A stretch of DNA of 64,000 bases from Candidatus Nomurabacteria bacterium. Its GTDB lineage: Bacteria > Patescibacteriota > Minisyncoccia > Phycocordibacterales > UBA9973. This document shows, piece after piece, positions 1 through 64,000 of this stretch. The DNA lies in assembly GCA_026395915.1 (NCBI GenBank), contig JAPLXU010000012.1, positions 8,996-72,995 on the forward strand, in the 5' to 3' direction. Both the position numbers and the translations under genes were made by a program. Every line of letters starts with the position of its first letter. Position 1 is the stretch's first letter. The notes under the pieces are model-generated. The model was not told the origin of the DNA. It searched no databases and saw nothing but the letters and a program-made list of their open reading frames with translations.

Positions 1-415
1 GAGAAGTTGAATATATTCCTGCCAGAGCGGGGAATCGAGAATCTTCAGAATTAATGACGGCTAAAATAAAAGAACTGGGTTGGAAACAGGAAAGAAATAT
101 AAAAGATTACATATTGAACTTGAAAAATACAGCTTACAAATCGTAAAAATTTTTCTACGTTTCTCTTTACTTTTTTCAAAAAGCATGGTAATACTTCAAA
201 GGAAACAGATCTTTAAAAACATATTGATTCGTCTGAATGCTTCAATTTCAGCCTTATTTTGCTGGTCGGTATCCTTAAAGCCTTATACAATTATATGAGG
301 AGTTAGGGATACCGATCAGTCAGAAAGTTTGGCGTAAACTGCGCCTGCAAGTTTGTCAGGAATGGCAAGCTCAAGTAATTGCGGAGACTGAAAGGTTGAC
401 GAAAGAAAAAAGCCT

Positions 416-1621
416 ATGAAGAAACAGTATGAATTTCAAGCCTCGCTTGAATTACTAGTTGGTGGTTGGCACCTCCTGCATGGAACGATTCAGTTCGGTA
501 ACGAGGGAGCCGGCGGAGCTCAAACTGTGCAGGAATCGCTGGAACAAGTCCAGGGGTTGAATCAAGAACTCAAGCCCCTCGGGATCGGGTTCCGTGTTTC
601 TGCGCACTGGTGGCACGAGCTGGCTGTCAACTCCAAGCACCCGATTGTGGGTGGGTCGGCGCACTTGAACAAGCCCCGTTGTATCGAACTGCCAGAGTGG
701 ATCGAAGGCGCCAAGAGCGGCAAATACCCGAAACCTGGCCGCTTGATTCCGCCTGGCTTTGGCACTCCTGGAGCGGATCTCGGAGCGTTCATTCATCCCG
801 ATCCGACTCGCCGGAAGTTGTGTCACGACATGATGGTCTATACCATGGAGGAGTGCGAGAACACAATGACTGCCCTCAGCATTGATGACGTCAACGGCAT
901 TTATTGGACCGGACCGGATGGGATCCGGTGGCAACGCTTGTGCAACGGCGACGATCCGCTCCTCGGCTACAAATGCAACCAGAAACTGGAGGAATGGGGT
1001 TTGGTCGTTGGCGGGGTAGGTAGTGCGCTCAAAGAAGCGCGGGAACGTGGTTTTACCAAGCGCGCGAAATTGCTCATCGAGGGCAAACCCGCAGGCGACC
1101 CCTGTTGGATTGATGTCTTCACTGATGACGTGCTGTGTTGCGAGGGAATTCGCCAAATCAATGCCATTGCCGGCGGCGAGCTCGCTTTGTGGCAATCGGA
1201 ACTCCTCCATACTCACGGCTCCGGCATCCCGTTTGCCGAAGGAATGAGGATCGCCATCAGGAACAAAGTGTTCGGTGGGCACATTCACCTCAACGCCGGC
1301 CCGGTGAGCATTCAGAAGTATGGACCGATGCTGGCCAAGCGTGGTGGAACGAGGCTCAGCAAATTTCAACAGGCGACGGATCCGGATTTTCTTCCGGGCG
1401 AAGGACCCAAAGAATGGCTGAGACATCAAACTGACGCTCTCATGGTCGGGGCCAGATGGTCGGCCTTGACTGGCAAGGTGTTCAGGGTTGAGTTTGATGC
1501 TCGCTTCAGCAGGTACGCAGACATGATGGCGAGGCTCAAGAAGTCGGCCATGTTTACGCTGGATGGGTTCAAGGAAGCGTGCGGGAAGCTCGGTTGTGAG
1601 GCCAAAACGGTCACAGTCTAG
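416..1621 (+). CDS. hypothetical protein encoded in a GC-rich (~58% GC) segment that looks foreign to this genome; no family assignable by eye
   Basis: 401-aa intact ORF. Composition contrasts sharply with the AT-rich flanks. A long antisense ORF (455-1429) is the usual high-GC artefact. A rho-independent terminator follows. Confidence 0.45.
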   Translation: MKKQYEFQASLELLVGGWHLLHGTIQFGNEGAGGAQTVQESLEQVQGLNQELKPLGIGFRVSAHWWHELAVNSKHPIVGGSAHLNKPRCIELPEWIEGAKSGKYPKPGRLIPPGFGTPGADLGAFIHPDPTRRKLCHDMMVYTMEECENTMTALSIDDVNGIYWTGPDGIRWQRLCNGDDPLLGYKCNQKLEEWGLVVGGVGSALKEARERGFTKRAKLLIEGKPAGDPCWIDVFTDDVLCCEGIRQINAIAGGELALWQSELLHTHGSGIPFAEGMRIAIRNKVFGGHIHLNAGPVSIQKYGPMLAKRGGTRLSKFQQATDPDFLPGEGPKEWLRHQTDALMVGARWSALTGKVFRVEFDARFSRYADMMARLKKSAMFTLDGFKEACGKLGCEAKTVTV

Positions 1622-1694
1622 GCAGTTTTCAGGCCCTCCAGTCCACTCGGTTTCTGATTGGTTGAGCTTACAACAATATCGGTTTTTTCAAGGA

Positions 1695-1724
1695 GGGTCA
1701 GCCAAGATCGGCTGACCCTTTTTT
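1695..1724 (+). terminator. rho-independent terminator
   Basis: Perfect hairpin gggtcagcc-aagatc-ggctgaccc followed by TTTTTT, ~75 nt after the stop at 1621. Confidence 0.7.
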
Positions 1725-1811
1725 CGTACTTCTTCGTTAAGTCTTAATAATCATTTGATATGGTATAAGATATATAAGTCGGGTGGTTATTATTATTTTT
1801 AAAAATTATTT

Positions 1812-2429
1812 ATGAATTACAATACTTTAGCGAAAAAAGAGACAGTGGAGAAAGTTATAAAAGCGCTTGGCGCTATGGGAGTCGAAGCTATTTTTGTTGA
1901 AAATGGAAAAAGCGCTTTGGAAAAAATAAAAGAATTTATTCCAGAAAAGGTTTCGGTTATGAACGGAGCTTCTGTCACGCTTGAGCAGATCGGTTTCGTT
2001 GACTATTTGAAATCCGGAAAGCACGACTGGAACAATCTCCACGAGGCGATACTTCAAGAAAAAGATCCTGCAAAGCAAGCAATGCTCCGCAAGGAAGCTG
2101 TGCTGTCCGATTATTATTTGGGAAGCGTGCATGCGCTCGCCGAGACGGGAGAGTTTATCGTCGCTTCAAACACTGGCAGTCAATTACCGCACATAGTTTT
2201 CACTTCGCCGAATTTGATTTTTGTGGTTAGCACGAAAAAGATTGCTCCGACTTTGGCCGACGCGATGAATCGTTTGATGGACTACGTCATACCACTCGAA
2301 GATAAACACATGAGAGGGAAATATGGCGTAGGCACGGCGCCAAACAAAATTCTGACGTTCACCGGCGAGAATTCGATGATGAAAAGAAAAGTGAGAATGA
2401 TATTGGTAAATGAAGATCTTGGGTTTTAA
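1812..2429 (+). CDS. LUD-domain protein (lactate utilization LutC/YkgG-like, DUF162 family)
   Basis: 205 aa. The overall pattern, including the C-terminal 'IVFVVSTKKIAPTLADA' segment, resembles LUD-domain proteins. Confidence 0.5.
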   Translation: MNYNTLAKKETVEKVIKALGAMGVEAIFVENGKSALEKIKEFIPEKVSVMNGASVTLEQIGFVDYLKSGKHDWNNLHEAILQEKDPAKQAMLRKEAVLSDYYLGSVHALAETGEFIVASNTGSQLPHIVFTSPNLIFVVSTKKIAPTLADAMNRLMDYVIPLEDKHMRGKYGVGTAPNKILTFTGENSMMKRKVRMILVNEDLGF

Positions 2430-2497
2430 ATAAATTTTGGCAAAAAAACAGCGCTCCCGTGAGGGGAACGCCGGTTTTGTGATTCCTGATTCTAGGC

Positions 2498-3865
2498 TCA
2501 GGCTGCCTTTGCGAGGTCGCTCCCGAGAACGAGATCACTCGTCTCGGAGAACTTCGGGAGTTCCCATTTGAGGGCAACTTCGACGATATTGTCGAGGCCG
2601 ACGAGGTTCGATTCGTCCGTCGGATTCATCGCGTGCCAGGCCCACGTCTTGGGATGTTCAGGTGTATTGTTATCCGCCACGATCTTGGCGAGATCAACAT
2701 TGGACTGGGCGGCGATCTCGATTCCAGTCATGTAGCCGATCGAGCCAAGCAGAAGGCTTGTGACCACATCCCAATGTTGCTGTTGGCTGGAGAAGTGGCT
2801 GGGATTGCGGAACTGGCTCAGTTCGAACTCAATTGTGAATGTTGTCTCACAGGGGTTGAGTTTCAAATCGTTGCGGGCGCCGATTTGCGCGCCGAGCCAA
2901 TCGACTTGGTGCCCATTTGCCATCGCGAGAGAGTTATGCGCTTGAACACCGGGAGGCGGTTGGTCGCCATTCATGCGACTCCAGGGTTCTCCACCGATAC
3001 GTTGGCCGAGGTATCCACAACCGGCAATGCGGCCGAGCGTAGTATTCAAGCCTTTGCCATGGAACCGGCGAATAAACCACCCATACCCAGCCTTCCTCAG
3101 CACCTTGAACGACCACTCTGGGCGAAAGCCCTGTAGGACATCGTGAGATGCGTCGTGATTGAGGAAGCACCAGCCCTTCAGACCCGCGGCTTCGACCATG
3201 CGAGCGATAACGATCCAGTGTTGAGGGGTATTTGCAATGTTCTGAGTGAACGTATCTGCCGGTGTCCAACCGCACATTGGGCAATTCTCAATAAAGAGTT
3301 TTACCCCGTACTCTTTTGCGTAGCGGATGAGCGGAATGAGAACTTCGCCGACGAGTCGCATGTTCTCCTCAATCGGGAGTTTCAGATTGCGGCCGACGAA
3401 GATCGAAACACCTTCAGTTTTCGCCCCAGCTTTGTTCAACTTGGCGGCCGCGCGGATCGCACGACGGACATGCTCGATGTTCTGACGCCGGAACATTGGA
3501 TTCTCATGGAGCAGATTCTCGAACACACCAACGGTGCCGAGCGCAACTTTTCCTCCACAAGCATCGGCGAGTTCACGGGCATCTTCATCATCCAAGTCAA
3601 CGCCGGTGCAGTCTTTGCGCGTCAACATAGCGATGTGGTGTGCAACCGGATCCGCCATCGATTCCGGAGGCACATTGGCGTGAGAGGGCGCATGAGCACC
3701 ACCCATTTCCAAGGACTCAACGCCATTAGCCACGGCCCAGGCAATCCATTTCAAGGCGGCAGTGTTTGCCGCCTTGCGGGGATCGTGAATGAACATCTTT
3801 GAGTCTGTGCCCGGAGGCGTTTGTACGGCGGCCGTAAGGACGCCGATTTTCATTATGTTTCTCAT
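2498..3865 (-). CDS. sugar phosphate isomerase/epimerase (xylose-isomerase-like TIM barrel) encoded in a GC-rich segment
   Basis: Long minus-strand ORF. The likely start is ATG at 3865 (MRNIMKIGVL...), not the upstream in-frame Met. The TIM-barrel isomerase-like pattern includes 'KLFIENCP'. GC is ~58%, far above the genome. Confidence 0.5.
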   Translation of the reverse strand: MRNIMKIGVLTAAVQTPPGTDSKMFIHDPRKAANTAALKWIAWAVANGVESLEMGGAHAPSHANVPPESMADPVAHHIAMLTRKDCTGVDLDDEDARELADACGGKVALGTVGVFENLLHENPMFRRQNIEHVRRAIRAAAKLNKAGAKTEGVSIFVGRNLKLPIEENMRLVGEVLIPLIRYAKEYGVKLFIENCPMCGWTPADTFTQNIANTPQHWIVIARMVEAAGLKGWCFLNHDASHDVLQGFRPEWSFKVLRKAGYGWFIRRFHGKGLNTTLGRIAGCGYLGQRIGGEPWSRMNGDQPPPGVQAHNSLAMANGHQVDWLGAQIGARNDLKLNPCETTFTIEFELSQFRNPSHFSSQQQHWDVVTSLLLGSIGYMTGIEIAAQSNVDLAKIVADNNTPEHPKTWAWHAMNPTDESNLVGLDNIVEVALKWELPKFSETSDLVLGSDLAKAA

Positions 3866-4097
3866 AGTCTTGGTTTGTATTTTTCCGTTGTATACCGAAA
3901 GATGCACACACATGCACCCTGTACCGCCAAAACACACTACGTGCGTTCGGCAGTAACCTTGTAAATACTATAAATATCCACAAGGCTACTGCCGAAATAT
4001 ACAGAAAAAACAAGCAAAAGAGCTCTGTTTTCAAGGTTCTAATTCATCTAATCTTCATGAGTATTACCACGAAATTGCTTTTTTCGCAAGGGCTTTA

Positions 4098-4664
4098 TTA
4101 TAAAACCGAGGAAAGCTTTTCAAAACCATTTTCATCAAAAAGAATAGTTTTTAGGTTTGGACATTTTGTCATATCAAGATCTTCAAAAAATTTAATTTTA
4201 TCATCAACGAAAATAATTTGTTCGCCTTTGTTTTCTTTGCATATTTTTTCGATAATTCCTTTTTTACTATGTGGTGCTACAAGAATTTCACAAAAATAGT
4301 CGTCAATATTGCTTCTTCTTATTTTATCCAATTGAAATTCTTCATCGCCACTTGTTACGATATAACAATTTTTTTTTCCAAGTTTTTTAATTATTTTGAG
4401 CAATTCGGTATTCGCTAAATTTAACGATAAACTCATTATCTTTTCGTAAATATCTTCTGTAGTATCTTTTTTTTTATTTTCACGCGTGAGAAGTGAAGAT
4501 AAAAACTCTTTCAAAGAGAAAGGGGTTCCCATACTTTTAAATTCTTCATAATATTTTTCTTCTGTATTTTTTGATATACTGATTTCTCCCAAACATCTAA
4601 AAATATTTTCTTTTAGTTTTTTCGTATCAAACAGCACATCGTCAAAATCAAAAATGAATTTCAT
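4098..4664 (-). CDS. HAD-superfamily hydrolase
   Basis: N-terminal 'FDFDDVLFDT' DxD motif of HAD phosphatases. 188 aa. Confidence 0.6.
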   Translation of the reverse strand: MKFIFDFDDVLFDTKKLKENIFRCLGEISISKNTEEKYYEEFKSMGTPFSLKEFLSSLLTRENKKKDTTEDIYEKIMSLSLNLANTELLKIIKKLGKKNCYIVTSGDEEFQLDKIRRSNIDDYFCEILVAPHSKKGIIEKICKENKGEQIIFVDDKIKFFEDLDMTKCPNLKTILFDENGFEKLSSVL

Positions 4665-4665
4665 A

Positions 4666-5640
4666 CTATTTGTCTATTATTTTTTTAATGCACTCTGACA
4701 GTTTTTCAGAATCATGGCGGATGAATCCTCTTGTCGCTTTCATTTGCTTGTCATACTTGGGTTTGAATAAGATTGTCGATAAGAGCTTTGCGCGAATGAC
4801 TCTCTCGTCATCAAAATCATCTTCGATCAGAACTCCAGTGCCTTCTTCCAATTCATAATGCTTCGTCTGTTCAGCGCTTGGCTTTTGATTGTTCACTAAA
4901 ATATAGTCAACTTTTTTTCCCAAGTATTTTTCAATATCTGCCACGTAGTCGCTAACTTTCCAACCTGAAGTGTGTTTGAGCTTGTTTGTAAGGTTCACAG
5001 GGAAAATTATTTTTGCCTTACTTTTTTTAATGGTCTCTTTAAAACCGTTCACGATAAGGTTCGGCAAGACGGAACAATAATAGTTGCCGGGTCCGAGAAT
5101 AATAACGTCAGCATTGAGTATCGATTTCTTCGCGCGCTTATTCAAAGAAACTTTTGTTTCGTAAGATATTTTTTTCAGGCCATATTTTTGCAAGTCGGCA
5201 TTTTGGATATTGTCTTCGCCAATAATTTTTCCATTTGAAAGCTCAATAGAAAGATTTGCGGAATTGTCGGTAATCGGTATTACTTTGCCTTTGATTTTTA
5301 AAATCTCTGAAGCGATTTCAACGCCCTTTCCGAAATTCCCAGTGACTTTTTCGAGCGCTGCGAGAAAGATATTGCCAAAACTGTGTCCAGAAAGACCGCC
5401 ATTTTCGAAATGGTAATTCATAAGTTCACGCACCACATCGCTGTGTTCGGAAAGAGCGACGAGGCATTGTCTCACGTCTCCGGGAGGCAAAACGCCGAGC
5501 TCGTCTCGCAACATCCCCGTAGAGCCCCCATCATCTGCCATAGAAACAAGCGCGGTGAGAGAAACATCAGGAAGATTCTTCAATCCCGACAAAACAGTAT
5601 AGCTCCCTGTGCCTCCGCCCACGGTGACAATATTTTTCAT
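4666..5640 (-). CDS. yvcK: YvcK/UPF0052 (CofD-like) gluconeogenesis-factor family protein
   Basis: N-terminal 'VVTVGGGTGS' motif. 'SMADDGGSTG' and the family-typical ~320-aa length also fit. Confidence 0.8.
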   Translation of the reverse strand: MKNIVTVGGGTGSYTVLSGLKNLPDVSLTALVSMADDGGSTGMLRDELGVLPPGDVRQCLVALSEHSDVVRELMNYHFENGGLSGHSFGNIFLAALEKVTGNFGKGVEIASEILKIKGKVIPITDNSANLSIELSNGKIIGEDNIQNADLQKYGLKKISYETKVSLNKRAKKSILNADVIILGPGNYYCSVLPNLIVNGFKETIKKSKAKIIFPVNLTNKLKHTSGWKVSDYVADIEKYLGKKVDYILVNNQKPSAEQTKHYELEEGTGVLIEDDFDDERVIRAKLLSTILFKPKYDKQMKATRGFIRHDSEKLSECIKKIIDK

Positions 5641-5685
5641 TGCTAAATAATAGCCTAAATTTTAAAATTTTGCTATCATTTTGGC

Positions 5686-7548
5686 ATGTGTGGCATTGTT
5701 GGATACATTGGCAAAAAAGAAGCGTGGCCTGTTTTGATCAAAGGATTGGAACGGCTGGAATATCGCGGTTATGATTCCGCGGGAATTGCTTTGCTTCGCG
5801 AGGGAGCTTTTTCAGTTTATAAAAAAAAGGGCAGAGTCTCGGAATTATCTAAACTTGTAAAAAATAAAAATGAGAACGAACTTTCTGGCGGAGTTGGTAT
5901 CGCGCATACTCGTTGGGCGACGCACGGTGTACCTTCGGACGTAAATGCGCATCCTCATTTGTCAAACGGGGGAGACATTGTGATAGTTCATAATGGTATT
6001 ATCGAAAATTATCTTTCTATTAAAAAAATATTAATCAGTAAAGGATATAAATTTAAGAGCGACACTGATACAGAAGTTTTGGCAAATTTGATTGAAGACG
6101 TAAAAAATAATGCAAAGGTGAATATAGAAGAAGCAGTGCGTCTCGCTTTGACAGAAGTCGTCGGCGCGTATGCGATCATAGTTTTGTCTAAAGATGAGCC
6201 TGACACAATGGTTGTAGCCAAAGTAGGCAGTCCGGCTGTTATTGGAGTGGGGAAAAATGAATTTTTTGTGGCTTCTGACGCCACGCCGATCGTCGAGCAT
6301 ACAAAAAAAGTAATTTATTTGGAAGACGGAGAGATAGCAACAATAAAAAGAAACCCAAAGAACAAGAAACTTATTTTAAAAATCAAAACTATCGATAATA
6401 AGGTAAAAAATCTTTACGTTCATACTTTAAAAACAAAAATCAACGAACTAGAAAAAGGTGGATTCCCGCATTTTATGCTCAAAGAAATCTTCGACCAGCC
6501 GGAATCTCTGCGCAATACCATCCGAGGACGTATCGTTTTGGAAAAAGGCAATGTAAAATTCGGCGGACTTGAGAAATTTAAAGATGAATTAAAAAGATTG
6601 AATCGTCTTACAATCGTGGGAATGGGCACGGCTCGTTTTACAGGCCTCATAGGCGAATATGCTTTTGAGGAATTGGCTCGCATTCCGACAAAAGTTGAGT
6701 ATGGTTCAGAATTCACATATAGAGACATTGCTGAGCCTTCCCATACTGGCCTCATTGCTATTTCTCAATCTGGAGAAACTGCTGACACATTAAACTCAAT
6801 CAAGAAAGCTAAAAAAGAAAAGATGCTGACCTTCGGGATTGTTAATGTGATTGGTTCAAGCATAGCGAGAGAAGTGGATGCTGGAATTTATAACCATGTC
6901 GGGCCAGAAACGGCGGTGGCTTCCACCAAAGCTTCTTCTTCTCAAGTTTTGCTACAAATCATGCTAGCGATTTACTTGGGGCGAATGCGCGGTCTTTCGA
7001 AAGCGAAAGGCCAAGAAATATTGAAAGAAATAGAAAAGCTTCCAGCTCTAGTAGAAATAATTTTAAAAAATGCAAAGCAAATCGAGAAAATTGCGAAAAA
7101 ATATAAAAATAGTGATAATTTCTTTTTTCTTGGACGTAAATATAATGCCGGCACAGCTATGGAAGGAGCTCTCAAATTAAAAGAATGTTCTTATATTCAT
7201 GCCGAAGGTTGCAACTCTACAGAACTAAAACACGGCCCTATTTCCTTGATTGAAAAAAGTTTCCCGTCTCTCGTCATAGCGCCAAAAGACAGCTTGTATG
7301 AAAAAAACAAAAGTTCAATAGAGGAAATCAAAGCACGCGGAGGTCCTGTAATAGCGCTCACGACTTTTGGCAATAAAGAATTAGAAAATATCGCTGACGA
7401 TGTGATTTATATCCCCGAGACTCTTGAAATTCTGACACCGATTTTAGCTTTTGTGCCGATGCAACTTTTGGCATATTACATATCTGTCGAGCGTGGTAAC
7501 GATGTCGACAAACCGCGCAATCTCGCAAAAAGCGTGACTGTGGAATAA
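5686..7548 (+). CDS. glmS: glutamine--fructose-6-phosphate aminotransferase (glucosamine-6-P synthase)
   Basis: Starts MCGIVGY, the Ntn amidotransferase nucleophile Cys. Two SIS domains. 620 aa, ending ...KSVTVE. Confidence 0.95.
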   Translation: MCGIVGYIGKKEAWPVLIKGLERLEYRGYDSAGIALLREGAFSVYKKKGRVSELSKLVKNKNENELSGGVGIAHTRWATHGVPSDVNAHPHLSNGGDIVIVHNGIIENYLSIKKILISKGYKFKSDTDTEVLANLIEDVKNNAKVNIEEAVRLALTEVVGAYAIIVLSKDEPDTMVVAKVGSPAVIGVGKNEFFVASDATPIVEHTKKVIYLEDGEIATIKRNPKNKKLILKIKTIDNKVKNLYVHTLKTKINELEKGGFPHFMLKEIFDQPESLRNTIRGRIVLEKGNVKFGGLEKFKDELKRLNRLTIVGMGTARFTGLIGEYAFEELARIPTKVEYGSEFTYRDIAEPSHTGLIAISQSGETADTLNSIKKAKKEKMLTFGIVNVIGSSIAREVDAGIYNHVGPETAVASTKASSSQVLLQIMLAIYLGRMRGLSKAKGQEILKEIEKLPALVEIILKNAKQIEKIAKKYKNSDNFFFLGRKYNAGTAMEGALKLKECSYIHAEGCNSTELKHGPISLIEKSFPSLVIAPKDSLYEKNKSSIEEIKARGGPVIALTTFGNKELENIADDVIYIPETLEILTPILAFVPMQLLAYYISVERGNDVDKPRNLAKSVTVE

Positions 7549-7563
7549 AAATTTTTCTATTAA

Positions 7564-9390
7564 ATGATAACTAAAAAACAATTTCAGAAAATTTACATTG
7601 AATCTATTCAAAACCCAGAAAAATTTTGGGCGGACGTAGCGGAAACGTCCATAGAATGGTTCAAAAAATGGGACAAGGTTTTTGAATGGAAGTTTCCGAG
7701 TTATAAATGGTTTGTGGGCGGAAAACTAAATGTGGCTTACAATTGTTTGGATCGTCACGTCAAAGCTGGATTGAGAGAAAAAACTGCTTTAATATATTTA
7801 AATGAAAATAACGACAGGATAACTATCAACTATAATAATTTATTAAAACAAGTTAATAAGTTTGCCAACGGATTGAAATCACTAGGTGTAAAAAAGGGTG
7901 ATCGAGTTTTAATTTATATGCCACTTGTTATCGAGCAAGTCGTGGCTATGCTTGCTTGTGCGCGAATCGGCGCGATTCATAGCGTGGTGTTTGCTGGGTT
8001 CAGCGCCAACGCTTTACGTGAAAGAGCCGAAGACCTAAAAGCAAAAGTCGTCATAACTGCTTCATGGACAATGCGACGTGGTGAAAAGAAAATATTAAAA
8101 TCGACCGTTAGAGAAGCGGTAAAAAATTTGGAGTTTGTTAAAAATATTATCGTATTAAATCGAGACAAAAAAGAAATTAATTCTGCCGAGAAAATGGAAA
8201 TTGATTTTTATGATTTATTAAATAACGAAAGCGAAATTTGCGAGCCAGAAATAATGAACAGCGAAGATCCATTGTTTGTTCTTTACACTTCTGGTTCTAC
8301 TGGCAAACCTAAAGGCGTTGTTCATACTGCTGGCGGATTTTTAGTCTACGCGCATTATACTTTAAAAACTGTTTTTGATATCAAACCTGACGATGTGTTT
8401 TGGTGCACTGCAGATCCTGGGTGGATTACAGGTCACAGTTATGTGACGTACGGACCGTTGTCTAATGGTTTAACTGTCGTGATTATGGAAGGCGTTCCTG
8501 ATTATCCCAAGCCGGATAATTGGTACAGAATTATTGAACAAGAAAAAGTTAATATTTTTTATACTTCGCCGACTGCTATAAGAATGTTTAGAAAATACGG
8601 TGAAGGATATTGCAAACAACACGACCTTTCGTCGCTTAAAATTTTGGGCACAGTTGGTGAGCCTATTAATCCGGAAGTTTGGAAATGGTATCACGAATTT
8701 ATCGGCAATAAAAAATGCCCGATTGTTGATACTTGGTGGCAAACTGAAACTGGAGGACACATGATTGTGACTCTGCCTGGATTATTAGAAAAACCGGGTG
8801 TCGCAGGGCTACCTTTTTACGGGATTGAAGCGGTGGTAGTGAATAAAAGCGGACAAGAAGTCCCTACCAACGAAAAAGGATTTTTGGTTATAAAAAAGCC
8901 CTGGCCGGGAGCCTTGCTTGATTGCTGGAACACTCCGGATCGTTTTGCAAAATACTGGAATGAGATTGGTAAAATGTTTTTTACTGGAGATTTTGCTATT
9001 AAAGACAAGGATGGGTATATTCAAATTTTAGGTCGCAGTGATGACGTAATCAATGTGTCAGGACATCGCATAGGTACCGCGGAAGTTGAGAATGCTTTGG
9101 TTTCTTTTGCCGGAGTAGTCGAAGCAGGAGTTATTTCCAAACCAGATGAACTAAAAGGTGAACGACTCAAAGCATTTTTGGTATTGAAATCAGGCGTAAA
9201 GGGTGATAATGCTTTAATATCCAATATCAAAAAACATGTTAAAACGAAAATAGCTACTATTGCCGTGCCAGACGAGATAGAATTTGTGCTTAGTCTGCCG
9301 AAAACACGCAGTGGAAAAATCATGCGCCGGGTGCTTAAAGCAAAAGAACTTGGTCAAAGTATCAGCGATCTAACAACTTTGGAAGATTAA
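7564..9390 (+). CDS. acs: acetyl-CoA synthetase-like AMP-forming acyl-CoA ligase
   Basis: 'YTSGSTGKPKGV' AMP-binding motif. 'WWQTETGG' is typical of acetyl-CoA synthetase. C-terminal 'PKTRSGKIMRR' is also present. Confidence 0.85.
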   Translation: MITKKQFQKIYIESIQNPEKFWADVAETSIEWFKKWDKVFEWKFPSYKWFVGGKLNVAYNCLDRHVKAGLREKTALIYLNENNDRITINYNNLLKQVNKFANGLKSLGVKKGDRVLIYMPLVIEQVVAMLACARIGAIHSVVFAGFSANALRERAEDLKAKVVITASWTMRRGEKKILKSTVREAVKNLEFVKNIIVLNRDKKEINSAEKMEIDFYDLLNNESEICEPEIMNSEDPLFVLYTSGSTGKPKGVVHTAGGFLVYAHYTLKTVFDIKPDDVFWCTADPGWITGHSYVTYGPLSNGLTVVIMEGVPDYPKPDNWYRIIEQEKVNIFYTSPTAIRMFRKYGEGYCKQHDLSSLKILGTVGEPINPEVWKWYHEFIGNKKCPIVDTWWQTETGGHMIVTLPGLLEKPGVAGLPFYGIEAVVVNKSGQEVPTNEKGFLVIKKPWPGALLDCWNTPDRFAKYWNEIGKMFFTGDFAIKDKDGYIQILGRSDDVINVSGHRIGTAEVENALVSFAGVVEAGVISKPDELKGERLKAFLVLKSGVKGDNALISNIKKHVKTKIATIAVPDEIEFVLSLPKTRSGKIMRRVLKAKELGQSISDLTTLED

Positions 9391-9416
9391 ATTATAAAGA
9401 TTGTAGATAAAAATTA

Positions 9417-9986
9417 ATGCAAATCATTACAAAAAAAAGTCTTGAAAAGTTCTCTCTTTCGCTACCTATTTATAGCGATATTAAGATTGCAGATGCCACA
9501 AGCAAGGAAGGAGATAATTTTTATATTTTTGCTGGGTTAGACAAAGAAAAAGTTTTGCAATTAAAGACGCTGTCACTAGACGAGAGCGATAAAGAAATTC
9601 AAAAAAATACTTCTGACAGAAAACGTTTCGGGCTTGGATTATACGAAGATTGGTATAAAAAAGGCAGAACGCCTTTTGCGCTTATTCATAAAAATACAAA
9701 TAAACTTGCTGCTTTGATTTGGTTTGGCGCAGAAACATTGGAAGGAGAGAAAGGTAATTTTCATACATCTGCATGGCGTTCTTATCCTGGTTTCCGCGGC
9801 AAAGGTTTAATGAAAGAATTTGCCAATTTCGCGATGAATTTTTATGCAGAAAAAATACCTGATGTAAAATTTTGGGCTAAAATAAGAAAAGAAAATATTG
9901 GAAGCATTGGATTTGCGCAGGCCATTGGTTTTAAAAAAATGCAAGAAAATCCTGATGGTGATTTTATAGTTATGGTCAAACGTTAA
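9417..9986 (+). CDS. GNAT-family N-acetyltransferase (putative)
   Basis: 'FRGKGLMKEF' matches GNAT motif A (R/Q-x-x-G-x-G/A). 189 aa. Sits immediately downstream of acs. Confidence 0.45.
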   Translation: MQIITKKSLEKFSLSLPIYSDIKIADATSKEGDNFYIFAGLDKEKVLQLKTLSLDESDKEIQKNTSDRKRFGLGLYEDWYKKGRTPFALIHKNTNKLAALIWFGAETLEGEKGNFHTSAWRSYPGFRGKGLMKEFANFAMNFYAEKIPDVKFWAKIRKENIGSIGFAQAIGFKKMQENPDGDFIVMVKR

Positions 9987-10007
9987 AAATTATTATAGTA
10001 TACAGAT

Positions 10008-12905
10008 ATGATATCCCGGATATATGTGATGCCTAAGAAGATTGAGAATAAGGCAGATTCGTATCTTATCGACTCGAAATTATCCAAAAAAGAGCTTCAA
10101 AAACTCGCTGAGGCTCTCGCGAATCCCATTTTAGAAAATTATTATATCGATAGCTTTCCGACAAAAGAACTTTCTTTGAAATTTTCTTATGCGATTGAGA
10201 TAGGATTTTTACCAGGTGTCACAGACAATGTCGGCCAAACAGTCAAAGAAATTGCGACCGATCTTTTTCACTTGAAAAAAAGTTCTGATTTTCACGTTTA
10301 CACTTCTAAAATTCTGTTTGTTGAGTCAAACAAACTTGCTGATGCTCAAAAAATAGCTATGACTCTACATAATCCGCTTATCGAGAGAGCTTTTATCGCG
10401 AAAGTAGAAAATAAAAGTATGAGTTTGCCTATGAAAGCTCCAAAAGTGGTTCTCGAAAAAAAGAAGCCGGTCATAAATGTATTGTTTGAAGTCGAAGACG
10501 AAGAACTCATAAAAATCGGCAGGGAAGGAATAATGGACGAAAACGGCGGACGCAGAGGGCCACTCGCGCTTGATCTAGACTCGATGAAAGTTATCAAAAC
10601 GCATTTTGAAAAATTAAAAAGAAATCCGACGGATATCGAATTGGAATCTCTAGCGCAAACTTGGTCTGAACATTGCAAACACACGATTTTTGCTAATCCG
10701 ATAGACGATATTAAAGATGGTTTGTATAAAACTTATATAAAGGGAGCGACAAATTTGATACGTGAGAAAAAAGGAAAAAAAGATTTTTGTGTCTCTGTTT
10801 TCAGCGATAATTCTGGCGGAATAGTTTTTGATGACGATTATCTAATCACTCACAAAGTCGAGACGCACAATAGTCCTTCGGCCCTTGATCCCTTCGGCGG
10901 AGCGATCACAGGAATCGTCGGAGTCAATCGCGACACGATCGGTTTCGGTTTGGGCGCCAAGCCTGTGGCAAATGTTTACGGATTTTGTTTTGGTTTTCCC
11001 GATGATGAAAGAAAATTTTTTAGAGATAAAAATTTAACACAGCCTATGCTTTCGTCGAGAAGAATTATTGACGGGGTGATAAAAGGCATCAACGTCGGAG
11101 GCAATTGTTCCGGTATACCGACCCTCTCCGGTTTTGTAAAATTTGATGATCGTTATCGGGGAAAGCCTTTGGTATTTGCCGGAACTGTTGGTTTGATCCC
11201 AAGAAAATTAAATGGGAGAGAAATGCACGAAAAAAGAGCTCGAGCGGGGGATTACATTGTCGTCGTAGGCGGTAGAGTCGGCAAAGATGGCATTCATGGA
11301 GCAACTTTTTCTTCTGTTGTTATGGATTCGAATTCTCCGGCGACCGCAGTGCAAATAGGCGACCCGATCACTCAGAAAAAATTAAGCGATGCCATAGTCA
11401 AAGAGGCGCGCGATTTAGATTTGTATAACAGCATCACGGACAACGGCGCAGGTGGACTTTCTTGTTCCGTGGCGGAAATGGCAAAAGAATGCGGTGGCGC
11501 GAAAGTTTTTTTGGATAAAGCTCCACTCAAATATCCCGGCCTTCAGCCATGGGAAATTTGGATTTCAGAATCCCAAGAGCGGATGACCTTATCAGTTCCG
11601 AAAGGAAAATGGGGAAAGTTTCAAAAATTGATGGAAAGCCGAGGCGTAGAAGCGACTGTGATTGGAGAATTCACAAATTCAGGAAAATGTATTGTCGAGT
11701 GGAAAGGCAAAGTTATAATGAATATTGACCTTGAATTTTTGCATAATGGTTTGCCGAAACACAATTTAATTACTAGTTCTGTCATGCAGACCCCTCCCAA
11801 CCCTCCCCTTATCAAGGGGAGGGCGAAGGGTGAGATGTACACAAAAATTTTTGAAAATTTACTTGCAGACAAAAATATCAGCGGATTTTCTTTCATCTCT
11901 GAGCAATATGATCATGAAGTACAAGGGTCTTCAGTATTAAAACCACTCTCTGGTCCTGGCAAGATAAACACCGACGCGCAAGTCTTTTGTCCTGTTCTTA
12001 ATTCTAAAAAAGGAGTCGTTCTTTCATCTGGAATTTGTCCTTCGTATGGAGACGTCAGTACGTACCACATGGCAACTTGCGCGCTCGATACTGCCGTACG
12101 AAATGCTATTGCTTGCGGTGGGACTCTTTCTCATTTAGCAATTTTGGATAATTTTTGTTGGTGTTCATCTAATGATCAAAAGCGTTTGGCTCAACTTGTA
12201 GAATCTGTGAAAGCTTGTTACGACGGAGCCGTAAGTTATGGTACTCCGTTTATTTCGGGCAAGGATAGCATGTTCAACGACTTCAAGGGTTATGACGAGA
12301 AAGGTAATCCTGTTGCTATTTCTATTCCGCCAACTTTACTTATTTCCGCTATTAGCGTTATGCCTGATATCTATAAAACTGTTTCACCTGAATTTAAAAA
12401 TAGCGGAGACGCGATTTATCTGTTGGGAGAAACGCACGACGAGCTCGGTGTTCCAAAAGTTGATTTTGAAAAAAATTTAAAAACATATTTAGCTCTTGAG
12501 AAGGCGATTCAGAAAGAATTAGTAGCTTCTTCGATTTCTATAACTTCAGGAGGATTTGCTGTAGCGCTTGCTAAAGCATGTGTTGGGGGAATGTTAGGCT
12601 GTAAAGTTTCCTTAAACCAGATAGCGCTTAAAGCGCTATCTGTGGAAACTAAACTTTTTTCTGAAAGTCAGGGCAGAATCTTAGTATCGGTGTCCCTGAA
12701 AAAGACTAAACAATTCGAAAAACTTTGCGCAAGTGTTGCTTTTACGAAACTGGGAAAAACTAATAAAAGTCCTGCCCGCAATGCTTTGCATAACAATGCA
12801 GGCGGGGGTAGAATCACAATAATGGATGGCAAAGATAAAATAGTCGAAACGAACGTCAAAAAACTTCATAAAATTTATCACAATTTTTCGGACGAAATGA
12901 AATAA
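10008..12905 (+). CDS. purL: phosphoribosylformylglycinamidine synthase, PurS-PurL fusion (FGAM synthase II with N-terminal tandem PurS-like domains)
   Basis: N-terminal PurS-like signatures ('LANPILENYYI' and 'LHNPLIERAFI'), then the PurL core with 'HNSPSALDPFGGAITGIVGVNRD'. 965 aa. Carries two in-frame GC-rich inserts (11788-11836 and 12771-12808). Confidence 0.85.
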   Translation: MISRIYVMPKKIENKADSYLIDSKLSKKELQKLAEALANPILENYYIDSFPTKELSLKFSYAIEIGFLPGVTDNVGQTVKEIATDLFHLKKSSDFHVYTSKILFVESNKLADAQKIAMTLHNPLIERAFIAKVENKSMSLPMKAPKVVLEKKKPVINVLFEVEDEELIKIGREGIMDENGGRRGPLALDLDSMKVIKTHFEKLKRNPTDIELESLAQTWSEHCKHTIFANPIDDIKDGLYKTYIKGATNLIREKKGKKDFCVSVFSDNSGGIVFDDDYLITHKVETHNSPSALDPFGGAITGIVGVNRDTIGFGLGAKPVANVYGFCFGFPDDERKFFRDKNLTQPMLSSRRIIDGVIKGINVGGNCSGIPTLSGFVKFDDRYRGKPLVFAGTVGLIPRKLNGREMHEKRARAGDYIVVVGGRVGKDGIHGATFSSVVMDSNSPATAVQIGDPITQKKLSDAIVKEARDLDLYNSITDNGAGGLSCSVAEMAKECGGAKVFLDKAPLKYPGLQPWEIWISESQERMTLSVPKGKWGKFQKLMESRGVEATVIGEFTNSGKCIVEWKGKVIMNIDLEFLHNGLPKHNLITSSVMQTPPNPPLIKGRAKGEMYTKIFENLLADKNISGFSFISEQYDHEVQGSSVLKPLSGPGKINTDAQVFCPVLNSKKGVVLSSGICPSYGDVSTYHMATCALDTAVRNAIACGGTLSHLAILDNFCWCSSNDQKRLAQLVESVKACYDGAVSYGTPFISGKDSMFNDFKGYDEKGNPVAISIPPTLLISAISVMPDIYKTVSPEFKNSGDAIYLLGETHDELGVPKVDFEKNLKTYLALEKAIQKELVASSISITSGGFAVALAKACVGGMLGCKVSLNQIALKALSVETKLFSESQGRILVSVSLKKTKQFEKLCASVAFTKLGKTNKSPARNALHNNAGGGRITIMDGKDKIVETNVKKLHKIYHNFSDEMK

Positions 12906-12960
12906 TAAATAAAACAATACTCAAACTTAGCGATAGCAGAATTTGAGTATAGATAATAAA

Positions 12961-14625
12961 ATGGATCAAGAAATAAAAAATTGTAAACAATGTAAAAAAG
13001 ATTTCGTCATTGAGCCGGACGATTTTGGATTCTATGAAAAAATGAAGGTGCCTCCTCCTGTTTTTTGTCCTGAATGCCGACAACAACAGAGAATACTTCA
13101 TCGAAATTTCAAAACTTTATACAAAAGACCTTCGAGCAAGTCCGGTGAAATGATTATTTCAATGTACAATCCCGACGTTCCTTTTCCTGTCTATGACATT
13201 TCCGAGTGGTGGGGAGACGATTGGGAAGCCTCGTCATACGCGATGGATTTGGATTTATCCATTCCTTTCGTAAAACAAATGGATGAGCTTTTCAAAAAAG
13301 TTCCCCATTTCTCCTTGATGAACACCAAAAGCACGAATTGCGAATATTCAAACATGACTTTGCGTTCAAATAATTGCTATCTGATCTTTGGATGCATTGA
13401 CGATGAAAACTGCGATTACGGCCATATCGTCTGGAGTTCTACCGATTGCACCGACAACTTATATGTTTATAAATGCGAGCTTTGTTACGAATGCATGGAT
13501 TGCATTGGATCTAATAGATTGATTTATTCTGAGGAATGCGAAGCATGTGTCGACTCTATCGGTCTTTTTGATTGTCGTGGTTGTACTAATTGCATAGGTT
13601 GTGTCGGTTTGCGACAGCAGTCTCACAAAATTTTCAATCAACCTGTCACAAAAGAAGAATATCAAGAATTTCTACGCAACTATCCGCTCAATAAAAAAGA
13701 AAGCATAGAATATATTTTGGAAAAAAGGGAGGAACTCAGAAAAAAAATTCCGACTCGCGCGGTTTACGGTTCGCATAATACAAATGTTTCCGGAGATCAT
13801 ATATACAATGCTCACAATGTTCATTATTCTTTTGATATAAAAGGCGGAGAGAATAGTAAATTTTGTTTCACGGCAAAAGAAAATAACGAAGTTTATGATG
13901 GGTCTTTTACTATTGAAAATGAATTCAGTTATCAAATTTTAACTTGCGCCAATAGTCATAACGTGTTTTTTTCACATCTTTTAACTGATTGTAATGAGGG
14001 ATACTATTCCCAATTCTGCTTTAATTCAAAAAATATTTTCGGCTGTATGGGCTTGAGAAATAAGCAATATTGCATTTTGAATAAACAGTACACAAAAGAA
14101 GAATATGAAAAACTTATGCCACAAATCATTGAAAATATGAAAAAAACCGGAGACTGGGGCAATTTCTTTCCGATTTGGATGAGTCCATTCGCGTACAACG
14201 AATCAATCACAAATGAATATATGCCATTAACAAAAAAACAGGCGTTGGATCAAGGTTTTTCTTGGCGAGACGATATTCCAAGTACGACAGGAAAAGAAAA
14301 CTGCGCTTATGAAGACTTACCAAAAGATCCGAAAGAATACAGTGATGAAAAACTTTTGGATAAAATTTTGAAATGCGAGTCTTGCGGGAAAAATTACCGC
14401 TTCATATCTAGGGAAATTGGTTTCTATAAGAGAATGGGCTTGGCGCTTCCGTCGAAATGTTCCAATTGTCGCCATCAGAGACGAATGGATACTCGTAATA
14501 AAAGGGAATTGAATGATTCAACTTGCGCGTCGTGTGGTATTGAAATCGAGACTACTTTTTCAAAAGAAAAGCAAGAAGTATATAAAATTTACTGCGAGAA
14601 ATGTTATCAAAGAGAAATATACTAA
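12961..14625 (+). CDS. cysteine-rich protein, paralogue 1 of a 4-member family (duplicated N/C-terminal zinc-ribbon-like modules plus internal CxxCxxCxxC repeats)
   Basis: The ATG at 12961 is preferred over the TTG at 12943 because it aligns with the paralogue N-termini (..C-x2-C-KKDF-I-E-DDF-FYEK-VP-P-FCP-CR..). Ends ..YCEKCYQREIY. Confidence 0.7.
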   Translation: MDQEIKNCKQCKKDFVIEPDDFGFYEKMKVPPPVFCPECRQQQRILHRNFKTLYKRPSSKSGEMIISMYNPDVPFPVYDISEWWGDDWEASSYAMDLDLSIPFVKQMDELFKKVPHFSLMNTKSTNCEYSNMTLRSNNCYLIFGCIDDENCDYGHIVWSSTDCTDNLYVYKCELCYECMDCIGSNRLIYSEECEACVDSIGLFDCRGCTNCIGCVGLRQQSHKIFNQPVTKEEYQEFLRNYPLNKKESIEYILEKREELRKKIPTRAVYGSHNTNVSGDHIYNAHNVHYSFDIKGGENSKFCFTAKENNEVYDGSFTIENEFSYQILTCANSHNVFFSHLLTDCNEGYYSQFCFNSKNIFGCMGLRNKQYCILNKQYTKEEYEKLMPQIIENMKKTGDWGNFFPIWMSPFAYNESITNEYMPLTKKQALDQGFSWRDDIPSTTGKENCAYEDLPKDPKEYSDEKLLDKILKCESCGKNYRFISREIGFYKRMGLALPSKCSNCRHQRRMDTRNKRELNDSTCASCGIEIETTFSKEKQEVYKIYCEKCYQREIY

Positions 14626-14664
14626 AACATATTTCAGCTATAGCGTAAATGTGTAAATCGGAAA

Positions 14665-16410
14665 ATGAAAGAAGAAAATGAAAACAGAATATGCCAGAAC
14701 TGTAAAAAAGACTTTATCATTGAGTCGGATGATTTTCGATTTTATGAAAAGATTAAAATGCCTGCGCCGACTTTTTGTCCCAATTGTAGATTTCAAAGAC
14801 GGCTGCTTTTTAGAAATAACAGAGTTTTTTACAGACGAGAATGTGCTTTGTGTAGAAAGTCGCTATTAAGTGTTTATAATACAGAAAGGCCGTACATAAT
14901 TTATTGTCGTGATTGTTGGTTTTCAGATAAATGGGATCCAATGAGTTACGGACGTGAATATGATTTTTCTGTTCCATTTTTAAACCAATTTCGATCCTTA
15001 CAGTCAAAAGTTCCGAAGGCTAATCTTAATCAAACCAATTTTATTTCAAGTGATTATTGTAACTATGGTTACGATTTTAGAGAATGTTATTTATTGTTTG
15101 GAGGAAAAAATAATGAAAGAGTCTATTTTGGTAACCAAATTTTAGATTCTCGTGATTCGTTGGATATGTCTTTTTCTGAAAAAATAGAATTGAGCTATGA
15201 AAATTTAGAATGCCAAAGAGTAAATAAACTATTATTCGGCTTTTATTCCACAGACTGTGTTGAAAGCTCTTATTTAATTGATTGTAAAAATTGCATGAAC
15301 TGTTTCGGTTGCGTTGGGCTAGTAAATAAACAATATTGTATTTTTAATGAACAATACACGAAAGAAGAATATAAAAAATTTATAAATTCGAATGATGCTG
15401 GCAGTTTTAAAAATCATCAGAAATTTCTTGGAAAATTGCAAGAGCTAAAGTTAACTATGCCACATCGTTATGCTCGTATTTATAAATCAGTCAATTCTGA
15501 TGGAGACGATCTGTCGGAAGTCAGAAACACACATAATTCTTTTAGTTCCCATAAAGTAGAAAATTCAAAATATTTATTTTTTTGCAGAAATGGAACGAAA
15601 GATTGTTATGATACTTCGTTTCAAGGTTATAATGCTGAACTTCTTTATGAAATTGCCCACGGTTTTGGTGGATCAAATGGAGCTTTTGGTGTCAGAAACT
15701 TTAATAATCAAAATACATGTTACGTTGATGAATGCCAAAATTGCCTAAATGTTTTTGGCTGTGAAGGTCTCACAAAAAAACAATACTGCATTTTAAACAA
15801 ACAATACACGAAAGAGGAATATGAAGAACTTGTCCCGAAAATTATAAAACACATGAGCGATATGCCTTATATTGATCAAAAAGGCAGAGTTTATAAATAT
15901 GGAGAATTTTTCCCGAACGATCTGTCTCCATTTGCTTATAACGAAAGTATAGTGCAAGAATATTTTCCATTAACTAAAGAAGAAGCTTTGAAACATGGGT
16001 ATATGTGGAAAGATAGTGCGACAAGAAATTATAAAATAGATATTGAAAATGAGGATATACCAGATAATATTAAAGATGTTGAAGATGGTATAATAAACAA
16101 AGTGATTGCTTGTGAACATCATGGTAAATGTAAAGATCAGTGTACCGAAGCATTCAAAATCATTCCAGAAGAATTTAAATTTTACAAGAGAATGAATCTG
16201 CCCTTGCCGAGATTATGCCCAAATTGTCGACATTATCAGCGTTTAAAGTTTAGAAACCCTCTCAATCTCTGGCATAGAAAATGTATGTGTGACAGAAATA
16301 ACCATTTTCACGGACAGGATAAATGCGAAGTGGAATTTGAAACAAGTTATGCGCCGGATCGCCCAGAGATAGTTTACTGTGAAAAATGTTATCAGCAAGA
16401 AATTTATTAA
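14665..16410 (+). CDS. cysteine-rich protein, paralogue 2 (tandem with paralogue 1)
   Basis: 581 aa. Same architecture and the same C-terminus (..YCEKCYQQEIY). Contains the 'QYCILNKQYTKEEY' repeats. Confidence 0.7.
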   Translation: MKEENENRICQNCKKDFIIESDDFRFYEKIKMPAPTFCPNCRFQRRLLFRNNRVFYRRECALCRKSLLSVYNTERPYIIYCRDCWFSDKWDPMSYGREYDFSVPFLNQFRSLQSKVPKANLNQTNFISSDYCNYGYDFRECYLLFGGKNNERVYFGNQILDSRDSLDMSFSEKIELSYENLECQRVNKLLFGFYSTDCVESSYLIDCKNCMNCFGCVGLVNKQYCIFNEQYTKEEYKKFINSNDAGSFKNHQKFLGKLQELKLTMPHRYARIYKSVNSDGDDLSEVRNTHNSFSSHKVENSKYLFFCRNGTKDCYDTSFQGYNAELLYEIAHGFGGSNGAFGVRNFNNQNTCYVDECQNCLNVFGCEGLTKKQYCILNKQYTKEEYEELVPKIIKHMSDMPYIDQKGRVYKYGEFFPNDLSPFAYNESIVQEYFPLTKEEALKHGYMWKDSATRNYKIDIENEDIPDNIKDVEDGIINKVIACEHHGKCKDQCTEAFKIIPEEFKFYKRMNLPLPRLCPNCRHYQRLKFRNPLNLWHRKCMCDRNNHFHGQDKCEVEFETSYAPDRPEIVYCEKCYQQEIY

Positions 16411-16422
16411 GTAATTTAAAAA

Positions 16423-17199
16423 ATGAAAAGCAAAAAACCAAAAATCATAATTTTATCCGGCTATGGACTAAATTGCGAAGAAGAAACGAAGTTCGCTTTT
16501 GAATCGGCGGGAGGGGAAGCAGACATCGTGCATATCAATGATCTCATCGCCAAACCGAAAATGCTCTCCAAATATCAAATCTTGGTTTTTCCGGGTGGGT
16601 TTTCTTATGGCGACGATACGGGTAGCGGAAAAGCTTACGCTAATAAACTAAAAAATCACTTATCAAAAGAGCTCGCAGAATTTTTGTCACGCGACACTCT
16701 CGCGATAGGCATTTGCAATGGATTTCAAATAATGACTAATCTCGGAATTCTGCCCAGAGCGTTAGCCCACAACAAGAACGGAAAGTACATTGATAGGTGG
16801 GTGGATTTAGAAACCCATTCTGCAAGGCAAGACCTTGCAGAAAGTCCATGGTTAAAAGGTATTGAGAAGATATCTCTTCCGATAGCGCATGGCGAAGGGC
16901 ACTACGTCGCTTCTAAAAAAGATTATGAGAATTTGAAAAAGAATAATCAAATAGCTTTCACTTATGCAAAAGGGGAGATTTACAAATTTCAAAATCTGGA
17001 ATACAATCCAAATGGTTCTGACTATGACATCGCAGGAGTTTTGGCATATAATGGGAGAGTCCTCGGAATGATGCCTCATCCGGAGCGAGCAATGTTTTCG
17101 CATCAGAGTCCTTTGTGGTATAAAAACAAAAAAGTATCGAAGGAAGGCGCAGGTTTGCAGATTTTTAAAAACGCAGTTAATTATTTTTTGAAAAAATAA
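16423..17199 (+). CDS. purQ: phosphoribosylformylglycinamidine synthase I, glutaminase subunit
   Basis: Class-I glutamine amidotransferase with 'AIGICNGFQ' catalytic Cys. Placed between purL and purF. Confidence 0.8.
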   Translation: MKSKKPKIIILSGYGLNCEEETKFAFESAGGEADIVHINDLIAKPKMLSKYQILVFPGGFSYGDDTGSGKAYANKLKNHLSKELAEFLSRDTLAIGICNGFQIMTNLGILPRALAHNKNGKYIDRWVDLETHSARQDLAESPWLKGIEKISLPIAHGEGHYVASKKDYENLKKNNQIAFTYAKGEIYKFQNLEYNPNGSDYDIAGVLAYNGRVLGMMPHPERAMFSHQSPLWYKNKKVSKEGAGLQIFKNAVNYFLKK

Positions 17200-18597
17200 A
17201 TGAGCGAGTTGAGAGAAAAATGCGGAATAGTCGGCATATACGGAAAAAATTTGCCAGTATCAAAGCTAGCCTTTTTTAGTCTTTTCGCTTTGCAACACAG
17301 AGGACAGGAAGCTTCTGGTATAACAACTAGCGACGGAAAAAAGCTTCACAGCCATAAAGGCGTGGGGCTTGTGTCTCAAGTTTATGAAAAAAAAGACATG
17401 GAGAATTTAATAGGACACATAGGAATTGGACATAACAGATATTCGACTTCGGGCGGAGGAGCTCTCGATCATGCTCAACCGATTGTGAATATGGAAAACA
17501 CTTTTGCTTTGGCTCACAACGGCAACCTACCGAGCGTAAAGTCTCTCGAAAAATTTCTTTGCTCAAAAAAAGCTTTGAAAAAAAATCGCATGGATTCAGA
17601 ACTCATTACTGACGCTGTCGATTATTATATGAAAGAAGGCAACTCGCTCGCGAAATCAGTGGAAAAAGCTTTTCCTTTGATCACCGGAGCTTTTTCGCTG
17701 GTAATGATGAATAAGGACACCTTAGTCGCTGTTCGTGACTCTTTCGGAATGCGCCCGCTTGCGCTCGGCAGAATCGGCAAAGGCTATGTCGTTGCTTCGG
17801 AAACATGCGCTCTTAAAACTATTGGCGCGACATTTTCACGAGAAATAAAACCAGGTGAAATGATAGTTATAAACGAAAAAGGGATCAAAAGTATACAACT
17901 GGCAAAAAGCACTCCAAATCATGATATTTTCGAATATGTTTATTTTGCTCGTCCTGACAGTGTATTGAATGGCAAACTAATTTATGAAGTTAGAAAAAAT
18001 TTCGGTAAAATGCTTGCAAATGAATTCAAAACAAAAGTTGATATCATTGTGCCCGTACCAGATACAGCTACTCCAGTCGCGCTCGGCTACAGTGAGGCCA
18101 CCGGCATCCCGATTGAAATGGCTTTGGTAAAAAATCGTTATGTGCATAGGACTTTCATCGAGCCTGATCAAAAGTCTCGCCGACACAGCGTCGCTTTAAA
18201 GCTCATACCACTTCCGCAAATTTTGAAAGGTAAAAAGATTGCGGTTTTAGACGATTCGATTGTGAGGGGGAACACTTGTAAAAGATTAGTGGAAACATTT
18301 TTCAAAGCTGGCGCTAAAGAAGTGCATCTTTTAATTTCCTCTCCACCTATTCGTTTTCCGGATTTTTACGGTATGGATACGCCAAATCAAAATGAACTGA
18401 TAGCATCACATATGACCGTAGAGGAAATCCGCAAGTTTCTCGGCGCCACGTCGCTAAATTATCTTTCACTTGACGGATTAATAAAATCTATCGGCTTGCC
18501 AAAGGAACATCTGTCTACGTCTTGTTTTACCGGTGTTTATCCTATTCCTTTGAAAGAACGTAAAGACGAAGTGAACTATGATGTCCCAAAAGAATAA
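17200..18597 (+). CDS. purF: amidophosphoribosyltransferase
   Basis: N-terminal 'CGIVGIYG' Ntn Cys, plus the PRTase domain 'VLDDSIVRGNT'. The start abuts the purQ stop. Confidence 0.9.
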   Translation: MSELREKCGIVGIYGKNLPVSKLAFFSLFALQHRGQEASGITTSDGKKLHSHKGVGLVSQVYEKKDMENLIGHIGIGHNRYSTSGGGALDHAQPIVNMENTFALAHNGNLPSVKSLEKFLCSKKALKKNRMDSELITDAVDYYMKEGNSLAKSVEKAFPLITGAFSLVMMNKDTLVAVRDSFGMRPLALGRIGKGYVVASETCALKTIGATFSREIKPGEMIVINEKGIKSIQLAKSTPNHDIFEYVYFARPDSVLNGKLIYEVRKNFGKMLANEFKTKVDIIVPVPDTATPVALGYSEATGIPIEMALVKNRYVHRTFIEPDQKSRRHSVALKLIPLPQILKGKKIAVLDDSIVRGNTCKRLVETFFKAGAKEVHLLISSPPIRFPDFYGMDTPNQNELIASHMTVEEIRKFLGATSLNYLSLDGLIKSIGLPKEHLSTSCFTGVYPIPLKERKDEVNYDVPKE

Positions 18598-20626
18598 CTC
18601 AAAAGAAAAATTAAAATTGGCAGTTCTTATTTCCAACGCAGGCACTGGCACAAACCTTCAGGCCATCATTGATGGAATCGAGAAAGACAAAATCAAGATG
18701 GAAATTTGCGCAGTAGTTTCTGATGTTTCCGATGCGGCTGGTTTGGATCGAGCGCGAAAACATAATTTAAAAATCGAAATCTGTCCGACGAAAGAAGCCC
18801 TGCTTCCGCTTTTGCAAAGATTAAATCCGGACTTTGTAGCTCTCGCCGGCTGGAAGCAGATTATTTTAGACGAAGTGATTCTCGCTTTTCCGAATAAAAT
18901 TTTGAATTTGCATCCTGGCTTGATTCCAGATAGCATTGACGGCATAGTAAAAAATCCTGATGGCACTGAAGCGCTTTGGAACAAGGGCAAGTTGACAAAT
19001 AAAGCTATTCAAAATTTCTTGGACAAAAAAGCTACTTTTGCCGGTTCAAGTATTCATTTCTTGACACTTAATTTTGATTTTGGACCGGTTTTAGGTAGAA
19101 CTTTTGAAAAAATTCAAGCCGGAGACACAGTGGATTCTCTATATGCTAGATTAAAAAATAAGGAGAACGAGCTTTATGAAGAAGTTTTAGAAAAATTAAC
19201 CTCACCCCAGCCCTCTCCTGAGAGGAGAGGGGGAATAAATAGACAAAAAATTTTAATAATTGGAAGCGGGGGACGAGAACATGCTATCGGCTGGAAAGTA
19301 GCGCAGTCACCTAGAGCAGGGCAGATTTTTTTTGCACCCGGAAATGCTGGAACGGCGGAACTGGGAACGAATGTAGCAATAGATGCGAAAGATATTTCTA
19401 AACTTTTAGAATTTGCGAAAAATGGAAAAATTAATCTGACTTTGGCTTTACCAGACGATCCGCTCGCTCTCGGCATTGTGGACGAATTTCAAAAAGCTGG
19501 TTTGCGAATCTGGGGTCCTACAAAAAGAGCCGCGCAGATCGAATGGTCAAAGGCGTTTTCAAAAGATTTCATGCGTCGACACAATTTGCCGACTGCGAAA
19601 TTTGAGATATTCAGCGATTTTGAAAAGGCGAAAAATTACGTAAAAAATCAATCATTGCCTATTGTCATCAAAGCAAGCGGGCTCGCTTTAGGAAAAGGCG
19701 TGATTATTTGTGAAACTATAAAAGAAGCGAACGAAACGCTTGAAAATATACTTGTTAAAAAAATATTTGGAGACGCGGGAAACGAAGTTGTGATAGAGGA
19801 GTTTCTTGTCGGACCAGAGATTTCCATTCATGCGTTTTCTGACGGAAAAGATTACAAAATGTTTCCGCCATCACAAGATCATAAAAAAGTCGGAGAAGGG
19901 AACACTGGACCGAATACGGGAGGCATGGGGACGATCAGCCCTTTACCGTTCGTGGATGAAAAACTTTTGAAAACTATCGAGGACACGATCGTTGCGCCGA
20001 CTTTGAAAGCTCTAGCCAAGGACAACGCGCCTTTTGTCGGAGTGCTCTATCCCGGGTTAATACTTACCAAAGATGGGCCGAAAATTTTAGAATACAACGC
20101 GCGCTTCGGTGATCCGGAAACGCAGACATACATGCGACTCTTGGAAACTGACTTACTAGATATTTTCGACGCATGCATTGATGGCACGCTGAAAAATTTA
20201 GAAATCAAATGGAGACCAAAGTCAGCCTGCACGATAGTGCTAGCTTCGGGAGGTTATCCGGGAAAATATGAAAAGGGAAAAGAAATTTTGGGAATTTCTC
20301 CCCTCCTTGTGGAGGAGGGGGTAGGGGGTGGTGATTCAGACCCCCTCTCAAATCTCCCCCTTAGCAAGGGGAGAGGTTCTCAACCACCTCGCCTTTCAGG
20401 CTCTCCTCCTTCGAAAGGAGGAGAGGACGTCGTCATCTTCCACGCTGGCACAAAGATGGAAAATAAAAATTTAGTAACGAATGGCGGAAGAGTGCTCGGA
20501 GTTTCGGCTGTGGGTAAAAATTTGCAAGAAGCGCTCAAAAAAGCCTATAAAGCAATAGAAAAAATTTCTTTTGAAGGAATGCAGTATAGAAAAGATATAG
20601 GCAAATCGGCGTTGGAATTGAAATAA
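18578..20626 (+). CDS. purD: bifunctional GAR transformylase / GAR synthetase (PurN-PurD fusion)
   Basis: N-terminal PurN pattern ('LAVLISNAGTGTNLQAII', 'NLHPGLIP'), then PurD ('ILIIGSGGREHAIGWK', ATP-grasp). Overlaps purF by 20 nt. Contains two in-frame GC-rich hairpin inserts (19199-19235 and ~20293-20430). Confidence 0.8.
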   Translation: MMSQKNNSKEKLKLAVLISNAGTGTNLQAIIDGIEKDKIKMEICAVVSDVSDAAGLDRARKHNLKIEICPTKEALLPLLQRLNPDFVALAGWKQIILDEVILAFPNKILNLHPGLIPDSIDGIVKNPDGTEALWNKGKLTNKAIQNFLDKKATFAGSSIHFLTLNFDFGPVLGRTFEKIQAGDTVDSLYARLKNKENELYEEVLEKLTSPQPSPERRGGINRQKILIIGSGGREHAIGWKVAQSPRAGQIFFAPGNAGTAELGTNVAIDAKDISKLLEFAKNGKINLTLALPDDPLALGIVDEFQKAGLRIWGPTKRAAQIEWSKAFSKDFMRRHNLPTAKFEIFSDFEKAKNYVKNQSLPIVIKASGLALGKGVIICETIKEANETLENILVKKIFGDAGNEVVIEEFLVGPEISIHAFSDGKDYKMFPPSQDHKKVGEGNTGPNTGGMGTISPLPFVDEKLLKTIEDTIVAPTLKALAKDNAPFVGVLYPGLILTKDGPKILEYNARFGDPETQTYMRLLETDLLDIFDACIDGTLKNLEIKWRPKSACTIVLASGGYPGKYEKGKEILGISPLLVEEGVGGGDSDPLSNLPLSKGRGSQPPRLSGSPPSKGGEDVVIFHAGTKMENKNLVTNGGRVLGVSAVGKNLQEALKKAYKAIEKISFEGMQYRKDIGKSALELK

Positions 20627-20647
20627 TTATAAAAAAAAGCAAAAAGA

Positions 20648-20682
20648 AAACCCGTGGCGTTTTTCAGGCGCGCACGGGGTTT
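20648..20682. terminator. bidirectional hairpin terminator between convergent genes
   Basis: Stem aaacccgtg / cacgggttt with a ~16-nt loop. T-rich on both strands. Lies between the purD stop (20626) and the stop of the minus-strand gene (20722). Confidence 0.45.
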
Positions 20683-20721
20683 CGTGATTGGTTTGGCCCG
20701 AAGGCCGATATAGAGAGGGAT

Positions 20722-22455
20722 TTACGGAGTACGTATCGACGACGATGATGGCAAACCCTCGATGCCCTCAGCGTTTTTCCAGTCTGGGTCAGCTAGACTT
20801 GATATTCCAAAACTATTTGGCGACCAAATAAGTGCTCCACCGCCACATTGTTCAACGTTGTTGGCAGTGTCTATTAGTCCGCCACACCCATTACAACAGT
20901 CACCAAGGAGCTGACTTCCCATCCAAGCGAACTGGTTGGTGACTTGAACTTCACCTCTCAATTCGAAAAAGTAGGTTGCCCCCGCCGAAATAACGATTGG
21001 TGTTTGGGCGTACATGTTTAGTACTCCCGGCGAACCGTTGAAGTTCGTAGCCGAGAATTTTTCGCCGGTGGCCAGATTGTAAAGGTTTATGTTTTGAATT
21101 GTCGCCCCTTGAAAGTTAATCCAAAGAGCAATCATGTGAATGCTTATTGAGCCACTCACATTTGCAGAAACCTTGAATTGAAGCAACCGGCCATCCATCA
21201 TTCCAGTCGACGGCAGGGTTTCCAGTGTGAATGTCGGAAATGACTTGAACACCCAAGCTCCTCCGGGCGTACGTCCATCTCCGCAGGCTTGAATTACTCG
21301 GCCTGAGTCCATTCCAATGCCAACTGTGCGGTCAGGATTGGAATCGTCAATTGCAACACCAACTTGGTGTCCGGAAACGGTTAAAGCTTCGCTGATACCG
21401 ATCGATGAAAGGTCTGCCTTGATTGTCAAGGTTTTACTTGCATTCTTCGGAATAGTGAAATGAGTTAATGGGACAAACATGTTCGTGCTCGCTGGAAAGT
21501 AACCATATCCAATTTGGGTGTTGCCATCCCAAAGGCTCAGTCTTTCGATGCAGGCCGGATCGCCGTTTATATGCAACCCAACACTTGTGAGCGACATATC
21601 CTCGTAAGACGCGCTGAACTTGAACACGCTCAATGTCACGTTAGCGCTTCCCGCTGCCACCATCTGAACATAAGGGGTCGAAGCATCGGCCTCGAATGTC
21701 AATTGGCAAGGCAAAGATTCGCGAAAGCGATAAAACGCGTGAGCATTTGTGCCGACAGGCAACCAAAGAGCAGTGTTTGTTGATGCCGCCGTAACCATGT
21801 CGCCTAACACATGCCAGTTGATGAGGTCATAGGATTCCTCGATTTGATATCGATAGCCAGTTGTCCCGTGGATAACAAAGCTTCCCATACCGCTTGTAAT
21901 CGTGAAATCTAGTTTCCCCCGATTGATCGAGGGCAACCCAAGGATTTGGATAAACGCCAGAGTCGTTGCCACCGGGGTGACTTCAACAGCGTTTCCGCTT
22001 GTTATGCCCACACATGTGATCGGGCTACCCAAATTCACCGCAAATTCCCCATGAGCATCGGACAAAATGTCGCACTTGAGTACGAGCGTTTTCACTGTAC
22101 CTTGAGTGATTATCAACATATTGCCGAAGTTGTAGGTGTATGGGAGTGTCGCTGCCATCGTGCTCAGTTGTCCAACTTCCGGATCAAACAAAGACCAGTT
22201 GACCATGAAGTCAGGCTGGCATCCGTTTTGCACTCGCAGGCCAAGCGGCATGGAAGTCACTTTGACATCCTCGTCTGACCCCATCGCGTCAAACGTGATG
22301 AGGTAAACCGTCTGCCCAGGCGCTGAGCCCGGAATCATCGGTTCGAGATTTGGTTGGTTGTTAATTGCCACATTGAGAGTTCCAGCCCCGAGGCTGGTCA
22401 ACATGGAACAAACGAGCACGAAGCTCGCGGTGAGACTGATAAGCATTTTCTTCAT
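20722..22455 (-). CDS. secreted hypothetical protein with N-terminal signal peptide; GC ~50% (higher than genome)
   Basis: 'MKKMLISLTASFVLVCSMLTSLGAG' looks like a signal peptide. 577 aa, Cys-rich C-terminal tail. No recognisable family. Confidence 0.5.
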   Translation of the reverse strand: MKKMLISLTASFVLVCSMLTSLGAGTLNVAINNQPNLEPMIPGSAPGQTVYLITFDAMGSDEDVKVTSMPLGLRVQNGCQPDFMVNWSLFDPEVGQLSTMAATLPYTYNFGNMLIITQGTVKTLVLKCDILSDAHGEFAVNLGSPITCVGITSGNAVEVTPVATTLAFIQILGLPSINRGKLDFTITSGMGSFVIHGTTGYRYQIEESYDLINWHVLGDMVTAASTNTALWLPVGTNAHAFYRFRESLPCQLTFEADASTPYVQMVAAGSANVTLSVFKFSASYEDMSLTSVGLHINGDPACIERLSLWDGNTQIGYGYFPASTNMFVPLTHFTIPKNASKTLTIKADLSSIGISEALTVSGHQVGVAIDDSNPDRTVGIGMDSGRVIQACGDGRTPGGAWVFKSFPTFTLETLPSTGMMDGRLLQFKVSANVSGSISIHMIALWINFQGATIQNINLYNLATGEKFSATNFNGSPGVLNMYAQTPIVISAGATYFFELRGEVQVTNQFAWMGSQLLGDCCNGCGGLIDTANNVEQCGGGALIWSPNSFGISSLADPDWKNAEGIEGLPSSSSIRTP

Positions 22456-22574
22456 ATTTTACTGTATCTTCTGGTTGTTTCTGTATTCTTTTGACAAAGA
22501 GGAACCTGCGCCACTCAGCGAGGCTCTCTGCCTATGATACTAGCATGACTAGGCTAAAAAGTCAAGGTTTTTCT

Positions 22575-23924
22575 CTATTTCTCCCAATTAAAGAAGTGAT
22601 TCCTGTCTGGACCGGTGCCGACGGATATTATTTTGACATCAAGGTCGGAAAGTTTGGTTTTTATATATTTTAGATACGATGCGAGCTCTTTCGAGATTTT
22701 TTTCTTGTCATTGACTCCAAAGTTAGTTTTTCCCCAACCCGGGATTTCTTCTGTTACGACACTCGAGACTTGACTCAAATAAAGTGGAAATTCTTTCCCG
22801 ATTTTTCCATTACACTTGTATCCCGTCACGACTTTAATTTTATCGCTCATGCAAATATCTGCTTTGTTTATGAAAATTTTATTCGCTCCGGAGAGACCTA
22901 TCGCGTAACGAAGCGCAAACAAATCAAGCCAACCGCACATTCTCGGACGTCCGGTGGTCGCGCCGAATTCATTTCCTGCGTCTTGGAAAAGTTTTTCGAT
23001 GGCTGGATCAGCGATTCTAGCAGGGAAGTTTCCTCCACCCACTTTCGTCGTGTAAGCTTTTATCACGCCATACACATCTCGCAAATACTTGTGAGACACG
23101 CCGAGGCCCAAGCAGACGTTTGCAGGTAGGGTATTACTGCTTGTAACATTCGGATAATCTCCAAAATCAATATCGAGCATAATGGCTTGAGCGCCTTCAG
23201 CTAAAATATTCTTTCCTTCAGCTAATCTTTTTTGGATCAAAGATGATAAATCACAAATTTGTAATTTTTTGAGTTCCTTCAAGGCATTCTGCCACTTCTC
23301 TTTTGCTTCTTTTATTTTTCCATAATCAATTTCAAATCCGTACTTTTCTTTATACATGGAAAGGAGATTCGTATGAAATTCCGAAAGGGCTGACTCTCTT
23401 TGTTCAAAGTCCGGCAACAACATATCGCCAACTAAAAGCCCCCTCCTCGCTCGGGCGTCACTGTAGGCTGGCCCGATGCCTCTCGAAGTTGTGCCTATTT
23501 TTGTTCCTGATTTATTTCTGCGATATTCGTCTGCTTGGTCCAAAAATGGATGGAAATATGAAACTAATTTTGCGCGGTTTGAAATGAAAAGTCGGGGAGC
23601 GACGTCAAAGCCTAAATTTTTTAATTGAGAAATTTCTGCGATCAAAGACACAGCATCCACTACCACGCCATTGCCAATATACAATTCTATCTTTTTTCGA
23701 AGACAACCGGAGGGGACTATATGCCCGATAAAAGTTTTGTCTCCAAATTTGATAGTGTGCCCGGCGTTCGCTCCTCCATGAAAACGCGCGACCGCGCTAT
23801 ATTTTCCACTCGAAAGAAGCTCATCTATGTTTTTGCCTTTTCCCTCATCGCCCCATTGTAGACCAACAACCGCATCAATAAATCCGTGTTTAACTTTTTT
23901 GTTTTTTAAAATTTTATTTGCCAT
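22575..23924 (-). CDS. purA: adenylosuccinate synthetase
   Basis: 'GLQWGDEGKGK' P-loop. 'GGANAGHT' and 'TTKVGGGNFP' are also present. Confidence 0.9.
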   Translation of the reverse strand: MANKILKNKKVKHGFIDAVVGLQWGDEGKGKNIDELLSSGKYSAVARFHGGANAGHTIKFGDKTFIGHIVPSGCLRKKIELYIGNGVVVDAVSLIAEISQLKNLGFDVAPRLFISNRAKLVSYFHPFLDQADEYRRNKSGTKIGTTSRGIGPAYSDARARRGLLVGDMLLPDFEQRESALSEFHTNLLSMYKEKYGFEIDYGKIKEAKEKWQNALKELKKLQICDLSSLIQKRLAEGKNILAEGAQAIMLDIDFGDYPNVTSSNTLPANVCLGLGVSHKYLRDVYGVIKAYTTKVGGGNFPARIADPAIEKLFQDAGNEFGATTGRPRMCGWLDLFALRYAIGLSGANKIFINKADICMSDKIKVVTGYKCNGKIGKEFPLYLSQVSSVVTEEIPGWGKTNFGVNDKKKISKELASYLKYIKTKLSDLDVKIISVGTGPDRNHFFNWEK

Positions 23925-23930
23925 ATAATT

Positions 23931-25421
23931 TTAATTCCCCAAACTGTAATTTGGAGCTTCTTTGGTAATAACTATGTCATGCGGATGACTTTCTTCGAGA
24001 CCTGACTGCGTAATTCTGACAAACTTCGCTTTCTTCTGTAAAGTTTTAATATCTTTCGCTCCGCAATATCCCATACCGGCACGCAATCCTCCGACTAGCT
24101 GATAAACAACTTCAGCCAAACTGCCTTTGAAAGAAACTCTGCCTACGATTCCTTCTGGCACAAGTTTTTTAATATCGTCTTCTGTATCTTGGAAATATCT
24201 GTCTTTCGAACCTTGCTCCATGGCTTCGATCGAACCCATACCACGATAAGTTTTATATTTTCTGCTTTCAAAAATTATTGTTTCGCCCGGCGATTCTTCA
24301 ACTCCAGCAAAAATAGAACCCATCATGACCGAGCTCGCTCCAGCCGCTATAGCCTTCGAAATGTCTCCCGTCTGCCTGATTCCTCCGTCAGCGATAATTG
24401 GCACGCCAGAATTTTTTACCGCCTTTGCGACTTCATAAACTGCTGAAAATTGAGGGAAACCAACACCGGTGATTATTCTTGTGGTGCAAATTGAGCCCGG
24501 CCCGATGCCAACTTTTATAGCGTCCGCTCCAGCTTTTATTAAATCTCGCGCGGCTTCCGCTGTGGCGATATTTCCGACAATGACTTCTAATTTTGGAAAT
24601 TCTTTTTTTATTTTCTTCAACATTTCAATCACACCTTTCGAATGGCCATGAGCCGTATCTATGACTATCACATCAACTCCGTTTTGTTCCAGCGCCCTGA
24701 CTCTCTCCAATGTGTCAGCTGTAACGCCTACCGCAGCGCCTGTTCGGAGACGGCCAAAACTGTCTCGAGAAGATTGCGGACGAGACTTCACTTTCATGAT
24801 GTCTTTGTATGTGATGAGACCGACGAGTTTGTTTTGTTTGTCCACCAATGGCAATTTTTCCACTTTATGTTTTGTCAGAATCTTTTCAGCTTCGATTAAA
24901 TCTGTGCCTAGAGCGCCGGTTATCAAATTTTCTTTTGTCATTATTTTACTGACAGTAAGCTCAAAATTCTTTTGGAATCTCATGTCGCGGTTTGTCAAAA
25001 TTCCCTTAAGCTTCATATTTTTATCAACGATCGGTATTCCTCCGATTTTATTTTCTTTCATTATCTTTGAAGCTTCTTTTATCAGGGCGTCTTCTCTCAA
25101 AGTGAAAGGATCTTGAATCATTCCGCTTTCGGAACGTTTAACCTTACGGACTTCCTCCGCTTGTTTTTGAATGCTCATATTTTTGTGGATAATTCCTATT
25201 CCACCTTCTTGCGCCATAGCTATCGCTAGAGGAGCTTCAGTGACCGTATCCATGGCGGCGGAAATGATAGGCACATTCAACTTTATTTTTTTGGTGAGAT
25301 GAGAGGAAATATCGACATCGCGAGGTAAGACTTCCGAATATTGAGGGACTAATAAAACATCGTCATAAGTGAGACCTTCTTGAAAATTTTTATCGTTATT
25401 TTTTGTCGCTTTCGAAGGCAT
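23931..25421 (-). CDS. guaB: IMP dehydrogenase
   Basis: '[11 protein letters not shown]' N-terminus. CBS pair. '[11 protein letters not shown]' catalytic Cys loop. Confidence 0.9.
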
Positions 25422-25448
25422 ATGATATTGTGTATACTAGCATATATC

Positions 25449-27026
25449 ATGAACAACATTCAAATTCTTATCGTAGATTATGGCTCACAATATACGCTCG
25501 TCATCGGGAGAATCTTGCGCGAACTTGGTGTGCGAAGTCTAATACTACCTCCAAAAAAAGTCGATGAATGGCTAAAAAATAATACTCCAAAAGCAGTTAT
25601 ACTTTCTGGCAGTAATTTTAGTGTGCATCAAAAAGGAGCGCCGGAGCTTCCAAAGTTACTCGGTATCGCTCTTCACAAAAGTCATGAAGTAAAAAGTAAA
25701 TATCAAATTTTAGGAATTTGTTATGGCATGCAACTTCTCGCTCATAAACTCGGAGGAAAAGTTGCGCGTCCACTCGCTCATCGCGAATATGGTCCGTCCA
25801 TCGTTACTTTAGATACTAAACATCCGCTTTTTGCCGGCGTAACGAAAAAAACAGAAGTCTGGGCTAGTCATGGTGATACTGTGATAAAACTTCCCAAAGG
25901 TTTTGCTTCTATTGCCACTTCAGAAGGTATCGCAGCCATGAGCAACAAAGATAATCGTGTGCTGGGAATTCAATTTCATCCCGAAGTTGTCGACACAAAG
26001 GAGGGGAGAAAAATTTTGCAAAACTTTTTAGAACTTTCAAAATGCGAGAAAGATTGGAACCCGACAGATTTAATTCACCAGATTCAAAAAGAAGTTCTCG
26101 ATATCGTAAATAAAGATGGAAATAAAAAAAATGTTGTTCTCGGCGTTTCTGGCGGGGTTGATTCCACAACTCTCTCTGCTATTCTCGCTCCCGTTTTGGG
26201 TAAAAGGCTTTTTTGCGTGGCTATAGACACAGGCGGACTTCGAGAAGGCGAACTTTCAGAACTGAAAGCGAATATGAAAAGCGTCCTTTCGCAAGAACGG
26301 TTTTTGCGAAAGGCAAATCTCGTTGTGATTGATGCCAGCGAAGAATTTGTAAAAAATATCGGTAAAACGATTGACGGTGAAGAAAAACGCGCAAAGTTTC
26401 GTGAAATCTATCAAAAAATATTTGAAGAGCAAATAAAAAAACACAATGCCGGTTTCATCGCGCAGGGAACTCTCGCGACGGATATTATTGAAAGTGGCAA
26501 AGCAGGGAAGTCGGCAATGATCAAAACTCACCACAACGTCGGCCTGAAATGGAAAGTGGAAGATTTGCATCCACTTAGAAATTTATTCAAGTACGAAGTT
26601 CGAGAACTTGCTCGCGTGTTACGTCTTCCATCTGCTATTTCCGAACGAAATCCATTTCCGGGTCCGGGTCTCTATCTGCGGGTTGTTGGCGCGCCAGTAT
26701 CAAAAGAAAATATCGAATTAGTGAGAGAAGCGGACAAAACCGTCGCTGATATTCTTAAAAAACACAATTTGAATAAAAATATTTCCCAACTCATTGTTGC
26801 TCTCCTCGGCGTGAATTCTGTCGGCGTGAAAGGGGACGAGAGAGTGTATGGGCATTCGCTAGCCGTGCGAGCTGTGCAAACTTCCGACTTTATGACAGCT
26901 AAAGGCTATTATTTTCCGGAAGAAGTCATGAATGAAATCACCAGCGCGCTCACAAAGCATAAAAATATTGTAAGAGTATTTTTTGATATGACTCCAAAAC
27001 CCCCCGCCACGACAGAATTTGAATAA
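25449..27026 (+). CDS. guaA: GMP synthase (glutamine-hydrolysing)
   Basis: Start chosen at the internal Met (MNNIQILIVDYGSQYT..). GATase domain, then 'VSGGVDS' ATP-PPase motif. Divergent from guaB with only a ~27-bp spacer. Confidence 0.9.
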   Translation: MNNIQILIVDYGSQYTLVIGRILRELGVRSLILPPKKVDEWLKNNTPKAVILSGSNFSVHQKGAPELPKLLGIALHKSHEVKSKYQILGICYGMQLLAHKLGGKVARPLAHREYGPSIVTLDTKHPLFAGVTKKTEVWASHGDTVIKLPKGFASIATSEGIAAMSNKDNRVLGIQFHPEVVDTKEGRKILQNFLELSKCEKDWNPTDLIHQIQKEVLDIVNKDGNKKNVVLGVSGGVDSTTLSAILAPVLGKRLFCVAIDTGGLREGELSELKANMKSVLSQERFLRKANLVVIDASEEFVKNIGKTIDGEEKRAKFREIYQKIFEEQIKKHNAGFIAQGTLATDIIESGKAGKSAMIKTHHNVGLKWKVEDLHPLRNLFKYEVRELARVLRLPSAISERNPFPGPGLYLRVVGAPVSKENIELVREADKTVADILKKHNLNKNISQLIVALLGVNSVGVKGDERVYGHSLAVRAVQTSDFMTAKGYYFPEEVMNEITSALTKHKNIVRVFFDMTPKPPATTEFE

Positions 27027-27046
27027 TGTGATATCATTTCTTGTAA

Positions 27047-27131
27047 CTCCTCCTGAAACAATTTTTGAAAATACGCCCTCGAGGTCAACAGGACAGGGAA
27101 CCCACTTTTCTTAAAATTGTTTCAGGAGGAG
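27047..27131 (+). ncRNA. conserved structured intergenic element, copy 1 (19-bp perfect closing stem around a conserved 47-nt core)
   Basis: ctcctcctgaaacaatttt ... aaaattgtttcaggaggag encloses GAAAATACGCCCTCGAGGTC-N16-CACTTTTCTT. The 3' arm contains the purH Shine-Dalgarno AGGAGG. Copies 2 and 3 are listed below. Confidence 0.5.
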
Positions 27132-27138
27132 AAATAAT

Positions 27139-28623
27139 ATGGCAAAAATAAATTCGGCTCTCGTTTCGGTTTTTAATAAAGATGGACTTGATGAAATCAT
27201 CAAGCTTCTTCATAAACATAAAATAAAAATAATTTCAACGGGTGGCACAGCGGAATTCATTCGCAAAATGAAAATTCCTGTCACCGAAGTTGAAACCATC
27301 ACAAATTATCCGTCTCTTTTTGGAGGTAGGGTAAAAACGCTCCAACCGCAAATTTTCGGCGGTATTTTAAATCGCCGGGACAAAGTCGAAGATCAGAAAG
27401 AAAAAAAACAATACAAAATAAGCGACATTGATTTGGTGATCGTTGATCTCTATCCGTTTGAAGAGACGCTTGCAAGTGGAGCAAATGAAGAAGAGATCAT
27501 CGAAAAGATAGACATAGGAGGAGTAGCACTCATTCGCGCGGCGGCAAAAAATTTCAAGGATGTTGTTGTGATTTCTTCAAAAAATCAATATGAAAATTTG
27601 CGTGATATTTTAAAAACTAGAAATGAAACCACTTTAGAAGAACGCAAGAAATTTGCTGGGCAAGCGTTTGAAATGACGAGCCATTACGACAGCGCCATCC
27701 GCGGATATTTTCAGAGCATTTCATTGCGGTACGGAGAGAACCCGCATCAAAAAGGAGAATTCATTGGCAACTTAGAAGAGAGTTTCACTCAGCTTCACGG
27801 CAAGGAACTTTCTTATAATAATTTTATAGACACCGAAGCAGCAATAGCAACAGTTTATGATTTTAAAAAACCTGCCTTCGCTATCATCAAACACATGAAT
27901 GCCTGTGGTTTAGCTGTGAGAGAGGAGGGACATTTGTTTGAAGCATATAAAGCGGCTTATAACGCAGATCCGGTTTCTGCTTTTGGAGGAATACTGGCGG
28001 CGAACAGGATTATAAGTGAAGACATCGCTGAGCTCATTAAGAAACAGAAACTTTTTGCGGAAGTAATCATTGCGCCGGATTTTTCTAAAAAAGCTCTAGA
28101 TATATTTATGGAGAAAAAAGATTGTCGAATTCTAAAATGGAATAATCCTAAAATTCCTGCAAAACAATCACGCACATGTTTCACCGGAATTCTCGTGCAA
28201 GATAGGGATACTCACGTTGAAAGCAAAGTGGATTTGAAAGTGACGACAAAACGAAAGCCGACAAAAAAAGAAATAAACGATTTACTTGTAGCATCCGTCG
28301 CAGCAAAACATCTGAAATCAAATTCTGTCGCTTTGGTAAAAAACGGCTCGCTTATTTCCATGGGTTGTGGACAGACATCGCGCATTGACGCCTTGAAACA
28401 AGCAATAGACAAAGCAGAAAAATTTGGTTTTTCTTTGAAAGGTGCGGTTCTTTCTTCCGAAGCGTTTTTTCCATTTCCTGATTGCGTAGAACTCGCTGCC
28501 AAGAAGGGCGTCAAAGCTGTCATCCATCCCGGAGGTTCGAAAAACGATCAAGCATCGATTAATGTGGCAAATAAATACAAAATGGCAATGGTGACGACCG
28601 GATTTCGTCATTTCAAGCACTAA
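27139..28623 (+). CDS. purH: bifunctional AICAR transformylase / IMP cyclohydrolase
   Basis: N-terminal MGS-like domain ('ALVSVFNKDGL', 'IISTGGTA'), then the AICARFT domain. 494 aa. Confidence 0.9.
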   Translation: MAKINSALVSVFNKDGLDEIIKLLHKHKIKIISTGGTAEFIRKMKIPVTEVETITNYPSLFGGRVKTLQPQIFGGILNRRDKVEDQKEKKQYKISDIDLVIVDLYPFEETLASGANEEEIIEKIDIGGVALIRAAAKNFKDVVVISSKNQYENLRDILKTRNETTLEERKKFAGQAFEMTSHYDSAIRGYFQSISLRYGENPHQKGEFIGNLEESFTQLHGKELSYNNFIDTEAAIATVYDFKKPAFAIIKHMNACGLAVREEGHLFEAYKAAYNADPVSAFGGILAANRIISEDIAELIKKQKLFAEVIIAPDFSKKALDIFMEKKDCRILKWNNPKIPAKQSRTCFTGILVQDRDTHVESKVDLKVTTKRKPTKKEINDLLVASVAAKHLKSNSVALVKNGSLISMGCGQTSRIDALKQAIDKAEKFGFSLKGAVLSSEAFFPFPDCVELAAKKGVKAVIHPGGSKNDQASINVANKYKMAMVTTGFRHFKH

Positions 28624-28672
28624 TTGGACAAAAAAGTAGATTCATGTTAATATCAGGATAGAACATTCTTTT

Positions 28673-29023
28673 ATGCCAAAATTAGTTTTTTTCGCGGGTA
28701 CTAGACCAACAAGAGAAGCAATTGTAGTACTCCTCCGTCGTGAGAGTCAAGAACATAAGTTTGAATTTTGTTCTTCTCTCGGAGAGGCAGACTTAGCTTT
28801 TATTGAACTCGACTTAGGTTTAGCAAGATTTTCCACTATCGAAAAAGCTGTTGAACTCAGTGTTCCTGCTTTGGTTTTTGTAGATAGAAAGGACAATTCA
28901 AAGTTGGTGGCTAAACTTAGAGTCAAATTCATGGACATTTCAGAGCTAATTTGTCCTAACGAATTTCGAAGCATTCTCCACAAGCTCATTAAACGTGGAG
29001 AAGAATGGGCGCTGACAGCTTAA
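28673..29023 (+). CDS. hypothetical small protein
   Basis: 116-aa ORF between purH and purE, no recognisable motifs. Followed by a hairpin (ggagcg..cgctcc, ~29053-29082) with a T-rich tail. Confidence 0.35.
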   Translation: MPKLVFFAGTRPTREAIVVLLRRESQEHKFEFCSSLGEADLAFIELDLGLARFSTIEKAVELSVPALVFVDRKDNSKLVAKLRVKFMDISELICPNEFRSILHKLIKRGEEWALTA

Positions 29024-29111
29024 ATGCTACGCGCAAAAACATATCGATTTCGGGAGCGTTTCATCTTTCATGGTGGCGCTCCTTTGTATTTATACTGAAA
29101 AATGATAATAT

Positions 29112-29675
29112 ATGGAAATGGCAAAGGATCTGAAAGTTGGCATAATAATGGGTTCGGATTCTGATTTGGAAGTAATGTCGGAAGCGGCAAAAGTGCTTGA
29201 AGAATTTGGTGTCTCCTATGAAATTACCGTTGTTTCAGCGCATCGAAGCCCAAATCTTGCGCACAAATACGCAACCAGCGCAAAAGATAAAGGAATCAAA
29301 ATTATCATCGCTGGAGCAGGCGGAGCAGCGCATCTCGCTGGAGTAGTGGCATCGCTCACGAGCTTGCCCGTCATCGGTGTGCCTATTAAAACAAAAAATC
29401 TAGACGGACTGGATTCACTTCTTTCAACAGTCGGAATGCCTCCCGGAGTGCCCGTCGCAACTGTCGGAATAAATTCTGCAAAAAATGCTGGGTTGCTAGC
29501 TATCCAGATGCTTGCGCTTTCAGATAAAAATCTCGATGACAAATTGGTGGCATATAAAAATAAACTTGAAAAAGACACAAAAATAAAAAGCGAAAAACTT
29601 CTGAAAGTCGGATATAAAAAATATTTACCTGCCCGCAATGCTTCAGGCATAGCTGATGCAGGCGGGAAGAAATAA
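29112..29675 (+). CDS. purE: N5-CAIR mutase / AIR carboxylase catalytic subunit, with a C-terminal extension carrying a GC-rich repeat
   Basis: 'GIIMGSDSD' is the PurE pattern, together with 'IIAGAGGAAHLAG'. The C-terminal 13 codons (29628-29666) are a copy of the 'PARNA..AGG' GC-rich element. Confidence 0.85.
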   Translation: MEMAKDLKVGIIMGSDSDLEVMSEAAKVLEEFGVSYEITVVSAHRSPNLAHKYATSAKDKGIKIIIAGAGGAAHLAGVVASLTSLPVIGVPIKTKNLDGLDSLLSTVGMPPGVPVATVGINSAKNAGLLAIQMLALSDKNLDDKLVAYKNKLEKDTKIKSEKLLKVGYKKYLPARNASGIADAGGKK

Positions 29676-29677
29676 AA

Positions 29678-30835
29678 ATGAGCAAATTGACTAAAAAAAA
29701 GATTTATTCACAGGATGGGGTAGATGTCGAAGAAGAATCTTTGTTTAGTAGTTTTGCAGGATCTGTCTGCAAGGCTAGTTACAATAATTCACCTTTTGTT
29801 GAAATTCATGATTTATCGAATGGCAATTTTCGTGGCCCTCGACCTTTCACTTTTAAAAATCTTCCAGAAGGATATTTTATTGAAGCTTCAACTGACGGTA
29901 TAGGAACCAAAGGCATTATAATTGATGCCGCGAAAACTCATCATTTGGCAGCTTATGATTTGATAGCTATGACAGCGAGCGATATCACTCGTTACGGAGG
30001 TATCCCTTTGATCTGTGTGAATGTCTTTGACACTTCTTCTATAGGTAACAAAGGAGATCTCGTCAGTAAAACATACAAAAACGCAATTTCAGGTTTAGGA
30101 AAAGTTGCAAAAGAAGAAAAAATTGTTGTGCTAAAAGGGGAGACAGCTCAAATGGGAGACGCTCTCGGTTCGGAAATTGTTGATTCAAAAACTAAATTAA
30201 ATTGGTCGGGGACAATGATCGGCGCTTATCACAAAGATAAGATGATTACTGGTGACAAACTGGTTCCCGGGCAAATAATTATCGGACTGAAAGAAGATGG
30301 CTTTCGTTGCAACGGCATTAGTTCTGTCAGAAAAGCATTGAGAGAAAAATTCGGCAAAAAATGGTGGAAGAATCCGAAAGCTCAAAAGAGCATAAAAGAA
30401 GCAGCGACTCCGTCAGTACTCTATGATACTTTTGTAAACACGCTTCACGGCTGGTTCAACAAAGATTTTAAACCGGAAATCGCTATTCATTCTGTCGTTC
30501 ATCTTTCAGGTGGAGCCTTCAAAGAAAAACTTGCAAAAGACATTCTTTTCCCTAAAAAACTTTCTGCTGAACTTTTTGATTTATGGGAACCACCGCAGAT
30601 CATGAAAAATTGCGCCATGTGGCGTGATATCACTGACGAAGAATTTTATGAAGTCTGGCACGGAGGACAAGGCATGTTGTTAGTTGTTGACGAAAAAGAC
30701 GCAGCTTATTGCGTAAAAAGAGCAAAGAATTTTAAAATTAAAGCAAAGATCGTAGGTCGAATTACAAAAGAGGAAAAACCTCGAGTTTCAATAGTTTCTA
30801 AATTAAACGAGGGAAAAATTATTATTTATAAATAA
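29678..30835 (+). CDS. purM: phosphoribosylformylglycinamidine cyclo-ligase (AIR synthetase)-like
   Basis: N-terminal 'YSQDGVDVEEE' resembles the PurM 'Y..AGVDID' pattern. Two-domain PurM-like length. Placed within the pur cluster. Confidence 0.7.
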   Translation: MSKLTKKKIYSQDGVDVEEESLFSSFAGSVCKASYNNSPFVEIHDLSNGNFRGPRPFTFKNLPEGYFIEASTDGIGTKGIIIDAAKTHHLAAYDLIAMTASDITRYGGIPLICVNVFDTSSIGNKGDLVSKTYKNAISGLGKVAKEEKIVVLKGETAQMGDALGSEIVDSKTKLNWSGTMIGAYHKDKMITGDKLVPGQIIIGLKEDGFRCNGISSVRKALREKFGKKWWKNPKAQKSIKEAATPSVLYDTFVNTLHGWFNKDFKPEIAIHSVVHLSGGAFKEKLAKDILFPKKLSAELFDLWEPPQIMKNCAMWRDITDEEFYEVWHGGQGMLLVVDEKDAAYCVKRAKNFKIKAKIVGRITKEEKPRVSIVSKLNEGKIIIYK

Positions 30836-30841
30836 AACACA

Positions 30842-31774
30842 ATGAATATTTTAGAAAAAACAGATTTTAAAAATTTAGGTGAAAAATATGTTGGAAAAGT
30901 TAGAGATGTTTACAGTCAAAAAGACAAGGTGGTTTTGATTTCCACGGACAGATACTCAGCTTTCGATCGTAACTTGGCGTTAATACCTTGCAAAGGGCAA
31001 GTGTTGACTCAAGTTAGTCGTTTTTGGTTTGAAAATACAAAAGATATTGTGAAAAATCATGTTATAGATTATCCAGATCCGAATGTTATTGTTGGCAAAA
31101 AGTGCAAAGTCTTGCCAGTGGAAGTAGTGCCAAGAGCATATATCACTGGCGTAACTGGAACTTCTTTATGGACTCTGTATCAGAAAGGCGAGAGAAATTT
31201 TGGAGACTTTGTTTTACCAAACGGCATGCGTAAAAATCAGAAATTGGATAAGGTTGTACTGACACCTACCACCAAGCGCGAAGAACACGACAGGCCACTT
31301 TCAACAAAAGAAATAATTGAAGGCGGTTTTATGACAAAGGAACAGTGGGAAAAAGTCAAAGATGTTTCTTTAAAATTATTTAAACGCGGACAAGAAATTG
31401 CTTTACAAAAAGGATTGATCCTCGTAGATTGCAAATACGAATTTGGCTTAGATGAAAACGACGAAGTGATCTTGGTTGATGAAATTCATACTCCAGATTC
31501 TTCAAGATATTGGCAAGCGAAGACATATGAAGGCCGCATCAAGAAAGGTATGGAGCCGGAAAATTTCGATAAAGAATTCTTGCGTTTATGGTTTAAAGAA
31601 AATTGCGATCCATATAAAGACAAAGTTATGCCGAAAGCTCCAGTCGAGATGATAGAAGAATTATCTCGCAGATATATACAAATTTTTGAACAGATTACGG
31701 GAACAGCTTTCAAGGTTGAAACAGGAGACATTGAAAAAAGGATTAAAAATAATCTTAAAAAATATCAAATATAA
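30842..31774 (+). CDS. purC: SAICAR synthetase
   Basis: 'GKVRDVY', 'LISTDRYSAFD' and 'LVDCKYEFG' motifs. 310 aa, the long form. Confidence 0.85.
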   Translation: MNILEKTDFKNLGEKYVGKVRDVYSQKDKVVLISTDRYSAFDRNLALIPCKGQVLTQVSRFWFENTKDIVKNHVIDYPDPNVIVGKKCKVLPVEVVPRAYITGVTGTSLWTLYQKGERNFGDFVLPNGMRKNQKLDKVVLTPTTKREEHDRPLSTKEIIEGGFMTKEQWEKVKDVSLKLFKRGQEIALQKGLILVDCKYEFGLDENDEVILVDEIHTPDSSRYWQAKTYEGRIKKGMEPENFDKEFLRLWFKENCDPYKDKVMPKAPVEMIEELSRRYIQIFEQITGTAFKVETGDIEKRIKNNLKKYQI

Positions 31775-31775
31775 C

Positions 31776-33164
31776 ATGCCATTAAATTCAATTTCACCGA
31801 TAGACGGACGATATGAAAAATACACTGAATCATTGGTGCCTTATTTCAGTGAATCTGCTTCCATGAAATATAAAATTCTTACAGAATGTGAGTATTTAAT
31901 TGCCTTATCAGAAACAAAAAATATCGGGACAAGAAAATTTAGCGAAAAAGAAAAAGTTTTGCTAAGAAATTTATATCAAAAATTTTCATCAAAAGATGCT
32001 GAATTAATTAGTGATTTTGAATTAAGAGGTTATAAAAACATCAAAGCTACTAACCACGACTTCAAAGCAATAGAGTATTATCTTAAAGAAAAATTAGTAA
32101 ATACAAGCTTAAATGACATACTAGAATTTGTGCACTTTGGATTAACTAGTGAAGATGCAAGCAATATTGCCTATGCTTTAATGATCAGCGAGAGTGTAAA
32201 AAATGTATATCTACCAGCCATAGAAAATGTTTTAAATAAAATTGTAAAACTTGCGAGAGAAAATAAGAATATTCCTATGCTTTCTAGAACTCATGGGCAA
32301 CCAGCTTCACCTACCACTTTTGGTAAGGAATTTAAAATATTTGAGGAAAGATTAAAACGTCAGATAAATCAATTAAAAAATCAAAAAATATCAGCAAAAT
32401 TGAACGGAGCAACGGGAAATTATAATGCATTATATATTGCTTATCCAGATATTGACTGGATGGAATTTTCCAAAAAGCTTATAAAAAAAATTGGATCCCA
32501 AAGAAATATAAACCTAGAGGTGAACTTATATACAACTCAAATTGAACCACATGATAGTTATATTGAGCTTTTTGATATATTAAAACGAATAAATTACATC
32601 GTAATAAATTTTAATCAAGATTTGTGGCGTTATATAAGCGATGGATGGATTGGTCAAAGACCAGTAGAGGGAGAGATAGGATCTTCAACGATGCCTCACA
32701 AAATAAATCCTTGGTTTTTAGAAAACAGCGAAGGTAATTTAGGAATGGCAAATGCCCTATTTGAATTTTTTGCAAGGAAATTTCCCATTTCACGTCTACA
32801 AAGAGATTTGTCGGATTCTACTGTCTTAAGAAATATCGGCACTACTTTCGCTCATAGCTTGATAGGTTTTTCGTATCTTAATAATCAGTTAGGCAGGATC
32901 ATTGTTAATAAAGAAGAAACTCTTAAGGATTTAAATGATCATCCGGAAGTGATTACCGAAGCCATTCAAACTATTCTGCGACGTGAGGGTGTCAAAATGC
33001 CGTATGAAAAATTGAAAGAATTAACTCGAGGCAAAGTTGTAACGCTTTCTGATATTCATAAATTTATTGAAACATTAGAGATAAGCGAAAAGGTAAAAAA
33101 GGAATTGTTAAAAATTACGCCAGAAAATTACACAGGACTAGCGTCCAAACTTGCTTCGAGGTAA
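31776..33164 (+). CDS. purB: adenylosuccinate lyase
   Basis: Start at the internal Met directly after the purC stop (MPLNSISPIDGRYEK..). 'SSTMPHKINP' fumarate-lyase signature. Confidence 0.9.
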   Translation: MPLNSISPIDGRYEKYTESLVPYFSESASMKYKILTECEYLIALSETKNIGTRKFSEKEKVLLRNLYQKFSSKDAELISDFELRGYKNIKATNHDFKAIEYYLKEKLVNTSLNDILEFVHFGLTSEDASNIAYALMISESVKNVYLPAIENVLNKIVKLARENKNIPMLSRTHGQPASPTTFGKEFKIFEERLKRQINQLKNQKISAKLNGATGNYNALYIAYPDIDWMEFSKKLIKKIGSQRNINLEVNLYTTQIEPHDSYIELFDILKRINYIVINFNQDLWRYISDGWIGQRPVEGEIGSSTMPHKINPWFLENSEGNLGMANALFEFFARKFPISRLQRDLSDSTVLRNIGTTFAHSLIGFSYLNNQLGRIIVNKEETLKDLNDHPEVITEAIQTILRREGVKMPYEKLKELTRGKVVTLSDIHKFIETLEISEKVKKELLKITPENYTGLASKLASR

Positions 33165-33441
33165 TATAGAGTGCATGTTACTTCGAATTTTAGCTTCCGT
33201 AATACTTCTTTTTTCTGTACTTTTTGCGCCTTTTTGGGTGACGGTTATTTTAGCATTGATTTGCATGGCATATTTTCCTTTTTTTCTTGAAGCTGTTTTT
33301 TTGCTTCTTCTGTCAGACTTGCTCTATGGAGCGCCGGAAATGAGACTTTTCAACACAACCTATGTTTCTTTCATTTTAACGCTGATTTTTTTCATAATTT
33401 TTGAATTATTAAAAAAGAAAATAAGATATAATCAAAAATAA
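33151..33441 (+). CDS. small hydrophobic membrane protein (MreD-like by position, unverified)
   Basis: ~96 aa, predicted multiple TM helices. Immediately upstream of PBP2. Confidence 0.3.
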   Translation: MLRGNIECMLLRILASVILLFSVLFAPFWVTVILALICMAYFPFFLEAVFLLLLSDLLYGAPEMRLFNTTYVSFILTLIFFIIFELLKKKIRYNQK

Positions 33442-33446
33442 AACGT

Positions 33447-35204
33447 ATGACTTTTAGAAATTTTTTAAAATTCGCCAATCGACATAAAAATAATGGGCAT
33501 GATTTTGTTGAACCGGACGAAATTTTTCTCGATTCAAAAAACTTACAAAACTTTGACCGCCAGCAATTTGAGGGCAGAATAGAAAAACCTATTTCAAAGA
33601 GAACTATTGTTTTTCTTGGTGCCTTCTTTTTTCTTATGATAATTATTTTTGGAACTCGGCTAATAGATCTCCAGGTGAAAAATGGAGACAGCTATAGGCA
33701 AAGAAGTGAAAACAATATTTTGCAAAAAGTGAATATTTTCGCCGAAAGGGGAGCCATCTATGATCGAAACAAAAAAGAACTGGTTTGGAATGAAAAAAGC
33801 GACAATGAGACAGGGGATCTATCTGAATTGTCATATACTCGCGCCTACCTATCTCCAGGATTTTCTCATGTGCTTGGTTATGTGAGTTATCCAACGAAGG
33901 ATCATGCTGGGAACTATTGGCAAGATGAATTCATTGGAAAGGACGGTCTCGAAAAAAAATATAATGACAAGATAAATGGCGAAAACGGTTCAAAGATAAT
34001 TGAAACTGACGCCAGAGGAAATATTCATTCTGAAAATATTGTTAATATGCCGAATCGTGGAAGCGATCTAGTAACGAGCATTGACTCTCGAATTCAGACT
34101 GAATTGTTTACTCTTATTAGAAACCTATCCGAAAGTAATAATTTTACAGGCGGTGCAGGAGTTATGATGAACGCGCAGAATGGAGAGATATTAGCTTCTA
34201 CTAGCTTTCCCGAGTATGACTCTGGGGTCCTTTCTTTAGGCAAAGATTCAAAAAAAATTAGCACATATGTGACTGACAAAAGAAAATTTTTTTTAGATAG
34301 AACTATTTCAGGGCTTTATACCCCTGGCTCTATCGTTAAACCTTTTTTTGCTCTAGGCGCTTTGACAGAAGGTGTAATTGATCAAAATAAAAAAATTCTT
34401 TCGACAGGTTCTATTTCCATTCCGAATCCATATTTTCCTGATCAAAAAACAGTTTTCAAGGACTGGCGAGTAAACGGCTGGACGAATATGGCTGAAGCGT
34501 TGGCTGTCTCTTCGGACGTCTATTTTTATGAAATTGGAGGAGGTTTTGAAGACCAAAAAGGACTTGGTATCACAAATATTGAAAAATACGCGAATCTTTT
34601 TGGCTTTGGTGATAGGACAGGAGTTGATCTTCCGGACGAAACAAAAGGCACGATTCCTAGTCCAGGATGGAAGGCGTTGAACTTCAAAGGAGATGCTTGG
34701 CGCATCGGAGACACTTATCATACAGCGATAGGCCAGTATGGATTTCAAGTTACTCCGATGGAAATGGCGCGAGCCGTCTCTGCTATCGCTAACTATGGCA
34801 AACTTCTGACTCCACATTTCCTACTGAATGACACCGAAATGCCTGCCCGCAATGCTTCGCATAGCGATGCAGGCGGGGAAAATCAAGTTACTCAAATAAA
34901 CATACCAAAAGAGTACTTTGATGTAGTTCACGAAGGAATGAGGCAAGCAGTAACAGACGGAACAGCAACTTCACTTAACGTGCCTTATGTAAAAGTTGCA
35001 GTTAAAACTGGTACAGCTCAAATCGGAGTAGCAAATAATAAAGTAAACTCCTGGGTTATCGGTTTCTTTCCGTATGAAAATCCAAAATACGCGTTTGCGG
35101 TAATGATGGAAGCCGGTCCGACAACAAATAGCGCAAACGCATCTACCATAATGCGTGAACTTTTAGACTGGATGTCCACCAACACTCCAGAGTATTTTCA
35201 ATAG
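33447..35204 (+). CDS. mrdA: class B penicillin-binding protein (PBP2-like peptidoglycan transpeptidase)
   Basis: 'SIVKPF' (SxxK), 'KTGTAQ' (KTG) and an N-terminal TM. Contains an in-frame GC-rich 'PARNASHSDAGGE' insert (34842-34877). Confidence 0.8.
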   Translation: MTFRNFLKFANRHKNNGHDFVEPDEIFLDSKNLQNFDRQQFEGRIEKPISKRTIVFLGAFFFLMIIIFGTRLIDLQVKNGDSYRQRSENNILQKVNIFAERGAIYDRNKKELVWNEKSDNETGDLSELSYTRAYLSPGFSHVLGYVSYPTKDHAGNYWQDEFIGKDGLEKKYNDKINGENGSKIIETDARGNIHSENIVNMPNRGSDLVTSIDSRIQTELFTLIRNLSESNNFTGGAGVMMNAQNGEILASTSFPEYDSGVLSLGKDSKKISTYVTDKRKFFLDRTISGLYTPGSIVKPFFALGALTEGVIDQNKKILSTGSISIPNPYFPDQKTVFKDWRVNGWTNMAEALAVSSDVYFYEIGGGFEDQKGLGITNIEKYANLFGFGDRTGVDLPDETKGTIPSPGWKALNFKGDAWRIGDTYHTAIGQYGFQVTPMEMARAVSAIANYGKLLTPHFLLNDTEMPARNASHSDAGGENQVTQINIPKEYFDVVHEGMRQAVTDGTATSLNVPYVKVAVKTGTAQIGVANNKVNSWVIGFFPYENPKYAFAVMMEAGPTTNSANASTIMRELLDWMSTNTPEYFQ

Positions 35205-35269
35205 TAACTTTTTTAGCCTTAATATATACTCGGTTGCATATTGAAGCCTTTTTGCGGTATAATACTCCA

Positions 35270-35485
35270 ATGCGTAAAATATATTTGCTTTTGATTTTAG
35301 GTATATGGATAGCAATTTTGCCATATCTTGGCTTCCCAGATTCTTGGAAAAATGTCTTAGCGACTCTTTCTGGACTTGGGCTGATGATTATAAGTTATAT
35401 CTTTTATAAAGAAAACAAGGCGAGAGAAACAAAGAAAGAAACTTTTGATAATTTCTCAGAAAATAATGCAAATATCTTCAAATAG
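35270..35485 (+). CDS. small membrane protein (hypothetical)
   Basis: Two predicted TM helices. The start could also be further upstream at 35234. Low information. Confidence 0.25.
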   Translation: MRKIYLLLILGIWIAILPYLGFPDSWKNVLATLSGLGLMIISYIFYKENKARETKKETFDNFSENNANIFK

Positions 35486-36680
35486 TAGTATAAAAAATGC
35501 AACAATAACTCTAGCGATTTTAGGCGCTTTTTTTTTGGGCGCATATGTAGACAACCATAACCGTCCAGCGATAGACAAAGTATTTCTCGCCAACAAGGAA
35601 ATGGCTGTAAAGACTGAAGCCGATTTCTCTCCATTCTGGAAAGTTTGGAACACCATTAATGAAAAATACCCAAAAGCTGACAAAATAACCGACCAAGAGA
35701 GGGTTTATGGAGCCATTTCCGGCCTTATGGGCTCTCTTAATGATCCGTACAGCGTATTCTTTAGCCCTGACGACGCAAAATCCTTTGAAGACGAAATAGC
35801 TGGCAATTTTACTGGAATTGGTATGGAAGTCGGGATAAAGGATAAAATACTCACGGTTATTGCTCCGCTCAAAGATACGCCAGCCTACAGAGCGAACATT
35901 AAGCCCGGTGATAAGATTCTTAAAATCGACAAGACCGTTACTTCTTCTTTGGGCATCGAAGATGCAATAAAATTGATTCGAGGAGAAAAAGGTACACCGG
36001 TTACTCTCACAATTTTTAGAGAAGGAAACAAAGATCCGATTGAAGTTAGAATCGTGAGAGATACCATCAATGTACCAACTTTAGACACTGAGCTCCGACC
36101 TGATGGCATTTTCGTCATAAAACTTTACAGTTTCTCTGCTAACTCGGCTGATCTTTTCCGAAATGCTATGAAAAGTTTTGTTGAATCTAAAACTGACAAA
36201 TTGATTTTAGATTTACGAGGAAACCCAGGTGGATATTTGGATTCAGCCGTTGATATCTCAAGTTGGTTCTTGCCGAGCGGAAAGACAGTCGTGACTGAAG
36301 ACTATGGCAACAATCAAAAACCTGAAATATTTAGAAGTAAAGGTTATAACATCTTCAACGATAAGCTGAAATTTGTCATTTTAATAAATGGCGGTTCGGC
36401 CTCAGCGTCTGAGATCGTAGCTGGCGCCATGCAAGACAATGGGCGAGCGAAACTCGTAGGTAGCCAAAGTTATGGGAAAGGTTCTGTGCAAGAGGCCATA
36501 AAAATCACTCCGGACACTTTCTTAAAAATTACTGTCGCGAAATGGCTCACGCCGAATGGAACTTCTATTTCTGAGAAAGGCCTGACTCCAGATTATCCCG
36601 TAGAAATTACGCAAAAAGATTTGGATGCCAAAAAAGATCCGCAATTAGATAAAGCAGTGGAAGTATTATTAGGCAAATAA
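35445..36680 (+). CDS. ctpA: carboxyl-terminal processing protease (S41 family)
   Basis: PDZ domain. 'ILDLRGNPGG' S41 motif. Possible alternative start at 35466. Confidence 0.85.
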   Translation: MIISQKIMQISSNSSIKNATITLAILGAFFLGAYVDNHNRPAIDKVFLANKEMAVKTEADFSPFWKVWNTINEKYPKADKITDQERVYGAISGLMGSLNDPYSVFFSPDDAKSFEDEIAGNFTGIGMEVGIKDKILTVIAPLKDTPAYRANIKPGDKILKIDKTVTSSLGIEDAIKLIRGEKGTPVTLTIFREGNKDPIEVRIVRDTINVPTLDTELRPDGIFVIKLYSFSANSADLFRNAMKSFVESKTDKLILDLRGNPGGYLDSAVDISSWFLPSGKTVVTEDYGNNQKPEIFRSKGYNIFNDKLKFVILINGGSASASEIVAGAMQDNGRAKLVGSQSYGKGSVQEAIKITPDTFLKITVAKWLTPNGTSISEKGLTPDYPVEITQKDLDAKKDPQLDKAVEVLLGK

Positions 36681-36686
36681 TTTTTT

Positions 36687-36761
36687 CAGCAAACAATTTT
36701 CGAAAATACGCCCTCGAGGTCATAAGGATAAGGAACTCACTTTTCTTAAAATTGTTTACTG
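36687..36761 (+). ncRNA. conserved structured intergenic element, copy 2
   Basis: cagcaaacaatttt ... aaaattgtttactg stem (14 bp, 1 mismatch) around the core CGAAAATACGCCCTCGAGGTCATAAGGATAAGGAACTCACTTTTCTT. Lies 18 nt upstream of the rplI ATG. Confidence 0.5.
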
Positions 36762-36778
36762 AAAAATATAAAATAGAT

Positions 36779-37222
36779 ATGAAAGTAATATTTTTAAGCG
36801 ATGTGCCAAGAGTTGGGAAAAAATATGACGTAAAAGAAGTTAATGATGGTTACGCCATGAATTTTTTGTTGCCGAGAAAATTAGCAACTATGGCTACGCC
36901 AAAGGCTCTTGCAGAACTTGAAACAAGGAAGAAAGAGATCTCAATCGAGAGGGAAGTGCAAGAAGAACTTTTAATGAAAAATCTGGAAGAAATCAAAGGC
37001 AAGACTATCACAATCAAAGGCAAAACAAACGACAAAGGGCATCTCTTTTCCGCGATTCACAAAAAAGAAATTACTGAAGCGATGAAAGAGCAGAATCGCG
37101 CAGAAATTAGCGAAGAATTTATTATTCTAGAAAAACCAATTAAAGAAGTAGGGGAACACGAAATCCAAGTCTCAATAAAAGGCAAAAAGTCCTCGTTTAA
37201 GCTTCTCGTAGAGAAAATATAA
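36779..37222 (+). CDS. rplI: ribosomal protein L9
   Basis: 'MKVIFLSDVPRVGKKYDVKEV' N-terminus (start at the internal Met of the listed ORF). ~148 aa. Confidence 0.85.
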   Translation: MKVIFLSDVPRVGKKYDVKEVNDGYAMNFLLPRKLATMATPKALAELETRKKEISIEREVQEELLMKNLEEIKGKTITIKGKTNDKGHLFSAIHKKEITEAMKEQNRAEISEEFIILEKPIKEVGEHEIQVSIKGKKSSFKLLVEKI

Positions 37223-37283
37223 AAGTTGTTTCTGTTTAACTACTTTACTTAACTAAAGTGAACAGAAAAAACATATCAAATAT

Positions 37284-38279
37284 ATGAAATTAGAGGAACA
37301 ACTCAAATCAAAAATTACTTTTCTTAATAAACCTAAACTGTCTGCACATGAAGCAGATAGCAAGTTCAATGCAAGAAGGCTTGAACTTATTCCTCACGTT
37401 AAGAATTATATTTCTAAACATGAAAAGTTTAAAGGAAAAGAAGTTAGAGTTACTATTGCAGAAAAGGGAGTTTCATCTCTGGTATGTATAATTGAAACTA
37501 GTAAAGAAAAAATTGTTTTAAAAATCCATTTAAGCATTACTGACGCTAATGGCGAAGCTCAATTTTTGGAAACATGGGAACGAGCGGGAGTAAAAGTTCC
37601 TCATGTAATTGAAGAAGGCTTGATAAATGGACACGAATACACTTTAATGGAATTTATTGATGCAAGGCCATTAAATGAGGTTTATAAGAAAGGAGAAATA
37701 GTTAAAAGAGAAATCTATGTGGAACTTGGAAGTATTCTTCGCGCGATGCACGAACCGAAGGTAGAGGGCTATGGCAGAGTTGTTAATGGTAAAGCAGAAT
37801 TTTTAAAATTTGATGATTGGATTCACGATGAAGATGTGCAGAAAAAATTCAGATATGTTCAAGAACATAAACTTTTGGGAGATGAACACGGATCACTAGA
37901 TGTTGCATTAAGAGTATTAACTGAATATGCTGATAGAGAAAACAGAAGCAGTTATTGTCATAACGATTTTGGAACTGCAAATATTTTTGCAACGGATCCA
38001 CTGACTATTTTTGATCCTCGTCCAAGATTTAATAATGCGTATTTTGATCTTGGGACTAGTATAATGATGACTATAGCCAATGATAACGGACTGTTAAGAG
38101 CTAAAGAACAATTAGTTAAAGGATACTTCAAAGGTGAACCTTATGATGAAAAGGTTCTGCATGCTTCTATTTTATTAAATGCTTACATGAAATTCCCATA
38201 TTCACATAAAATTAAAAACCTTGAACGAATGAGAAACGTTCAAGAGTACCTCATCAAAAATAAACAAATACTAGATTAG
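37284..38279 (+). CDS. kinase-like phosphotransferase (aminoglycoside/choline-kinase APH family)
   Basis: '[11 protein letters not shown]' fits the HxDxxxxN catalytic loop of the APH/ChoK family. 331 aa. Confidence 0.5.
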
Positions 38280-38548
38280 ATGACGTTCACCGTTTTCTTT
38301 ACTGCGGTTTTGCCATTGAAAGAGATTTTACGTCTTGAGCCAAATTTTACAGTGCCGTCTTTGAGGGCAAAGAGGGTATGATCCTTGCCTAAACCGACAT
38401 TGTTGCCAGCCATGATGACTGTGCCACGCTGACGTACAATAATAGAACCAGATTGAGCCTTTTCACCATCGTAAAGCTTAACCCCAAGGTATTGTGGATT
38501 TGAGTCTCTTAAATTTTTGGCGGTACCGCCGGCTTTCCTATGTGCCAT
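38276..38548 (-). CDS. rpmA: ribosomal protein L27
   Basis: '[29 protein letters not shown]' is the canonical L27 N-terminus. There is a C-terminal extension. Confidence 0.9.
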
Positions 38549-38596
38549 ATGATTTTAATGATATAATTTAATAACGAATTCAGTATAAACAATTCT

Positions 38597-38965
38597 ATGG
38601 AAAAAATCAAGCTTTTTATTGAGAGTGAAAAAGGGAAGGACATTATGATAGTTGTTATCGTTATTTTGGTCGGCTTGGCCTCATTTGAGCTAGGTAGACT
38701 ATCAAAGGAAGACACCAACGCAGGCATAAAGATAGAATATCCGAGTCAAACTGCAAATCAAACTACAGATTCGGTTTCGACAACTTCAGCAAATCAAAAT
38801 ACGATTTCTGTTGGAAAAACTTTTTTTGCTTCAAGCAAGGGAGGTAAATACTACACGATCAGTTGCTCGGCAGGCAAAACTATCAAACAAGAAAATAGAA
38901 TCTATTTCGCGACAGGGGAAGAGGCGCAAAAGGCAGGCTATACGCTTTCTAGCTCGTGCAATTAA
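38597..38965 (+). CDS. membrane-anchored hypothetical protein
   Basis: N-terminal TM (IMIVVIVILVGLASF). C-terminal 'KGGKYYTISCSAGKTI...YTLSSSC' small Cys-containing domain. Confidence 0.35.
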   Translation: MEKIKLFIESEKGKDIMIVVIVILVGLASFELGRLSKEDTNAGIKIEYPSQTANQTTDSVSTTSANQNTISVGKTFFASSKGGKYYTISCSAGKTIKQENRIYFATGEEAQKAGYTLSSSCN

Positions 38966-39061
38966 AATAGTACCGTGTCGCACAATATATGTTGCGGTCT
39001 CACTAAGACCGCAAACATTGCGCACATTGTACGCACATAAAAATGTCGCACAATGTGCTTT

Positions 39062-39262
39062 CTACTTCACACTATTAAATAGATCCTTAAACCAATTCAG
39101 AGCTTGTTGAAACCAATTCATGATATCAGTCCAAGTGAGATGGAAATAATTAAGAATTCCAGTAATCGTCACGTGAAAATATTTCATTAATAGAAGAGCA
39201 ATAATAATGACTATTATTAATTTTATGAAACCATCCTGCTTATTTTTTATTATATTTTTCAT
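39062..39262 (-). CDS. small membrane protein (hypothetical)
   Basis: 66-aa hydrophobic ORF overlapping the next gene by 4 nt. Weak support. Confidence 0.2.
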   Translation of the reverse strand: MKNIIKNKQDGFIKLIIVIIIALLLMKYFHVTITGILNYFHLTWTDIMNWFQQALNWFKDLFNSVK

Positions 39263-39972
39263 AGTTCTATTTTATCACTTTTTCTAATAATTACAAAAGG
39301 TGTAAGTTCATCATTTTGACCCATCGGATTATCAAGCAATATGAGTCTGAGCTCCTTCTTATTCAATAAAACCTTATTGCTTTTGCCAAGAATTTTCACG
39401 TTTATATTGTTTCCGTCTATAATTACCGAAGGAAAATGAAGCTTATCTTCAATTTCTTGACATATCTTTACAGGATTAGCTGGCGGTAGAACGGCATGTT
39501 CTTTATACATATCCATTGCATCAGGATTAAAACCGTCAATTTCTGACACCCTCTTCCCTGCCACTATCCAAAAAATTCCTCTAATACCAAAAATTTTTCC
39601 TACGGCTCCTAATATGATCGCAAAAATCATTCTTGTTTTTCCTGAAATATCCACCGCAACTTGCATTTTTTCTGCCCGAGAAAAACCTACGTCATTGGGA
39701 TATTTTTTTACTCCTTTGACGATAAACCTTGCCAACCAACCGACTTTGACTGTCGATATGTGACGAACATTTTTTTGGCAGACAGAAATCACTTTCTCTG
39801 AGATAGCAATACAATCGTCATTTTTAAACTCTGGAGTAACGTATTTTTTGATAATCGAAATAAGGTCTTCCCCAAAATTTATGACATGAGTTTGGACAGG
39901 AATTCGAGCGTATTTTTGTCCACCTAATTCCATTATTAATTTTTTTTCTTTATGTTGTGAATTTTTTTTCAT
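39259..39972 (-). CDS. hypothetical protein, possibly CofE/F420-0:gamma-glutamyl-ligase-like
   Basis: 237 aa. 'ISEKVIS' and the overall size resemble the CofE-like family. Assignment is tentative. Confidence 0.3.
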   Translation of the reverse strand: MKKNSQHKEKKLIMELGGQKYARIPVQTHVINFGEDLISIIKKYVTPEFKNDDCIAISEKVISVCQKNVRHISTVKVGWLARFIVKGVKKYPNDVGFSRAEKMQVAVDISGKTRMIFAIILGAVGKIFGIRGIFWIVAGKRVSEIDGFNPDAMDMYKEHAVLPPANPVKICQEIEDKLHFPSVIIDGNNINVKILGKSNKVLLNKKELRLILLDNPMGQNDELTPFVIIRKSDKIEL

Positions 39973-39991
39973 ATAAAATATTGATAAATAA

Positions 39992-41278
39992 TTAAGGCAG
40001 TTTTGGTAAATAAAAAAGTGGGTCGAGATATGCGCCTATTGGAGCTATAGGCATCGTGTATATTTTGCCTCCGCAGGTAGTGCTTGGTCTTTTTTGGACA
40101 CTTACAGCACTACTGACATAAACTGCTACATGCAGATGGGGTCCTGTCGTATGCCCTGTATTGCCACTATAGCCAACTATTTCACCGCGTTTTACTTGTT
40201 GTCCTTCGGATACTTTGATAAGCGATAAATGCCCATAAGCGCTGGCTAAGCCATCATTATATTTTATAAATATCCATTTGCCAAATGATGTGCCGACGCA
40301 GGTATCGTCAGTATTACCAAAACCCAAGACGGTTCCATCGGCCATTGCTTTAACTGGAGTGCCAATGGAAGCTCTGAAATCAACTCCACTATGGCTTCCC
40401 GAAGCATAGAGTCTTACTGAATCAACGGTCTTTCCAAACATTTGCGTAATGTGTATGCTATCAAGTGGCCAACTCAAAACCCCACCTCCGGGTAATTTTG
40501 AAGGGTCTAAGGTGAATTGTAATTGCGATTCATAATCTCGCAATTCTTTTTCAAACGCATCTTTTTTTGCGAGCCTATCTTTAAGTAATTTTTGATAATT
40601 TGTTTCACTATTTTTTGTTTGAGCAAGAAGTTTATTCTTTTCATTGGCATTCTGAATCACAATTTTTTGCTGATCGGAAAGTTCTGACTTGAGCGCGGTA
40701 AGTTCATTTTTTGCGTTGATCGTTTCTTTCCTTGTATCCTCCAAATCGTTTTTTGTTTGTTTCAAAAGATTTGTGTTTTTCGTAATGCTTTCCCGCACGG
40801 TTATGATGTTGTCTATGTCATTCCAAATTAATGTAAAATTATCGAGTGATAAAAGGGTCTCCGTTATACCGCTTCGTTCATATTCATCTGTTTGTTTTAT
40901 TACGGCTTTAATTGATTCTAGATTGTTTGTAATAACGTTTTCTTTAATATTTATGTCAGAGCTCAAGCTTTCAATCGTGAGATTTGTTTTGTCGATTTTT
41001 TTTTGAGTGACATTAATATCAGCTACTAATTTTTTTCTGGTTAGATCCAACTCTTTGATTGATTTGCTCAAAGAGCTTTTTTGATTTCCTAAAGTATCAA
41101 GCTGAGACTGATAAGAAGCTATTTCTTGTTCCAAACTGCTTATGTCGGCACTCTTTTTATCTATCTGATTCTTTAAATCAGTAGCAGTTTGAGCATCTGA
41201 AAAAGCGATTGGAATCAAAAGTATCGTTACCGTTAAAATTATCTTAAACAACTTTTTGTAAGCGAGATAAAGTTTCAT
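39992..41278 (-). CDS. M23-family peptidoglycan metalloendopeptidase with N-terminal coiled coil (EnvC-like)
   Basis: Long coiled-coil region. C-terminal 'GHTTGPHLHVAVY' M23 LytM motif. Signal/TM at the N-terminus. Confidence 0.8.
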   Translation of the reverse strand: MKLYLAYKKLFKIILTVTILLIPIAFSDAQTATDLKNQIDKKSADISSLEQEIASYQSQLDTLGNQKSSLSKSIKELDLTRKKLVADINVTQKKIDKTNLTIESLSSDINIKENVITNNLESIKAVIKQTDEYERSGITETLLSLDNFTLIWNDIDNIITVRESITKNTNLLKQTKNDLEDTRKETINAKNELTALKSELSDQQKIVIQNANEKNKLLAQTKNSETNYQKLLKDRLAKKDAFEKELRDYESQLQFTLDPSKLPGGGVLSWPLDSIHITQMFGKTVDSVRLYASGSHSGVDFRASIGTPVKAMADGTVLGFGNTDDTCVGTSFGKWIFIKYNDGLASAYGHLSLIKVSEGQQVKRGEIVGYSGNTGHTTGPHLHVAVYVSSAVSVQKRPSTTCGGKIYTMPIAPIGAYLDPLFYLPKLP

Positions 41279-42662
41279 TTTTTCCTAAGATTTCAGCAAT
41301 AATAAATGGATCGGGAGATCGATCGAGTCCGGACAAAGCAAAACGAACAGGGTGAAGCACTTCTCCCCTGCTCTCTAATTTTTCTGCTACTGCCATCAGC
41401 GCAGTTTTGATATTTTCTTTATCAAATTTTTCTTCAGCTACTTTTTCTAGAGTTTCGATTGCTAATTTAATATTGCTGATAATTTTTTCTTGTGAAATAT
41501 TTTTATAAACAAGTTTTGTTTTGTCTATGTCAGGCACCTTGTAAAAGAAATCGAGCTCCCCTCTCTCGATCATTTCTTTTACATCACACCACTTTGAAAT
41601 TCGCTCAAAAATAATCGGGACGAGTTTCTTATTCTTCATTGAGTCAGGCAGGTACTCCAAAATGTTTTTCTCAACTTCTTCTTTTGGAAGCAATTTCATG
41701 TGCTCTTTGTTCATCCAGTCCAGCTTGTCATCGCTCCATTTGGCTCCAGAACGCTGAATTTTGCCCAAATCAAAGGCTTTTATTAATTCCTCTCTCGTGT
41801 ATACCTCTTTTTCTCCACCGGGGTTAAAACCGAGAAAAGCGAGATAATTTAACATTGCTTCTGGCAAGTATCCTTCTTTTTCGTAGTCCAAAATATCTTT
41901 CGCGCCATCGCGTTTGCTTAATTTTTTTGTCCCAGTAGCTCCCATGATTGGAGGCGTCGTCACAAAAAAAGGTGGCTTGACACCTAACGCTTCATACACA
42001 GACAAAAATTTCGGCGTAGAAGAAATAAATTCCTGTCCTCGCACGACGTGAGTGACACCCATTTCAATGTCATCCACAATGTGCGCAAAGTTATATGTCG
42101 GGTATCCGTCACCTTTGATTAAAATAAAATCATCCAAGGCTTCCGGTCCAGCGGAAAGTCCTCCCCAGACAATATCATTCCAAACTGTTTTTTTTAATTC
42201 AGACACTTTGAATCGAAGCGGTTTTGTTCCGTCCCACGTGGGAGGATTTTCTGGTCTATGCTCGCGATAAAGGAAAGGCTTTTTTTCTGAATCAGCTTTT
42301 TGTCTGAATTTTTCAATTTCTTCTTCAGTATATGGATCAGCATAAGCAAAACCTTTTTTAACCAAGATTTCGGCGTATTTTTTATAAATATCTAACCTTT
42401 GTGACTGAATATAAGGAGCATTTGGTCCATCTTTTTCCGGCCCAAAATCCCAATCAAGCCCAAGCCAACGCAAGGATTTCATAATGTGTTCAATCGAACC
42501 TGCGACTTCTCTTTCCTTGTCGGTATCTTCGATACGCAAAATAAATGCCCCGTTATTTTTTCGAGCCCAAAGCCAAGCATATAAAGCTGTACGTATATTC
42601 CCTACGTGTATAAAACCAGTAGGCGAAGGCGCGAATCTTGTTGTGATTTTGTTGTCTGACAT
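41244..42662 (-). CDS. gltX: glutamate--tRNA ligase
   Basis: Start at the internal Met (MSDNKITTRFAPSPTGFIHVGN..). 'HIGN' and 'KLSKR' class-I motifs. Overlaps the M23 gene by ~35 nt. Confidence 0.9.
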   Translation of the reverse strand: MSDNKITTRFAPSPTGFIHVGNIRTALYAWLWARKNNGAFILRIEDTDKEREVAGSIEHIMKSLRWLGLDWDFGPEKDGPNAPYIQSQRLDIYKKYAEILVKKGFAYADPYTEEEIEKFRQKADSEKKPFLYREHRPENPPTWDGTKPLRFKVSELKKTVWNDIVWGGLSAGPEALDDFILIKGDGYPTYNFAHIVDDIEMGVTHVVRGQEFISSTPKFLSVYEALGVKPPFFVTTPPIMGATGTKKLSKRDGAKDILDYEKEGYLPEAMLNYLAFLGFNPGGEKEVYTREELIKAFDLGKIQRSGAKWSDDKLDWMNKEHMKLLPKEEVEKNILEYLPDSMKNKKLVPIIFERISKWCDVKEMIERGELDFFYKVPDIDKTKLVYKNISQEKIISNIKLAIETLEKVAEEKFDKENIKTALMAVAEKLESRGEVLHPVRFALSGLDRSPDPFIIAEILGKNETLSRLQKVV

Positions 42663-42690
42663 GATTATATAATAGCATAAAAATGAAAAC

Positions 42691-42850
42691 TCGCTAAAAT
42701 ACAATTCAAATACAACCCCTTATAAAATACCTTCAAGAACAATTCAGATGCAACCCCCTATTTCCCCCTTATCAGGGGGACTAAAATACCGAATACTGTG
42801 CTTTCGTATTTTCCCTCCCCTGATAAGGGGAGGATTAAGGAGGGGTTGAA
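42691..42850. repeat. composite GC-rich palindromic repeat, left copy (plus a partial upstream duplication) flanking the DUF559 gene
   Basis: ctaaaat-caattc..CAACCCC-(ccccc ttatca ggggg hairpin)-spacer-(cctcccc tgataa ggggagg hairpin)-GGGGTTG. The 7-bp terminal inverted repeat is CAACCCC/GGGGTTG. Confidence 0.7.
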
Positions 42851-43227
42851 TTCATGCATTTAATTTTTCCAATCAAATCCTCAGCAACACTCTCCGTGTC
42901 TGCCAGAATTTCTTCATTCGTGTATCTTATTATTTTTAATCCAAATTTCTGTTTTAATAAGTTATCTCTTTCTTCATCTCTTGTCTTTTGAAAAGTATGT
43001 ATTTTTCCATCAATTTCTATTGCAAGACCAAGTTTTGAGCAGTAAAAATCTACAACAAAGTGATCTATCGGTTTTTGTCTGGTAAATTTTAAGTTCGCTA
43101 GTTTTTTATTTTTTAAAATTTTACCCCAAAAAACCTTTTCAGCTTCAGTCGTTTTTTTTCGTAACTCTCTAGCGCGAGAAACTAAATTTTTATCATATGG
43201 AATATATGGGATATTGTATTTTTGCAT
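42835..43227 (-). CDS. DUF559 endonuclease-domain protein (Vsr-like fold family)
   Basis: 130 aa with the 'ARELRKKTTEAEKVFW' N-terminal motif typical of DUF559. The C-terminus (..KCMNSTPP) reads into the left repeat. Confidence 0.6.
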   Translation of the reverse strand: MQKYNIPYIPYDKNLVSRARELRKKTTEAEKVFWGKILKNKKLANLKFTRQKPIDHFVVDFYCSKLGLAIEIDGKIHTFQKTRDEERDNLLKQKFGLKIIRYTNEEILADTESVAEDLIGKIKCMNSTPP

Positions 43228-43242
43228 GAAGTTAATTATAAC

Positions 43243-43406
43243 CTAAAATGCAATTCGGTAGATAACTCAAACGCAACCCCCTTTTATCCCCCTTATCAGG
43301 GGGGGCTAAATACCGTTTCGTGCCTTTCGCAAGAACCGTTCTTGCAAAAACTTGCGAAAACGATCGCATTTTATTCCTCCCTGATAAGGGAGGTTAGGAG
43401 GGTTGA
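43243..43406. repeat. composite GC-rich palindromic repeat, right copy (direct orientation relative to the left copy)
   Basis: Same architecture as 42691-42850, with an extra internal palindrome gcaagaac-c-gttcttgc. Confidence 0.7.
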
Positions 43407-43454
43407 ATTTAGTTTTTTAGCACAATGATGGTTCTTGGGGAAATTTTAATTTGG

Positions 43455-44457
43455 TCAGCGGACGCAACGGAAGTAGCAACTAGTGATCTTATTGAAGCCA
43501 CCACTTGCGTTGCCACTGCTGAAACCTACGTACATAGCGCTCGTGGAACTAGCAGGTCGAGAAGTAGATGACCAGTAGTTGCTACTCGATGCAAAAGTGG
43601 GAAAATAGGTTACATTGGTAAATGGCACACTCGCGACTCCAAAGTCAACCAGACTGTAAAGCTCATATATATTCGGCAGGCGCCAACCGCTTCCGGGAAG
43701 CGCATCAGTATTAGCGTTGCAGTAGGTAAGCGCGTTTGCCCAAGTTACTGTCACGGCTGAACCAATCTCACAGTTAGTACCACTCAAACCAGCGGAGCAT
43801 TTTTGCCAGACAAGACCGGTAGAATTGTCTGTAATAGTGCCATCATTGTTGTCAGTGTAAGAGCGAGCTGTACCTTTTAATAACTCTCCATCTTGACCGG
43901 TGCCGGAGCAAGTTACGACAAAGCCTCCCGTGTCATAACAAATTGTTTGATTAGTTTTTAATAATCCGGCAGATCTGGCGTTTCCCGTCACTCCAAAAAT
44001 AGAAACATTATTTTTGATATCCCGTCACTCCAAAAATAGAAACATTATTTTTGATATTCCCAGCCTGAAGATTTGTATCTCCGGCAGTAGCAGTTTTAGA
44101 TCCAGAATAGATCCCATTTGGAATAGTAAAGGTAAGTAAGCCATTGCCTCCTGTGACATTAGAGCCAGCGCTTGGGATAGAGTTGTATATATCATCTAAT
44201 GTGTGCATTGTGGAACCGGGAGCTCCTGAAGGAGAATTGAATGAAGTGTTCTTTGTGGCAGAGGTGCCATTTGCTAGTTTTTGATAGATTTGTTCTAACG
44301 TATACATTCTGCCTGAAGTTGATGGAGAGCCTGGGGAATCTATGTTGCCTGCGTGGACGAAGACGTAGACTAGAGTGACAGAGAGGACTATGCTACAGAT
44401 TCCTGTTGTGAGCTTGTAGAGAAAGGAATTTGATTTTGGGTTGGGTTTATTAGTCAT
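43455..44457 (-). pseudogene. DUF1566-domain surface protein split by a 37-bp tandem duplication
   Basis: Two adjacent ORFs (44008-44457 and 43455-43991). Removing one copy of the 37-nt unit (43984-44020 = 44021-44057) joins them in frame (..SIFGVTG|NARSAGLLK..). 'GWRLPNIYEL' is DUF1566-like. Confidence 0.6.
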
Positions 44458-44506
44458 AAGTTTTTATTATTTTAAGTATAACAAATACTAATAAATATTC
44501 AAAATT

Positions 44507-45637
44507 TTATTTCTCATGACTCAAAGCTATATCAACCAAGGCTTGAGCTATCTTCATCGCCGGATCAGGCTTCGCAAAAGCTTTGGCATTTTGCGCCATA
44601 ACTTTATACCCTTCTTTATCCTCAGTTATCCTTTCTATTTCTGAGCTCAAAATATTTGCAGTCATATTCATTTCTTCGACAACGCTACATGCTCCCGCTC
44701 GAGCGTAATTGAAAGCGTTTTTCTTTTGGTGATCGCCATTTGTATTTGTAATAGGTATCAAAATAGATGGCACGCCCCAAGACGCTATCTCGAACAGCAT
44801 CGAACCAGCCCGAGAAATAATAATTGTTGCTGCGCCAGCTGCCATTTTCATAGCCAAAGGATTCAAAAAAGATTTAGACAAATATCTGACTTTGTATTGA
44901 TTATCAACTAGTACCACTTCGGCTCTTTCCGTAGCCATTTCAAAATTCTTAACTCCTGTTTGATGAATAATTTGATAATTATTCACGAGTCTCGGCAAAG
45001 CGTCCAAGATAGTATTGTTGATAAGTTCTGCGCCTTGAGAACCCCCCAAAACCAAAATCACCGGAATTTCTTCTTCAAGTTTAAAATAGTCGAGCGCGTC
45101 CTTGCGAGAAGCAGGATTTTCTATCTCGGTTCTTATTGGCTGACCCGTCCAAGCAACCCGTTTAGGAGGAAAATATTCTGTCGCTTCTTCGAAAGAAACA
45201 GCTATTTTCTTTGCAAAATGTCCAGCCCATTTGTTGACTCTACCAGGCGCAGAATCAGACTCATGAATGACGACAGGGATTCGTAAAATTCTAGCGGCAA
45301 GAATTGTCGGAAACGACGCGTATCCCCCTTTACCGAAAACAACGTCAGGATATATTGAGAAAATCTTATAAACCGCGTTCAAAACACCGAAAAAAGTTTT
45401 GAACACATCGAGAAAATTTTTAAAGGAAAAATAAGTGCGCATTTTGCCGGCATTTATTTCTTCATATAAAAGCCCATTTTCAAAAAGCATTTCCTTGTCG
45501 TAAGGACTATCGGAAATATAATAAAGCTTAGCTCCTAATATATTTTCCTCATCAATTATTTTATTTACTTTTTGGGCGATAGCGATGATTGGATAAAAAT
45601 GTCCGCCTGTCCCTCCGCCTGTAAAAACTATTTTCAT
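44507..45637 (-). CDS. murG: UDP-N-acetylglucosamine--N-acetylmuramyl-(pentapeptide)-PP-undecaprenol GlcNAc transferase
   Basis: 'MKIVFTGGGTGGHFYP' N-terminus. GT28 architecture. Confidence 0.9.
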   Translation of the reverse strand: MKIVFTGGGTGGHFYPIIAIAQKVNKIIDEENILGAKLYYISDSPYDKEMLFENGLLYEEINAGKMRTYFSFKNFLDVFKTFFGVLNAVYKIFSIYPDVVFGKGGYASFPTILAARILRIPVVIHESDSAPGRVNKWAGHFAKKIAVSFEEATEYFPPKRVAWTGQPIRTEIENPASRKDALDYFKLEEEIPVILVLGGSQGAELINNTILDALPRLVNNYQIIHQTGVKNFEMATERAEVVLVDNQYKVRYLSKSFLNPLAMKMAAGAATIIISRAGSMLFEIASWGVPSILIPITNTNGDHQKKNAFNYARAGACSVVEEMNMTANILSSEIERITEDKEGYKVMAQNAKAFAKPDPAMKIAQALVDIALSHEK

Positions 45638-45648
45638 ATAATTTAAAA

Positions 45649-46758
45649 TTATTTACTCCCACCTTTCCCGGAAAACTTCGACACATTCAGCACAATGCCC
45701 ACAGCTATAAGATAAATCATGAGAGAAGTGCCTCCTTGGCTCATAAAAGGAAGAGGCACTCCTGTAAGCGGAAAAACTCCAGTGACAGAAGCTATGTGCA
45801 TAAACGATTGCACAGTGATAAGTATAACAATTCCGAAGACCAAAAGTCTACTAAAAAGATCGGGAGAATTATTTGCTATGCGAAAACCGCGCAAAGTGAA
45901 AAGCAAATAAAGAAGAATCACCCCCATTGTTCCGACAAAACCCAATTCTTCGCCTAAAACAGCAAAAATGGAGTCGCCTTGAGGTTCCGGTAAATAACTA
46001 AATTTTTGAATGCTTTGGCCAAATCCTCGCCCGAAAATTCCACCTGATCCCATGGCGATGAGCGATTGTTGGATTTGATAAGAAGACCCCTGCGGATCGG
46101 CTGAGGGATCAATGAAAGTCTTCACGCGTTCTTGAAGGTAAGGAGTAAAAAAAACAAGCGAGCCTAAAAGTAAAGCAACTCCTAAACTGGCGCCTAAAAT
46201 ATATTTTACAGGAACGCCGGAAATAAAAAGCATAGATGCTCCCGTTGCAACGATTAAAATAAAACTCTTTGTGTCAGGCTGTTTAAATAAAACTACACTG
46301 ATGATTGCTAACATCACGATGAATGGCAAAACTCCAAATCTGAAATCTTGGACTTTATTTTTAAAAGACGCGAACCATGACGCAAAATAAATGACAAATC
46401 CAAACTTCAAAAACTCAACTGGCTGGAAAGAAATGCCGGCAATCTGTATCCATCTTTGCGCTCCGCCATGACTCCAGCCAAAGTGAGGTATGAAGACAGC
46501 GGCAGTAAAAAGTATTGACCCCAAGAAAATTAAAAAAGAATATCTGCGCCAAAATTTATAATTTATTTTTGAACTGAAATACATTCCGACAAGTCCGCAA
46601 CCTAGCCCCAGAACAAGCTGACTGAAAAGTACTGAAAGAAAAAGTTTTTCATTTTTAACTAGAATCCCAAGAGAAGCCGAAATAAAAATAGCGACTCCTA
46701 CAGTAAGCAAGAGGCCGATAATTATCAAGAAAAATCTATCTACTTTCTTTTCTCTCAT
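45649..46758 (-). CDS. ftsW: SEDS-family peptidoglycan glycosyltransferase (FtsW/RodA)
   Basis: ~10 TM helices. 'PEPQGDSIFA' and 'SQGGTSLM' are SEDS signatures. Lies between mraY and murG. Confidence 0.85.
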   Translation of the reverse strand: MREKKVDRFFLIIIGLLLTVGVAIFISASLGILVKNEKLFLSVLFSQLVLGLGCGLVGMYFSSKINYKFWRRYSFLIFLGSILFTAAVFIPHFGWSHGGAQRWIQIAGISFQPVEFLKFGFVIYFASWFASFKNKVQDFRFGVLPFIVMLAIISVVLFKQPDTKSFILIVATGASMLFISGVPVKYILGASLGVALLLGSLVFFTPYLQERVKTFIDPSADPQGSSYQIQQSLIAMGSGGIFGRGFGQSIQKFSYLPEPQGDSIFAVLGEELGFVGTMGVILLYLLFTLRGFRIANNSPDLFSRLLVFGIVILITVQSFMHIASVTGVFPLTGVPLPFMSQGGTSLMIYLIAVGIVLNVSKFSGKGGSK

Positions 46759-46776
46759 GGTTTATTAAAACTCTCC

Positions 46777-46808
46777 AAGGCAAGACCTAACATGTTAGGT
46801 CTTGCCTT
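46777..46808 (-). promoter_or_regulatory. perfect 14-bp-stem hairpin in the mraY-ftsW spacer (attenuator/terminator or processing site)
   Basis: aaggcaagacctaac-atg-ttaggtcttgcctt. On the minus strand the closest T-run (ttttaat) follows it only after ~8 nt. Confidence 0.4.
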
Positions 46809-46812
46809 TATT

Positions 46813-47868
46813 CTACCTGCTAATAATCGCTAAAATTACGCCAATAATCGCAAAAACAATTGAAAAAACCCAAAAACGCATAGTAACTTTGTAAGATGGC
46901 CAGCCTATCGCTTCAAAATGATGATGTAGTGGAGCAAGTCTGAATAATCTTTTTCCGTTTCTGAATTTTTTCGAAGCCATTTGTAAAATAACGGAAAGAG
47001 ATGTCAGTACCAACGGCAATGCGACAACCGGGAGAATGAAGACAGAATCAGTTAAAAATGCGAGCGTCGCAAGAGTGATAGTGAGACCCATAATACCTGT
47101 TTCCCCCATGTAAAACCTAGCAGGCGGAATGTTGAACCATAGAAACGCCAAAGTTGCGCCGGTAACAACTGCGGAAAAAGCTGAGAGATCCATTTGGTTG
47201 TTCGCATAAGCGATTGCAGAATACGCCGCAAAAATAGATGCAAGCACACCTCCGGAAAGACCATCTATCCCGTCAATCACTCCTCCGGAAAAAGTCGCTA
47301 GCGAGACAACAATAAAAAATGGAATGATTAATACACCGAAATAAACGTCTCCCAAAAATGGAACATGAAGAAATGCCATCCCCAATTTATAATAAAACCA
47401 AATTCCGATTAAAAGAGAAATAACAATAATTAAAAATACTTTCCACATACGCCAAGATTTATCATCGCGCGCAAATTTGCCAGTGCCATAGATTTGAATG
47501 AAATCGTCCCAAAGTCCAATGAGTGACCCCAAGAGAAGAGTAAAAATCGGTATCAAAGTTTGACCACGACTCAAGAAATTAATCTCAAAAACATTCTCAA
47601 AAGAAAACAAGACCGATACTAAATAAAAAACAAGAGCTGTTGTTAAAACAGAAATCCAGATTATCACTCCGCCCACACGTGGAGTCTTTAATTCATCTTC
47701 TTCATTATGAATTTTGGAAAAATCGGAAGCGGTGGTGACCACATTTCTGGAATATCTTTTCCACATTTTATATTTATAAAAAAAGTGAGTAGCTATCGGC
47801 GTGAAAAGTAACCCGAAAAAGAATGCAAATGTCGTTGGCACAAAGATTTTCACTAAGTTTAAATACAT
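46813..47868 (-). CDS. mraY: phospho-N-acetylmuramoyl-pentapeptide transferase
   Basis: Polytopic membrane protein with MraY patterns, e.g. 'GLWDDF' and 'GIDGLSGG'. Confidence 0.85.
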   Translation of the reverse strand: MYLNLVKIFVPTTFAFFFGLLFTPIATHFFYKYKMWKRYSRNVVTTASDFSKIHNEEDELKTPRVGGVIIWISVLTTALVFYLVSVLFSFENVFEINFLSRGQTLIPIFTLLLGSLIGLWDDFIQIYGTGKFARDDKSWRMWKVFLIIVISLLIGIWFYYKLGMAFLHVPFLGDVYFGVLIIPFFIVVSLATFSGGVIDGIDGLSGGVLASIFAAYSAIAYANNQMDLSAFSAVVTGATLAFLWFNIPPARFYMGETGIMGLTITLATLAFLTDSVFILPVVALPLVLTSLSVILQMASKKFRNGKRLFRLAPLHHHFEAIGWPSYKVTMRFWVFSIVFAIIGVILAIISR

Positions 47869-47922
47869 AGATTTAGTATAGCATTTTTTGATTAAAATAC
47901 ATCAATGTGATATTGTTCAAAA

Positions 47923-48747
47923 GTGAATAAAAAATTTTTTATATATATATTGTCGCTTTTTGTATTATTCCTTTTTTTAATACCAGCAATTAGTTCTTTC
48001 TTCCTGAATTTAGAACAAAAAAGAGCTGATAAATTGCTTTTAGAGCAAGGGCGCATTTTTGAAAAAATTAAAAAAGATAAACAAGACAAAATTTATTTAA
48101 CCGGCAAATTTGATCCATCACAAAGAAATGATTTTTCCCCTGTTCCCGCGGAATTAAACATTGGCGGATATAAAATGTATTTGAGAAAAGAAACTTTAGA
48201 CGCTTTTTTGAAAATGGAAGAAGCTGCGGAGAAAGACAACGTGGATTTGAAGATAGCTTCTGCCACCAGAAATTTTGATTATCAAAAAAAACTTTGGAAT
48301 GATAAATGGACTGGAGTAAAGATCGTGGACGGAAAAAGTTTGTTAAAAAGTATTCCAGATGAGCTTGAAAGATTTAAAAAAATACTTGAATATAGCGCCG
48401 TCCCCGGCGCTTCGAGACACCATTGGGGCACAGATTTCGATATTAATGACGCAACTCCTGAATATTTCGAAACCGAAAAAGGAGAGAAAGTATATGACTG
48501 GCTCGTTGAAAACGCTCCCTCATTTGGCTTTTGCCAGCCGTATAATGTGAAAGAAAGCGAAAGAGCAACTGGCTACAACGAAGAAAAATGGCATTGGTCA
48601 TACGCGCTTTTATCAAAAAATTTTACGGAAGAATACAGAAATTTAATAAAAAATGCAGATATAAAAGGATTTGATGGGGATGAATATGTTCCCTCTTTTG
48701 ATTTAATTAATGATTATGTTTTAGCTATCAATCCAGATTGCCTCTAA
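47923..48747 (+). CDS. M15-family D-Ala-D-Ala carboxypeptidase (VanY-like)
   Basis: N-terminal TM. 'SRHHWGTDFDI' is the zinc-binding motif of M15B/VanY peptidases. Confidence 0.7.
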   Translation: MNKKFFIYILSLFVLFLFLIPAISSFFLNLEQKRADKLLLEQGRIFEKIKKDKQDKIYLTGKFDPSQRNDFSPVPAELNIGGYKMYLRKETLDAFLKMEEAAEKDNVDLKIASATRNFDYQKKLWNDKWTGVKIVDGKSLLKSIPDELERFKKILEYSAVPGASRHHWGTDFDINDATPEYFETEKGEKVYDWLVENAPSFGFCQPYNVKESERATGYNEEKWHWSYALLSKNFTEEYRNLIKNADIKGFDGDEYVPSFDLINDYVLAINPDCL

Positions 48748-48780
48748 TTACATATTTACGCCATGGCTTAAATGTGTAAA

Positions 48781-50553
48781 TCAATATACTTCCTGTTGAT
48801 AACATTTTTCACAGTAAACAATCTCAGGCCTGTCTGGAGAATAAGAAGTATCAAATTCGACTTCACATCTTTCTGTTCCATGAAAATGTTGACCGGTCGC
48901 TTGTGGTGAGCCTGCCAAACCACACATGCACGTTCTTTTCCATAATTTTAACGCAGGCATAGCTTTATATCTTTCGTAATAACGGCAGTTTGGACACAAA
49001 ATCGGAAGCGGTATGTTATGTTTTTTGTAAAAAAGAAGTTCGTAATTAGTTAAACGAAAAGCGACGTTGCATTGTTGATCGCACTTCCCTTCGTGCGCAC
49101 AACCCAAAACTTCGTTCAAAATTCCGTCATTCACTTCGCCTATGTTGTCTGGAATTTTTTCTGCAGAAACTGTAACATTAAATTTCTTTGCTTCAGACTC
49201 ATGCCAAGGATAACTTTTTTCTTCCGCCGTCTCTTTTGAGAGAGGAAAAAATTCTTGCGCCAAAGTTTCATTGTATGCCCAAGGTGAAAGTTCAATCGGG
49301 AAAAATTCTCCATATTTATAGATTCTCCCCTTTTTATCTTTGAAAGGAATATCGTTCATCTGCCTTATTATTTCTTCGCGTAATTTAGCAAATTCTTTTT
49401 TCGAATAAACTTTATTAAAAATTGCGTTCTCAGCGTTCCTGAGTGAAATACAGCCGAGAATATTCGTACAATCCTTACAAGACTCAGTATAGTCCGCATT
49501 TCTCACCGATTCCAACGCAGAATAAGAAAACTTAACATTGTAATCATTCATAGCGCCAGTAGCATATTCATAAAGTAATTCTGATTTACCAACATGATCA
49601 AGATCCATGCAATCTTTGAAATCAAATGCTCGGTAACAATATTTCGCATTCTCTACATTATATATTTCAAAACAATTTTTGGCATTTTTAACATTTAGAA
49701 GATTATTGCCCGTCACATTGACGCATTTGTTAATGTTGGCAAATCTAAAAATTGCTTTCTCCTTAATTTTTTTAAATTCTTCAGCCAAGATCTGACGCGA
49801 AGCTCTGCTTTTTAGATTGAATTTTTCAAATTCTTTTAAATACTCTTCCCTAGAATATTGTTCGTTACGAATGCAAAACTTTTTATTGCGCAGATTGCTT
49901 GATAAAAAACAATTGCTGCAATTCACACAGTCAACAAGATAATATGAGTCTAAACAACCTCTGCAAAGCAAAAGATACTGGGAATTATAATTCCCCTGCC
50001 CTTCAACATTCTCATATAAACTTTCCGATCCATTTATAACATTAAGACAATCAACAATATCTCTTGATTTATCTATAGACTTTGAATAAAAAATATTTTC
50101 CGATTCCTTTACAACTGAAACAGATAAATAAACATTTCTTGATTCTCCAACCAAATTAGCATAATCGCAATTGATTGCATTCCTCTGCCACAAAGCCAAA
50201 CGCGGAACAGTTTTCGAAAATTCTCTATACTGCTCAAAAAATGGCTTGGAAAAATCGTAATCTCGCCCATAAGATTCTGCATCCCATTTATCTCCATACC
50301 AACATTCTCGACAATAAACCGGAAAAGGTGCAGATTCGTGATGTATAGAAATTATATTCTTTCCACAAAGATTGCAAATACGACGATACAAAGATCTTTC
50401 GTTACGCCAAGCAAAACGTCGTATCTGTCGACACTCTGGGCAAAAAGTCGGTGGTGGAACTTTTATTTTTTCATAAAACGAAAAATCATCTGACTCAATC
50501 GTAAAGTCTTTTTTGCAGTTTTGACAGATTTTGTTTTCGATTTTTTGTTCCAT
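48781..50553 (-). CDS. cysteine-rich protein, paralogue 3
   Basis: 590 aa. N-terminus 'ICQNCKKDFTIESDDFSFYEKIKVPPPTFCPECR'. C-terminus '..IVYCEKCYQQEVY'. Confidence 0.7.
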   Translation of the reverse strand: MEQKIENKICQNCKKDFTIESDDFSFYEKIKVPPPTFCPECRQIRRFAWRNERSLYRRICNLCGKNIISIHHESAPFPVYCRECWYGDKWDAESYGRDYDFSKPFFEQYREFSKTVPRLALWQRNAINCDYANLVGESRNVYLSVSVVKESENIFYSKSIDKSRDIVDCLNVINGSESLYENVEGQGNYNSQYLLLCRGCLDSYYLVDCVNCSNCFLSSNLRNKKFCIRNEQYSREEYLKEFEKFNLKSRASRQILAEEFKKIKEKAIFRFANINKCVNVTGNNLLNVKNAKNCFEIYNVENAKYCYRAFDFKDCMDLDHVGKSELLYEYATGAMNDYNVKFSYSALESVRNADYTESCKDCTNILGCISLRNAENAIFNKVYSKKEFAKLREEIIRQMNDIPFKDKKGRIYKYGEFFPIELSPWAYNETLAQEFFPLSKETAEEKSYPWHESEAKKFNVTVSAEKIPDNIGEVNDGILNEVLGCAHEGKCDQQCNVAFRLTNYELLFYKKHNIPLPILCPNCRYYERYKAMPALKLWKRTCMCGLAGSPQATGQHFHGTERCEVEFDTSYSPDRPEIVYCEKCYQQEVY

Positions 50554-50601
50554 AACTTTTTCACTTTAGTTTAGTAAAGTCTGAGCAAGGACTCCCCTTG
50601 C

Positions 50602-52302
50602 TCAATACACCTCTTGCTGATAACACTTCTCACAATAAACTATCTCAGGTCTATCAGAAGCATAACTGGTTTCGAATTCCACCTCGCAACGTCCTTCGTG
50701 ATGAATGTGTTTTTTGTCACACATGCATTGTCTATGCCAGAGTTTGTTTGGCCCGCGATTTTTTAGACGTGTTTCATGCCGACATTCAGGACAATTCCGC
50801 GGGATAGGTATTTTCATTCTTCTATAAAAGCTCAGCTCATCTGCAATAATTCTATAATTTTTATTGCATTCTTTACACACAAAAACTTCTTTGCTCACAT
50901 TAAAATCAGTAGGCAACTCTGAAATTGAATCAGGAAAATTTTTCCAAACTATAGTTTCTTTACCATAATTACCTCGCGGTGTATCTTCCCATTTGAAACC
51001 TTGAGCCAAAGCTTGTTCTTTTGTTAGTGGAAATTCATCCACAACAGAAGATTCGTTGTAACCATAAGGAGATAATTCTTTCGGAAAAAAGTTTCCGTAA
51101 ATCTCTTCTTGTTTCATTCGTTCAATAATTTCAGTACGTAATTTTATGTATTCCTCCTTACTGTATTGTTTATTCAAAATGCAATAAGATCCTTGAATTA
51201 AACCAGCACAACCAAAACAATTATTGGAATTCGGGCAGTTCAAACAATATTGCATAAAACTTGATTCCCAACAATAATAACTACATATTATATTTGAGCA
51301 TTGCATACCTATGTTCAAAGAATTATAGACAAGTTCCGCTGTTCTCCCTGATGTATTGCAATCCATGCAATTTTTTGCTACACGCCAAGCGTGTATACAA
51401 TATGCATTGTCTTCCGCGTCATAAGAATGGAAGCAATAACGATTATTTTTTACATTCGTCATGTAATTACCAGTAGAATTGACAACATTAAAAACTTCAG
51501 CGAATTTTCTTGGTTTATTTTTTATAAAATTTCTAAATTCTTTTTTAAAATTTTCTACTCCTGAATGTGTGTCTAGTTTAAATGATTTTAATTTTTCTTC
51601 GTATTCTTCTTTTGTGTAAGGTTCGTTGAAAATGTGATATTTTTGCTGACGTAAATTGATACATCCAAGACAATTGGTGCATCCTCGGCAATCAAACAAA
51701 AAGGCACTATTAAGACAACTGTAACAACCTTTACAAAAACGCAAGGAATGGCAATCATAACAATCATCAACTTCGTAAGAAAGTTCTACTTTATTTGTAA
51801 AAGAACAATCAACTAATTCTTTAGAGAGTTGTATCCAGTAACAATTTATGCAATTCTCATTATTTGAGCTCTCCATAATCATGTAGCAATTTTTTGTATC
51901 GGCAGTGTGATTAAGATATTCAGAATTGATACTATTCATATGGACCAGAGCTGGTTTTGGAACTTTCTGCCATAATTCATTAAATTGTTTAAAGAACGAT
52001 TTTTTAGGATCATATTCCATACCGTAATTTTTTCCTTTTAAATCATCGCTGCGCCAACACTCATGACACCATACAGGATAAGTTTTATTTGCACTAAACA
52101 TAGAAATAGTGCTTCTCTTGCAATTATCACAGTTGCGCTTATAAAGAAACCTTTCGTTTCTAAAAATTAGTCTTAGTTGCGAACGGCATTCCGGACAAAA
52201 AGTCGGCGGTGGAACTTTGATTTTTTCGTAGAACGAAAAATCATCTGGCTCTATGGTGAAGTCTTTTTTGCAGTTCTGACATTGTCTCGTTTCACTTTTC
52301 AT
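50602..52302 (-). CDS. cysteine-rich protein, paralogue 4 (tandem with paralogue 3)
   Basis: 566 aa. Same N- and C-terminal modules. The GC-rich hairpin tgagcaagg-actcc-ccttgctca overlaps its stop (50582-50604). Confidence 0.7.
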   Translation of the reverse strand: MKSETRQCQNCKKDFTIEPDDFSFYEKIKVPPPTFCPECRSQLRLIFRNERFLYKRNCDNCKRSTISMFSANKTYPVWCHECWRSDDLKGKNYGMEYDPKKSFFKQFNELWQKVPKPALVHMNSINSEYLNHTADTKNCYMIMESSNNENCINCYWIQLSKELVDCSFTNKVELSYEVDDCYDCHSLRFCKGCYSCLNSAFLFDCRGCTNCLGCINLRQQKYHIFNEPYTKEEYEEKLKSFKLDTHSGVENFKKEFRNFIKNKPRKFAEVFNVVNSTGNYMTNVKNNRYCFHSYDAEDNAYCIHAWRVAKNCMDCNTSGRTAELVYNSLNIGMQCSNIICSYYCWESSFMQYCLNCPNSNNCFGCAGLIQGSYCILNKQYSKEEYIKLRTEIIERMKQEEIYGNFFPKELSPYGYNESSVVDEFPLTKEQALAQGFKWEDTPRGNYGKETIVWKNFPDSISELPTDFNVSKEVFVCKECNKNYRIIADELSFYRRMKIPIPRNCPECRHETRLKNRGPNKLWHRQCMCDKKHIHHEGRCEVEFETSYASDRPEIVYCEKCYQQEVY

Positions 52303-52350
52303 GATTTTCTTATAAAAGGTAGCAAACTCTGCTATCGCAGAAACTGGTAC

Positions 52351-52902
52351 CTATTCTCCTATTTTATTTTCCTCTTCTAAACTTTCTGAGGCAACATTAA
52401 TAGAATTATTCACTTCACCATAATCCGGCAATTCATCTACAGATTTTATACCCATATACGATAACAATTCAAAGCTGGGTTTGTAAATATAACGCCTGCT
52501 ATCTTTTGGATCAAGTATTCTTTCTATCAATCCGCGAACAGATAATGCTCGCAAAGTGAAACTGGAATTGACTCCCCTTATATAATCGATCTCCGCTCGG
52601 TTCGCACCATTTTTATAAAGAATAATGGATAATGTTTCCAAACTTGCTTTTGAAAGTTCTTTGTTCAGTTCTTCTTTTTGCAATTCTTCAAACAAACTTG
52701 ATAATTCTGGCGCTGTGCCAAGCGCAATATCAGAATCTTTTTCAATCAATACTATTCCTCTCTCTTTTAAATTGTTTTTTAATCTAAGAACGCCTTCATT
52801 CATTTCCGCCTCCTCAACTTTTAAAATCTCTGCAAGTTTCTTTCGCGACATTGGTTCTCCTTTCCAAAACAGTATAGCTTCTATTTTTGATTCTAAATTC
52901 AT
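52351..52902 (-). CDS. scpB: segregation and condensation protein B
   Basis: 'IEAILFWKGEPMSRKKLAEIL' winged-helix pattern. 183 aa. Directly downstream of scpA. Confidence 0.85.
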   Translation of the reverse strand: MNLESKIEAILFWKGEPMSRKKLAEILKVEEAEMNEGVLRLKNNLKERGIVLIEKDSDIALGTAPELSSLFEELQKEELNKELSKASLETLSIILYKNGANRAEIDYIRGVNSSFTLRALSVRGLIERILDPKDSRRYIYKPSFELLSYMGIKSVDELPDYGEVNNSINVASESLEEENKIGE

Positions 52903-52916
52903 AATTATTGATCTAC

Positions 52917-52997
52917 GTTCTGTGAAGGATTTTAAGAAAAGTGGGTTCCCTGCCCTTAAGACCTCGAGGGCGTATTTTCAAAAATCCTTTACAGAAC
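52917..52997 (-). ncRNA. conserved structured intergenic element, copy 3 (minus strand, fills the scpA-scpB spacer)
   Basis: Minus strand: gttctgtaaaggatttt-GAAAATACGCCCTCGAGGTCTTAAGGGCAGGGAACCCACTTTTCTT-aaaatccttcacagaac. 15 nt upstream of the scpB ATG. Overlaps the scpA stop. Confidence 0.5.
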
Positions 52998-53729
52998 GTT
53001 TGTATTACTTTTTTCCTGCTTACTAATAATAATATCGGCGAAACCATTTTCTTGAATCGCGTCAAGTATCCCGTTTCTGACGAGCTCCAGCATCGCCAAG
53101 AACCCGACTATCACAAACAATTTCTCTTCTCGAGTTGTCGCTTTACCAGCAAAACTTTTGAAGCTTGTTTGAATGGAACTTTGTATTCTATCGGTCAGTT
53201 TACCAATCATTTCCTCAATGCTAATAACTTTTTTCACTTCCGCTTCCGGCAAGAATACTTTTTTGGGCATTCCTCCCAGAACATTCCGAGCAAAATTCAT
53301 CATGCTGTCTTTTGTAATTTGAGTATCCGGCAAAAAAACCAAAACATCATTTTTTCTTTCGAGAGGCGCGAAAATCATTTTCTCGCCAAACATATTTTTT
53401 ACATTTCCTCCGAGTTTCGTAAAAAGTTCATACAGTCGCAAGCGTTCTTCTAAACTCTTTATATCGCCCTCTTCCTCCGTCGTGAGACTCAAATTCGGCA
53501 AAAGCGATTTTGATTTAATGAGAATCAAAGTCGAAGCCACCAACACGAAGCTAGCAATCTCAGCCCTGCCCAGACCTCCGAGTTTGTTCATGTAGCCCAA
53601 GAAATCTTCAGTCACAGTCGCAAGCGACACATCGTTTATGAAAAGTTTTCGTTTTTCCACTAGTTCCAAAAGCAACCCAAAAGGGCCTTCGAAACCTGCT
53701 ATTTTTGCCGTATAACTTCCTGTTTCCAC
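52989..53729 (-). CDS. scpA: segregation and condensation protein A
   Basis: 'FEGPFGLLLELVEKRKL' ScpA N-terminal motif. 246 aa. Confidence 0.85.
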   Translation of the reverse strand: METGSYTAKIAGFEGPFGLLLELVEKRKLFINDVSLATVTEDFLGYMNKLGGLGRAEIASFVLVASTLILIKSKSLLPNLSLTTEEEGDIKSLEERLRLYELFTKLGGNVKNMFGEKMIFAPLERKNDVLVFLPDTQITKDSMMNFARNVLGGMPKKVFLPEAEVKKVISIEEMIGKLTDRIQSSIQTSFKSFAGKATTREEKLFVIVGFLAMLELVRNGILDAIQENGFADIIISKQEKSNTNVL

Positions 53730-53751
53730 CCTTATATGTTAACATTTCCTT

Positions 53752-56433
53752 GTGAAAAAGAAAAATGATAAAAAAAGCGTCCGCCTCTCCAAAAACGTCG
53801 TTCCTGTTGAATACGACATACAATTACAACCGGACTTGGACAATTTTACTTTTGAAGGCGTTGAAACTATCACCCTCTCTATTCTGAAACCGACTAAAAC
53901 ACTAACTCTCCATTCAAAAGAAATTGAAATAGAAACAGCTTCCATAAACAAAGATTCTCAAAAAATGTTCGCAAAAATTTCTTATGACGAGAAAAATGAA
54001 ACTGTGACTTTTGCTTTTCCTGAAACTATTCTTTCAGGAAAAACTAAACTGACCATAGTTTTCAGAGGAATTCTCAATGACAAAATGCGAGGGTTTTATA
54101 GGAGCAAATATACTATCAAAGAAAAAGACTACCATTTAGCGACCACACAATTTGAAGCTACCGATGCGCGAAGAGCTTTCCCTTGTTTTGATGAACCAGC
54201 GCAAAAAGCCATTTTTAATGTTTCTCTCATTGTCCAAAAAGGCAAGACGGCTATCTCAAATACTTTGCCAGTATCTGTCGCGGAACACGATGCTGAATAC
54301 GAAATAGTAAAATTTTCTCCAACGCCGAAAATGTCCACTTACTTGCTCGCATTTATTGTAGGAGACTTTGAATGTCTGGAATCAAAAACTACTCCCACCA
54401 CCTCGTCCTTCAGACACTCCCCCTCAGGCAGGGGGAGAAGTATACGAGTTCGTGTCTTTACCACTCCAGGAAAAAAACATCAAGCCAAATTCGCGCTTGA
54501 TTGCGCGATAAAAACTTTAGAATTTTACGAAAAATATTTCGACATCGCCTATCCTCTGCCCGTGCTCGACATGATAGCTATCCCAGACTTTACAGCCGGA
54601 GCAATGGAAAATTGGGGCGCAATCACGTATCGCGAAAGCGCTATCTTGGTCGATGATGATCATTCTTCGCTCTCAAACAAACAATGGGTGGCACTCATAA
54701 TTGCTCACGAAATATCGCATCAGTGGTTCGGTAATCTAGTGACAATGGAATGGTGGACTCATTTGTGGTTGAACGAGGGATTTGCTTCTTATCTTGAATA
54801 TTTGGCCGTCGATAAACTTTTTCCAAAATGGGATATTTGGACACAATTTATTACTAGCGAACTCTCCTCAGCTTTACGTTTAGATTCTCTCCTTAATACC
54901 CACCCGATAGAAATACCAGTGCATCATCCCGCAGAAATCGGCGAAATATTCGATGAAGTGTCTTATTCAAAAGGAGCGTCAATCATCAGAATGCTTGCGG
55001 ACTTTTTGGGAGAAAAAGATTTTCGAGACGGTTTAAGATTTTACTTAAAAAAGCATAGTTATAAAAATACGGAAACTATCCATCTCTGGCAAGCGTTTGA
55101 AAAAGTTTCAAAAAAGCCCAAAAAAAATGTGACAAAAATGATGCAAAATTGGACTTCAAAACCCGGCTATCCAATGATAAAAGCAGAGATTATAAATGAA
55201 AAATTAAATTTGTCGCAAGAGAGATTTTTTAGCAGTCCGATATCAAAGGCAAAAGCAAAAGAAAAAACCTTGTGGCAAATACCCGTTTCTATAAAAAATA
55301 GCAACACTGCGCGAAAATATCTTTTTAGCCGACTTTCGCAGGCTGTCGAGCCGAGAATGAGCGATTTTTCAGCAGAAAAATACGCGACGGCAAAAAAGAC
55401 ATTTTCGCGCAGTGACTATCAAAAAATAAATATTAGTGAAACAGGATTCTATCGAGTAAATTACTCAAAGGAACTTTTAGAAAAATTTAAAATACAAATT
55501 GAAAAAAAGTTATTACCAGCGCAAGACAGACTTGGAATCATCAGAGATCTTTTTGCCTTAGCTGAAGCTGGAATTGTTTCAACAAAAGATACGTTAGAGT
55601 TTTTAGCAAGCTATAAAAATGAAGACAATTACACAGTTTGGCTTGAACTTGCAACGGGTCTCGGACGAATTGAACAACTTTTTGCAAAAGAATCGGTTAA
55701 GAAAGAAGAGCTAAACAACCTTATCTTAAATTTATTTTCTCCTCTTGCAAACAAACTCGGTTGGGAAAAAAAGAAAGGAGAAACTCACACCGACGTGCTC
55801 TTGCGCTCACTCGTCATCACTCGAGCCGGACGTTCTGGTGATATAAAAATAATTGCTGAAGCGAAAAATAAATTCACGGCCATGCAAAAAGGTAAACACA
55901 TTGATCCAGACGTTCGTGGTGCTGTCTATGCGACTATCGCAAGAAACGGTGGAATGAAAGAATATCAAACTCTTCTCAAGCGATATAAAGAAGAAACCTT
56001 ACATGAAGAAAAAAACAGGATTGGAAACACTTTGGGAGATTTTCAAGAAACTAAAATTTTGAAACTTGTTTGCGAATTCGCTATGTCAAAATATGTCAGG
56101 GCCCAAAATACTATCGCCATCATTTCGGCTGTTGGAGCAAATCCGTTAGGCAGAGATATCTGGCTAAATTTTGTTCAAAAAAATTGGAAGACACTTGTCT
56201 CGCGTTATGGCGACGGTGGTCATACGCTAGCACGACTTGTGAAAGCCATAGGCGGAAGCGCAGAAGAAAAACACTTAAAATCATTCAAAAAATTCTTCAA
56301 AACTCATTTTGCGCCTGGAGCCGAGAGAGCGATAGAACAAGTATTGGAACGTCTTGAGAGCAATATCGCTTGGTTGAGAAGAGAAACGAAAAAGCGTCGC
56401 GGGAAACCCACGACGCTTGTGGCCAAAAATTGA
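53752..56433 (+). CDS. pepN: aminopeptidase N (M1 family)
   Basis: 'GAMENWG' exopeptidase motif. 'HEISHQWFGNLVTMEWW..NEGFA' zinc site. Contains an in-frame GC-rich hairpin insert at ~54400-54442. Confidence 0.9.
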   Translation: MKKKNDKKSVRLSKNVVPVEYDIQLQPDLDNFTFEGVETITLSILKPTKTLTLHSKEIEIETASINKDSQKMFAKISYDEKNETVTFAFPETILSGKTKLTIVFRGILNDKMRGFYRSKYTIKEKDYHLATTQFEATDARRAFPCFDEPAQKAIFNVSLIVQKGKTAISNTLPVSVAEHDAEYEIVKFSPTPKMSTYLLAFIVGDFECLESKTTPTTSSFRHSPSGRGRSIRVRVFTTPGKKHQAKFALDCAIKTLEFYEKYFDIAYPLPVLDMIAIPDFTAGAMENWGAITYRESAILVDDDHSSLSNKQWVALIIAHEISHQWFGNLVTMEWWTHLWLNEGFASYLEYLAVDKLFPKWDIWTQFITSELSSALRLDSLLNTHPIEIPVHHPAEIGEIFDEVSYSKGASIIRMLADFLGEKDFRDGLRFYLKKHSYKNTETIHLWQAFEKVSKKPKKNVTKMMQNWTSKPGYPMIKAEIINEKLNLSQERFFSSPISKAKAKEKTLWQIPVSIKNSNTARKYLFSRLSQAVEPRMSDFSAEKYATAKKTFSRSDYQKINISETGFYRVNYSKELLEKFKIQIEKKLLPAQDRLGIIRDLFALAEAGIVSTKDTLEFLASYKNEDNYTVWLELATGLGRIEQLFAKESVKKEELNNLILNLFSPLANKLGWEKKKGETHTDVLLRSLVITRAGRSGDIKIIAEAKNKFTAMQKGKHIDPDVRGAVYATIARNGGMKEYQTLLKRYKEETLHEEKNRIGNTLGDFQETKILKLVCEFAMSKYVRAQNTIAIISAVGANPLGRDIWLNFVQKNWKTLVSRYGDGGHTLARLVKAIGGSAEEKHLKSFKKFFKTHFAPGAERAIEQVLERLESNIAWLRRETKKRRGKPTTLVAKN

Positions 56434-56676
56434 TGCTTAGCCGAATTTGGTTAGCCTTGACCAAATCCGAGCGAAAAGAAGTGACAAAGAGTTGAAACAA
56501 CGACTAAAATCTAGCTCTTCAGTCCTTTTGCAAAACTTGTGTGAAAATCTATGATAATACATATTCGTTACCATCATAGCACAAATATATACCATATGTC
56601 AATCCCACTCAAGACGAACCGCAAAATCAAAGAGAAATTTGCATTGTAAAACTATTTCGTGTAATACTTAGCATTA

Positions 56677-58914
56677 ATGAAACTATTAATTGTCGAATCG
56701 CCTTCAAAGGCGAAAACAATTGAAAAATATTTGGAAGATCTTTCCACCTCTGCGATGGACAGGTTTACTGTGCGCGCTTCTGTCGGACACATTCGCGATT
56801 TACCGAAATCAAACAAGACAGCGATAGACATCGAGGCTGGTTTCGTTCCGCATTATGAAATTTCAAAAGGCAAAGAAAAAATTGTGCATGAATTACAAGG
56901 ACTTGCCGAAAAAGCAAATGAAATAATATTGGCGACTGACCCTGATCGTGAAGGAGAAGCTATTGCTTGGCATATTGAAACGCTCTTGAAGGAAGATAAA
57001 AAAATAAAAGCTCCCATAGATAGAGTGACCTTTCATGAGATCACCAAAGAGGCAGTGATAGAAGCCTTACAGCACCCCCGCCAGATCGACACAGCGTTAC
57101 GCAAAGCTCAAGAAGCGCGCAGAGTCCTAGATCGATTAGTCGGCTATGACCTTTCCGGAATAATTTGGAAAAAAGTTCGTTACGGACTTTCCGCCGGACG
57201 TGTTCAGTCCCCCGCCCTCCGCATCATCATGGAACGCGAACGAGAAATTCGCGCTTTTGTTCCAGAAAAGTTTTGGAAAATCCTCGGACTTTTTGAAACA
57301 AAAAAGGGCGACAAGCTCACTTTAGAATGCAGTGAAGAACCACGTGATGAAAAACTGGTTCAGAAAATAATGGAAGTCGGCAAAGATGGAAATTGGATCG
57401 TGAAAGATGTGAAAGAATCTGAGCAAAAACGTTCACCTCGCGCGCCTTTTACAACTTCAACTTTGCAACAGACCGCAAGTTCGCGTCTCGGCTATTCACC
57501 TTCACGTACAATGCAGATCGCGCAGAAACTTTATGAAGCTGGACACATCACATATATGCGAACCGACAGTACAAATTTGTCTTTAGTCGCGCAAGAGCAA
57601 ATCATCAATTTTGTAACAAAGAAATACGGCGCGGAATATGCTCAAGGCAGAGTTTATAAAACTAAATCAAAAAACGCGCAAGAAGCTCATGAAGCTATAC
57701 GTCCGACACACATTGACAAGATGATCGCAGGTAGCGAAGATCAAGACAAACTTTACAGATTGATTTGGGAACGCGCGATATCTTCTCAGATGTCAGACGC
57801 AAAACTGTTAAAAACAAAAATTACGGCAAAAATAGATGGTCATGAAGATCTGCCGGAATTCGGAGCAGTTGGTTCTCGTCTTCTCTTCCCCGGCTGGCTC
57901 AAAGTAGAAAGTGATGCGCGAGGTGACGATGTTGAATTGCCAAAATGCAATGCCGATGAAAAATTAAAACTACTGAATCTAATAAATGAAGAAAAATTCA
58001 CCGAACCGCCCAGCAGATACAGCGAAGCAGGACTCATTAAGGAACTCGAAGGAAGAGGCATCGGCAGACCATCCACTTACGCTTCCATCATGAAAACGAT
58101 TGAAGAAAGAGGTTATGTGAACAAGGAAGGCAAAACACTTTTTCCGACTGATGTCGGCGAGGTCGTGTCAGATTTTCTTGAAAAACATTTTGCAAATTAT
58201 ATTTCTGACACATTCACAGCTGAAATGGAAGATGAACTCGATGAAATTTCTCGAGGTGAGCGCGAATATGAAAAGACGCTTAAAGATTTTTATGGACCGT
58301 TTTTGAAAGATGTGAAATCAAAAGAAAAACTAGAGAAGGCTACAAATCTCGGCGACGCGCCGGAAAATATAAAATGTCCAAAATGTGGATCAAAAATGAT
58401 CTTGAAACTTTCGCGTGGAGGCAAATTTTACTCCTGTTCAAGATATCCAGACTGCGATGGAGCTTTGATGATGGATGGCACCGAATTGAAAGGACCAAAA
58501 GAAACCGGAGAAATGTGTCCAGAGTGCGGAGAAAAAAAAGGAAAAAGCGGTGGTGGAAAACTCGTCATTCGTGAACGTCGCGATGGCACCGGCACTTTCA
58601 TTTCTTGTTCGCGTTATCCCAAGTGCAAATTTATTAAAAAAGACGAAGCGGAAGAAGCAAAAAAAAGAACTGGAGTGATATGTCCCCTCTGTAAAAAAGG
58701 AGATATATCCGAGCGACGTGGAAGATTCGGGATTTTTTATTCTTGCTCAAATTATCCTGACTGTAAATTTGCCATCAAAGCGAAACCTACAGGCAAGATA
58801 TGCGAAAAATGCGGAAGTCTGATGATGGAAGGCACTAAAACTATACCAGAACGTTGCTCAAACAAAGCATGCATAATGCACAACCCTCACAAAATACCAA
58901 AGATTGAAGCTTAG
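56677..58914 (+). CDS. topA: DNA topoisomerase I
   Basis: TOPRIM 'LLIVESPSKAKTI'. Catalytic region 'TYMRTDS'. Three C-terminal C4 zinc ribbons. Confidence 0.95.
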   Translation: MKLLIVESPSKAKTIEKYLEDLSTSAMDRFTVRASVGHIRDLPKSNKTAIDIEAGFVPHYEISKGKEKIVHELQGLAEKANEIILATDPDREGEAIAWHIETLLKEDKKIKAPIDRVTFHEITKEAVIEALQHPRQIDTALRKAQEARRVLDRLVGYDLSGIIWKKVRYGLSAGRVQSPALRIIMEREREIRAFVPEKFWKILGLFETKKGDKLTLECSEEPRDEKLVQKIMEVGKDGNWIVKDVKESEQKRSPRAPFTTSTLQQTASSRLGYSPSRTMQIAQKLYEAGHITYMRTDSTNLSLVAQEQIINFVTKKYGAEYAQGRVYKTKSKNAQEAHEAIRPTHIDKMIAGSEDQDKLYRLIWERAISSQMSDAKLLKTKITAKIDGHEDLPEFGAVGSRLLFPGWLKVESDARGDDVELPKCNADEKLKLLNLINEEKFTEPPSRYSEAGLIKELEGRGIGRPSTYASIMKTIEERGYVNKEGKTLFPTDVGEVVSDFLEKHFANYISDTFTAEMEDELDEISRGEREYEKTLKDFYGPFLKDVKSKEKLEKATNLGDAPENIKCPKCGSKMILKLSRGGKFYSCSRYPDCDGALMMDGTELKGPKETGEMCPECGEKKGKSGGGKLVIRERRDGTGTFISCSRYPKCKFIKKDEAEEAKKRTGVICPLCKKGDISERRGRFGIFYSCSNYPDCKFAIKAKPTGKICEKCGSLMMEGTKTIPERCSNKACIMHNPHKIPKIEA

Positions 58915-58937
58915 ATAAAATAAGTTATAATGGTTTT

Positions 58938-60407
58938 ATGCCTAGTGTAAAAGAAATAACTGATCTAATAGTCGGAGGAGTCAGCCAGCAAGAACAAGAA
59001 CTTATAGAAAAAGCATACAAGCTTGCAGAAAAAGCGCACGAGGGTCAAACAAGAATTAACGGAGAACCCCATTTTATCCACCCATTTGAAACTGCAAAAA
59101 TTTTGGCTTCGCTTGGCATGGATATAGAAACCATAGTCAGCGGTCTTTTGCATGATATTTTGGAAGACAAAAAAATGACTGAAGCAGAATTGAAAAACGA
59201 ATTCGGCGGAGAAGTGCTTTTTTTAGTAAAGAGTGTTACGGGTTTGGGTAAATTAAAATATCTTGGGCACGAAAGATATGTGGAAAGTTTACGTAAACTT
59301 TTTATAGCTATGGCAAGTGATTTGCGTGTCGTTGTCATAAAGTTTGCCGATAGATTGCACTATTTACGAATATTGCAATATTTACGTGAAGATAAAAGAC
59401 GCAGAATAGCTGTGGAATCAATTGAAGTTTACGCTGCGCTCGCAAATCGCCTTGGGATGGGAAAACTCAAGGGCGATATTGAGGATGCCGCTTTTCCGTT
59501 CGCTTTTCCAAAAGAACACACATCAGTAGAAGAAATAATTGAAGTAAAAAAAGAATCGTATCAAAAACATTTGGCAGAAATAAAAAAAAGACTCGAAAAA
59601 GAATTAAATGAAAACAAAATTAATGTGTCCGAAATTAACTACAGAATAAAACACAAATTCAGCTTATGGAAAAAACTTTTACAGCATGATATGGATATAG
59701 ATAAAATATACGATGTGGTCGCCCTTCGTATCGTAGTAGAAAGTATTGAGGAATGTTACAGAGTCCTCGGAATTATACACTCAATTTGGAACCCATTGCC
59801 CGGCAGAATAAAAGACTATATCTCACTACCAAAACCTAACGGCTATCAATCTATTCACACTACCGTTTTCACTGGAGGAGGTGGAACGGCAGAAATTCAA
59901 ATAAGAACAGAAAAAATGCATGCGGAAGCGGCTTATGGTATTGCAGCTCATTTTGCTTACAAAGAACAAGGCAGTAAAAAAATTAATAAAGATAAATCAA
60001 AGTTCAAATGGATTGAAGAGTTAAAAAGCTTGAATTACGCTCCAAATAAACCAAAAGTTTTTTTGGAGCATCTTAAAATGGATTTTTTCAGCAATCATAT
60101 TTTCGTTTTCACACCAGAAGGAGACGTCGTCGATTTGCCGGAAAATTCTAGTCCAATTGATTTCGCCTATTCAATACATTCTGATATAGGAAACCATATC
60201 TCCGGCGCAAAAATCAACGGAAAAATGTCCCATATTTTTTCAAAATTAAAAAACAGAGATATTGTAGAAATAATAAAAAATAAGGATGCTCATCCATCTA
60301 ATAAATGGCTAGAATCTGCGAGAACAACTATCGCTAGAAAACACATAAGATCATATCTGGAAAAGCATAGCTTGTTAAATAGACTTAGATCATTCGGGCG
60401 AACTTAG
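58938..60407 (+). CDS. rel: (p)ppGpp synthetase/hydrolase Rel, short form (HD + synthetase + TGS, no ACT)
   Basis: HD motif 'HPFETAKIL..LLHDILED'. Synthetase 'YQSIHTTV'. TGS 'IFVFTPEGDVVDLP'. 489 aa. Confidence 0.85.
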   Translation: MPSVKEITDLIVGGVSQQEQELIEKAYKLAEKAHEGQTRINGEPHFIHPFETAKILASLGMDIETIVSGLLHDILEDKKMTEAELKNEFGGEVLFLVKSVTGLGKLKYLGHERYVESLRKLFIAMASDLRVVVIKFADRLHYLRILQYLREDKRRRIAVESIEVYAALANRLGMGKLKGDIEDAAFPFAFPKEHTSVEEIIEVKKESYQKHLAEIKKRLEKELNENKINVSEINYRIKHKFSLWKKLLQHDMDIDKIYDVVALRIVVESIEECYRVLGIIHSIWNPLPGRIKDYISLPKPNGYQSIHTTVFTGGGGTAEIQIRTEKMHAEAAYGIAAHFAYKEQGSKKINKDKSKFKWIEELKSLNYAPNKPKVFLEHLKMDFFSNHIFVFTPEGDVVDLPENSSPIDFAYSIHSDIGNHISGAKINGKMSHIFSKLKNRDIVEIIKNKDAHPSNKWLESARTTIARKHIRSYLEKHSLLNRLRSFGRT

Positions 60408-60413
60408 ATATCA

Positions 60414-61421
60414 TTAGATGCTAAAATTAGAAATGTTGTATAGGTCAGCATCGTCTGTCTTTATTTCTTCTTTGCTTCTATCATCGATAGGAGTTTCTGT
60501 GCTTGAAACTCCAGTCTCTTCTGTCTTGGATGCAACAGTGGACTCGCTTTTAGCAATATGATTTTCCATCATTTCGTCAGGCTTTCTCTCGACGTTTGAC
60601 TTATTTATTAAGTCTAAAATAGCGCGCAAATCGTCTGTGGAAAAATAATCTATTTTGATCTGTCCACCCAATTCTTTCCTGTCGATATGAACTCGAGTGC
60701 CTAGTTTTTCTTGAAATTCTTCTTCGAGTTCAGTTATTTCTGGGTCTGGCATAAATTCCTTCTTGCGAACTCTATCATAAGCTATTTTTCTAGCCAATTT
60801 TTCCGCTTCGCGCACAGTAATTTTTTTATAAACAATTTCTTTAAAAAGTACTAACTGCTCCTCAGGGTGATCAGCGAGCATCAATATCGGTCGAGTATGC
60901 CCTTCGGTAATCTTTCCTTCCGATAGACCATTTAAAATTTCTTCAGGTAAAGTCAGAATACGCAACGAATTAGAAACATATTCCCTGCTTCTGCCCATTT
61001 TTTTTGCAACTTCATTATGCGTGAATTTAAATTCATTTACTAATCTGAAAAAGGCTCTAGCGCGATCGACAGCATTCAGGTCCTCGCGTTGCAGATTTTC
61101 AATAATCGCAAGCTCGAGCTTCATAATGGCAGTATCGCCTGTGCGAATTATAACAGGCACTTGTGTTACATGAGCAATAATTGCCGCGCGAAGTCTTCGT
61201 TCGCCAGCGATAAGTTCGTATTCAGTAACCAGTCCATCTCCTCCTTCTTTTTCTCTTTCCACACGAGAAACAGTCAAAGGTTGAAGAACTCCGTATTGTT
61301 TTATCGAGTCCGCCAGATCTTGCAAACGAGCCTCGTCAAAATCTCGCCTCGGCTGATATGGGTTTGGTTTTATTTTATCCGTGTCGATCCAAAAAATTGA
61401 ATTTGAATATACGTTTGACAT
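60414..61421 (-). CDS. parB: ParB/Spo0J chromosome partitioning protein
   Basis: 'IKPNPYQPRRDFD' and 'ELIAGERRLRAA' ParB motifs. Acidic C-terminal tail. Convergent with rel across a 6-bp gap. Confidence 0.85.
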   Translation of the reverse strand: MSNVYSNSIFWIDTDKIKPNPYQPRRDFDEARLQDLADSIKQYGVLQPLTVSRVEREKEGGDGLVTEYELIAGERRLRAAIIAHVTQVPVIIRTGDTAIMKLELAIIENLQREDLNAVDRARAFFRLVNEFKFTHNEVAKKMGRSREYVSNSLRILTLPEEILNGLSEGKITEGHTRPILMLADHPEEQLVLFKEIVYKKITVREAEKLARKIAYDRVRKKEFMPDPEITELEEEFQEKLGTRVHIDRKELGGQIKIDYFSTDDLRAILDLINKSNVERKPDEMMENHIAKSESTVASKTEETGVSSTETPIDDRSKEEIKTDDADLYNISNFSI

Positions 61422-61470
61422 AGATTGATTTTAACATAAAAATTTAGTAAAGTGTAAATGTGTAAAACTT

Positions 61471-61554
61471 GCCGGAGTGGCGAAATTGGTAACCGCAATT
61501 GACTCAAAATCAATCGGGGGCAACCCCTTGGGAGTTCGAGTCTCCCCTCCGGCA
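61471..61554 (+). tRNA. tRNA-Leu (anticodon CAA), class II with long variable arm; no encoded CCA
   Basis: Acceptor GCCGGAG/CTCCGGC+A. Anticodon stem-loop attga-CTCAAAA-tcaat. T-arm GGGAG-TTCGAGT-CTCCC. Variable stem cgggg..cccc. Confidence 0.85.
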
Positions 61555-61578
61555 CAAAATATGTTTATATTTTTTAAT

Positions 61579-61607
61579 TTGACTAAAATCGTATAGTGTA
61601 TTATACT
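61579..61607 (+). promoter_or_regulatory. sigma70-like promoter (TTGACT-17-TATACT with TG extension)
   Basis: -35 TTGACT at 61579-61584. 17-bp spacer. -10 TATACT at 61602-61607. Upstream of the small ORF at 61690. Confidence 0.45.
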
Positions 61608-61689
61608 CGTAGTATTATCAGGACTTCAAACAACTGGTAATCTCAATCGTGATGATACGAACGAGAAATTTGTCCTTTGGGAGAAAAAT

Positions 61690-61935
61690 ATGCTAAACTT
61701 AGCAACGGTAAAGGGTAAAAAAATTGCCCTAGAAGCTCTGGAGCAACGACGAAAAGAAAACGCCAAAAGGAAGAAGATTGACAACAAAGATCTCCCTGCT
61801 GGCTCACCGATGTACTTCTATTGCTTAAGCTGCAACGGAATAGCTGATCAGCTTCCGGAGAGGTACTTTCTTTCCACACCAAAAAGAATTTGCGACGAAT
61901 GCTTTGCACTCAAGGAATTGGGTTGGTTGGAATAG
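61690..61935 (+). CDS. small zinc-ribbon protein (hypothetical)
   Basis: 81 aa with CxxC..CxxC ('YCLSCNG..ICDEC'). Followed by a strong terminator. Confidence 0.4.
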   Translation: MLNLATVKGKKIALEALEQRRKENAKRKKIDNKDLPAGSPMYFYCLSCNGIADQLPERYFLSTPKRICDECFALKELGWLE

Positions 61936-61962
61936 TAGTTACGTCGCACCGCCAATCAATCT

Positions 61963-62007
61963 GAACCCTCTTGTAGAATTCATTTCTGCTCGAGGGTTCT
62001 GTTTTTT
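61963..62007 (+). terminator. rho-independent terminator
   Basis: gaaccctc-N21-gagggttc hairpin followed by TGTTTTTT. Confidence 0.7.
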
Positions 62008-62032
62008 AAAAATTATACTATCTACTTGCAAT

Positions 62033-62050
62033 TATCTCATATATGAGATA
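62033..62050. promoter_or_regulatory. 18-bp perfect palindrome; candidate operator for the XRE HTH of the downstream gene
   Basis: TATCTCATATATGAGATA equals its own reverse complement. 12 nt upstream of the ATG at 62062. Confidence 0.45.
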
Positions 62051-62061
62051 TACTTCTTCTT

Positions 62062-63585
62062 ATGAAAATAAAGATGCAAAATGAGCAACAAAAGATAGGC
62101 TTTTTTATTAAAGAATTACGCGAACACCGCGGAATGACACAAGAAGAACTCGCAAAAGCTCTCAATACTTCTCAAAGCTCAATTCCAAGAATGGAAAAAG
62201 GTGAGCAAAATTTCACCACAGAATTACTCTCAAAAATAAGTAATGTTTTAGACCATCAAATAGTTTCAATAAATGATTCAATAGACTTTCAAGTGAACGG
62301 AGGTAAAAAATTGAGCGGGACAATTAAAACAAATTTTTCCAAAAACGGTTCGGTGGGTCTTCTTTGCGCGTCGCTTTTAAACAACGGAACAACGACCCTG
62401 CATGGTATTGCTCGAATTGAAGAGGTTTATAGAGTAATTGAAATTCTAGAAAGCATCGGCGTTATCGTAAGATGGCTCAATCAAAATACCTTGACTATCA
62501 CGCCTCCAAAAAAATTCAATTTAGAAAATATCAATACAGAATCAGCAATCAAAACTCGCTCTGTCGTGATGCTCATGGGACCTCTCGTCCATAAACTGTC
62601 TTCCTTCTCGATTCCCCACCCGCACGGATGCAATTTAGGCAAAAGAACAATTGCAGCTCATATTTACGCGCTTGAAAAACTTGGAATAAAAATTAAAACC
62701 ACTAGCGAAAAATATGAAATTACGGCTAAAAGAATGAAATCAGCAGAAATAGTAATGTACGAATCTGGAGATACTGCCTGCGAAAATGTTTTGACTGCCT
62801 CGGCACTTATCCAAGGCGAAACAAAAATAAATTTTGCCAGCGCAAATTACATGGTGCAAGAAGTTTGTTTCTTTCTCGAAGCTTTGGGTGTAAAGATCGA
62901 TGGTATAGGCACTGCCAGTCTAACTGTCTACGGGATAAAAGAAATCAACAAAGACATTGAATATTGGAACAGCGAGGACCCTATAGAATCAATGATGTTT
63001 ATTTCAGCTGGAATTATTACTGATTCAAAACTTACAATTACTCGAGCACCGATTGACTTCTTGGCGCTTGAATTGGAAAAATTAAAAAGAATGAATTTAA
63101 AATACAAAACTTCGAAAGTTTATTATTCATTTAACGGCAGAACAAAACTTGTCGATATAGAAATATTTCCAAGTAAATTAATTGCGCTGAATGACAAACT
63201 TCATTCAAATCCCTATCCGGGAATAAATATAGATAACCTGCCTTTTTTTGTGCCAGTTGCTATCAAAGCCAAAGGACAGACCATGATTCACGATTGGGTT
63301 TACGAAAATAGAGCTATATATCTTACAGAATTAAATCGTCTAGGCGCAGATATTACTCTCGCTGATCCGCATCGTCTATATATCAATGGTGGTACGCCTC
63401 TTCGAGGGGCCCAAGTAGTTTGCCCTCCGGCCTTGCGTCCATCAATGGTGATTCTCATCTCAATGCTTGGAGCAAGTGGCACTTCAATTTTGCGAAATGT
63501 CTATATGATAAATCGAGGTTATGAAGAAATCGCCGAAAGACTAAACTCCATCGGCGCAGATATTAAAATCATCAAAGGAAACTAA
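62062..63585 (+). CDS. murA: UDP-N-acetylglucosamine 1-carboxyvinyltransferase (MurA) with N-terminal XRE-type helix-turn-helix domain
   Basis: N-terminus 'LRELREHRGMTQEELAKALNTSQSSIPRMEKGE' is an XRE HTH. Then the EPT fold with the active-site loop 'HPHGCNLGKRT' (Cys present). 507 aa. Confidence 0.75.
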   Translation: MKIKMQNEQQKIGFFIKELREHRGMTQEELAKALNTSQSSIPRMEKGEQNFTTELLSKISNVLDHQIVSINDSIDFQVNGGKKLSGTIKTNFSKNGSVGLLCASLLNNGTTTLHGIARIEEVYRVIEILESIGVIVRWLNQNTLTITPPKKFNLENINTESAIKTRSVVMLMGPLVHKLSSFSIPHPHGCNLGKRTIAAHIYALEKLGIKIKTTSEKYEITAKRMKSAEIVMYESGDTACENVLTASALIQGETKINFASANYMVQEVCFFLEALGVKIDGIGTASLTVYGIKEINKDIEYWNSEDPIESMMFISAGIITDSKLTITRAPIDFLALELEKLKRMNLKYKTSKVYYSFNGRTKLVDIEIFPSKLIALNDKLHSNPYPGINIDNLPFFVPVAIKAKGQTMIHDWVYENRAIYLTELNRLGADITLADPHRLYINGGTPLRGAQVVCPPALRPSMVILISMLGASGTSILRNVYMINRGYEEIAERLNSIGADIKIIKGN

Positions 63586-63653
63586 TGCGCCTTTCGAGAA
63601 ATAACTTTTTGCGGGGTTTCGAGGCTGGCGAGCCGAAAACTTCAGGATTTTTT

Positions 63654-64000
63654 ATGCTTAAAAAAATCCGTACCAAAAAAAAGTTTATTTCTCGAAAGGC
63701 GCCGAGAGTTATTGTTATTCTTGGTCAAACTGCCACTGGCAAAAGTAATTTAGCAGTAAAAATCGCCCAAAAAATTAATGGCGAAATAATTTCAGCTGAT
63801 TCGAGACAAGTTTATAAGTGGCTTAACATTGGAACTGGAAAAATTACAAAAAAGGAAATGAGAGGAGTTCCTCATCATCTTCTCGACGTAGTAAAACCAA
63901 AAGAAAAATTCACTGTTGCTAAATACAAAGAATTAGCTGAAGAAAAAATTAAAGATATAATTTTTCGAGGAAAAACACCGATAATCTGTGGTGGCACAGG
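63654..64000 (+). CDS. miaA: tRNA dimethylallyltransferase (5' partial; continues past window end)
   Basis: 'VIVILGQTATGKS' P-loop. 'ISADSRQVYK..IGTGK' is also typical of MiaA. No stop within the window. Confidence 0.8.
   Translation, partial: MLKKIRTKKKFISRKAPRVIVILGQTATGKSNLAVKIAQKINGEIISADSRQVYKWLNIGTGKITKKEMRGVPHHLLDVVKPKEKFTVAKYKELAEEKIKDIIFRGKTPIICGGT

What the first reader, a model, noticed from the sequence alone, without database searches (positions are those of the whole stretch)
11788..11836. In-frame GC-rich hairpin elements inserted into housekeeping genes (purL, purN-purD, pepN) of an AT-rich genome
Short GC-rich palindromes of the form C(C/T)CCC(T/C)C-loop-G(A/G)GGG(A/G)G sit inside conserved enzymes without breaking the reading frame. 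The local GC is over 70% against a ~35% background.

| Position | Gene | Sequence or translation |
|---|---|---|
| 11801-11823 | purL | ccctcccc-ttatcaa-ggggaggg |
| 19211-19231 | purN-purD fusion | ccctctcct-gag-aggagaggg |
| ~20293-20430 | purN-purD fusion | ~140-nt insert with three such hairpins, translated ..LVEEGVGGGDSDPLSNLPLSKGRGSQPPRLSGSPPSKGGED.. |
| 54417-54438 | pepN | ctccccct-cagggc-agggggag |

The 11801-11823 hairpin is the reverse complement (one base different) of the hairpin in the intergenic composite repeats at 42691-43406, so these are copies of one mobile repeat family.

**Interpretation.** This matches the behaviour of Rickettsia palindromic elements (RPEs): selfish palindromic DNA that survives inside ORFs by adding tolerated peptide segments.
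Basis: partly seen in the sequence, partly recalled or inferred. Interest (0 to 1): 0.8.

Follow-up and report, generated by a model that had tools for sequence, protein, structure and literature searches.

The report
GC hairpin repeats inside essential genes
Short GC-rich hairpin repeats of the BoxC / "triplex motif" type are spliced in frame into essential enzyme genes of an AT-rich candidate-phyla bacterium, and across many phyla the same repeats bracket a small DUF559 (Vsr-like) nuclease gene, which makes that nuclease a testable candidate for what spreads them.

Summary
The window (a Candidatus Nomurabacteria MAG, 39% GC) has 10 pyrimidine-arm/loop/purine-arm hairpins, against 0.15 expected from shuffles. 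Six lie inside purL, purN-purD and pepN.

Orthologue alignments show lineage-specific in-frame insertions at interdomain linkers and loops:
- 14 aa in pepN.
- About 40 aa in PurD, carrying a nested second element.
- A variably present segment in the PurN|PurD linker.

AlphaFold puts the two inserts in the modelled protein, PurN-PurD, in disordered loops. The RPE analogy holds for behaviour, but these are not RPEs.

Each unit has a third, mirror-repeat block. That places it in the known BoxC/PIT/"intrastrand triplex motif" class (E. coli, cyanobacteria), so far described as intergenic and of unknown origin.

I found no report of the following in the searchable literature:
- The window's DUF559 (Vsr-like) endonuclease gene (42835-43227) is bracketed by two composite copies.
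- Of 71 homologous DUF559 genes recovered from metagenomes by protein pattern alone, 66 have such hairpins within 150 nt, against 4 of 72 control ORFs (p=2e-29).
- Hairpin type co-varies with nuclease clade.
- E. coli ycjD lies next to a BoxC copy.

The arrangement parallels REPIN/RAYT. That DUF559 mobilises the repeats is an inference, not shown.

The parts
11790..11823 (.). Single three-block unit inside purL. Pyrimidine box ACCCCTCC (11790-11797); hairpin CCCTCCCCTT-ATC-AAGGGGAGGG (11801-11823). Read as ..TPPNPPLIKGRA.. in the interdomain linker.
   Evidence: It is similar to the reverse complement of the unit at 42811-42848. The orthologue alignment shows a hypervariable linker in which several orthologues carry comparable hairpin-encoded peptides such as APLLIKERGE and SPQPSPERRGS. 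L205 and L004 have different pyrimidine/purine hairpins at the same linker site.
19199..19231 (.). Single unit in the linker joining the PurN and PurD halves of the fusion protein. Box ACCTCACCCC; hairpin CCCTCTCCT-GAG-AGGAGAGGG. Read as SPQPSPERRGG.
   Evidence: The segment is present or absent among fusion orthologues, with at least two peptide types: SPQPSP[ED]RRG.. and SPPAPLLVKERVAEGRVRY. AlphaFold pLDDT is below 50 for residues 210-220.
20298..20425 (.). Composite element in a PurD loop between the GARS_A and GARS_C domains. Order: hairpin A (CCCCTCCT-TGTGG-AGGAGGGG), purine box, central loop, pyrimidine box CCACCTCGCC, hairpin B (CTCTCCTCCTT-CGA-AAGGAGGAGAG). Read as SPLLVEEGVGGGDSDPLSNLPLSKGRGSQPPRLSGSPPSKGGED.
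   Evidence: The insert is absent from 24 of 34 aligned orthologues. L004 has an ~87-93-nt version and L205 only the left half, both at the same codon position. Element identity is 89-97% against 61-72% in the flanks. pLDDT is below 50 for residues 575-615.
20338..20383 (.). A second unit nested in the central loop of the PurD composite: AGACCCCCTCTCAAATCTCCCCCTTAGCAAGGGGAGAGGTTCTCAA.
   Evidence: It is absent from the otherwise 89-90% identical element in L004. It resembles the purL unit AGACCCCTCCCAACCCTCCCCTTATCAAGGGGAGGG. Its third block is a perfect mirror of the arm.
54394..54437 (.). Single unit (half element) inside the M1 aminopeptidase gene, between the N-terminal and catalytic domains: CCACCACCTCGTCCTTCAGACA + CTCCCCCT-CAGGC-AGGGGGAG. 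The 14-aa insertion PTTSSFRHSPSGRG spans 54391-54432.
   Evidence: absent from 23 of 24 orthologues. By direct reading of the sequences, it resembles the right half of the PurD composite (CCACCTCGCCTTTCAGGCTCTCCTCCTT..AAGGAGGAGAG). Its third block is degenerate, with 3 mismatches.
42751..42848 (.). Intergenic composite 1, made of two inverted units: CAACCCCCT-ATT-TCCCCCTTATCAGGGGGA, a spacer, then CCTCCCCTGATAAGGGGAGG-ATTAAGG-AGGGGTTG. Its last bases supply the final codons and stop codon of the DUF559 gene.
   Evidence: As single-stranded DNA it folds into one long hairpin: -24.7 kcal/mol, z = -4.8, 0 of 200 shuffles as stable. The boxes and arms are conserved in L125, but the spacer is not.
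42835..43227 (-). DUF559 (Vsr-like PD-(D/E)XK) endonuclease-domain gene, 130 aa, bracketed by the two composites. It is the proposed cognate protein of the repeats.
   Evidence: - Family: Pfam PF04480, E = 4.8e-30. PDB 3HRL 'endonuclease-like protein', E = 2.5e-11. E71, D73 and H77 are invariant in alignment A4.
- Homologues bracketed by the same kind of repeat: 4 genome loci, 66 of 71 metagenome loci against 4 of 72 control ORFs, and 5 further CPR loci.
43274..43406 (.). Intergenic composite 2, upstream of the DUF559 gene. It has two inverted units (CAACCCCCTTTTATCCCCCTTATCAGGGGGGG and CCTCCCTGATAAGGGAGGTTAGGAGGGTTG). The spacer between them contains another palindrome family.
   Evidence: Single-stranded DNA fold: -32.3 kcal/mol, z = -5.95.

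Best explanation
**Shown.** The hairpins are whole, half, nested and decayed copies of a dispersed GC-rich repeat. Its unit has three blocks: a pyrimidine box, a pyrimidine arm and a purine arm, with the box mirroring the arm. Two inverted units form a long hairpin. This is the architecture of the BoxC / PIT / 'intrastrand triplex motif' repeats known from E. coli and cyanobacteria.

In this Nomurabacteria genome, 92% of the window is coding. Six of the ten copies lie inside essential enzyme genes as in-frame insertions at interdomain linkers or loops, and AlphaFold models the two inserts in PurN-PurD as disordered.

The copies turn over:
- They are present or absent among orthologues.
- One element is nested inside another.
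- The same three sites are occupied by different hairpins in different lineages.
- Element similarity does not follow host-gene similarity.

The repeats have a conserved protein partner, a small DUF559 (Vsr-like) endonuclease gene bracketed by them. This holds in the window and in unrelated phyla, and hairpin sequence co-varies with nuclease clade. In CPR relatives the gene stays at one syntenic locus (murG-DUF559-gltX).

**Inferred.** The DUF559 nuclease recognises and nicks the hairpin or triplex-prone structure. Repair of the break (copying, gene conversion) then spreads and homogenises the repeat in trans, as RAYT is proposed to do for REPINs. Selection then removes every genic copy except those that keep the frame, lack stop codons and fall in permissive loops. 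Pure-pyrimidine and pure-purine arms cannot encode a stop codon in any frame, so only the loops can.
For: **Real and non-random.** 10 hairpins against 0.15 +/- 0.38 in shuffles. Three independent assemblies are identical to the window.

**In-frame insertions.**. pLDDT is below 50 at the two PurN-PurD inserts.

**Turnover.**
- Nested unit.
- Element 97% and 89% identical where flanks are 61-72% identical, but 58-64% where flanks are 75% identical.
- All 7 pyrimidine/purine hairpins in three related purine loci are intragenic, and six of them sit at the same three sites.

**Class membership.**
- About 145 of 154 genome-wide matches to the hairpin alone also carry the upstream AACCCCCT box, which was not part of the search pattern. 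The taxa include Poribacteria, Gallionellaceae, Nitrospirales, Omnitrophota, Chloroflexota, Rickettsiales MAGs and CPR.
- A mirror third block with <=1 mismatch is found at 146 of 195 hairpins, against 10 of 189 at decoy offsets.
- The pattern and the inverted pairs match those of Holder et al. 2015 (PMC4666352).
- The composites fold as single long hairpins.

**DUF559 link.**
- Four genome loci have the gene bracketed by units.
- 74 of 80 metagenome loci found by protein patterns alone have hairpins within 150 nt of the gene. Density is 6.3 per kb near the gene and 0.20 per kb elsewhere.
- 66 of 71 DUF559 genes against 4 of 72 control ORFs, Fisher p = 2e-29.
- Protein clusters correspond to arm and loop types.
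- In L125 the boxes and arms are conserved while the spacer diverges.
- Five further CPR loci show the same arrangement; three of them share the murG-DUF559-gltX synteny.
- E. coli ycjD has a BoxC copy about 165 nt downstream. In a spread sample, genomes with ycjD have a median of 18 BoxC-like places (n=37) and genomes without it a median of 3 (n=23), Mann-Whitney p = 3e-10, not corrected for phylogeny.
- A DUF559-domain protein causes DNA damage in vivo in Caulobacter (PMC12907096).
Against: - No transposition event is seen. There are no target-site duplications. There is no filled/empty pair among near-identical strains; the nearest relatives are only about 75% identical in PurL.
- DUF559 activity on these substrates is untested, and the direction of the association is open. 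The gene could home into repeats, or the repeats could regulate the gene. In CPR relatives the purine arm GGGAGGA lies 5-8 nt before the ATG, like a Shine-Dalgarno sequence.
- Four of the six intragenic hairpins (19211, 20300, 20401, 54417) have arms and loops unlike those flanking this genome's DUF559 gene.
- The third block has 2 or more mismatches in 5 of 10 copies.
- Occupation of the same site in orthologues could partly be ancient vertical inheritance.
- Holder et al. found no link to mobile elements. Their in vivo DMS footprinting did not support stable triplex formation.
- E. coli O157 genomes lack ycjD but still have about 12 copies.
- The excess of open reading frames is modest: 4-5 of 6 frames open per unit, against 3.2-3.5 in random windows.
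Confidence: 0.6

Rival explanations
1. DUF559 is a selfish, homing-type nuclease gene that lands in pre-existing hairpin repeats, which serve as its target site. It does not mobilise them. The repeats would then spread by another route, such as replication slippage or an unidentified enzyme.
For: - The gene sits between units or between whole composites.
- Vsr-like nucleases include true homing endonucleases such as I-Bth0305I (PMC3239194; abstract seen).
- In L069 and L127 the DUF559 gene with its repeats is embedded in frame in a methyltransferase-like ORF.
- Many close homologues lie on very short contigs.
Against: - In CPR relatives the gene is at one conserved locus, murG-DUF559-gltX, which suggests vertical inheritance rather than hopping.
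- Hairpin type co-varies with nuclease clade over deep divergence, which both this model and the main one predict.
- No locus with repeats shows an obvious empty target site for comparison.
Confidence: 0.2
2. The intragenic hairpins are selected functional structures. For example, they could be mRNA or DNA structures that pause translation or transcription at domain boundaries, or that stabilise mRNA. On this view they are not selfish DNA.
For: - All four intragenic sites lie at domain boundaries or linkers.
- Element DNA is far more conserved than the flanking coding DNA.
- The upstream unit overlaps the likely ribosome-binding site of DUF559 in CPR relatives.
Against: - Presence among orthologues of the same enzyme is patchy.
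- The same modules occur intergenically, nested in each other, and in many phyla in unrelated contexts.
- Earlier tests of the E. coli elements found no promoter or terminator activity (PMC4666352).
- Linkers are also simply the most permissive places for an insertion.
Confidence: 0.1
3. The repeats do not move. GC-rich palindromes arise and are kept locally by biased repair: a Vsr-type T:G-to-C:G very-short-patch repair by DUF559 in C-run/G-run contexts, plus slippage. DUF559 would then be a repair enzyme. Its flanking repeats would be its own binding or regulatory sites.
For: - Vsr-family enzymes repair T:G mismatches towards G:C (established knowledge).
- A DUF559 protein is linked to methylated-cytosine motifs in Caulobacter.
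- The elements are GC islands in a 39% GC genome.
- Holder et al. attribute the variation at these sites to replication or repair instability.
Against: - Local repair cannot create the same 35-130-nt multi-block sequence in unrelated genes.
- It cannot create a nested copy.
- It cannot create 97%-identical elements in genes whose flanks are 63-67% identical.
Confidence: 0.08
4. The elements are members (homologues) of the Rickettsia palindromic element families.
For: - They show the same behaviour: palindromic repeats inserted in frame into unrelated housekeeping genes, adding tolerated peptides (RPE description in PMC10969869).
- The motif also occurs in some Rickettsiales MAGs (L044, L076, L080, L121).
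Against: - The host is a Patescibacteria MAG.
- Units are 35-45 nt with a three-block triplex-type layout. RPEs are described as about 150-bp elements in ten Rickettsia-defined families.
- No RPE sequence was available for comparison.
Confidence: 0.03

Closest known systems
BoxC / PIT elements / TM_ECO 'intrastrand triplex motif' repeats (Bergler 1992; Hoyne & Maher 2000, 2002; Holder et al. 2015, PMC4666352)
   Same: - Three consecutive G/C-rich blocks: a C-rich stem, a loop, a G-rich stem, a short loop and a second mirror stem.
- Dispersed and multi-copy.
- Often found as two units in inverted orientation.
- Loops less conserved than stems.
- Present in Enterobacteria, cyanobacteria and Neisseria.
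- Sites are hot spots of change between strains.

The window's units meet the block rule. E. coli's own copy lies next to its DUF559 gene ycjD.
   Different: - In E. coli the elements are reported as always intergenic, with no association to particular flanking genes or to mobile elements, and no known origin.
- Here most copies are intragenic and translated, the host is a CPR bacterium, and a DUF559 nuclease partner is evident.
- The stems differ in sequence from the TM_ECO consensus CCCTCNCCC.
Rickettsia palindromic elements (RPEs)
   Same: Palindromic repeats inserted in frame into unrelated housekeeping genes. They add peptide segments that are compatible with protein fold and function (PMC10969869; PMC3733652).
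   Different: - RPEs are about 150-bp families specific to Rickettsia, with no known partner enzyme.
- The present units are 35-45 nt (composites 98-133 nt), are built from pyrimidine and purine blocks, occur across phyla, and are linked to DUF559.
REP / REPIN elements with their RAYT transposase
   Same: - Short palindromic units.
- The probable replicative form is an inverted doublet that folds into a long hairpin.
- Single units look like decayed remnants.
- The cognate gene is flanked by its own repeats, is essentially single-copy and vertically inherited, and co-evolves with the repeat sequence (PMC3116915).
- REPs also occur inside genes occasionally (PMC3733652).
   Different: - No GTAG or CGTC tag is present.
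- The partner is not an IS200/IS605-type Y1 transposase (PF01797) but a Vsr-like PD-(D/E)XK nuclease (PF04480).
- No Y1_Tnp gene is in the window.
- The unit has a third, mirror block.
Bacterial MITEs that fuse in frame with host ORFs (QMITE1 of Coxiella, ERIC, Anabaena MITEs)
   Same: Small non-autonomous repeats with inverted ends that can create in-frame fusions (PMC10969869; PMC5896051, listed).
   Different: No target-site duplication, no transposase-derived ends and no related insertion sequence were found here.
Vsr endonuclease and Vsr-like nucleases (PDB 3HRL; EDxHD homing endonuclease I-Bth0305I; Caulobacter VsrA)
   Same: - The window protein is a DUF559 domain related to 3HRL.
- It has a conserved E-x-D-x3-H motif.
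- Relatives nick or cleave DNA and can act as selfish homing enzymes (PMC3239194) or damage DNA in vivo (PMC12907096).
   Different: - The gene is not linked to a cytosine methyltransferase in the window.
- It is not inside an intron or intein.
- Its substrate is unknown.
- Association with dispersed hairpin repeats has not been described for any of these proteins in the papers I could search.

Membership tests
BoxC / PIT / intrastrand triplex motif repeats | Three consecutive blocks able to form an intrastrand triplex: stems of 6-15 nt, short loops, at most one mismatch (ITxF definition, PMC4666352). | tested here: met
- Window: the third block mirrors the arm with <=1 mismatch in 5 of 10 hairpins and with 2 mismatches in 3 of 10. 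Two are degenerate.
- DUF559 loci: 146 of 195 hairpins have such a block, against 10 of 189 at decoy offsets.
- My loop limit was 1-8 nt, slightly laxer than ITxF's 1-6 nt.
BoxC / PIT / intrastrand triplex motif repeats | G/C-rich, dispersed and multi-copy, with frequent inverted pairs of two units. | tested here: met
   - 10 copies in 64 kb, against 0.15 expected.
- Composites at 42751-42848, 43274-43406 and 20298-20425.
- Inverted pairs in many genome loci.
BoxC / PIT / intrastrand triplex motif repeats | Intergenic location. In E. coli MG1655 the motif is 'always located intergenically'. | tested here: not met
   - 6 of 10 copies lie inside ORFs (with ORFs).
- All 7 in three related CPR loci are intragenic.
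- This was an observation in E. coli rather than a structural criterion for the class.
BoxC / PIT / intrastrand triplex motif repeats | Match to the TM_ECO consensus CCCTCNCCC-N3-6-GGGNGAGGG-N3-GGGNGAGGG. | tested here: not met
   The window's stems are CCCTCCCC, TCCCCCT, CCCTCTCC and similar, 7-11 nt long. They have the same layout but a different sequence, so they are a sister type and not TM_ECO itself.
Rickettsia palindromic elements | Membership of one of the RPE families defined in Rickettsia genomes (about 150 bp, each with a conserved encoded peptide). | tested here: not met
   The host is Candidatus Nomurabacteria. Units are 35-45 nt and composites 98-133 nt. The RPE description is from PMC10969869.
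Rickettsia palindromic elements | Sequence similarity to RPE consensus sequences. | not testable with these tools
   No RPE sequences or Rickettsia genomes were available in the collections I used. Rfam has no match in the window apart from one tRNA.
Rickettsia palindromic elements | In-frame insertion into unrelated housekeeping ORFs, compatible with the protein fold. | tested here: met
   (alignments); pLDDT is below 50 only at the inserts plus one known flexible loop.
REP / REPIN - RAYT system | REP unit tagged by GTAG or CGTC at one end. | tested here: not met
   None of the units read carries such a tag next to the palindrome. The defining feature is from PMC3733652.
REP / REPIN - RAYT system | Inverted doublet predicted to fold into one hairpin (REPIN). 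| tested here: met
   both intergenic composites fold as one long hairpin (z = -4.8 and -5.95).
REP / REPIN - RAYT system | Cognate Y1 (IS200/IS605-like) RAYT transposase gene flanked by the repeats. | tested here: not met
   No PF01797 match in any of the 48 main non-nested window ORFs of >=100 aa (those used; shorter and nested ORFs not scanned). The gene flanked by the repeats is DUF559 (PF04480). A real Y1_Tnp gene in the related locus L004 is flanked by a different hairpin.
MITE | Terminal inverted repeats plus target-site duplication, and a related autonomous IS with a transposase. | tested here: inconclusive
   The ends are inverted repeats only because each is a palindrome. I saw no duplication at the pepN, purL or purD junctions, but no empty-site DNA from a close relative was available. 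No transposase gene is in the window.
DUF559 / Vsr-like PD-(D/E)XK nucleases (for ORF 42835-43227) | Significant match to PF04480 and conserved acidic/histidine catalytic motif. | tested here: met
   - PF04480, E = 4.8e-30, 104 bits against a cutoff of 20.6.
- 3HRL, E = 2.5e-11.
- E71, D73 and H77 invariant in A4.
- The NCBIfam YcjD model scores below its cutoff (57.7 against 218), so the protein is not an equivalog of YcjD.

The most novel reading that the evidence does not exclude
DUF559 (Vsr-like) nucleases are the missing enzymes that create, spread and homogenise BoxC/'triplex motif' repeats. Together they would form a REPIN/RAYT-like partnership built on a different nuclease fold and present in many bacterial phyla, including E. 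coli (ycjD), cyanobacteria and CPR. In gene-dense CPR genomes this system would routinely write new disordered loops into essential enzymes.
Probability: 0.4. Interest if true: 0.85.

Novelty: new variant of a known kind. Interest (0 to 1): 0.7.

Why it matters
BoxC/PIT/triplex-motif repeats have been known in E. coli since 1992 and were studied biophysically. No origin, partner protein or mechanism of spread was found. DUF559 is a very common domain, and its small stand-alone members such as YcjD have no assigned role.

A strong cross-phylum link between the two, with co-varying sequences, turns both questions into direct experiments in E. coli K-12, which has ycjD and, according to Holder et al., 23 copies of the repeat.

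For CPR bacteria, it shows that selfish repeats are a regular source of lineage-specific insertions in core metabolic enzymes. This matters for three reasons:
- Alignments, and homology or structure models built from them, will contain these segments.
- The repeats may break assemblies: many DUF559 homologues sit on contigs of 0.5-2 kb.
- It bears on how new protein loops arise.

It also adds a second well-documented case beside Rickettsia of palindromic DNA surviving inside genes.

Tried and rejected
- **Known RNA families.** Rfam at gathering thresholds over the whole window found only tRNA-Leu. The hairpins are not a curated RNA family.
- **Transposases.** Pfam on the 48 main non-nested ORFs of 100 aa or more found no transposase, RAYT or integrase. 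The RAYT idea came from a Y1_Tnp gene in L004, but that gene is flanked by a different hairpin (AGGCAACGCCTTGT), so I dropped it for these elements.
- **Exact-protein lookup of the window's PurL** found nothing. Contigs carrying PurN-PurD were 100% identical to the window, so there was no strain-level presence/absence information.
- **P0151** had no retrievable DNA.
- **Literature.** Searches for the hairpin sequences, DUF559, Vsr-like plus repeats, and CPR plus MITE or palindromic elements found no description of intragenic triplex-motif repeats in CPR or of a DUF559-repeat link. One query failed on syntax.
- **A second variable pepN segment** (aa 536-551) is an ordinary variable loop, not a hairpin element.
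- **"Stop-free by construction".** The effect is only modest. Single units have 4-5 of 6 frames open, against 3.2-3.5 in random windows. The large composites have 1-3, against 1.4-1.9.
- **A clean ycjD cassette indel in E. coli.** In O157:H7 the whole region beyond fabI is replaced by a different island, so it is not a simple empty site.

Full report
**1. What is in the sequence**

The window is 39% GC. It encodes a purine-biosynthesis cluster, cell-wall genes, gltX, pepN, topA and others. Its PurL is 100% identical to a protein from a Candidatus Nomurabacteria MAG. The next relatives are Nomurabacteria and Paceibacteria proteins at 67-76% identity.

An exact scan for a pyrimidine arm, a 3-9 nt loop and a complementary purine arm gives 10 hairpins. 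Dinucleotide shuffles give 0.15 +/- 0.38.
- Six are inside ORFs: purL, three in the purN-purD fusion plus one in its linker, and pepN.
- Four form two composites on either side of a small ORF at 42835-43227.

The window is 92% coding. Three independent assemblies from other sequencing runs are base-for-base identical over the purN-purD region, so the inserts are not assembly errors.

**2. Are they insertions?**

*pepN.* A 14-residue segment, PTTSSFRHSPSGRG, is absent from 23 of 24 orthologues.

*PurD.* A segment of about 40 residues, between the ATP-grasp and C-terminal domains, is absent from 24 of 34 orthologues. The other ten carry related or different hairpin-encoded segments at exactly the same position.

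*PurN|PurD linker.* The segment is present or absent among fusion proteins, with at least two peptide types.

*purL (the flagged site).* This is the weakest case. It is a hypervariable linker, the hairpin adds only about 4 residues, and several orthologues have comparable peptides there.

AlphaFold2 on the PurN-PurD alignment gives pLDDT below 50 at residues 210-220 and 575-615, which are the two inserts, between domains modelled at about 90.

**3. Anatomy**

Comparison of copies shows a unit of three blocks, not two:
- a pyrimidine box;
- a 2-8 nt spacer;
- the pyrimidine arm, a loop and the purine arm.

The box is the mirror image of the arm. In purL, for example, CCCCTCCC precedes CCCTCCCC..GGGGAGGG.

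Two inverted units make a composite. As single-stranded DNA each composite folds into one long hairpin.

| Copy | Structure |
|---|---|
| PurD insert | Such a composite |
| pepN insert and PurN\|PurD linker insert | Single units; by direct reading they resemble the right half of the PurD composite |
| Window's PurD composite | Carries an extra 46-nt unit in its central loop. The extra unit is missing from the otherwise 89-90% identical element in a related genome and resembles the purL unit |

**4. Evidence for turnover**

At the PurD site, similarity of the element and similarity of the host gene do not track each other:

| Compared with | Element identity to window | Flanking coding DNA identity |
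|---|---|---|
| L205 | 97% | 63-67% |
| L004 | 89-90% | 61-72% |
| L206 | 58-64% | 75% (the closest flanks) |

In three related purine loci, all seven pyrimidine/purine hairpins are intragenic. Six fall at the same three sites (purL linker, PurN|PurD linker, PurD loop), with different arm sequences.

The pattern nevertheless points to hot spots that are repeatedly occupied or overwritten, not to ancestral host sequence.

No target-site duplication was seen. No empty/filled pair among close strains was available, so movement itself is not observed.

**5. Distribution and identity of the class**

A scan of one genome per species for the 18-nt hairpin YYCCCCTTATCAGGGGRR hit its 120-locus limit. 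About 280 chance matches would be expected in that database. However, roughly 145 of the 154 matches also carry the upstream box AACCCCCT, which I had not searched for, and many form the full inverted composite. The taxa are:
- Poribacteria
- Gallionellaceae
- Nitrospirales
- Nitrospinota
- Desulfuromonadaceae
- Omnitrophota
- Chloroflexota
- Zixibacteria
- Rickettsiales MAGs
- several CPR groups

Only 17 of 139 of these copies lie in long stop-free stretches. Outside CPR they are therefore mostly intergenic.

The three-block layout is that of the BoxC / PIT / 'intrastrand triplex motif' repeats of Holder et al. 2015 (PMC4666352). That paper reports:
- the motifs are G/C-rich, highly conserved and often in inverted pairs;
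- they are abundant in Enterobacteria, cyanobacteria and Neisseria;
- they form a triplex in vitro but not detectably in vivo;
- they are associated with local genome variability;
- in E. coli they are 'always located intergenically';
- they have no link to mobile elements or to particular flanking genes.

**6. The DUF559 link**

The ORF between the window's two composites is a 130-aa DUF559 (Vsr-like PD-(D/E)XK) protein. Pfam gives E = 4.8e-30, and PDB 3HRL gives E = 2.5e-11. Its last codons and stop codon lie inside a unit.

A tblastn search of the 120 hairpin loci found four homologues, in Omnitrophota, Paludibacter and two others. Each is bracketed by units in the same way.

As an independent test, I fetched 80 metagenome loci using protein patterns internal to the domain.
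- 74 have pyrimidine/purine hairpins within 150 nt of the gene, and 34 have them on both sides.
- Density is 6.3 per kb near the gene and 0.20 per kb elsewhere.
- Among genes with complete flanks, 66 of 71 DUF559 genes have hairpins, against 4 of 72 other ORFs in the same loci (Fisher p = 2e-29).

Hairpin arms and loops sort by DUF559 protein cluster:

| DUF559 cluster | Hairpin type |
|---|---|
| The window's clade | YCCCCCT with TATC, GATA, TGTC or GACA loops |
| A cyanobacteria-like clade | CCCCCCTT |
| A low-GC clade | TTCCCCTCTT with TGAC or GTCA loops |
| Others | CCCCTCTCC |

Between the window and a 74%-identical relative, the boxes and arms are conserved but the spacer is not.

Close CPR homologues (63-80% identity) are numerous. 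All five additional CPR loci I examined have flanking units. In three of them the gene lies at the same locus as in the window, murG-DUF559-gltX.

E. coli K-12 has a BoxC copy about 165 nt downstream of its DUF559 gene ycjD, in the fabI-ycjD spacer. BoxC was first reported in the paper on envM (reference 46 of PMC4666352). That envM is the same gene as fabI is from my own knowledge.

In a spread sample of complete E. coli genomes:

| Group | n | BoxC-like places | Median |
|---|---|---|---|
| With ycjD | 37 | 11-27 | 18 |
| Without ycjD | 23 | 1-14 | 3 |

The Mann-Whitney p is 3e-10. This comparison is confounded by phylogroup and is only suggestive.

**7. How it most likely works**

*Shown:*
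- a dispersed three-block palindromic repeat;
- in-frame, disordered-loop insertions in essential genes;
- turnover at hot spots;
- a specific, co-varying, cross-phylum association with a resident DUF559 nuclease gene.

*Inferred:* the nuclease recognises the hairpin or triplex-prone structure, nicks it, and repair copies or homogenises the repeat. This is the proposal made for RAYT and REPINs (PMC3116915). Selection then leaves only genic copies that preserve the frame in permissive loops. Pure pyrimidine or purine arms cannot contain stop codons, but the measured excess of open frames is modest.

*Alternatives:*
- The nuclease gene homes into repeats.
- The repeats regulate the gene. In CPR relatives the purine arm doubles as a Shine-Dalgarno-like sequence.
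- The intragenic hairpins have a selected function.
- Biased local repair generates them.

**8. Comparison with known systems, and verdict**

The elements behave like RPEs but fail RPE membership on host and architecture. They fit the BoxC/triplex-motif class structurally, but differ from it in being mostly intragenic and in having a partner gene. They parallel REPIN/RAYT in organisation, but lack the GTAG/CGTC tag and the Y1 transposase.

I could find no paper describing intragenic triplex-motif repeats in CPR, or any DUF559-repeat association. The library does not cover most subscription journals, so prior description cannot be excluded.

I rate the finding as a new variant of a known kind, interest 0.7.

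Noticed in passing
window 12771-12806, 29629-29666, 34842-34878: A second palindrome family, CCTGCCCGCAATGCTT..GCAT..ATGCAGGCGGG. In purL it is a clean 12-aa in-frame insertion (SPARNALHNNAGG) that is absent from 27 of 28 orthologues; one orthologue (P0028) has a similar insert at the same position. Other copies lie near the 3' end of purE and inside a penicillin-binding-protein gene.
   Followed up: partly
window 26285-26315, 43321-43349, 12723-12749: A third palindrome family, CCTTTCGCAAGAAC(G/C)GTT(T/C)TTGC(G/A)AAAGG. It occurs inside guaA and as the spacer hairpin of intergenic composite 2, with a weaker copy in purL. Elements of different families are therefore combined or nested.
   Followed up: no
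window 27056-27122, 36691-36757, 52918-52996: A 67-79-nt repeat, 82-91% identical between copies, with inverted ends AAACAATTTT...AAAATTGTTT. It lies upstream of purH, upstream of rplI and next to scpA/scpB. Its nature is unknown; it could be a regulatory leader or a small mobile element.
   Followed up: no
window 1-4000: GC is 48-52% here against 33-41% over most of the window. The ORFs (LUD domain, xylose-isomerase-like TIM barrel, one with no Pfam match) look compositionally foreign. This could be horizontal transfer or a chimeric join in the MAG contig.
   Followed up: no
window 43983-44056: An exact 37-nt tandem duplication (TCCCGTCACTCCAAAAATAGAAACATTATTTTTGATA, two copies). It spans the start of the Lcl_C-domain ORF and the end of the neighbouring ORF.
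   Followed up: no
window 12943-16410 (+) and 48781-52302 (-): Four paralogous large ORFs of unknown function; one has a treble-clef zinc-finger match. Two of them are inserted in the purine operon between purL and purQ. The pairs are 71-81% similar at DNA level in stretches.
   Followed up: no
L004 18580-19360 (GCA_038078255.1): A Y1_Tnp (IS200/IS605-like) gene flanked on both sides by AGGCAACGCCTTGT hairpins. This is the classical RAYT/REP arrangement, found in a related CPR genome with a different hairpin family.
   Followed up: partly
L069 100-621 and L127 ~1060-1500: A DUF559 domain with its flanking units is embedded in frame, at the same site, in a long DNA-methyltransferase-like ORF (..IEV[KR]P..[cassette]..VELTDFSVFY..). 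It may be a nuclease cassette inserted into a host gene, or a Vsr-like/methylase pairing.
   Followed up: partly
L207 11180-11770 (E. coli K-12, fabI-ycjD): E. coli's DUF559 gene ycjD has a BoxC/TM_ECO-type unit (CCCCTCACCCTAACCCTCTCCCCAGAGGGGCGAGGGG) about 165 nt downstream. About 38% of complete E. coli genomes lack the segment from just before this unit through ycjD. Sampled genomes without ycjD have fewer BoxC-like copies.
   Followed up: partly
L209-L213, ~30 nt upstream of the DUF559 start codons: In CPR relatives the upstream unit ends 5-8 nt before the ATG, so its purine arm (GGGAGGA) looks like the Shine-Dalgarno sequence. Hairpin formation could therefore occlude translation initiation of the nuclease.
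   Followed up: no
one search hit list (P0392-P0510): Many close DUF559 homologues come from contigs of only 0.5-2 kb. This is consistent with the flanking repeats breaking metagenome assemblies.
   Followed up: no

What the first reader, a model, noticed from the sequence alone, without database searches (positions are those of the whole stretch)
12771..12808. A second in-frame repeat family: 38-nt 'CCTGCCCGCAATGCTT...TGCAGGCGGG' element encoding P-A-R-N-A-x4-A-G-G in purL, purE and mrdA
Near-identical 36-39-nt GC-rich segments occur in three unrelated genes, always in the same frame:
- purL C-terminus (12771-12808): SPARNALHNNAGGG
- purE C-terminal extension (29628-29666): PARNASGIADAGG
- PBP2 (34842-34877): PARNASHSDAGGE

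The arms (CCTGC/GCAGG and CCCGC/GCGGG) can pair. Only the central ~10 nt vary. Identical nucleotide sequence in unrelated proteins cannot be protein homology, so this is an inserted DNA element.
Basis: seen in the sequence. Interest (0 to 1): 0.7.

Follow-up and report, generated by a model that had tools for sequence, protein, structure and literature searches.

The report
In-frame palindromic hairpin repeat, GIY-YIG-linked
Three essential genes of this candidate-phyla bacterium each carry an in-frame copy of a 36-39-base selfish DNA hairpin that occurs across several phyla and some phages, and that elsewhere sits beside a tiny GIY-YIG nuclease gene wedged against tRNA genes.

Summary
Three + strand copies of CCTGCCCGCAATGC-N-GCAGGCGGG (36, 39 and 36 nt) lie in frame in purL, purE and mrdA of a Candidatus Nomurabacteria MAG. 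Orthologue alignments show clean 12-aa insertions in PurL and PBP2. Independent assemblies break inside the copies, so they are real repeats.

Inside long ORFs all 48 copies are multiples of 3, and 38 of 48 use the P-A-R-N-A...A-G-G frame. Non-coding copies include other lengths.

Covariation supports two offset hairpins, which give each DNA strand the same "4-nt 5' tag + stem-loop" shape. It does not support the simple full-length hairpin.

The element is a built-in part of a cassette: tRNA 5' fragment, hairpin, ~80-aa single-domain GIY-YIG gene, intact tRNA. 69 of 77 such genes have the hairpin just upstream. Insertion there is precise, leaves no target duplication, and occurs in either orientation.

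The closest known system is Ssn nucleases with NTS/SRM hairpin repeats (Chenal 2025). This hairpin fails the published SRM motif, and the tRNA architecture is not described there. Verdict: new variant of a known kind. The mobilisation mechanism is inferred.

The parts
12771..12806 (+). Hairpin element copy 1 (36 nt) inserted in frame near the C-terminus of purL. It encodes PARNALHNNAGG. Arms are CCTGCCCGC (12771-12779) and GCAGGCGGG (12798-12806).
   Evidence: It is absent from about 55 PurL orthologues, which read LGKVTKD|GKVII at this point.
29628..29666 (+). Hairpin element copy 2 (39-nt subfamily) in frame in the C-terminal tail of purE, three codons before the stop. It encodes PARNASGIADAGG.
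   Evidence: The PurE profile TIGR01162 ends at residue 162 of 187, so the copy lies in a non-conserved tail. Eight independent assemblies break inside it at 29639.
34842..34877 (+). Hairpin element copy 3 (36 nt) in frame in the transpeptidase domain of mrdA (PBP2). It encodes PARNASHSDAGG. Its sequence is identical to the commonest family member and to copies found in GIY-YIG cassettes (L134, L142).
   Evidence: Most orthologues lack it (TEK|ENQ). The empty site is GAA AAA|GAA AAT. Contig L217 ends inside it.
10008..12905 (+). Host gene purL (FGAM synthase, 965 aa). It carries copy 1 and also a copy of a second, unrelated hairpin family at about 11790-11835.
29112..29675 (+). Host gene purE (187 aa), carrying copy 2.
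33447..35204 (+). Host gene mrdA / PBP2 (585 aa), carrying copy 3. It is 100% identical to a protein annotated from a Candidatus Nomurabacteria MAG.

Best explanation
The three segments are copies of a short (36 or 39 nt), GC-rich, imperfectly palindromic, selfish DNA repeat.

How it works (steps marked shown or inferred):
- Each DNA strand of the element can fold into the same shape: a 4-nt single-stranded 5' tag (CCTG on one strand, CCCG on the other), a 5-bp G+C stem, a small internal loop, and a short apical stem whose sequence is free as long as it pairs (supported by covariation; see the Against line for the limits of that test).
- The family is the cognate hairpin of a stand-alone ~80-aa GIY-YIG nuclease. 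Genetic linkage is shown: the gene is almost always preceded by one copy, which sits inside a duplicated 5' fragment of the tRNA gene that follows the nuclease gene.
- By analogy with the experimentally characterised Ssn nucleases, which bind hairpin repeats on single-stranded DNA and cut just 5' of them, I infer that this nuclease recognises the hairpin on ssDNA of either strand. I also infer that nuclease-dependent breakage and repair or copying spreads the hairpin to new sites.
- Insertions are precise, leave no target-site duplication and occur in either orientation (shown at tRNA fragments).
- In protein-coding genes only copies that do little harm survive (inferred from the counts): length a multiple of 3, no stop codon, placed in loops, linkers or tails, and mostly in the one frame that encodes a small, polar, flexible peptide (P-A-R-N-A-x4-5-A-G-G). 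This explains why purL, purE and mrdA remain intact.
For: Insertion, not homology:
-.

Real repeat:
-.

Breadth:
- At least 119 genome loci; the scan stopped at its cap.
- Of the first 80: 48 CPR, 16 PVC, 11 labelled Gammaproteobacteria, 3 Bdellovibrionales, 1 Woesearchaeota, 1 labelled only 'uncultured bacterium'.
- Hosts include a 546-kb Verrucomicrobiae contig and a 5-Mb Deltaproteobacteria chromosome.
- 13 stretches from 8 viral contigs.

Coding filter:
- 48 of 48 copies inside long ORFs are 3n long and 38 of 48 are in frame 0, whereas 20 of 65 other copies are not 3n.

Structure:
- Both offset hairpins covary: score 0.127 vs 0.062 and 0.122 vs 0.060, with 0 of 500 shuffles reaching either.
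- Pair 16-26 is AU 22 / UA 22 / GC 3; pair 11-21 is AU 33 / UA 10; pair 12-20 is UA 44 / CG 7; pair 3-30 is UA 49 / CG 3 / AU 2.
- The simple full-length hairpin does not covary (0.050 vs 0.049).

Nuclease link:
- GIY-YIG is the commonest Pfam family among 123 ORFs next to non-coding copies (6 members), and no transposase family appears in the 25 families shown of 94 matched.
- Reciprocally, 69 of 77 GIY-YIG loci picked by protein pattern alone have the hairpin 5-58 nt upstream of the start. 60 of 77 have a tRNA gene 3-35 nt downstream.

Precise insertion:
- In 29 loci the hairpin sits after tRNA nt 4-19 of the duplicated fragment with no duplication or loss; orientation is 13:12.

Known precedent:
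- Ssn, a single-domain GIY-YIG ssDNA nuclease with NTS/SRM hairpin repeats (PMC11893778).
- The profile of these GIY-YIG proteins matches the NTS-flanked 94-aa gonococcal SsnA at 51.6 bits.
Against: - No biochemistry: binding or cleavage of this hairpin by this nuclease is inferred only.
- The window (64 kb) contains no GIY-YIG gene, and the rest of its genome could not be read.
- The hairpin fails the published SRM search motif (0 of 3 window copies; GIY loci 2 matches vs 0.55 expected).
- The nuclease scores as well against YazA/UPF0213 (56.8 bits) as against SsnA (51.6 bits), so family assignment is open.
- No GIY-YIG gene was found in the PVC or viral loci held here.
- How a nuclease alone would copy a 36-nt hairpin to new sites is unknown.
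- The covariation tests use sequences ascertained with fixed or nearly fixed arms, and related copies can inflate such scores.
Confidence: 0.7

Rival explanations
1. An independent parasite that merely accumulates at the cassettes. The hairpin is mobilised by some other, unidentified (possibly host) function and preferentially lands in, or is retained in, the dead tRNA 5' fragments next to GIY-YIG genes. On this view the nuclease has nothing to do with its mobility.
For: - Solo copies far outnumber cassette copies: only 9 of 119 hairpin loci carry the gene.
- PVC and viral loci carry the hairpin with no GIY-YIG gene in view.
- Nested hairpin-in-hairpin insertions show self-targeting that needs no gene nearby.
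Against: - A fragment of about 20 nt carrying a hairpin in 69 of 77 cases cannot be chance at a density of about 1 copy per 20 kb.
- GIY-YIG is the only recurrent non-housekeeping neighbour that is a nuclease or recombinase.
- The characterised Ssn system shows exactly this gene-repeat linkage with direct binding and cleavage (PMC11893778).
Confidence: 0.12
2. A REP/REPIN-type element mobilised by a RAYT or IS200/IS605 Y1 (HUH) transposase acting on ssDNA hairpins.
For: - Same size class (about 36 nt).
- 5' tetranucleotide plus imperfect palindrome.
- No target-site duplication.
- Adjacent inverted or tandem copies in some loci.
Against: - No Y1 transposase or any other transposase family is among the 25 families shown (of 94 matched) for 123 ORFs adjacent to non-coding copies, nor among clustered neighbours.
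- The tag is CCTG/CCCG, not GTAG/CGTC.
- Many copies are intragenic.
- The linked gene is GIY-YIG.
Confidence: 0.06
3. A host-beneficial signal rather than a parasite. For example, a sequence that, with its nuclease, limits or patterns integration of transforming ssDNA (as NTS/SsnA does in Neisseria), or an mRNA or transcription hairpin kept by selection at each site.
For: - In Neisseria, NTS/SsnA modulates natural transformation (PMC11893778).
- Arms are perfectly conserved in copies at orthologous sites whose flanks have diverged to about 70% identity.
- Four family members occupy exactly the same PBP2 junction.
Against: - Most orthologues of PurL and PBP2 lack any insert.
- Decayed remnants (PARTTVQSGG, PAHQSANG, PATPTGG, KPARAGG) show copies erode once inserted.
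- Positions inside essential enzymes and at random intergenic sites give no consistent regulatory context.
- No run of T follows the hairpin, as a terminator would require.
Confidence: 0.1
4. An artefact: assembly chimera, contamination or mis-binning creates the shared segment and its apparent cross-phylum spread.
For: Some taxon labels of third-party MAGs (for example 'uncultured Gammaproteobacteria' at 35% GC carrying CPR-like cassettes) look unreliable.
Against: - The copies keep reading frames open.
- They show compensatory variation.
- They occur in assemblies from at least 8 separate sequencing runs at the same sites.
- They occur on very long contigs of PVC and Deltaproteobacteria MAGs.
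Confidence: 0.02

Closest known systems
Ssn nucleases with NTS/SRM hairpin repeats (Chenal et al., Nat Commun 2025, PMC11893778)
   Same: - A single-domain GIY-YIG protein of about 80-94 aa whose gene is flanked by copies of a roughly 30-nt hairpin repeat that is dispersed through the genome.
- A hairpin plus short non-palindromic tags.
- Loop and apical sequence are unimportant.
- Enrichment in symbiotic or host-dependent lineages.
- The profile of the CPR proteins matches the NTS-flanked gonococcal SsnA.
   Different: - The hairpin has a different sequence and fails the published SRM motif.
- The tag is CCTG/CCCG rather than CGTC.
- Both strands present the same architecture, whereas NTS is cut on one strand only.
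- The gene sits in a tRNA-5'-fragment / hairpin / gene / intact-tRNA cassette that the paper does not mention ('tRNA' occurs 0 times).
- Many copies are in frame inside essential genes.
- Hosts are CPR, PVC and other uncultured lineages and phages.
- The nuclease is equally close to YazA/UPF0213.
Rickettsia palindromic elements (RPE; Ogata et al. 2000, from my own knowledge; discussed in PMC1779305 and PMC10969869 found)
   Same: Selfish palindromic repeats inserted in frame into protein-coding genes of a reduced-genome, host-dependent bacterium. They are tolerated at surface positions, and the mobilising enzyme was unknown when they were described.
   Different: - RPEs are about 100-150 bp and restricted to Rickettsia.
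- This element is 36-39 nt, spans several phyla and phages, and is linked to a GIY-YIG gene.
REP/REPIN elements with RAYT (Y1) transposases; GTAG- and CGTC-tagged palindromes (PMC3733652, PMC3184786)
   Same: - 20-40-nt G+C-rich imperfect palindromes with a conserved 5' tetranucleotide.
- Inferred to act as ssDNA hairpins.
- No target-site duplication.
- Occasional doublets.
   Different: - REPs are extragenic and linked to a HUH/Y1 transposase.
- No such gene recurs near this element.
- The tag differs.
- Many copies are intragenic.
Free-standing GIY-YIG homing endonucleases in tRNA regions (for example T4 SegB) and Slx1/YhbQ/YazA structure-selective nucleases (PMC7017083)
   Same: A GIY-YIG catalytic domain next to tRNA genes, and relatives that cut branched or hairpin DNA.
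   Different: - Seg enzymes carry DNA-binding domains and have no dispersed hairpin repeat.
- YazA/YhbQ are housekeeping-context genes without flanking repeats.
GC clusters and translational-bypass 'byp' elements of yeast mitochondria (from my own knowledge)
   Same: Short G+C-rich mobile hairpins invading coding regions of an A+T-rich genome.
   Different: - Those are organellar.
- Byps are skipped by the ribosome and need not be 3n.
- Here every coding copy is 3n and stop-free, which implies read-through translation.

Membership tests
Ssn / SRM system (cd10448 GIY-YIG ssDNA nucleases with cognate hairpin repeats) | Single-domain GIY-YIG protein of about 80-100 aa with no extra domains | tested here: met
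   ORFs are 78-92 aa and match only Pfam PF01541 (E 1e-15 to 8e-18).
Ssn / SRM system (cd10448 GIY-YIG ssDNA nucleases with cognate hairpin repeats) | [quoted passage not shown] | tested here: inconclusive
   CDD is not available here. The profile of 80+ CPR proteins scores 51.6 bits against the NTS-flanked 94-aa N. gonorrhoeae SsnA, but 56.8 bits against B. subtilis YazA. The best PDB hit is UPF0213 (1ZG2, E 7e-6).
Ssn / SRM system (cd10448 GIY-YIG ssDNA nucleases with cognate hairpin repeats) | Gene flanked by copies of a hairpin repeat that is also dispersed in the genome | tested here: met
   69 of 77 genes have the hairpin 5-58 nt upstream, and some also have one downstream. The same sequences occur as solo copies, for example the window PBP2 copy is identical to the L134/L142 cassette copies.
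Ssn / SRM system (cd10448 GIY-YIG ssDNA nucleases with cognate hairpin repeats) | Repeat matches the published SRM degenerate motif HGTCWY...RNCYNB | tested here: not met
   0 of 3 window copies and 0 of 2 consensus sequences match. The 80 GIY loci give 2 matches against 0.55 expected. A canonical NTS used as positive control matches.
Ssn / SRM system (cd10448 GIY-YIG ssDNA nucleases with cognate hairpin repeats) | Site-specific cleavage of ssDNA (not dsDNA or RNA) next to the hairpin | not testable with these tools
   This requires purified protein and oligonucleotide assays.
REP / REPIN-RAYT | Short imperfect palindrome with a conserved 5' tetranucleotide | tested here: met
   The covariation-supported hairpins leave CCTG (or CCCG on the other strand) unpaired at the 5' end.
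REP / REPIN-RAYT | Associated Y1/HUH (RAYT) transposase gene flanked by the repeats | tested here: not met
   No transposase family appears among the 25 families shown (of 94 matched) for 123 neighbouring ORFs. GIY-YIG is the top family (clustering).
REP / REPIN-RAYT | Extragenic location | tested here: not met
   48 of 125 exact-arm copies lie well inside ORFs of at least 600 nt, including all 3 in the window.
MITE (miniature inverted-repeat transposable element) | Terminal inverted repeats plus target-site duplication | tested here: not met
   The arms are inverted repeats. However, comparison with the adjacent intact tRNA shows precise insertion with no duplicated or lost bases in 29 loci. 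The PBP2 empty and filled sites show none either.
Rickettsia palindromic elements | In-frame insertion of a palindromic repeat into conserved protein genes | tested here: met
Rickettsia palindromic elements | Length of about 100-150 bp and RPE consensus sequences | tested here: not met
   The element is 36-39 nt. Sequence similarity to RPE consensus sequences was not tested because no RPE sequences were at hand.
Described structured RNA (Rfam) | Match to a curated covariance model | tested here: not met
   Only one tRNA is found in the window at gathering thresholds. Around the PBP2 copy there are only chance-level matches (E 3.6 and 7.3).

The most novel reading that the evidence does not exclude
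The hairpin, the ~80-aa GIY-YIG gene and the duplicated tRNA 5' fragment together form an undescribed class of mobile element that has a nuclease but no transposase, integrase or reverse transcriptase.

On this reading:
- An Ssn-like ssDNA nuclease recognises a dual-register hairpin presented identically by both strands.
- The cassette homes into the D-arm region of many different tRNA genes while regenerating an intact tRNA.
- It seeds 'translation-proof' 3n hairpins precisely, without target duplication, throughout the genes of CPR, PVC, Desulfobacterota and DPANN organisms and their phages.
- It repeatedly hits or replaces the same junctions: four different family members occupy one PBP2 site.
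Probability: 0.3. Interest if true: 0.8.

Novelty: new variant of a known kind. Interest (0 to 1): 0.66.

Why it matters
- Essential enzymes of ultra-small CPR bacteria are riddled with a translated selfish hairpin. This affects gene calling, protein alignments and contig breakage in metagenome assemblies.
- It extends the newly found link between hairpin repeats and single-domain GIY-YIG nucleases (Ssn) to uncultured phyla and phages. The hairpin here is different, is nearly identical across phyla, and comes with an unreported tRNA-linked cassette.
- It offers a candidate enzyme for the old problem of how in-frame palindromic elements (as in Rickettsia) spread.
- The nuclease-hairpin pairs would be new sequence-specific ssDNA-cutting reagents if they behave like Ssn.

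Tried and rejected
- Rfam at gathering thresholds on the whole window, and at permissive E-values around the PBP2 copy: nothing meaningful.
- Full-text search for the exact sequence on either strand: 0 papers.
- Searches combining palindromic elements, CPR, in-frame and GIY-YIG/tRNA found nothing specific. The Ssn paper surfaced.
- Exact look-up of the PurE protein: not on record.
A 3-sequence alignment worked.
- CRISPR repeat: rejected, because copies are solitary and not in arrays.
- Intrinsic terminator: rejected, because no T-run follows the hairpin.
- MITE with target-site duplication: rejected.
- RAYT/IS200 link: not found.
- Published SRM motif: no match.
- Simple full-length (minimum-free-energy) hairpin: no covariation.
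- Mapping the PBP2 insert onto a solved structure by sequence alignment (5LP4) was not decisive, because that stretch aligns poorly.
- Extending the window's contig through other assemblies gave only near-identical short contigs and no GIY-YIG gene.
- Viral contigs carrying the hairpin showed structural-type phage genes and no obvious mobilising gene.
Full report
**Observation**

The three segments exist as described, all on the + strand:
- 12771-12806 (36 nt)
- 29628-29666 (39 nt)
- 34842-34877 (36 nt)

The shared 16-mer occurs three times with no mismatch, against 0.33 expected even with three mismatches allowed. The host ORFs are PurL (10008-12905), PurE (29112-29675) and PBP2/MrdA (33447-35204) by NCBIfam.

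PBP2 is 100% identical to a protein annotated from a Candidatus Nomurabacteria MAG, so the window comes from a CPR/Patescibacteria genome.

**They are insertions**

Among 120 PBP2 relatives (71-78% identical), most read ...TEK|ENQ..., and the window has exactly 12 extra residues between K and E. At DNA level the empty site is GAA AAA|GAA AAT. About 55 PurL relatives read ...LGKVTKD|GKVII... where the window has 12 extra residues. The PurE copy lies in a tail beyond the end of the PurE profile.

Eight Logan assemblies from different runs begin inside the PurE copy, and one ends inside the PBP2 copy. This is the behaviour expected of a real multi-copy repeat in de Bruijn assemblies.

**A very widespread family**

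Of the first 80:
- 48 are CPR
- 16 are PVC (Verrucomicrobia, Lentisphaerae, Kiritimatiellia)
- 11 are labelled Gammaproteobacteria
- 3 are Bdellovibrionales
- 1 is Woesearchaeota
- 1 is labelled only 'uncultured bacterium'

Later loci include a 546-kb Verrucomicrobiae contig, 178-236-kb Kiritimatiellia contigs and a 5-Mb Deltaproteobacteria chromosome, so mis-binning cannot explain the spread. Some third-party labels look doubtful. Thirteen stretches from eight IMG/VR viral contigs also carry the element, up to five copies in 33 kb, in intergenic positions.

**Behaviour in coding DNA**

Of 125 exact-arm copies, 48 lie well inside ORFs of at least 600 nt.
- All 48 are 36, 39 or 42 nt long.
- 38 are in the sense P-A-R-N-A frame, although five of the six frames are stop-free.
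- Among the other 65 copies, 20 have lengths that are not multiples of three.

Flanks in coding copies are typically AAA|GAA (Lys|Glu), that is, linker-like sequence.

Copies erode. Remnants such as PARTTVQSGG, PAHQSANG, PATPTGG and KPARAGG sit at the same or nearby sites in other lineages.

Four different family members occupy exactly the same PBP2 junction in different lineages:
- the 36-nt form (window)
- a 39-nt form (L110)
- a 30-nt CCCGCCCGA...TCGGGCGGG form (L225)
- a reverse-oriented variant (L227)

This indicates either a strong hot spot or replacement of a resident copy by another.

**Structure**

The sequence has a GCNNN periodicity that allows several pairing registers. On 57 distinct 36-mers, two offset hairpins show covariation:
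- Hairpin 1: 5' CCTG overhang, CCCGC/GCGGG, TGC/GCA, a U·U mismatch, a 4-bp apical stem and an AUA loop. Score 0.127 against 0.062 for shuffles, 0 of 500 reaching it.
- Hairpin 2: CCTGC/GCAGG, CGC/GCG, AUGC/GCAU, with a 3' CGGG overhang. Score 0.122 against 0.060, 0 of 500 reaching it.

The simple full-length hairpin that energy minimisation prefers shows no covariation (0.050 vs 0.049).

The second hairpin on the + strand is the mirror image of the first hairpin on the complementary strand. In effect each strand offers the same "4-nt 5' tag plus stem-loop". I treat this as supported but not proven, because the arms were partly fixed by how the copies were found.

**The linked gene**

Clustering all ORFs of the 119 loci revealed a family of 78-92-aa proteins in 9 loci. 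They match only the GIY-YIG catalytic domain.

Their loci share one architecture:
1. A duplicated 5' fragment of a tRNA gene.
2. The hairpin, which interrupts that fragment in its D-arm region.
3. A few bases of spacer.
4. The GIY-YIG ORF.
5. The intact tRNA gene (Gln, Lys, Ile and others).

As a reciprocal test, 80 metagenome loci were chosen only by GIY-YIG peptide patterns.
- 69 of 77 with enough upstream sequence have a hairpin of this family 5-58 nt before the start.
- 60 of 77 have a tRNA gene 3-35 nt after the stop.
- In 29 loci with exact flank matches, the hairpin sits after tRNA nucleotide 4-19 with no duplicated or missing base, in either orientation (13:12).
- Some loci have tandem arrays of hairpin-interrupted tRNA fragments, or hairpins nested in hairpins.

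Among 123 ORFs next to non-coding copies, GIY-YIG is the commonest Pfam family. No transposase family appears in the 25 families shown of 94 matched.

**Comparison with what is known**

Chenal et al. 2025 (PMC11893778) describe Ssn. These are single-domain GIY-YIG proteins (SsnA is 94 aa) that bind a hairpin repeat (NTS/SRM) only as ssDNA and cut just 5' of it. Their genes are flanked by the repeats, and loop identity is dispensable. They are enriched in symbionts, including Rickettsia and Wolbachia.

The present system works like that on every point I could test by sequence. Three things differ or remain open:
- The hairpin does not match the published SRM motif.
- The paper does not mention tRNA.
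- The protein profile scores equally well against the NTS-flanked gonococcal SsnA (51.6 bits) and against YazA/UPF0213 (56.8 bits), so membership of the Ssn clade is unresolved.

Slx1, YhbQ and YazA are structure-selective relatives (PMC7017083). Rickettsia palindromic elements are the classic case of in-frame palindromic insertion, but they are much longer and genus-restricted.

**Mechanism**

Shown:
- Insertion.
- The repeat family and its breadth.
- The 3n and frame filter.
- Precise insertion without target-site duplication, in either orientation.
- Tight linkage to the GIY-YIG/tRNA cassette.

Inferred:
- The nuclease recognises the hairpin on ssDNA of either strand, and its breaks drive copying or relocation of the hairpin.
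- Selection leaves only benign in-frame copies in genes.

Unexplained:
- How a nuclease alone copies the hairpin.
- Why the cassette duplicates the tRNA 5' part.
- Why the arms stay identical across phyla.

**Verdict**

The finding is real and correctly interpreted as inserted DNA. It is best filed as a new variant of the hairpin-repeat plus single-domain GIY-YIG nuclease kind, with RPE-like in-frame behaviour.

Noticed in passing
window 11790-11835; 42754-42791; 42812-42851; 43278-43315: A second, unrelated hairpin family (…CCCTCCCCTTATCAAGGGGAGGG… / CCCCCTTATCAGGGGG). It is in frame in purL (encoding PPNPPLIKGRAKG) and also lies in intergenic DNA in both orientations.
   Followed up: partly
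PBP2 orthologues P0008, P0076, P0077, P0103, P0114 (aligned next to window 34842): A different short insert (EVLPPxGGK/R) occupies almost the same loop of PBP2 in other lineages. Another set (P0100 and similar) has NLHSIKVRQ. The loop is a general hot spot for small insertions.
   Followed up: no
PurL orthologues P0150, P0159, P0140 (aligned about 8 residues after window 12806): KPARAGG / KPARRGG, which look like eroded remnants of the same element, and a PSTTPRTG insert lie at a second site in the same PurL loop.
   Followed up: no
window 27056-27122, 36691-36757, 52918-52996 (inverted): A 67-79-nt intergenic repeat (AAACAATTTTTGAAAATACGCCCTCGAGGTCA...CTTAAAATTGTTT) in three copies, 82-91% identical, with terminal inverted AAACAATTTT/AAAATTGTTT ends.
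   Followed up: no
window 43983-44056: An exact tandem duplication of 37 nt (TCCCGTCACTCCAAAAATAGAAACATTATTTTTGATA x2) at the boundary of two minus-strand ORFs (43455-43991 and 44008-44457). It may be a gene split by a duplication or an assembly artefact.
   Followed up: no
window 12943-16410 vs 48781-52302: Two pairs of adjacent paralogous genes in inverted orientation, 71-82% identical over stretches of 100-170 nt. The same family recurs in other Nomurabacteria loci (L005, L009, L075, L093, L101).
   Followed up: no
window 1-4000: G+C is 48-52% here, against 33-41% in the rest of the window. The stretch includes the minus-strand ORF 2498-3937; in a near-identical contig (L215) the gene called at this position carries Pfam AP_endonuc_2. 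Possibly foreign DNA.
   Followed up: no
L015, L082 (Lentisphaerae); L160, L137, L172, L178, L193 (metagenome): Hairpins are nested inside other copies of the family, or extra hairpins are inserted in the apical loop. This gives 43-72-nt composite elements. The element evidently inserts into itself.
   Followed up: partly
L139, L193, L209: Tandem arrays of several hairpin-interrupted tRNA 5' fragments precede the intact tRNA, as if the same tRNA gene had been hit repeatedly.
   Followed up: partly
L120-L132 (IMG/VR contigs): A subfamily, CCTGCCCGCAATGCTTCGCAACGCGAGGCAGGCGGG, occurs 20 times across 12 loci, most of them viral-contig stretches (L120-L132). It lies between structural-type genes, with the same +/-/- arrangement in three related contigs.
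   Followed up: partly
L228 (N. gonorrhoeae chromosome, filed as a plasmid in PLSDB): The 94-aa ssnA homologue is unannotated in this record. It sits among 9 NTS and 16 dRS3 repeats within 3.2 kb. Two complete gonococcal chromosomes are mis-filed as plasmids.
   Followed up: partly
L026, L032, L070, L084, L097 and neighbours of non-coding copies: Small '23S rRNA intervening sequence protein' genes (PF05635) and type IV secretion pilin-like ORFs recur near hairpin copies, with 3 and 4 members respectively among 123 neighbouring ORFs. Whether this exceeds their normal abundance in CPR genomes is unknown.
   Followed up: no

What the first reader, a model, noticed from the sequence alone, without database searches (positions are those of the whole stretch)
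12961..16410. Tandem pair of large cysteine-rich paralogues inserted inside the purine operon (purL | P1 | P2 | purQ)
Two ~560-580 aa proteins sit between purSL and purQ. The gaps are only 13-55 nt, so they are almost certainly co-transcribed with the purine genes.

**Architecture.**
- The N-terminal module is C-x2-C-KKDF-I-E-DDF-FYEK-K-VP-P-FCP-CR-Q-R..R, followed by ...C-x2-C...YC-x-CW.
- It recurs at the C-terminus: ..C..C..FYKRM-LPLP..CPNCR.., ending in the invariant YCEKCYQQE(I/V)Y. This gives about 8 CxxC pairs in the terminal modules.
- The middle holds repeated C-x2-C-x2-C-x(G)-C-xGL units.
- There are also 'QYCILNKQYTKEEY' repeats.

I do not recognise this as a named family.
Basis: partly seen in the sequence, partly recalled or inferred. 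Interest (0 to 1): 0.75.

Follow-up and report, generated by a model that had tools for sequence, protein, structure and literature searches.

The report
Patescibacterial zinc-finger beta-solenoid gene family
The two cysteine-rich genes inside the purine operon are real, but they are two of four copies in this window of a huge, uncharacterised protein family specific to ultra-small Patescibacteria, which sits in many different operons and beside orphan VirD4-like ATPases, so it is very unlikely to be a purine-pathway component.

Summary
P1 (12961-14625) and P2 (14665-16410) are full-length paralogues (38% identity, E 1e-130) with about 6% Cys. They lie between purS-purL and purQ, with 55, 39 and 12 nt gaps and no terminator.

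The purine reading fails:
- The window holds a second pair (48781-52302, minus strand) after scpB.
- The family has over 5,000 clusters at 50% identity, all Parcubacteria-type, often in tandem arrays of 2-9.
- In 59 purQ-anchored relatives the purSL-purQ slot holds 0 (24 loci), 1 (27), 2-3 (5) or only fragments (3) of family genes.
- One close relative keeps the P2 orthologue (79%) although the whole pur cluster is missing at that locus.

The robust association is instead with VirD4/TrwB-like ATPases. Thirty-six of 57 are immediately adjacent on the same strand, and there are none in 813 kb of control loci.

Best guess: soluble adaptor or recognition proteins with paralogue-specific solenoid surfaces, working with these exapted ATPases. 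The function is untested.

The parts
12961..14625 (+). P1, family member (554 aa). N-terminal zf_Tbcl; the second N-terminal ribbon has lost its Cys; C-terminal zf_Tbcl plus zf_Tbcl_2.
   Evidence: ORF. Pfam PF13451 at 34.1 bits (cut-off 24) and PF23477 at 19.2 bits. Identical to NCBI P0121, 'zinc-ribbon domain containing protein'.
14665..16410 (+). P2, family member (581 aa); 38% identical to P1.
   Evidence: Identical to NCBI P0001, hypothetical protein NTZ87_01565 of a Candidatus Nomurabacteria MAG.
14665..14934 (+). P2 residues 1-90: N-terminal zinc-finger module. zf_Tbcl (C10,C13...C38,C41-R42) followed by a CxxC-x17-CxxC ribbon (C59/C62...C80/C83). Net charge +7.
   Evidence: homologous to the C-terminal module, 99.4%. 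pLDDT 79-93.
15025..15330 (+). P2 residues 121-222: beta-solenoid 1, a 12-residue Cys ladder. It ends in the cap CKNCMNCFGCVGL (15283-15321).
15334..15372 (+). P2 YCIFNEQYTKEEY motif 1, the start of a long helix.
15469..15780 (+). P2 residues 269-372: beta-solenoid 2, with the degenerate cap CQNCLNVFGCEGL (15733-15771).
   Evidence: hhalign of half 1 against half 2: 99.7%, E 2.4e-25.
15784..15822 (+). P2 YCILNKQYTKEEY motif 2.
   Evidence: N378 is invariant and Y381 and Y386 nearly invariant across the family.
15865..16098 (+). P2 residues 401-478: small conserved a/b domain (GEFFP..SPFAYNE..EYxP...G..W) followed by a variable linker.
   Evidence: It is among the most conserved regions family-wide (0.64 mean column identity). 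Nearly invariant residues listed. pLDDT 83-95.
16099..16407 (+). P2 residues 479-581: C-terminal zinc-finger module, ending YCEKCYQQEIY.
50602..52302 (-). P3, third family member in the window (566 aa, 42 Cys). Lies directly downstream of scpB.
   Evidence: tblastn: 39% identity to P1 and 42% to P2, full length. scpB neighbour.
48781..50553 (-). P4, fourth family member (590 aa), in tandem with P3.
   Evidence: tblastn: 46% identity to P2, full length.
10008..12905 (+). purS-purL fusion, the upstream neighbour. Context, not part of the family.
   Evidence: AIRS/FGAR-AT domains in orthologues.
16423..17199 (+). purQ, the downstream neighbour. Context.
   Evidence: GATase_5 in orthologues.

Best explanation
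P1 and P2 are two of four copies in this window of a very large protein family. The family is restricted to Parcubacteria/Paceibacteria-type Patescibacteria, and its members are soluble and probably zinc-binding.

**Architecture.** Each protein is a fixed chassis: a basic zinc-finger module at each end, two cysteine-ladder beta-solenoids each closed by a Cys cap and a 'KEEY' helix, and a small conserved a/b domain.

**Genomic position (shown).**
- The genes are not part of purine biosynthesis.
- They sit in the purSL-purQ junction as survivors of an old tandem array (order X-P1-P2-Y) that relatives have partly or wholly lost.
- They are transcribed as passengers of a strong housekeeping operon. 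Other family members do the same in the dnaK-dnaJ, mur, scpB and rpoB neighbourhoods.

**Mechanism (inferred, not shown).**
- The conserved chassis (zinc fingers, caps, a/b domain) docks onto a common partner.
- The best candidate partner is the orphan, soluble VirD4/TrwB-like hexameric ATPases that lie next to family members. Some of these ATPases carry the same zf_Tbcl_2 finger. Docking onto nucleic acid is an alternative.
- The solenoid surfaces differ between paralogue groups but are conserved within each group. I propose that they recognise a different, conserved client in each group.
- In this picture the family is a set of adaptor or receptor proteins for an exapted ATPase, comparable in logic to F-box proteins.
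For: **Paralogy and anatomy (shown)**
-.

**Soluble (shown)**
- None of 167 members has a TM-like window, and the N terminus is a zinc finger.

**Fold**
- The AF2 model has pLDDT 82 and pTM 0.83.

**Family size and range**
- 5,172 clusters at 50% identity with E<=1e-3, and 2,192 with E<=1e-30, all about 545-600 aa.
- At least 583 hits in GTDB species representatives. Those with an informative name are Parcubacteria-group.

**Multi-copy**
- 48 of 81 family-anchored loci hold 2-9 copies.
- 108 of 111 consecutive pairs are on the same strand.

**Not pur-specific**
- P3 and P4 lie after scpB.
- In the unbiased purQ-anchored sample the slot holds 0 copies in 24 loci, 1 in 27, 2 in 3, 3 in 2 and only fragments in 3, out of 59.
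- The slot holds a P1-type gene in some genomes and a P2-type gene in others.
- The P2 orthogroup is also found as T4CP|DnaJ|P2.
- L168 keeps the P2 orthologue (79%) between CofD and PBP with the whole pur cluster absent. L167 has CofD|P1 (83%)|purF.

**ATPase link**
- 57 T4CP-like ORFs occur in 33 of 81 loci. Of these, 36 are immediately adjacent to a family member, all on the same strand, with a median distance of 124 bp.
- Adjacent family members span 26 of 62 groups defined at 50% identity.
- There are no T4CP-like ORFs in 813 kb of purQ-anchored control DNA, against 57 in 1,345 kb.
- The long T4CP forms carry zf_Tbcl_2 (Pfam E 1e-14; 12 have the CxxC-x15-19-CxxC motif).
- The literature reports 5,713 VirD4-like T4CPs in 2,918 CPR genomes. 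Only 148 lie near virB4, and the authors raise possible exaptation (bioRxiv 10.1101/2025.01.22.634366).

**Specificity pattern**
- Solenoid bodies are the least conserved regions family-wide (0.39-0.44 mean column identity).
- Within the P2 orthogroup they are as conserved as the rest of the protein (0.78-0.80).
- P2 orthologues are as conserved as the flanking pur enzymes.
Against: - No experiment or structure shows binding to the ATPase, to nucleic acid or to any client. The adaptor model rests on gene neighbourhood, one shared small domain and conservation patterns.
- The window itself has no T4CP-like gene, and none lies near the pur-slot copies. The link is therefore family-wide rather than local.
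- The loci are phylogenetically related, so the counts of 33/81 and 36/57 are not independent events.
- The solenoid parts of the model have only pLDDT 56-73.
- Metal content (Zn or Fe-S) is inferred from Cys patterns only.
- Retention of a family gene in about 59% of purSL-purQ slots, plus other members at purN|purD and after purB, leaves some room for a loose purine-related role.
Confidence: 0.4

Rival explanations
1. Purine-pathway accessory. P1/P2 would act in de novo purine synthesis. Possible roles are replacing the missing PurK or delivering CO2/bicarbonate to the class I PurE, scaffolding the FGAM synthetase complex (PurS-L with PurQ), or regulating the operon.
For: - The genes are co-transcribed between purSL and purQ.
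- PurE has the class I signature (SAHRSP, GGAAHLAG), and no purK is present in the cluster or window.
- A family gene occupies the purSL-purQ slot in 32 of 59 purQ-anchored relatives. Other members lie at purN|purD and after purB.
- Conservation equals that of the pur enzymes.
Against: - 24 of 59 close relatives have purSL abutting purQ, and 3 have decayed fragments.
- The slot can hold P1-type, P2-type or other paralogues interchangeably.
- The P2 orthogroup is found behind T4CP-DnaJ and in arrays with no pur genes.
- A P2 orthologue is retained where the whole pur cluster is missing.
- The window's P3 and P4 are next to scpB.
- There is no ATP-grasp or any enzyme domain.
- Thousands of family members occur in genomes and loci without pur genes.
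Confidence: 0.07
2. Selfish or mobile gene cassette. The family would spread by inserting between conserved genes, like free-standing homing endonuclease genes, with the zinc fingers serving DNA recognition.
For: - Occupancy of the same intergenic slot varies among close relatives.
- Members sit between genes of several housekeeping operons (pur, mur, dnaK-dnaJ, scpB, upstream of rpoB), always co-oriented.
- TA genes (AbiEii, PIN), Fic and MerR lie inside arrays.
- Treble-clef fingers also occur in HNH-type nucleases (weak BFVD matches).
Against: - There is no nuclease, integrase or transposase domain.
- Paralogues within arrays are only 30-50% identical, and no near-identical copies were seen.
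- Orthologues evolve as slowly as the neighbouring enzymes.
- The consistent order X-P1-P2-Y and the decayed remnants point to vertical inheritance with loss, not gain.
- No compositional anomaly was found: GC3 is within the range of neighbouring genes.
- Nothing was found in viral contigs.
Confidence: 0.1
3. Anti-phage or conflict system. A diversified repertoire of sensor proteins would be coupled to a HerA/FtsK/VirD4-type ATPase, forming defence-island-like arrays.
For: - The family is very diverse.
- Arrays are interspersed with toxin-antitoxin genes and ATPases of the DUF87/HerA-TrwB type.
- Presence and absence vary between relatives.
Against: - No PADLOC hit was found.
- No effector domain was found (nuclease, NADase or pore-former).
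- Recognition surfaces are conserved within orthogroups rather than fast-evolving.
- The genes are embedded in core operons and evolve at housekeeping rates.
Confidence: 0.12
4. Secreted cargo. Family members would be substrates that the VirD4-like coupling proteins hand to the Patescibacterial type IV secretion system for delivery to the host cell.
For: - Family genes are tightly adjacent to T4CP-like genes on the same strand.
- The extreme C terminus is invariant, as expected for a T4SS signal.
- DnaK/DnaJ lie nearby in 14-15 loci.
Against: - Only 148 of 5,713 CPR T4CPs lie near virB4.
- The neighbouring ATPases mostly lack an N-terminal membrane anchor in the examples read.
- Tightly folded multi-zinc proteins make poor translocation substrates.
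- Effectors usually evolve fast, whereas these do not.
- The conserved C terminus is part of a zinc finger.
Confidence: 0.08

Closest known systems
Pfam zf_Tbcl (PF13451) / zf_Tbcl_2 (PF23477) / NCBIfam TIGR04272 'CxxC-x17-CxxC' treble-clef zinc-finger domains
   Same: The terminal modules of P1-P4 are these domains. P1 scores 34.1 bits against a cut-off of 24. Of 79 diverse members, 28-31 hit at E<0.01.
   Different: These are small domains of unknown function, about 40-50 aa, and cover under 30% of the protein. The roughly 400-aa core has no model in Pfam, NCBIfam, PHROGs or PADLOC.
Cys-ladder 12-residue beta-helix of Tenebrio molitor antifreeze protein (PDB 1ezg; Pfam PF02420), and other narrow beta-solenoids (ryegrass IBP 3ult, bactofilin 2n3d, LbH acetyltransferases)
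Substrate adaptors of ring ATPases and modular recognition families (F-box proteins, T4CP accessory or recruiting proteins)
   Same: This is a works-like analogy only. A conserved chassis is combined with paralogue-specific surfaces, there are many paralogues per genome, and genes are adjacent to a hexameric-type ATPase.
   Different: There is no sequence or fold relation, and no interaction has been demonstrated.
Orphan VirD4-like T4CPs of CPR bacteria (bioRxiv 10.1101/2025.01.22.634366)
   Same: These ATPases are the recurrent neighbours of the family, and the long forms share zf_Tbcl_2 with it.
   Different: The paper does not mention this family as a neighbour. P1-P4 are not ATPases, and the window has no T4CP-like gene.

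Membership tests
zf_Tbcl (PF13451) domain | Match to the Pfam model above the gathering score (24 bits); CxxC...CxxC-R motif. | tested here: met
   P1 scores 34.1 bits with 2 stretches. P2 scores 17.4 bits, below the cut-off, but its N module is homologous to the C module (hhalign 99.4%) and the Cys are over 95% conserved.
zf_Tbcl_2 (PF23477) / TIGR04272 | CxxC-x17-CxxC, about 37 aa, above the curated cut-off (27 and 36 bits respectively). | tested here: inconclusive
   P1 scores 19.2 bits (PF23477) and 15.8 bits (TIGR04272), both below the cut-offs. Of 79 family members, 31 hit at E<0.01, the best at 8.8e-10. P2 residues 59-83 have exactly CxxC-x17-CxxC.
Insect antifreeze protein repeat (PF02420, TmAFP) | 12-residue TCTxSxxCxxAx repeats with a Thr ladder; secreted and disulfide-bonded. 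| tested here: not met
PurK (N5-CAIR synthetase) or any purine enzyme | ATP-grasp fold or a pur enzyme domain; obligate co-occurrence with the pathway. | tested here: not met
   No enzyme domain was found. The slot is empty in 24 of 59 relatives. An orthologue is kept without the pur cluster.
Left-handed beta-helix hexapeptide transferases / gamma-carbonic anhydrase | Hexapeptide repeats (Pfam Hexapep) and 18-residue coils. | tested here: not met
HNH/His-Me-finger homing endonucleases or other mobile-element enzymes | A catalytic HNH, GIY-YIG, LAGLIDADG, transposase or integrase domain. | tested here: not met
   No such Pfam, PHROG or NCBIfam hit was found. Only weak zinc-finger-level structural matches to viral HNH proteins appear, with E>0.07.
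Known anti-phage defence proteins (PADLOC-DB) | Match to a PADLOC model. | tested here: not met
   No significant hit; the best was E 0.037 to a methyltransferase model.
T4SS substrate or effector | Translocation dependent on a T4CP/T4SS; a C-terminal signal. | not testable with these tools
   Only gene adjacency to T4CP-like ATPases is available.

The most novel reading that the evidence does not exclude
Parcubacteria-type Patescibacteria have a lineage-specific cytoplasmic machine. Orphan, soluble VirD4-like ATPases, exapted from conjugation, would be served by a large repertoire of zinc-finger/double-solenoid adaptor proteins, roughly ten or more paralogue groups per genome. Each adaptor would recognise a different conserved client protein or nucleic acid. 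P1-P4 would be four such adaptors, expressed by hitch-hiking in core operons.
Probability: 0.25. Interest if true: 0.8.

Novelty: categorically new. Interest (0 to 1): 0.6.

Why it matters
Patescibacteria (CPR) have genomes of roughly 1 Mb. Even so, this family can fill 16 kb of a single 21-kb locus with nine tandem copies, and it comprises thousands of sequence clusters that evolve as slowly as core enzymes. Such an investment implies an important, lineage-defining function. Nothing is annotated for it beyond 'zinc-ribbon domain containing protein'.

The recurrent adjacency to VirD4-like ATPases supplies a concrete candidate partner. A recent survey found these ATPases to be abundant in CPR, mostly detached from the type IV secretion genes and possibly exapted. 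That makes their unexplained role directly testable through pull-downs, multimer prediction and phylogenetic profiles.

The work also corrects a tempting misreading. Position inside the purine operon does not signal a purine function here. Such a misreading would otherwise propagate into annotation by gene neighbourhood.

Tried and rejected
**Database and homology searches**
- Pfam, NCBIfam, PHROGs and PADLOC scans of P1 and P2 returned only zinc-finger domains. A Pfam scan of 79 diverse members gave the same result.
- Sequence and profile searches of the PDB found nothing better than E 0.16, a LIM-like half finger.

**Structure searches**
- The afdb50 library was not available.

**Other searches**
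- Viral contig scans, with two pattern sets, found no relatives. Their sensitivity was limited. One alignment was too diverse to seed a scan.
- Five literature searches found no description of the family. Papers were read.

**Ideas tested and dropped**
- *PurK substitute or carbonic-anhydrase-like solenoid.* This was considered because PurE is class I and purK is absent. It was rejected on the distribution data.
- *A third paralogue after purB in the window, as in L001.* The 585-aa ORF at 33447 is a PBP.
- *Alternative longer architectures.* The 2.0-2.4 kb tblastn matches are merges of adjacent tandem copies.
- *Compositional evidence for horizontal origin.* GC3 of P1-P4 (0.24-0.36) lies within the range of neighbouring genes.
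- *Wider homology between the long T4CPs and the family.* It extends only to the zf_Tbcl_2 finger, and is weak by hhalign.


Full report
**1. Observation**

- P1 runs 12961-14625 (554 aa). The ATG start is supported by orthologues and by an identical NCBI protein.
- P2 runs 14665-16410 (581 aa).
- They lie between a purS-purL fusion (10008-12905) and purQ (16423-17199). The gaps are 55, 39 and 12 nt, and no + strand terminator-like site falls in them.
- BLASTP aligns P1 and P2 over their full length: 38% identity, E 1e-130.
- Each protein has 34 Cys (about 6%), against 1.3% in nine other proteins of the window.
- The quoted motifs are all present.

- P1 has lost the cysteines of its second N-terminal ribbon.
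- The window contains a second tandem pair of the same family on the minus strand: P3 at 50602-52302 and P4 at 48781-50553. They are 34-46% identical to P1 and P2 and lie directly downstream of scpB, near vanY and mraY-ftsW-murG.

**2. Anatomy**

Profile-profile comparison shows two internal duplications.
- The N-terminal module (P2 residues 11-86) is homologous to the C-terminal module (491-577): 99.4%, E 4.6e-22.
- The first central half (139-242) is homologous to the second (287-392): 99.7%, E 2.4e-25.

The architecture is therefore as follows.
- **Terminal zinc-finger modules, one at each end.** Each is zf_Tbcl (CxxC...CxxC-R-x3-R) followed by a CxxC-x17-CxxC ribbon.
- **Central unit, present twice.** Each has a solenoid, a CxxCxxCxGCxGL cap and a YCIxNxxYTKEEY helix.
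- **A small conserved a/b domain** (GEFFP..SPFAYNE..EYxP..G..W), lying before the C-terminal fingers.

In the solenoid regions, cysteine positions recur every 3 residues, with the strongest peak at 12 residues (autocorrelation 0.73). Hydrophobic positions also peak at 12 (0.45). This indicates a narrow 12-residue-per-turn Cys-ladder beta-solenoid.

The zinc-finger modules are basic (+7 and +4 in P2). The solenoids and the a/b domain are acidic. None of 167 full-length members has a TM-like hydrophobic window, so the proteins are soluble and presumably cytoplasmic.

**3. Structure and homology**
- An AF2 model of P2, built from a 126-sequence alignment, has mean pLDDT 82 and pTM 0.83. Confidence is 56-73 in the two solenoid bodies and 80-96 elsewhere.
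- Foldseek against the PDB finds nothing. Against viral models it finds only small zinc-ribbon proteins.
- Pfam, NCBIfam, PHROGs and PADLOC recognise only the terminal fingers, as zf_Tbcl, zf_Tbcl_2 and TIGR04272. The same holds for 79 diverse members.
- Sequence and profile searches of the PDB are empty.

The roughly 400-residue core therefore has no described relative.

**4. Family size and range**
- Word-indexed searches with P1 and P2 each saturate at about 7,000 hits. Orthologues at 57-83% identity are all named hypothetical or 'zinc-ribbon domain containing protein', and come from Nomurabacteria, Paceibacterota, Staskawiczbacteria or unspecified Patescibacteria.
- An exhaustive profile search of 1.84 billion representatives gives 5,172 clusters at 50% identity with E<=1e-3 and 2,192 with E<=1e-30. 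The best 150 are all 530-602 aa and match end to end.
- A scan of GTDB species representatives found at least 583 encoding stretches. Informative organism names are Nomura-, Staskawicz-, Giovannoni-, Jorgensen-, Lipton-, Wolfe-, Sungii- and Parcubacteria and Minisyncoccia, which NCBI places in the Parcubacteria group of Patescibacteria.
- A few records are labelled Burkholderiales, Bacteroidales, Gammaproteobacteria or 'uncultured Saccharibacteria'. Where context is visible (for example L034), it is Parcubacteria-like. I regard these labels as binning or naming artefacts, but this was not proven.

**5. Is it a purine-operon feature? No**

*(a) Family-anchored loci.* In 81 family-anchored loci, only 6 have pur genes beside the family gene. 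Forty-eight carry 2-9 copies, usually head to tail. L061 has nine full-length copies in 21 kb, and 108 of 111 consecutive pairs are on the same strand.

*(b) The P2 orthogroup.* This group was defined by average-linkage clustering at 55% identity; its members are 64-76% identical to the window's P2. It has 16 members in 15 loci plus the window, and they occur in three contexts:
- purSL|P2|purQ in five loci, and guaA-Fic|P2|purH in a sixth;
- T4CP|DnaJ|P2|arginase in three;
- arrays without pur genes in the rest.

*(c) An unbiased sample anchored on purQ.* This sample has 80 metagenome loci, with purQ 71-85% identical to the window's. It gives 59 loci in which the purSL-purQ junction is covered:

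| Slot content | Loci |
|---|---|
| Empty, purSL abutting purQ | 24 |
| One full-length member | 27 (12 P1-type, 13 P2-type, 2 other) |
| Two members | 3 |
| Three members | 2 |
| Truncated remnants only | 3 (L098, L118, L150) |

Some of these contigs are evidently the same population sampled more than once, so the numbers are not independent. Where several members are present, the order is consistent with X (43-45%), P1, P2, Y (39-41%). This points to an ancestral array followed by differential loss rather than repeated insertion. None of the 59 loci combines a P1-type and a P2-type gene as the window does.

*(d) Closest relatives.*
- The closest P2 relative (79%) lies in the same synteny frame as the window: HAD, CofD | ... 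| PBP, S41 peptidase, L9. There the entire glmS-to-purB block of about 28 kb is absent, and only two family genes remain.
- The closest P1 relative (83%) lies as CofD|P1|purF, with no purSL or purQ at that position.

*(e) P1-type orthologues elsewhere.* They also sit between Mur ligase genes and near rpoB.

P2 orthologues are as conserved as the flanking enzymes: 64-74% against 61-75% for purSL. The genes are therefore under purifying selection where present, yet individually dispensable to the operon.

**6. What the family does associate with**

De novo clustering of all neighbour ORFs shows the commonest partner to be a VirD4/TrwB-like ATPase (Pfam TrwB_AAD_bind, TraG-D_C, DUF87). It is present in 33 of 81 loci as 57 ORFs.
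- Thirty-six of the 57 are immediately adjacent to a family gene, always on the same strand. The median distance is 124 bp.
- The adjacent family genes span 26 of 62 groups defined at 50% identity. P3 has a 71% relative among them.
- As a control, 813 kb of purQ-anchored Parcubacterial DNA contains no such ATPase, against 57 in 1,345 kb.
- There are two ATPase size classes. The long class (about 620-835 aa) carries the same zf_Tbcl_2 finger (Pfam E 1e-14; 12 ORFs have the motif). Homology to the family does not extend beyond that finger.
- DnaK, DnaJ, CysRS and an AI-2E transporter recur in 11-15 loci, typically as dnaK-T4CP-FAM-FAM-T4CP-dnaJ-FAM. Part of this is shared synteny among related genomes.
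- A recent survey reports 5,713 VirD4-like T4CPs in 2,918 CPR genomes. Only 148 lie near virB4, and the authors raise the possibility of exaptation (bioRxiv 10.1101/2025.01.22.634366). It does not mention this family.
- The window itself has no such ATPase.

**7. Conservation pattern**

Across 79 diverse representatives, the solenoid bodies are the least conserved parts (mean column identity 0.39-0.44). The zinc fingers, caps, KEEY helices and a/b domain are the most conserved (0.54-0.64). Within the P2 orthogroup, the solenoid bodies are as conserved as everything else (0.78-0.80). This is the signature of a common chassis with paralogue-specific but stable recognition surfaces. It is not the signature of an arms-race sensor.

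**8. Most likely mechanism**

*Shown:*
- paralogy and the domain plan;
- solubility;
- lineage restriction and expansion;
- operon embedding, and independence from pur genes;
- neighbourhood with VirD4-like ATPases, and the shared finger;
- the conservation pattern.

*Inferred:*
- The Cys4 modules bind zinc.
- The central regions are 12-residue solenoids (periodicity plus a medium-confidence model).
- The chassis docks on a common partner, either the ATPase or nucleic acid through the basic finger helices.
- The solenoid faces select paralogue-specific clients.
- The position in the pur operon serves expression only.

I put the descriptive part at about 0.9 and the adaptor mechanism at about 0.25-0.3, giving 0.4 for the whole statement.

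**9. Rivals**
- Purine accessory, including a PurK substitute: 0.07.
- Mobile or selfish cassette: 0.10.
- Defence repertoire: 0.12.
- Secreted T4SS cargo: 0.08.

The remaining probability goes to functions I cannot name. Evidence for and against each rival is given in the structured fields.

**10. Comparison with known families, and novelty**
- Membership holds only for the terminal zinc-finger domains.
- The solenoids work like the TmAFP-type Cys-ladder helix, but they fail its defining features: no Thr ladder, no secretion, no model hit.
- No enzyme, mobile-element or defence family is matched.
- No paper in the searchable library describes the family.

I therefore rate the family and its architecture as lying outside known kinds. 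The caveat is that 'new' here means uncharacterised, not shown to do something unprecedented.

**11. Verdict**

The operon-based functional hint is misleading. What is really there is one locus of a very large Parcubacteria-specific family, whose best lead is a partnership with orphan VirD4-like ATPases. Interest: 0.6.

Noticed in passing
window 48781-52302 (minus strand): A second tandem pair of the same family: P3 (50602-52302) and P4 (48781-50553). It lies directly downstream of scpB (52351-52902) and beside vanY and mraY-ftsW-murG.
   Followed up: yes
window 12771-12806, 29628-29666, 34842-34878; also 11803-11821, 19211-19232, 20355-20373, 20395-20420: Short GC-rich palindromic (hairpin) DNA elements are inserted in frame inside housekeeping genes (purSL, purE C terminus, PBP, purD). 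Type A, 'CCTGCCCGCAATGC...GCAGGCGGG', has 3 exact copies against 0.13 expected. Type B, 'CTCCCCTT-NNN-AAGGGGAG', has 2 copies against 0.01 expected. One such hairpin (19211-19232, peptide SPQPSPERRGG) forms the linker that fuses purN to purD. They resemble Rickettsia palindromic elements. None occurs in P1-P4.
   Followed up: partly
window 29112-29675 (purE) and the whole pur cluster 10008-33164: PurE carries the class I (N5-CAIR mutase) signature, SAHRSP and GGAAHLAG. No purK/ATP-grasp gene is present in the cluster or anywhere among the annotated ORFs of the window. Either purK lies elsewhere in the genome or N5-CAIR forms non-enzymatically.
   Followed up: partly
window 29678-30835 (purM): This PurM (385 aa) matches the Pfam AIRS models only weakly (E 1e-7 to 1e-8). 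It is just 24% identical to the PurM of some close relatives (L001, L082) but 73% identical to that of another (L013). Two non-orthologous PurM forms therefore circulate in this clade.
   Followed up: no
window 20722-22455 (minus strand): A 577-aa ORF with a signal-peptide-like N terminus and no Pfam hit. Its GC is 0.49 and GC3 0.53, against 0.39 for the window. It is a compositional outlier wedged between purN-purD and purA, and possibly horizontally acquired.
   Followed up: no
L064:3866-6370, L064:17221-18771, L008, L060, L061 (related loci): Soluble VirD4/TrwB-like ATPases come in two size classes, about 440-520 aa and about 620-835 aa. The long class has a zf_Tbcl_2 finger. They are often preceded by a roughly 470-aa multi-pass membrane protein with no Pfam hit (for example L064:546-1961), and they interrupt the dnaK-dnaJ pair.
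   Followed up: partly
L034 (JAMPXW010000002.1), L049, L073, and many 'uncultured Candidatus Saccharibacteria' TPA records: These records are labelled Burkholderiales, Bacteroidales, Gammaproteobacteria or Saccharibacteria. They nevertheless carry family genes at 42-75% identity and, where visible, Parcubacteria-type synteny. This probably reflects mis-binning or coarse naming.
   Followed up: no
L001:9393-10004: A Fic-domain gene overlaps the start of the P2 orthologue by 4 nt inside the guaA-purH part of the pur cluster of another Paceibacterial genome. AbiEii and PIN toxin genes lie inside family arrays in L064 and L061.
   Followed up: no
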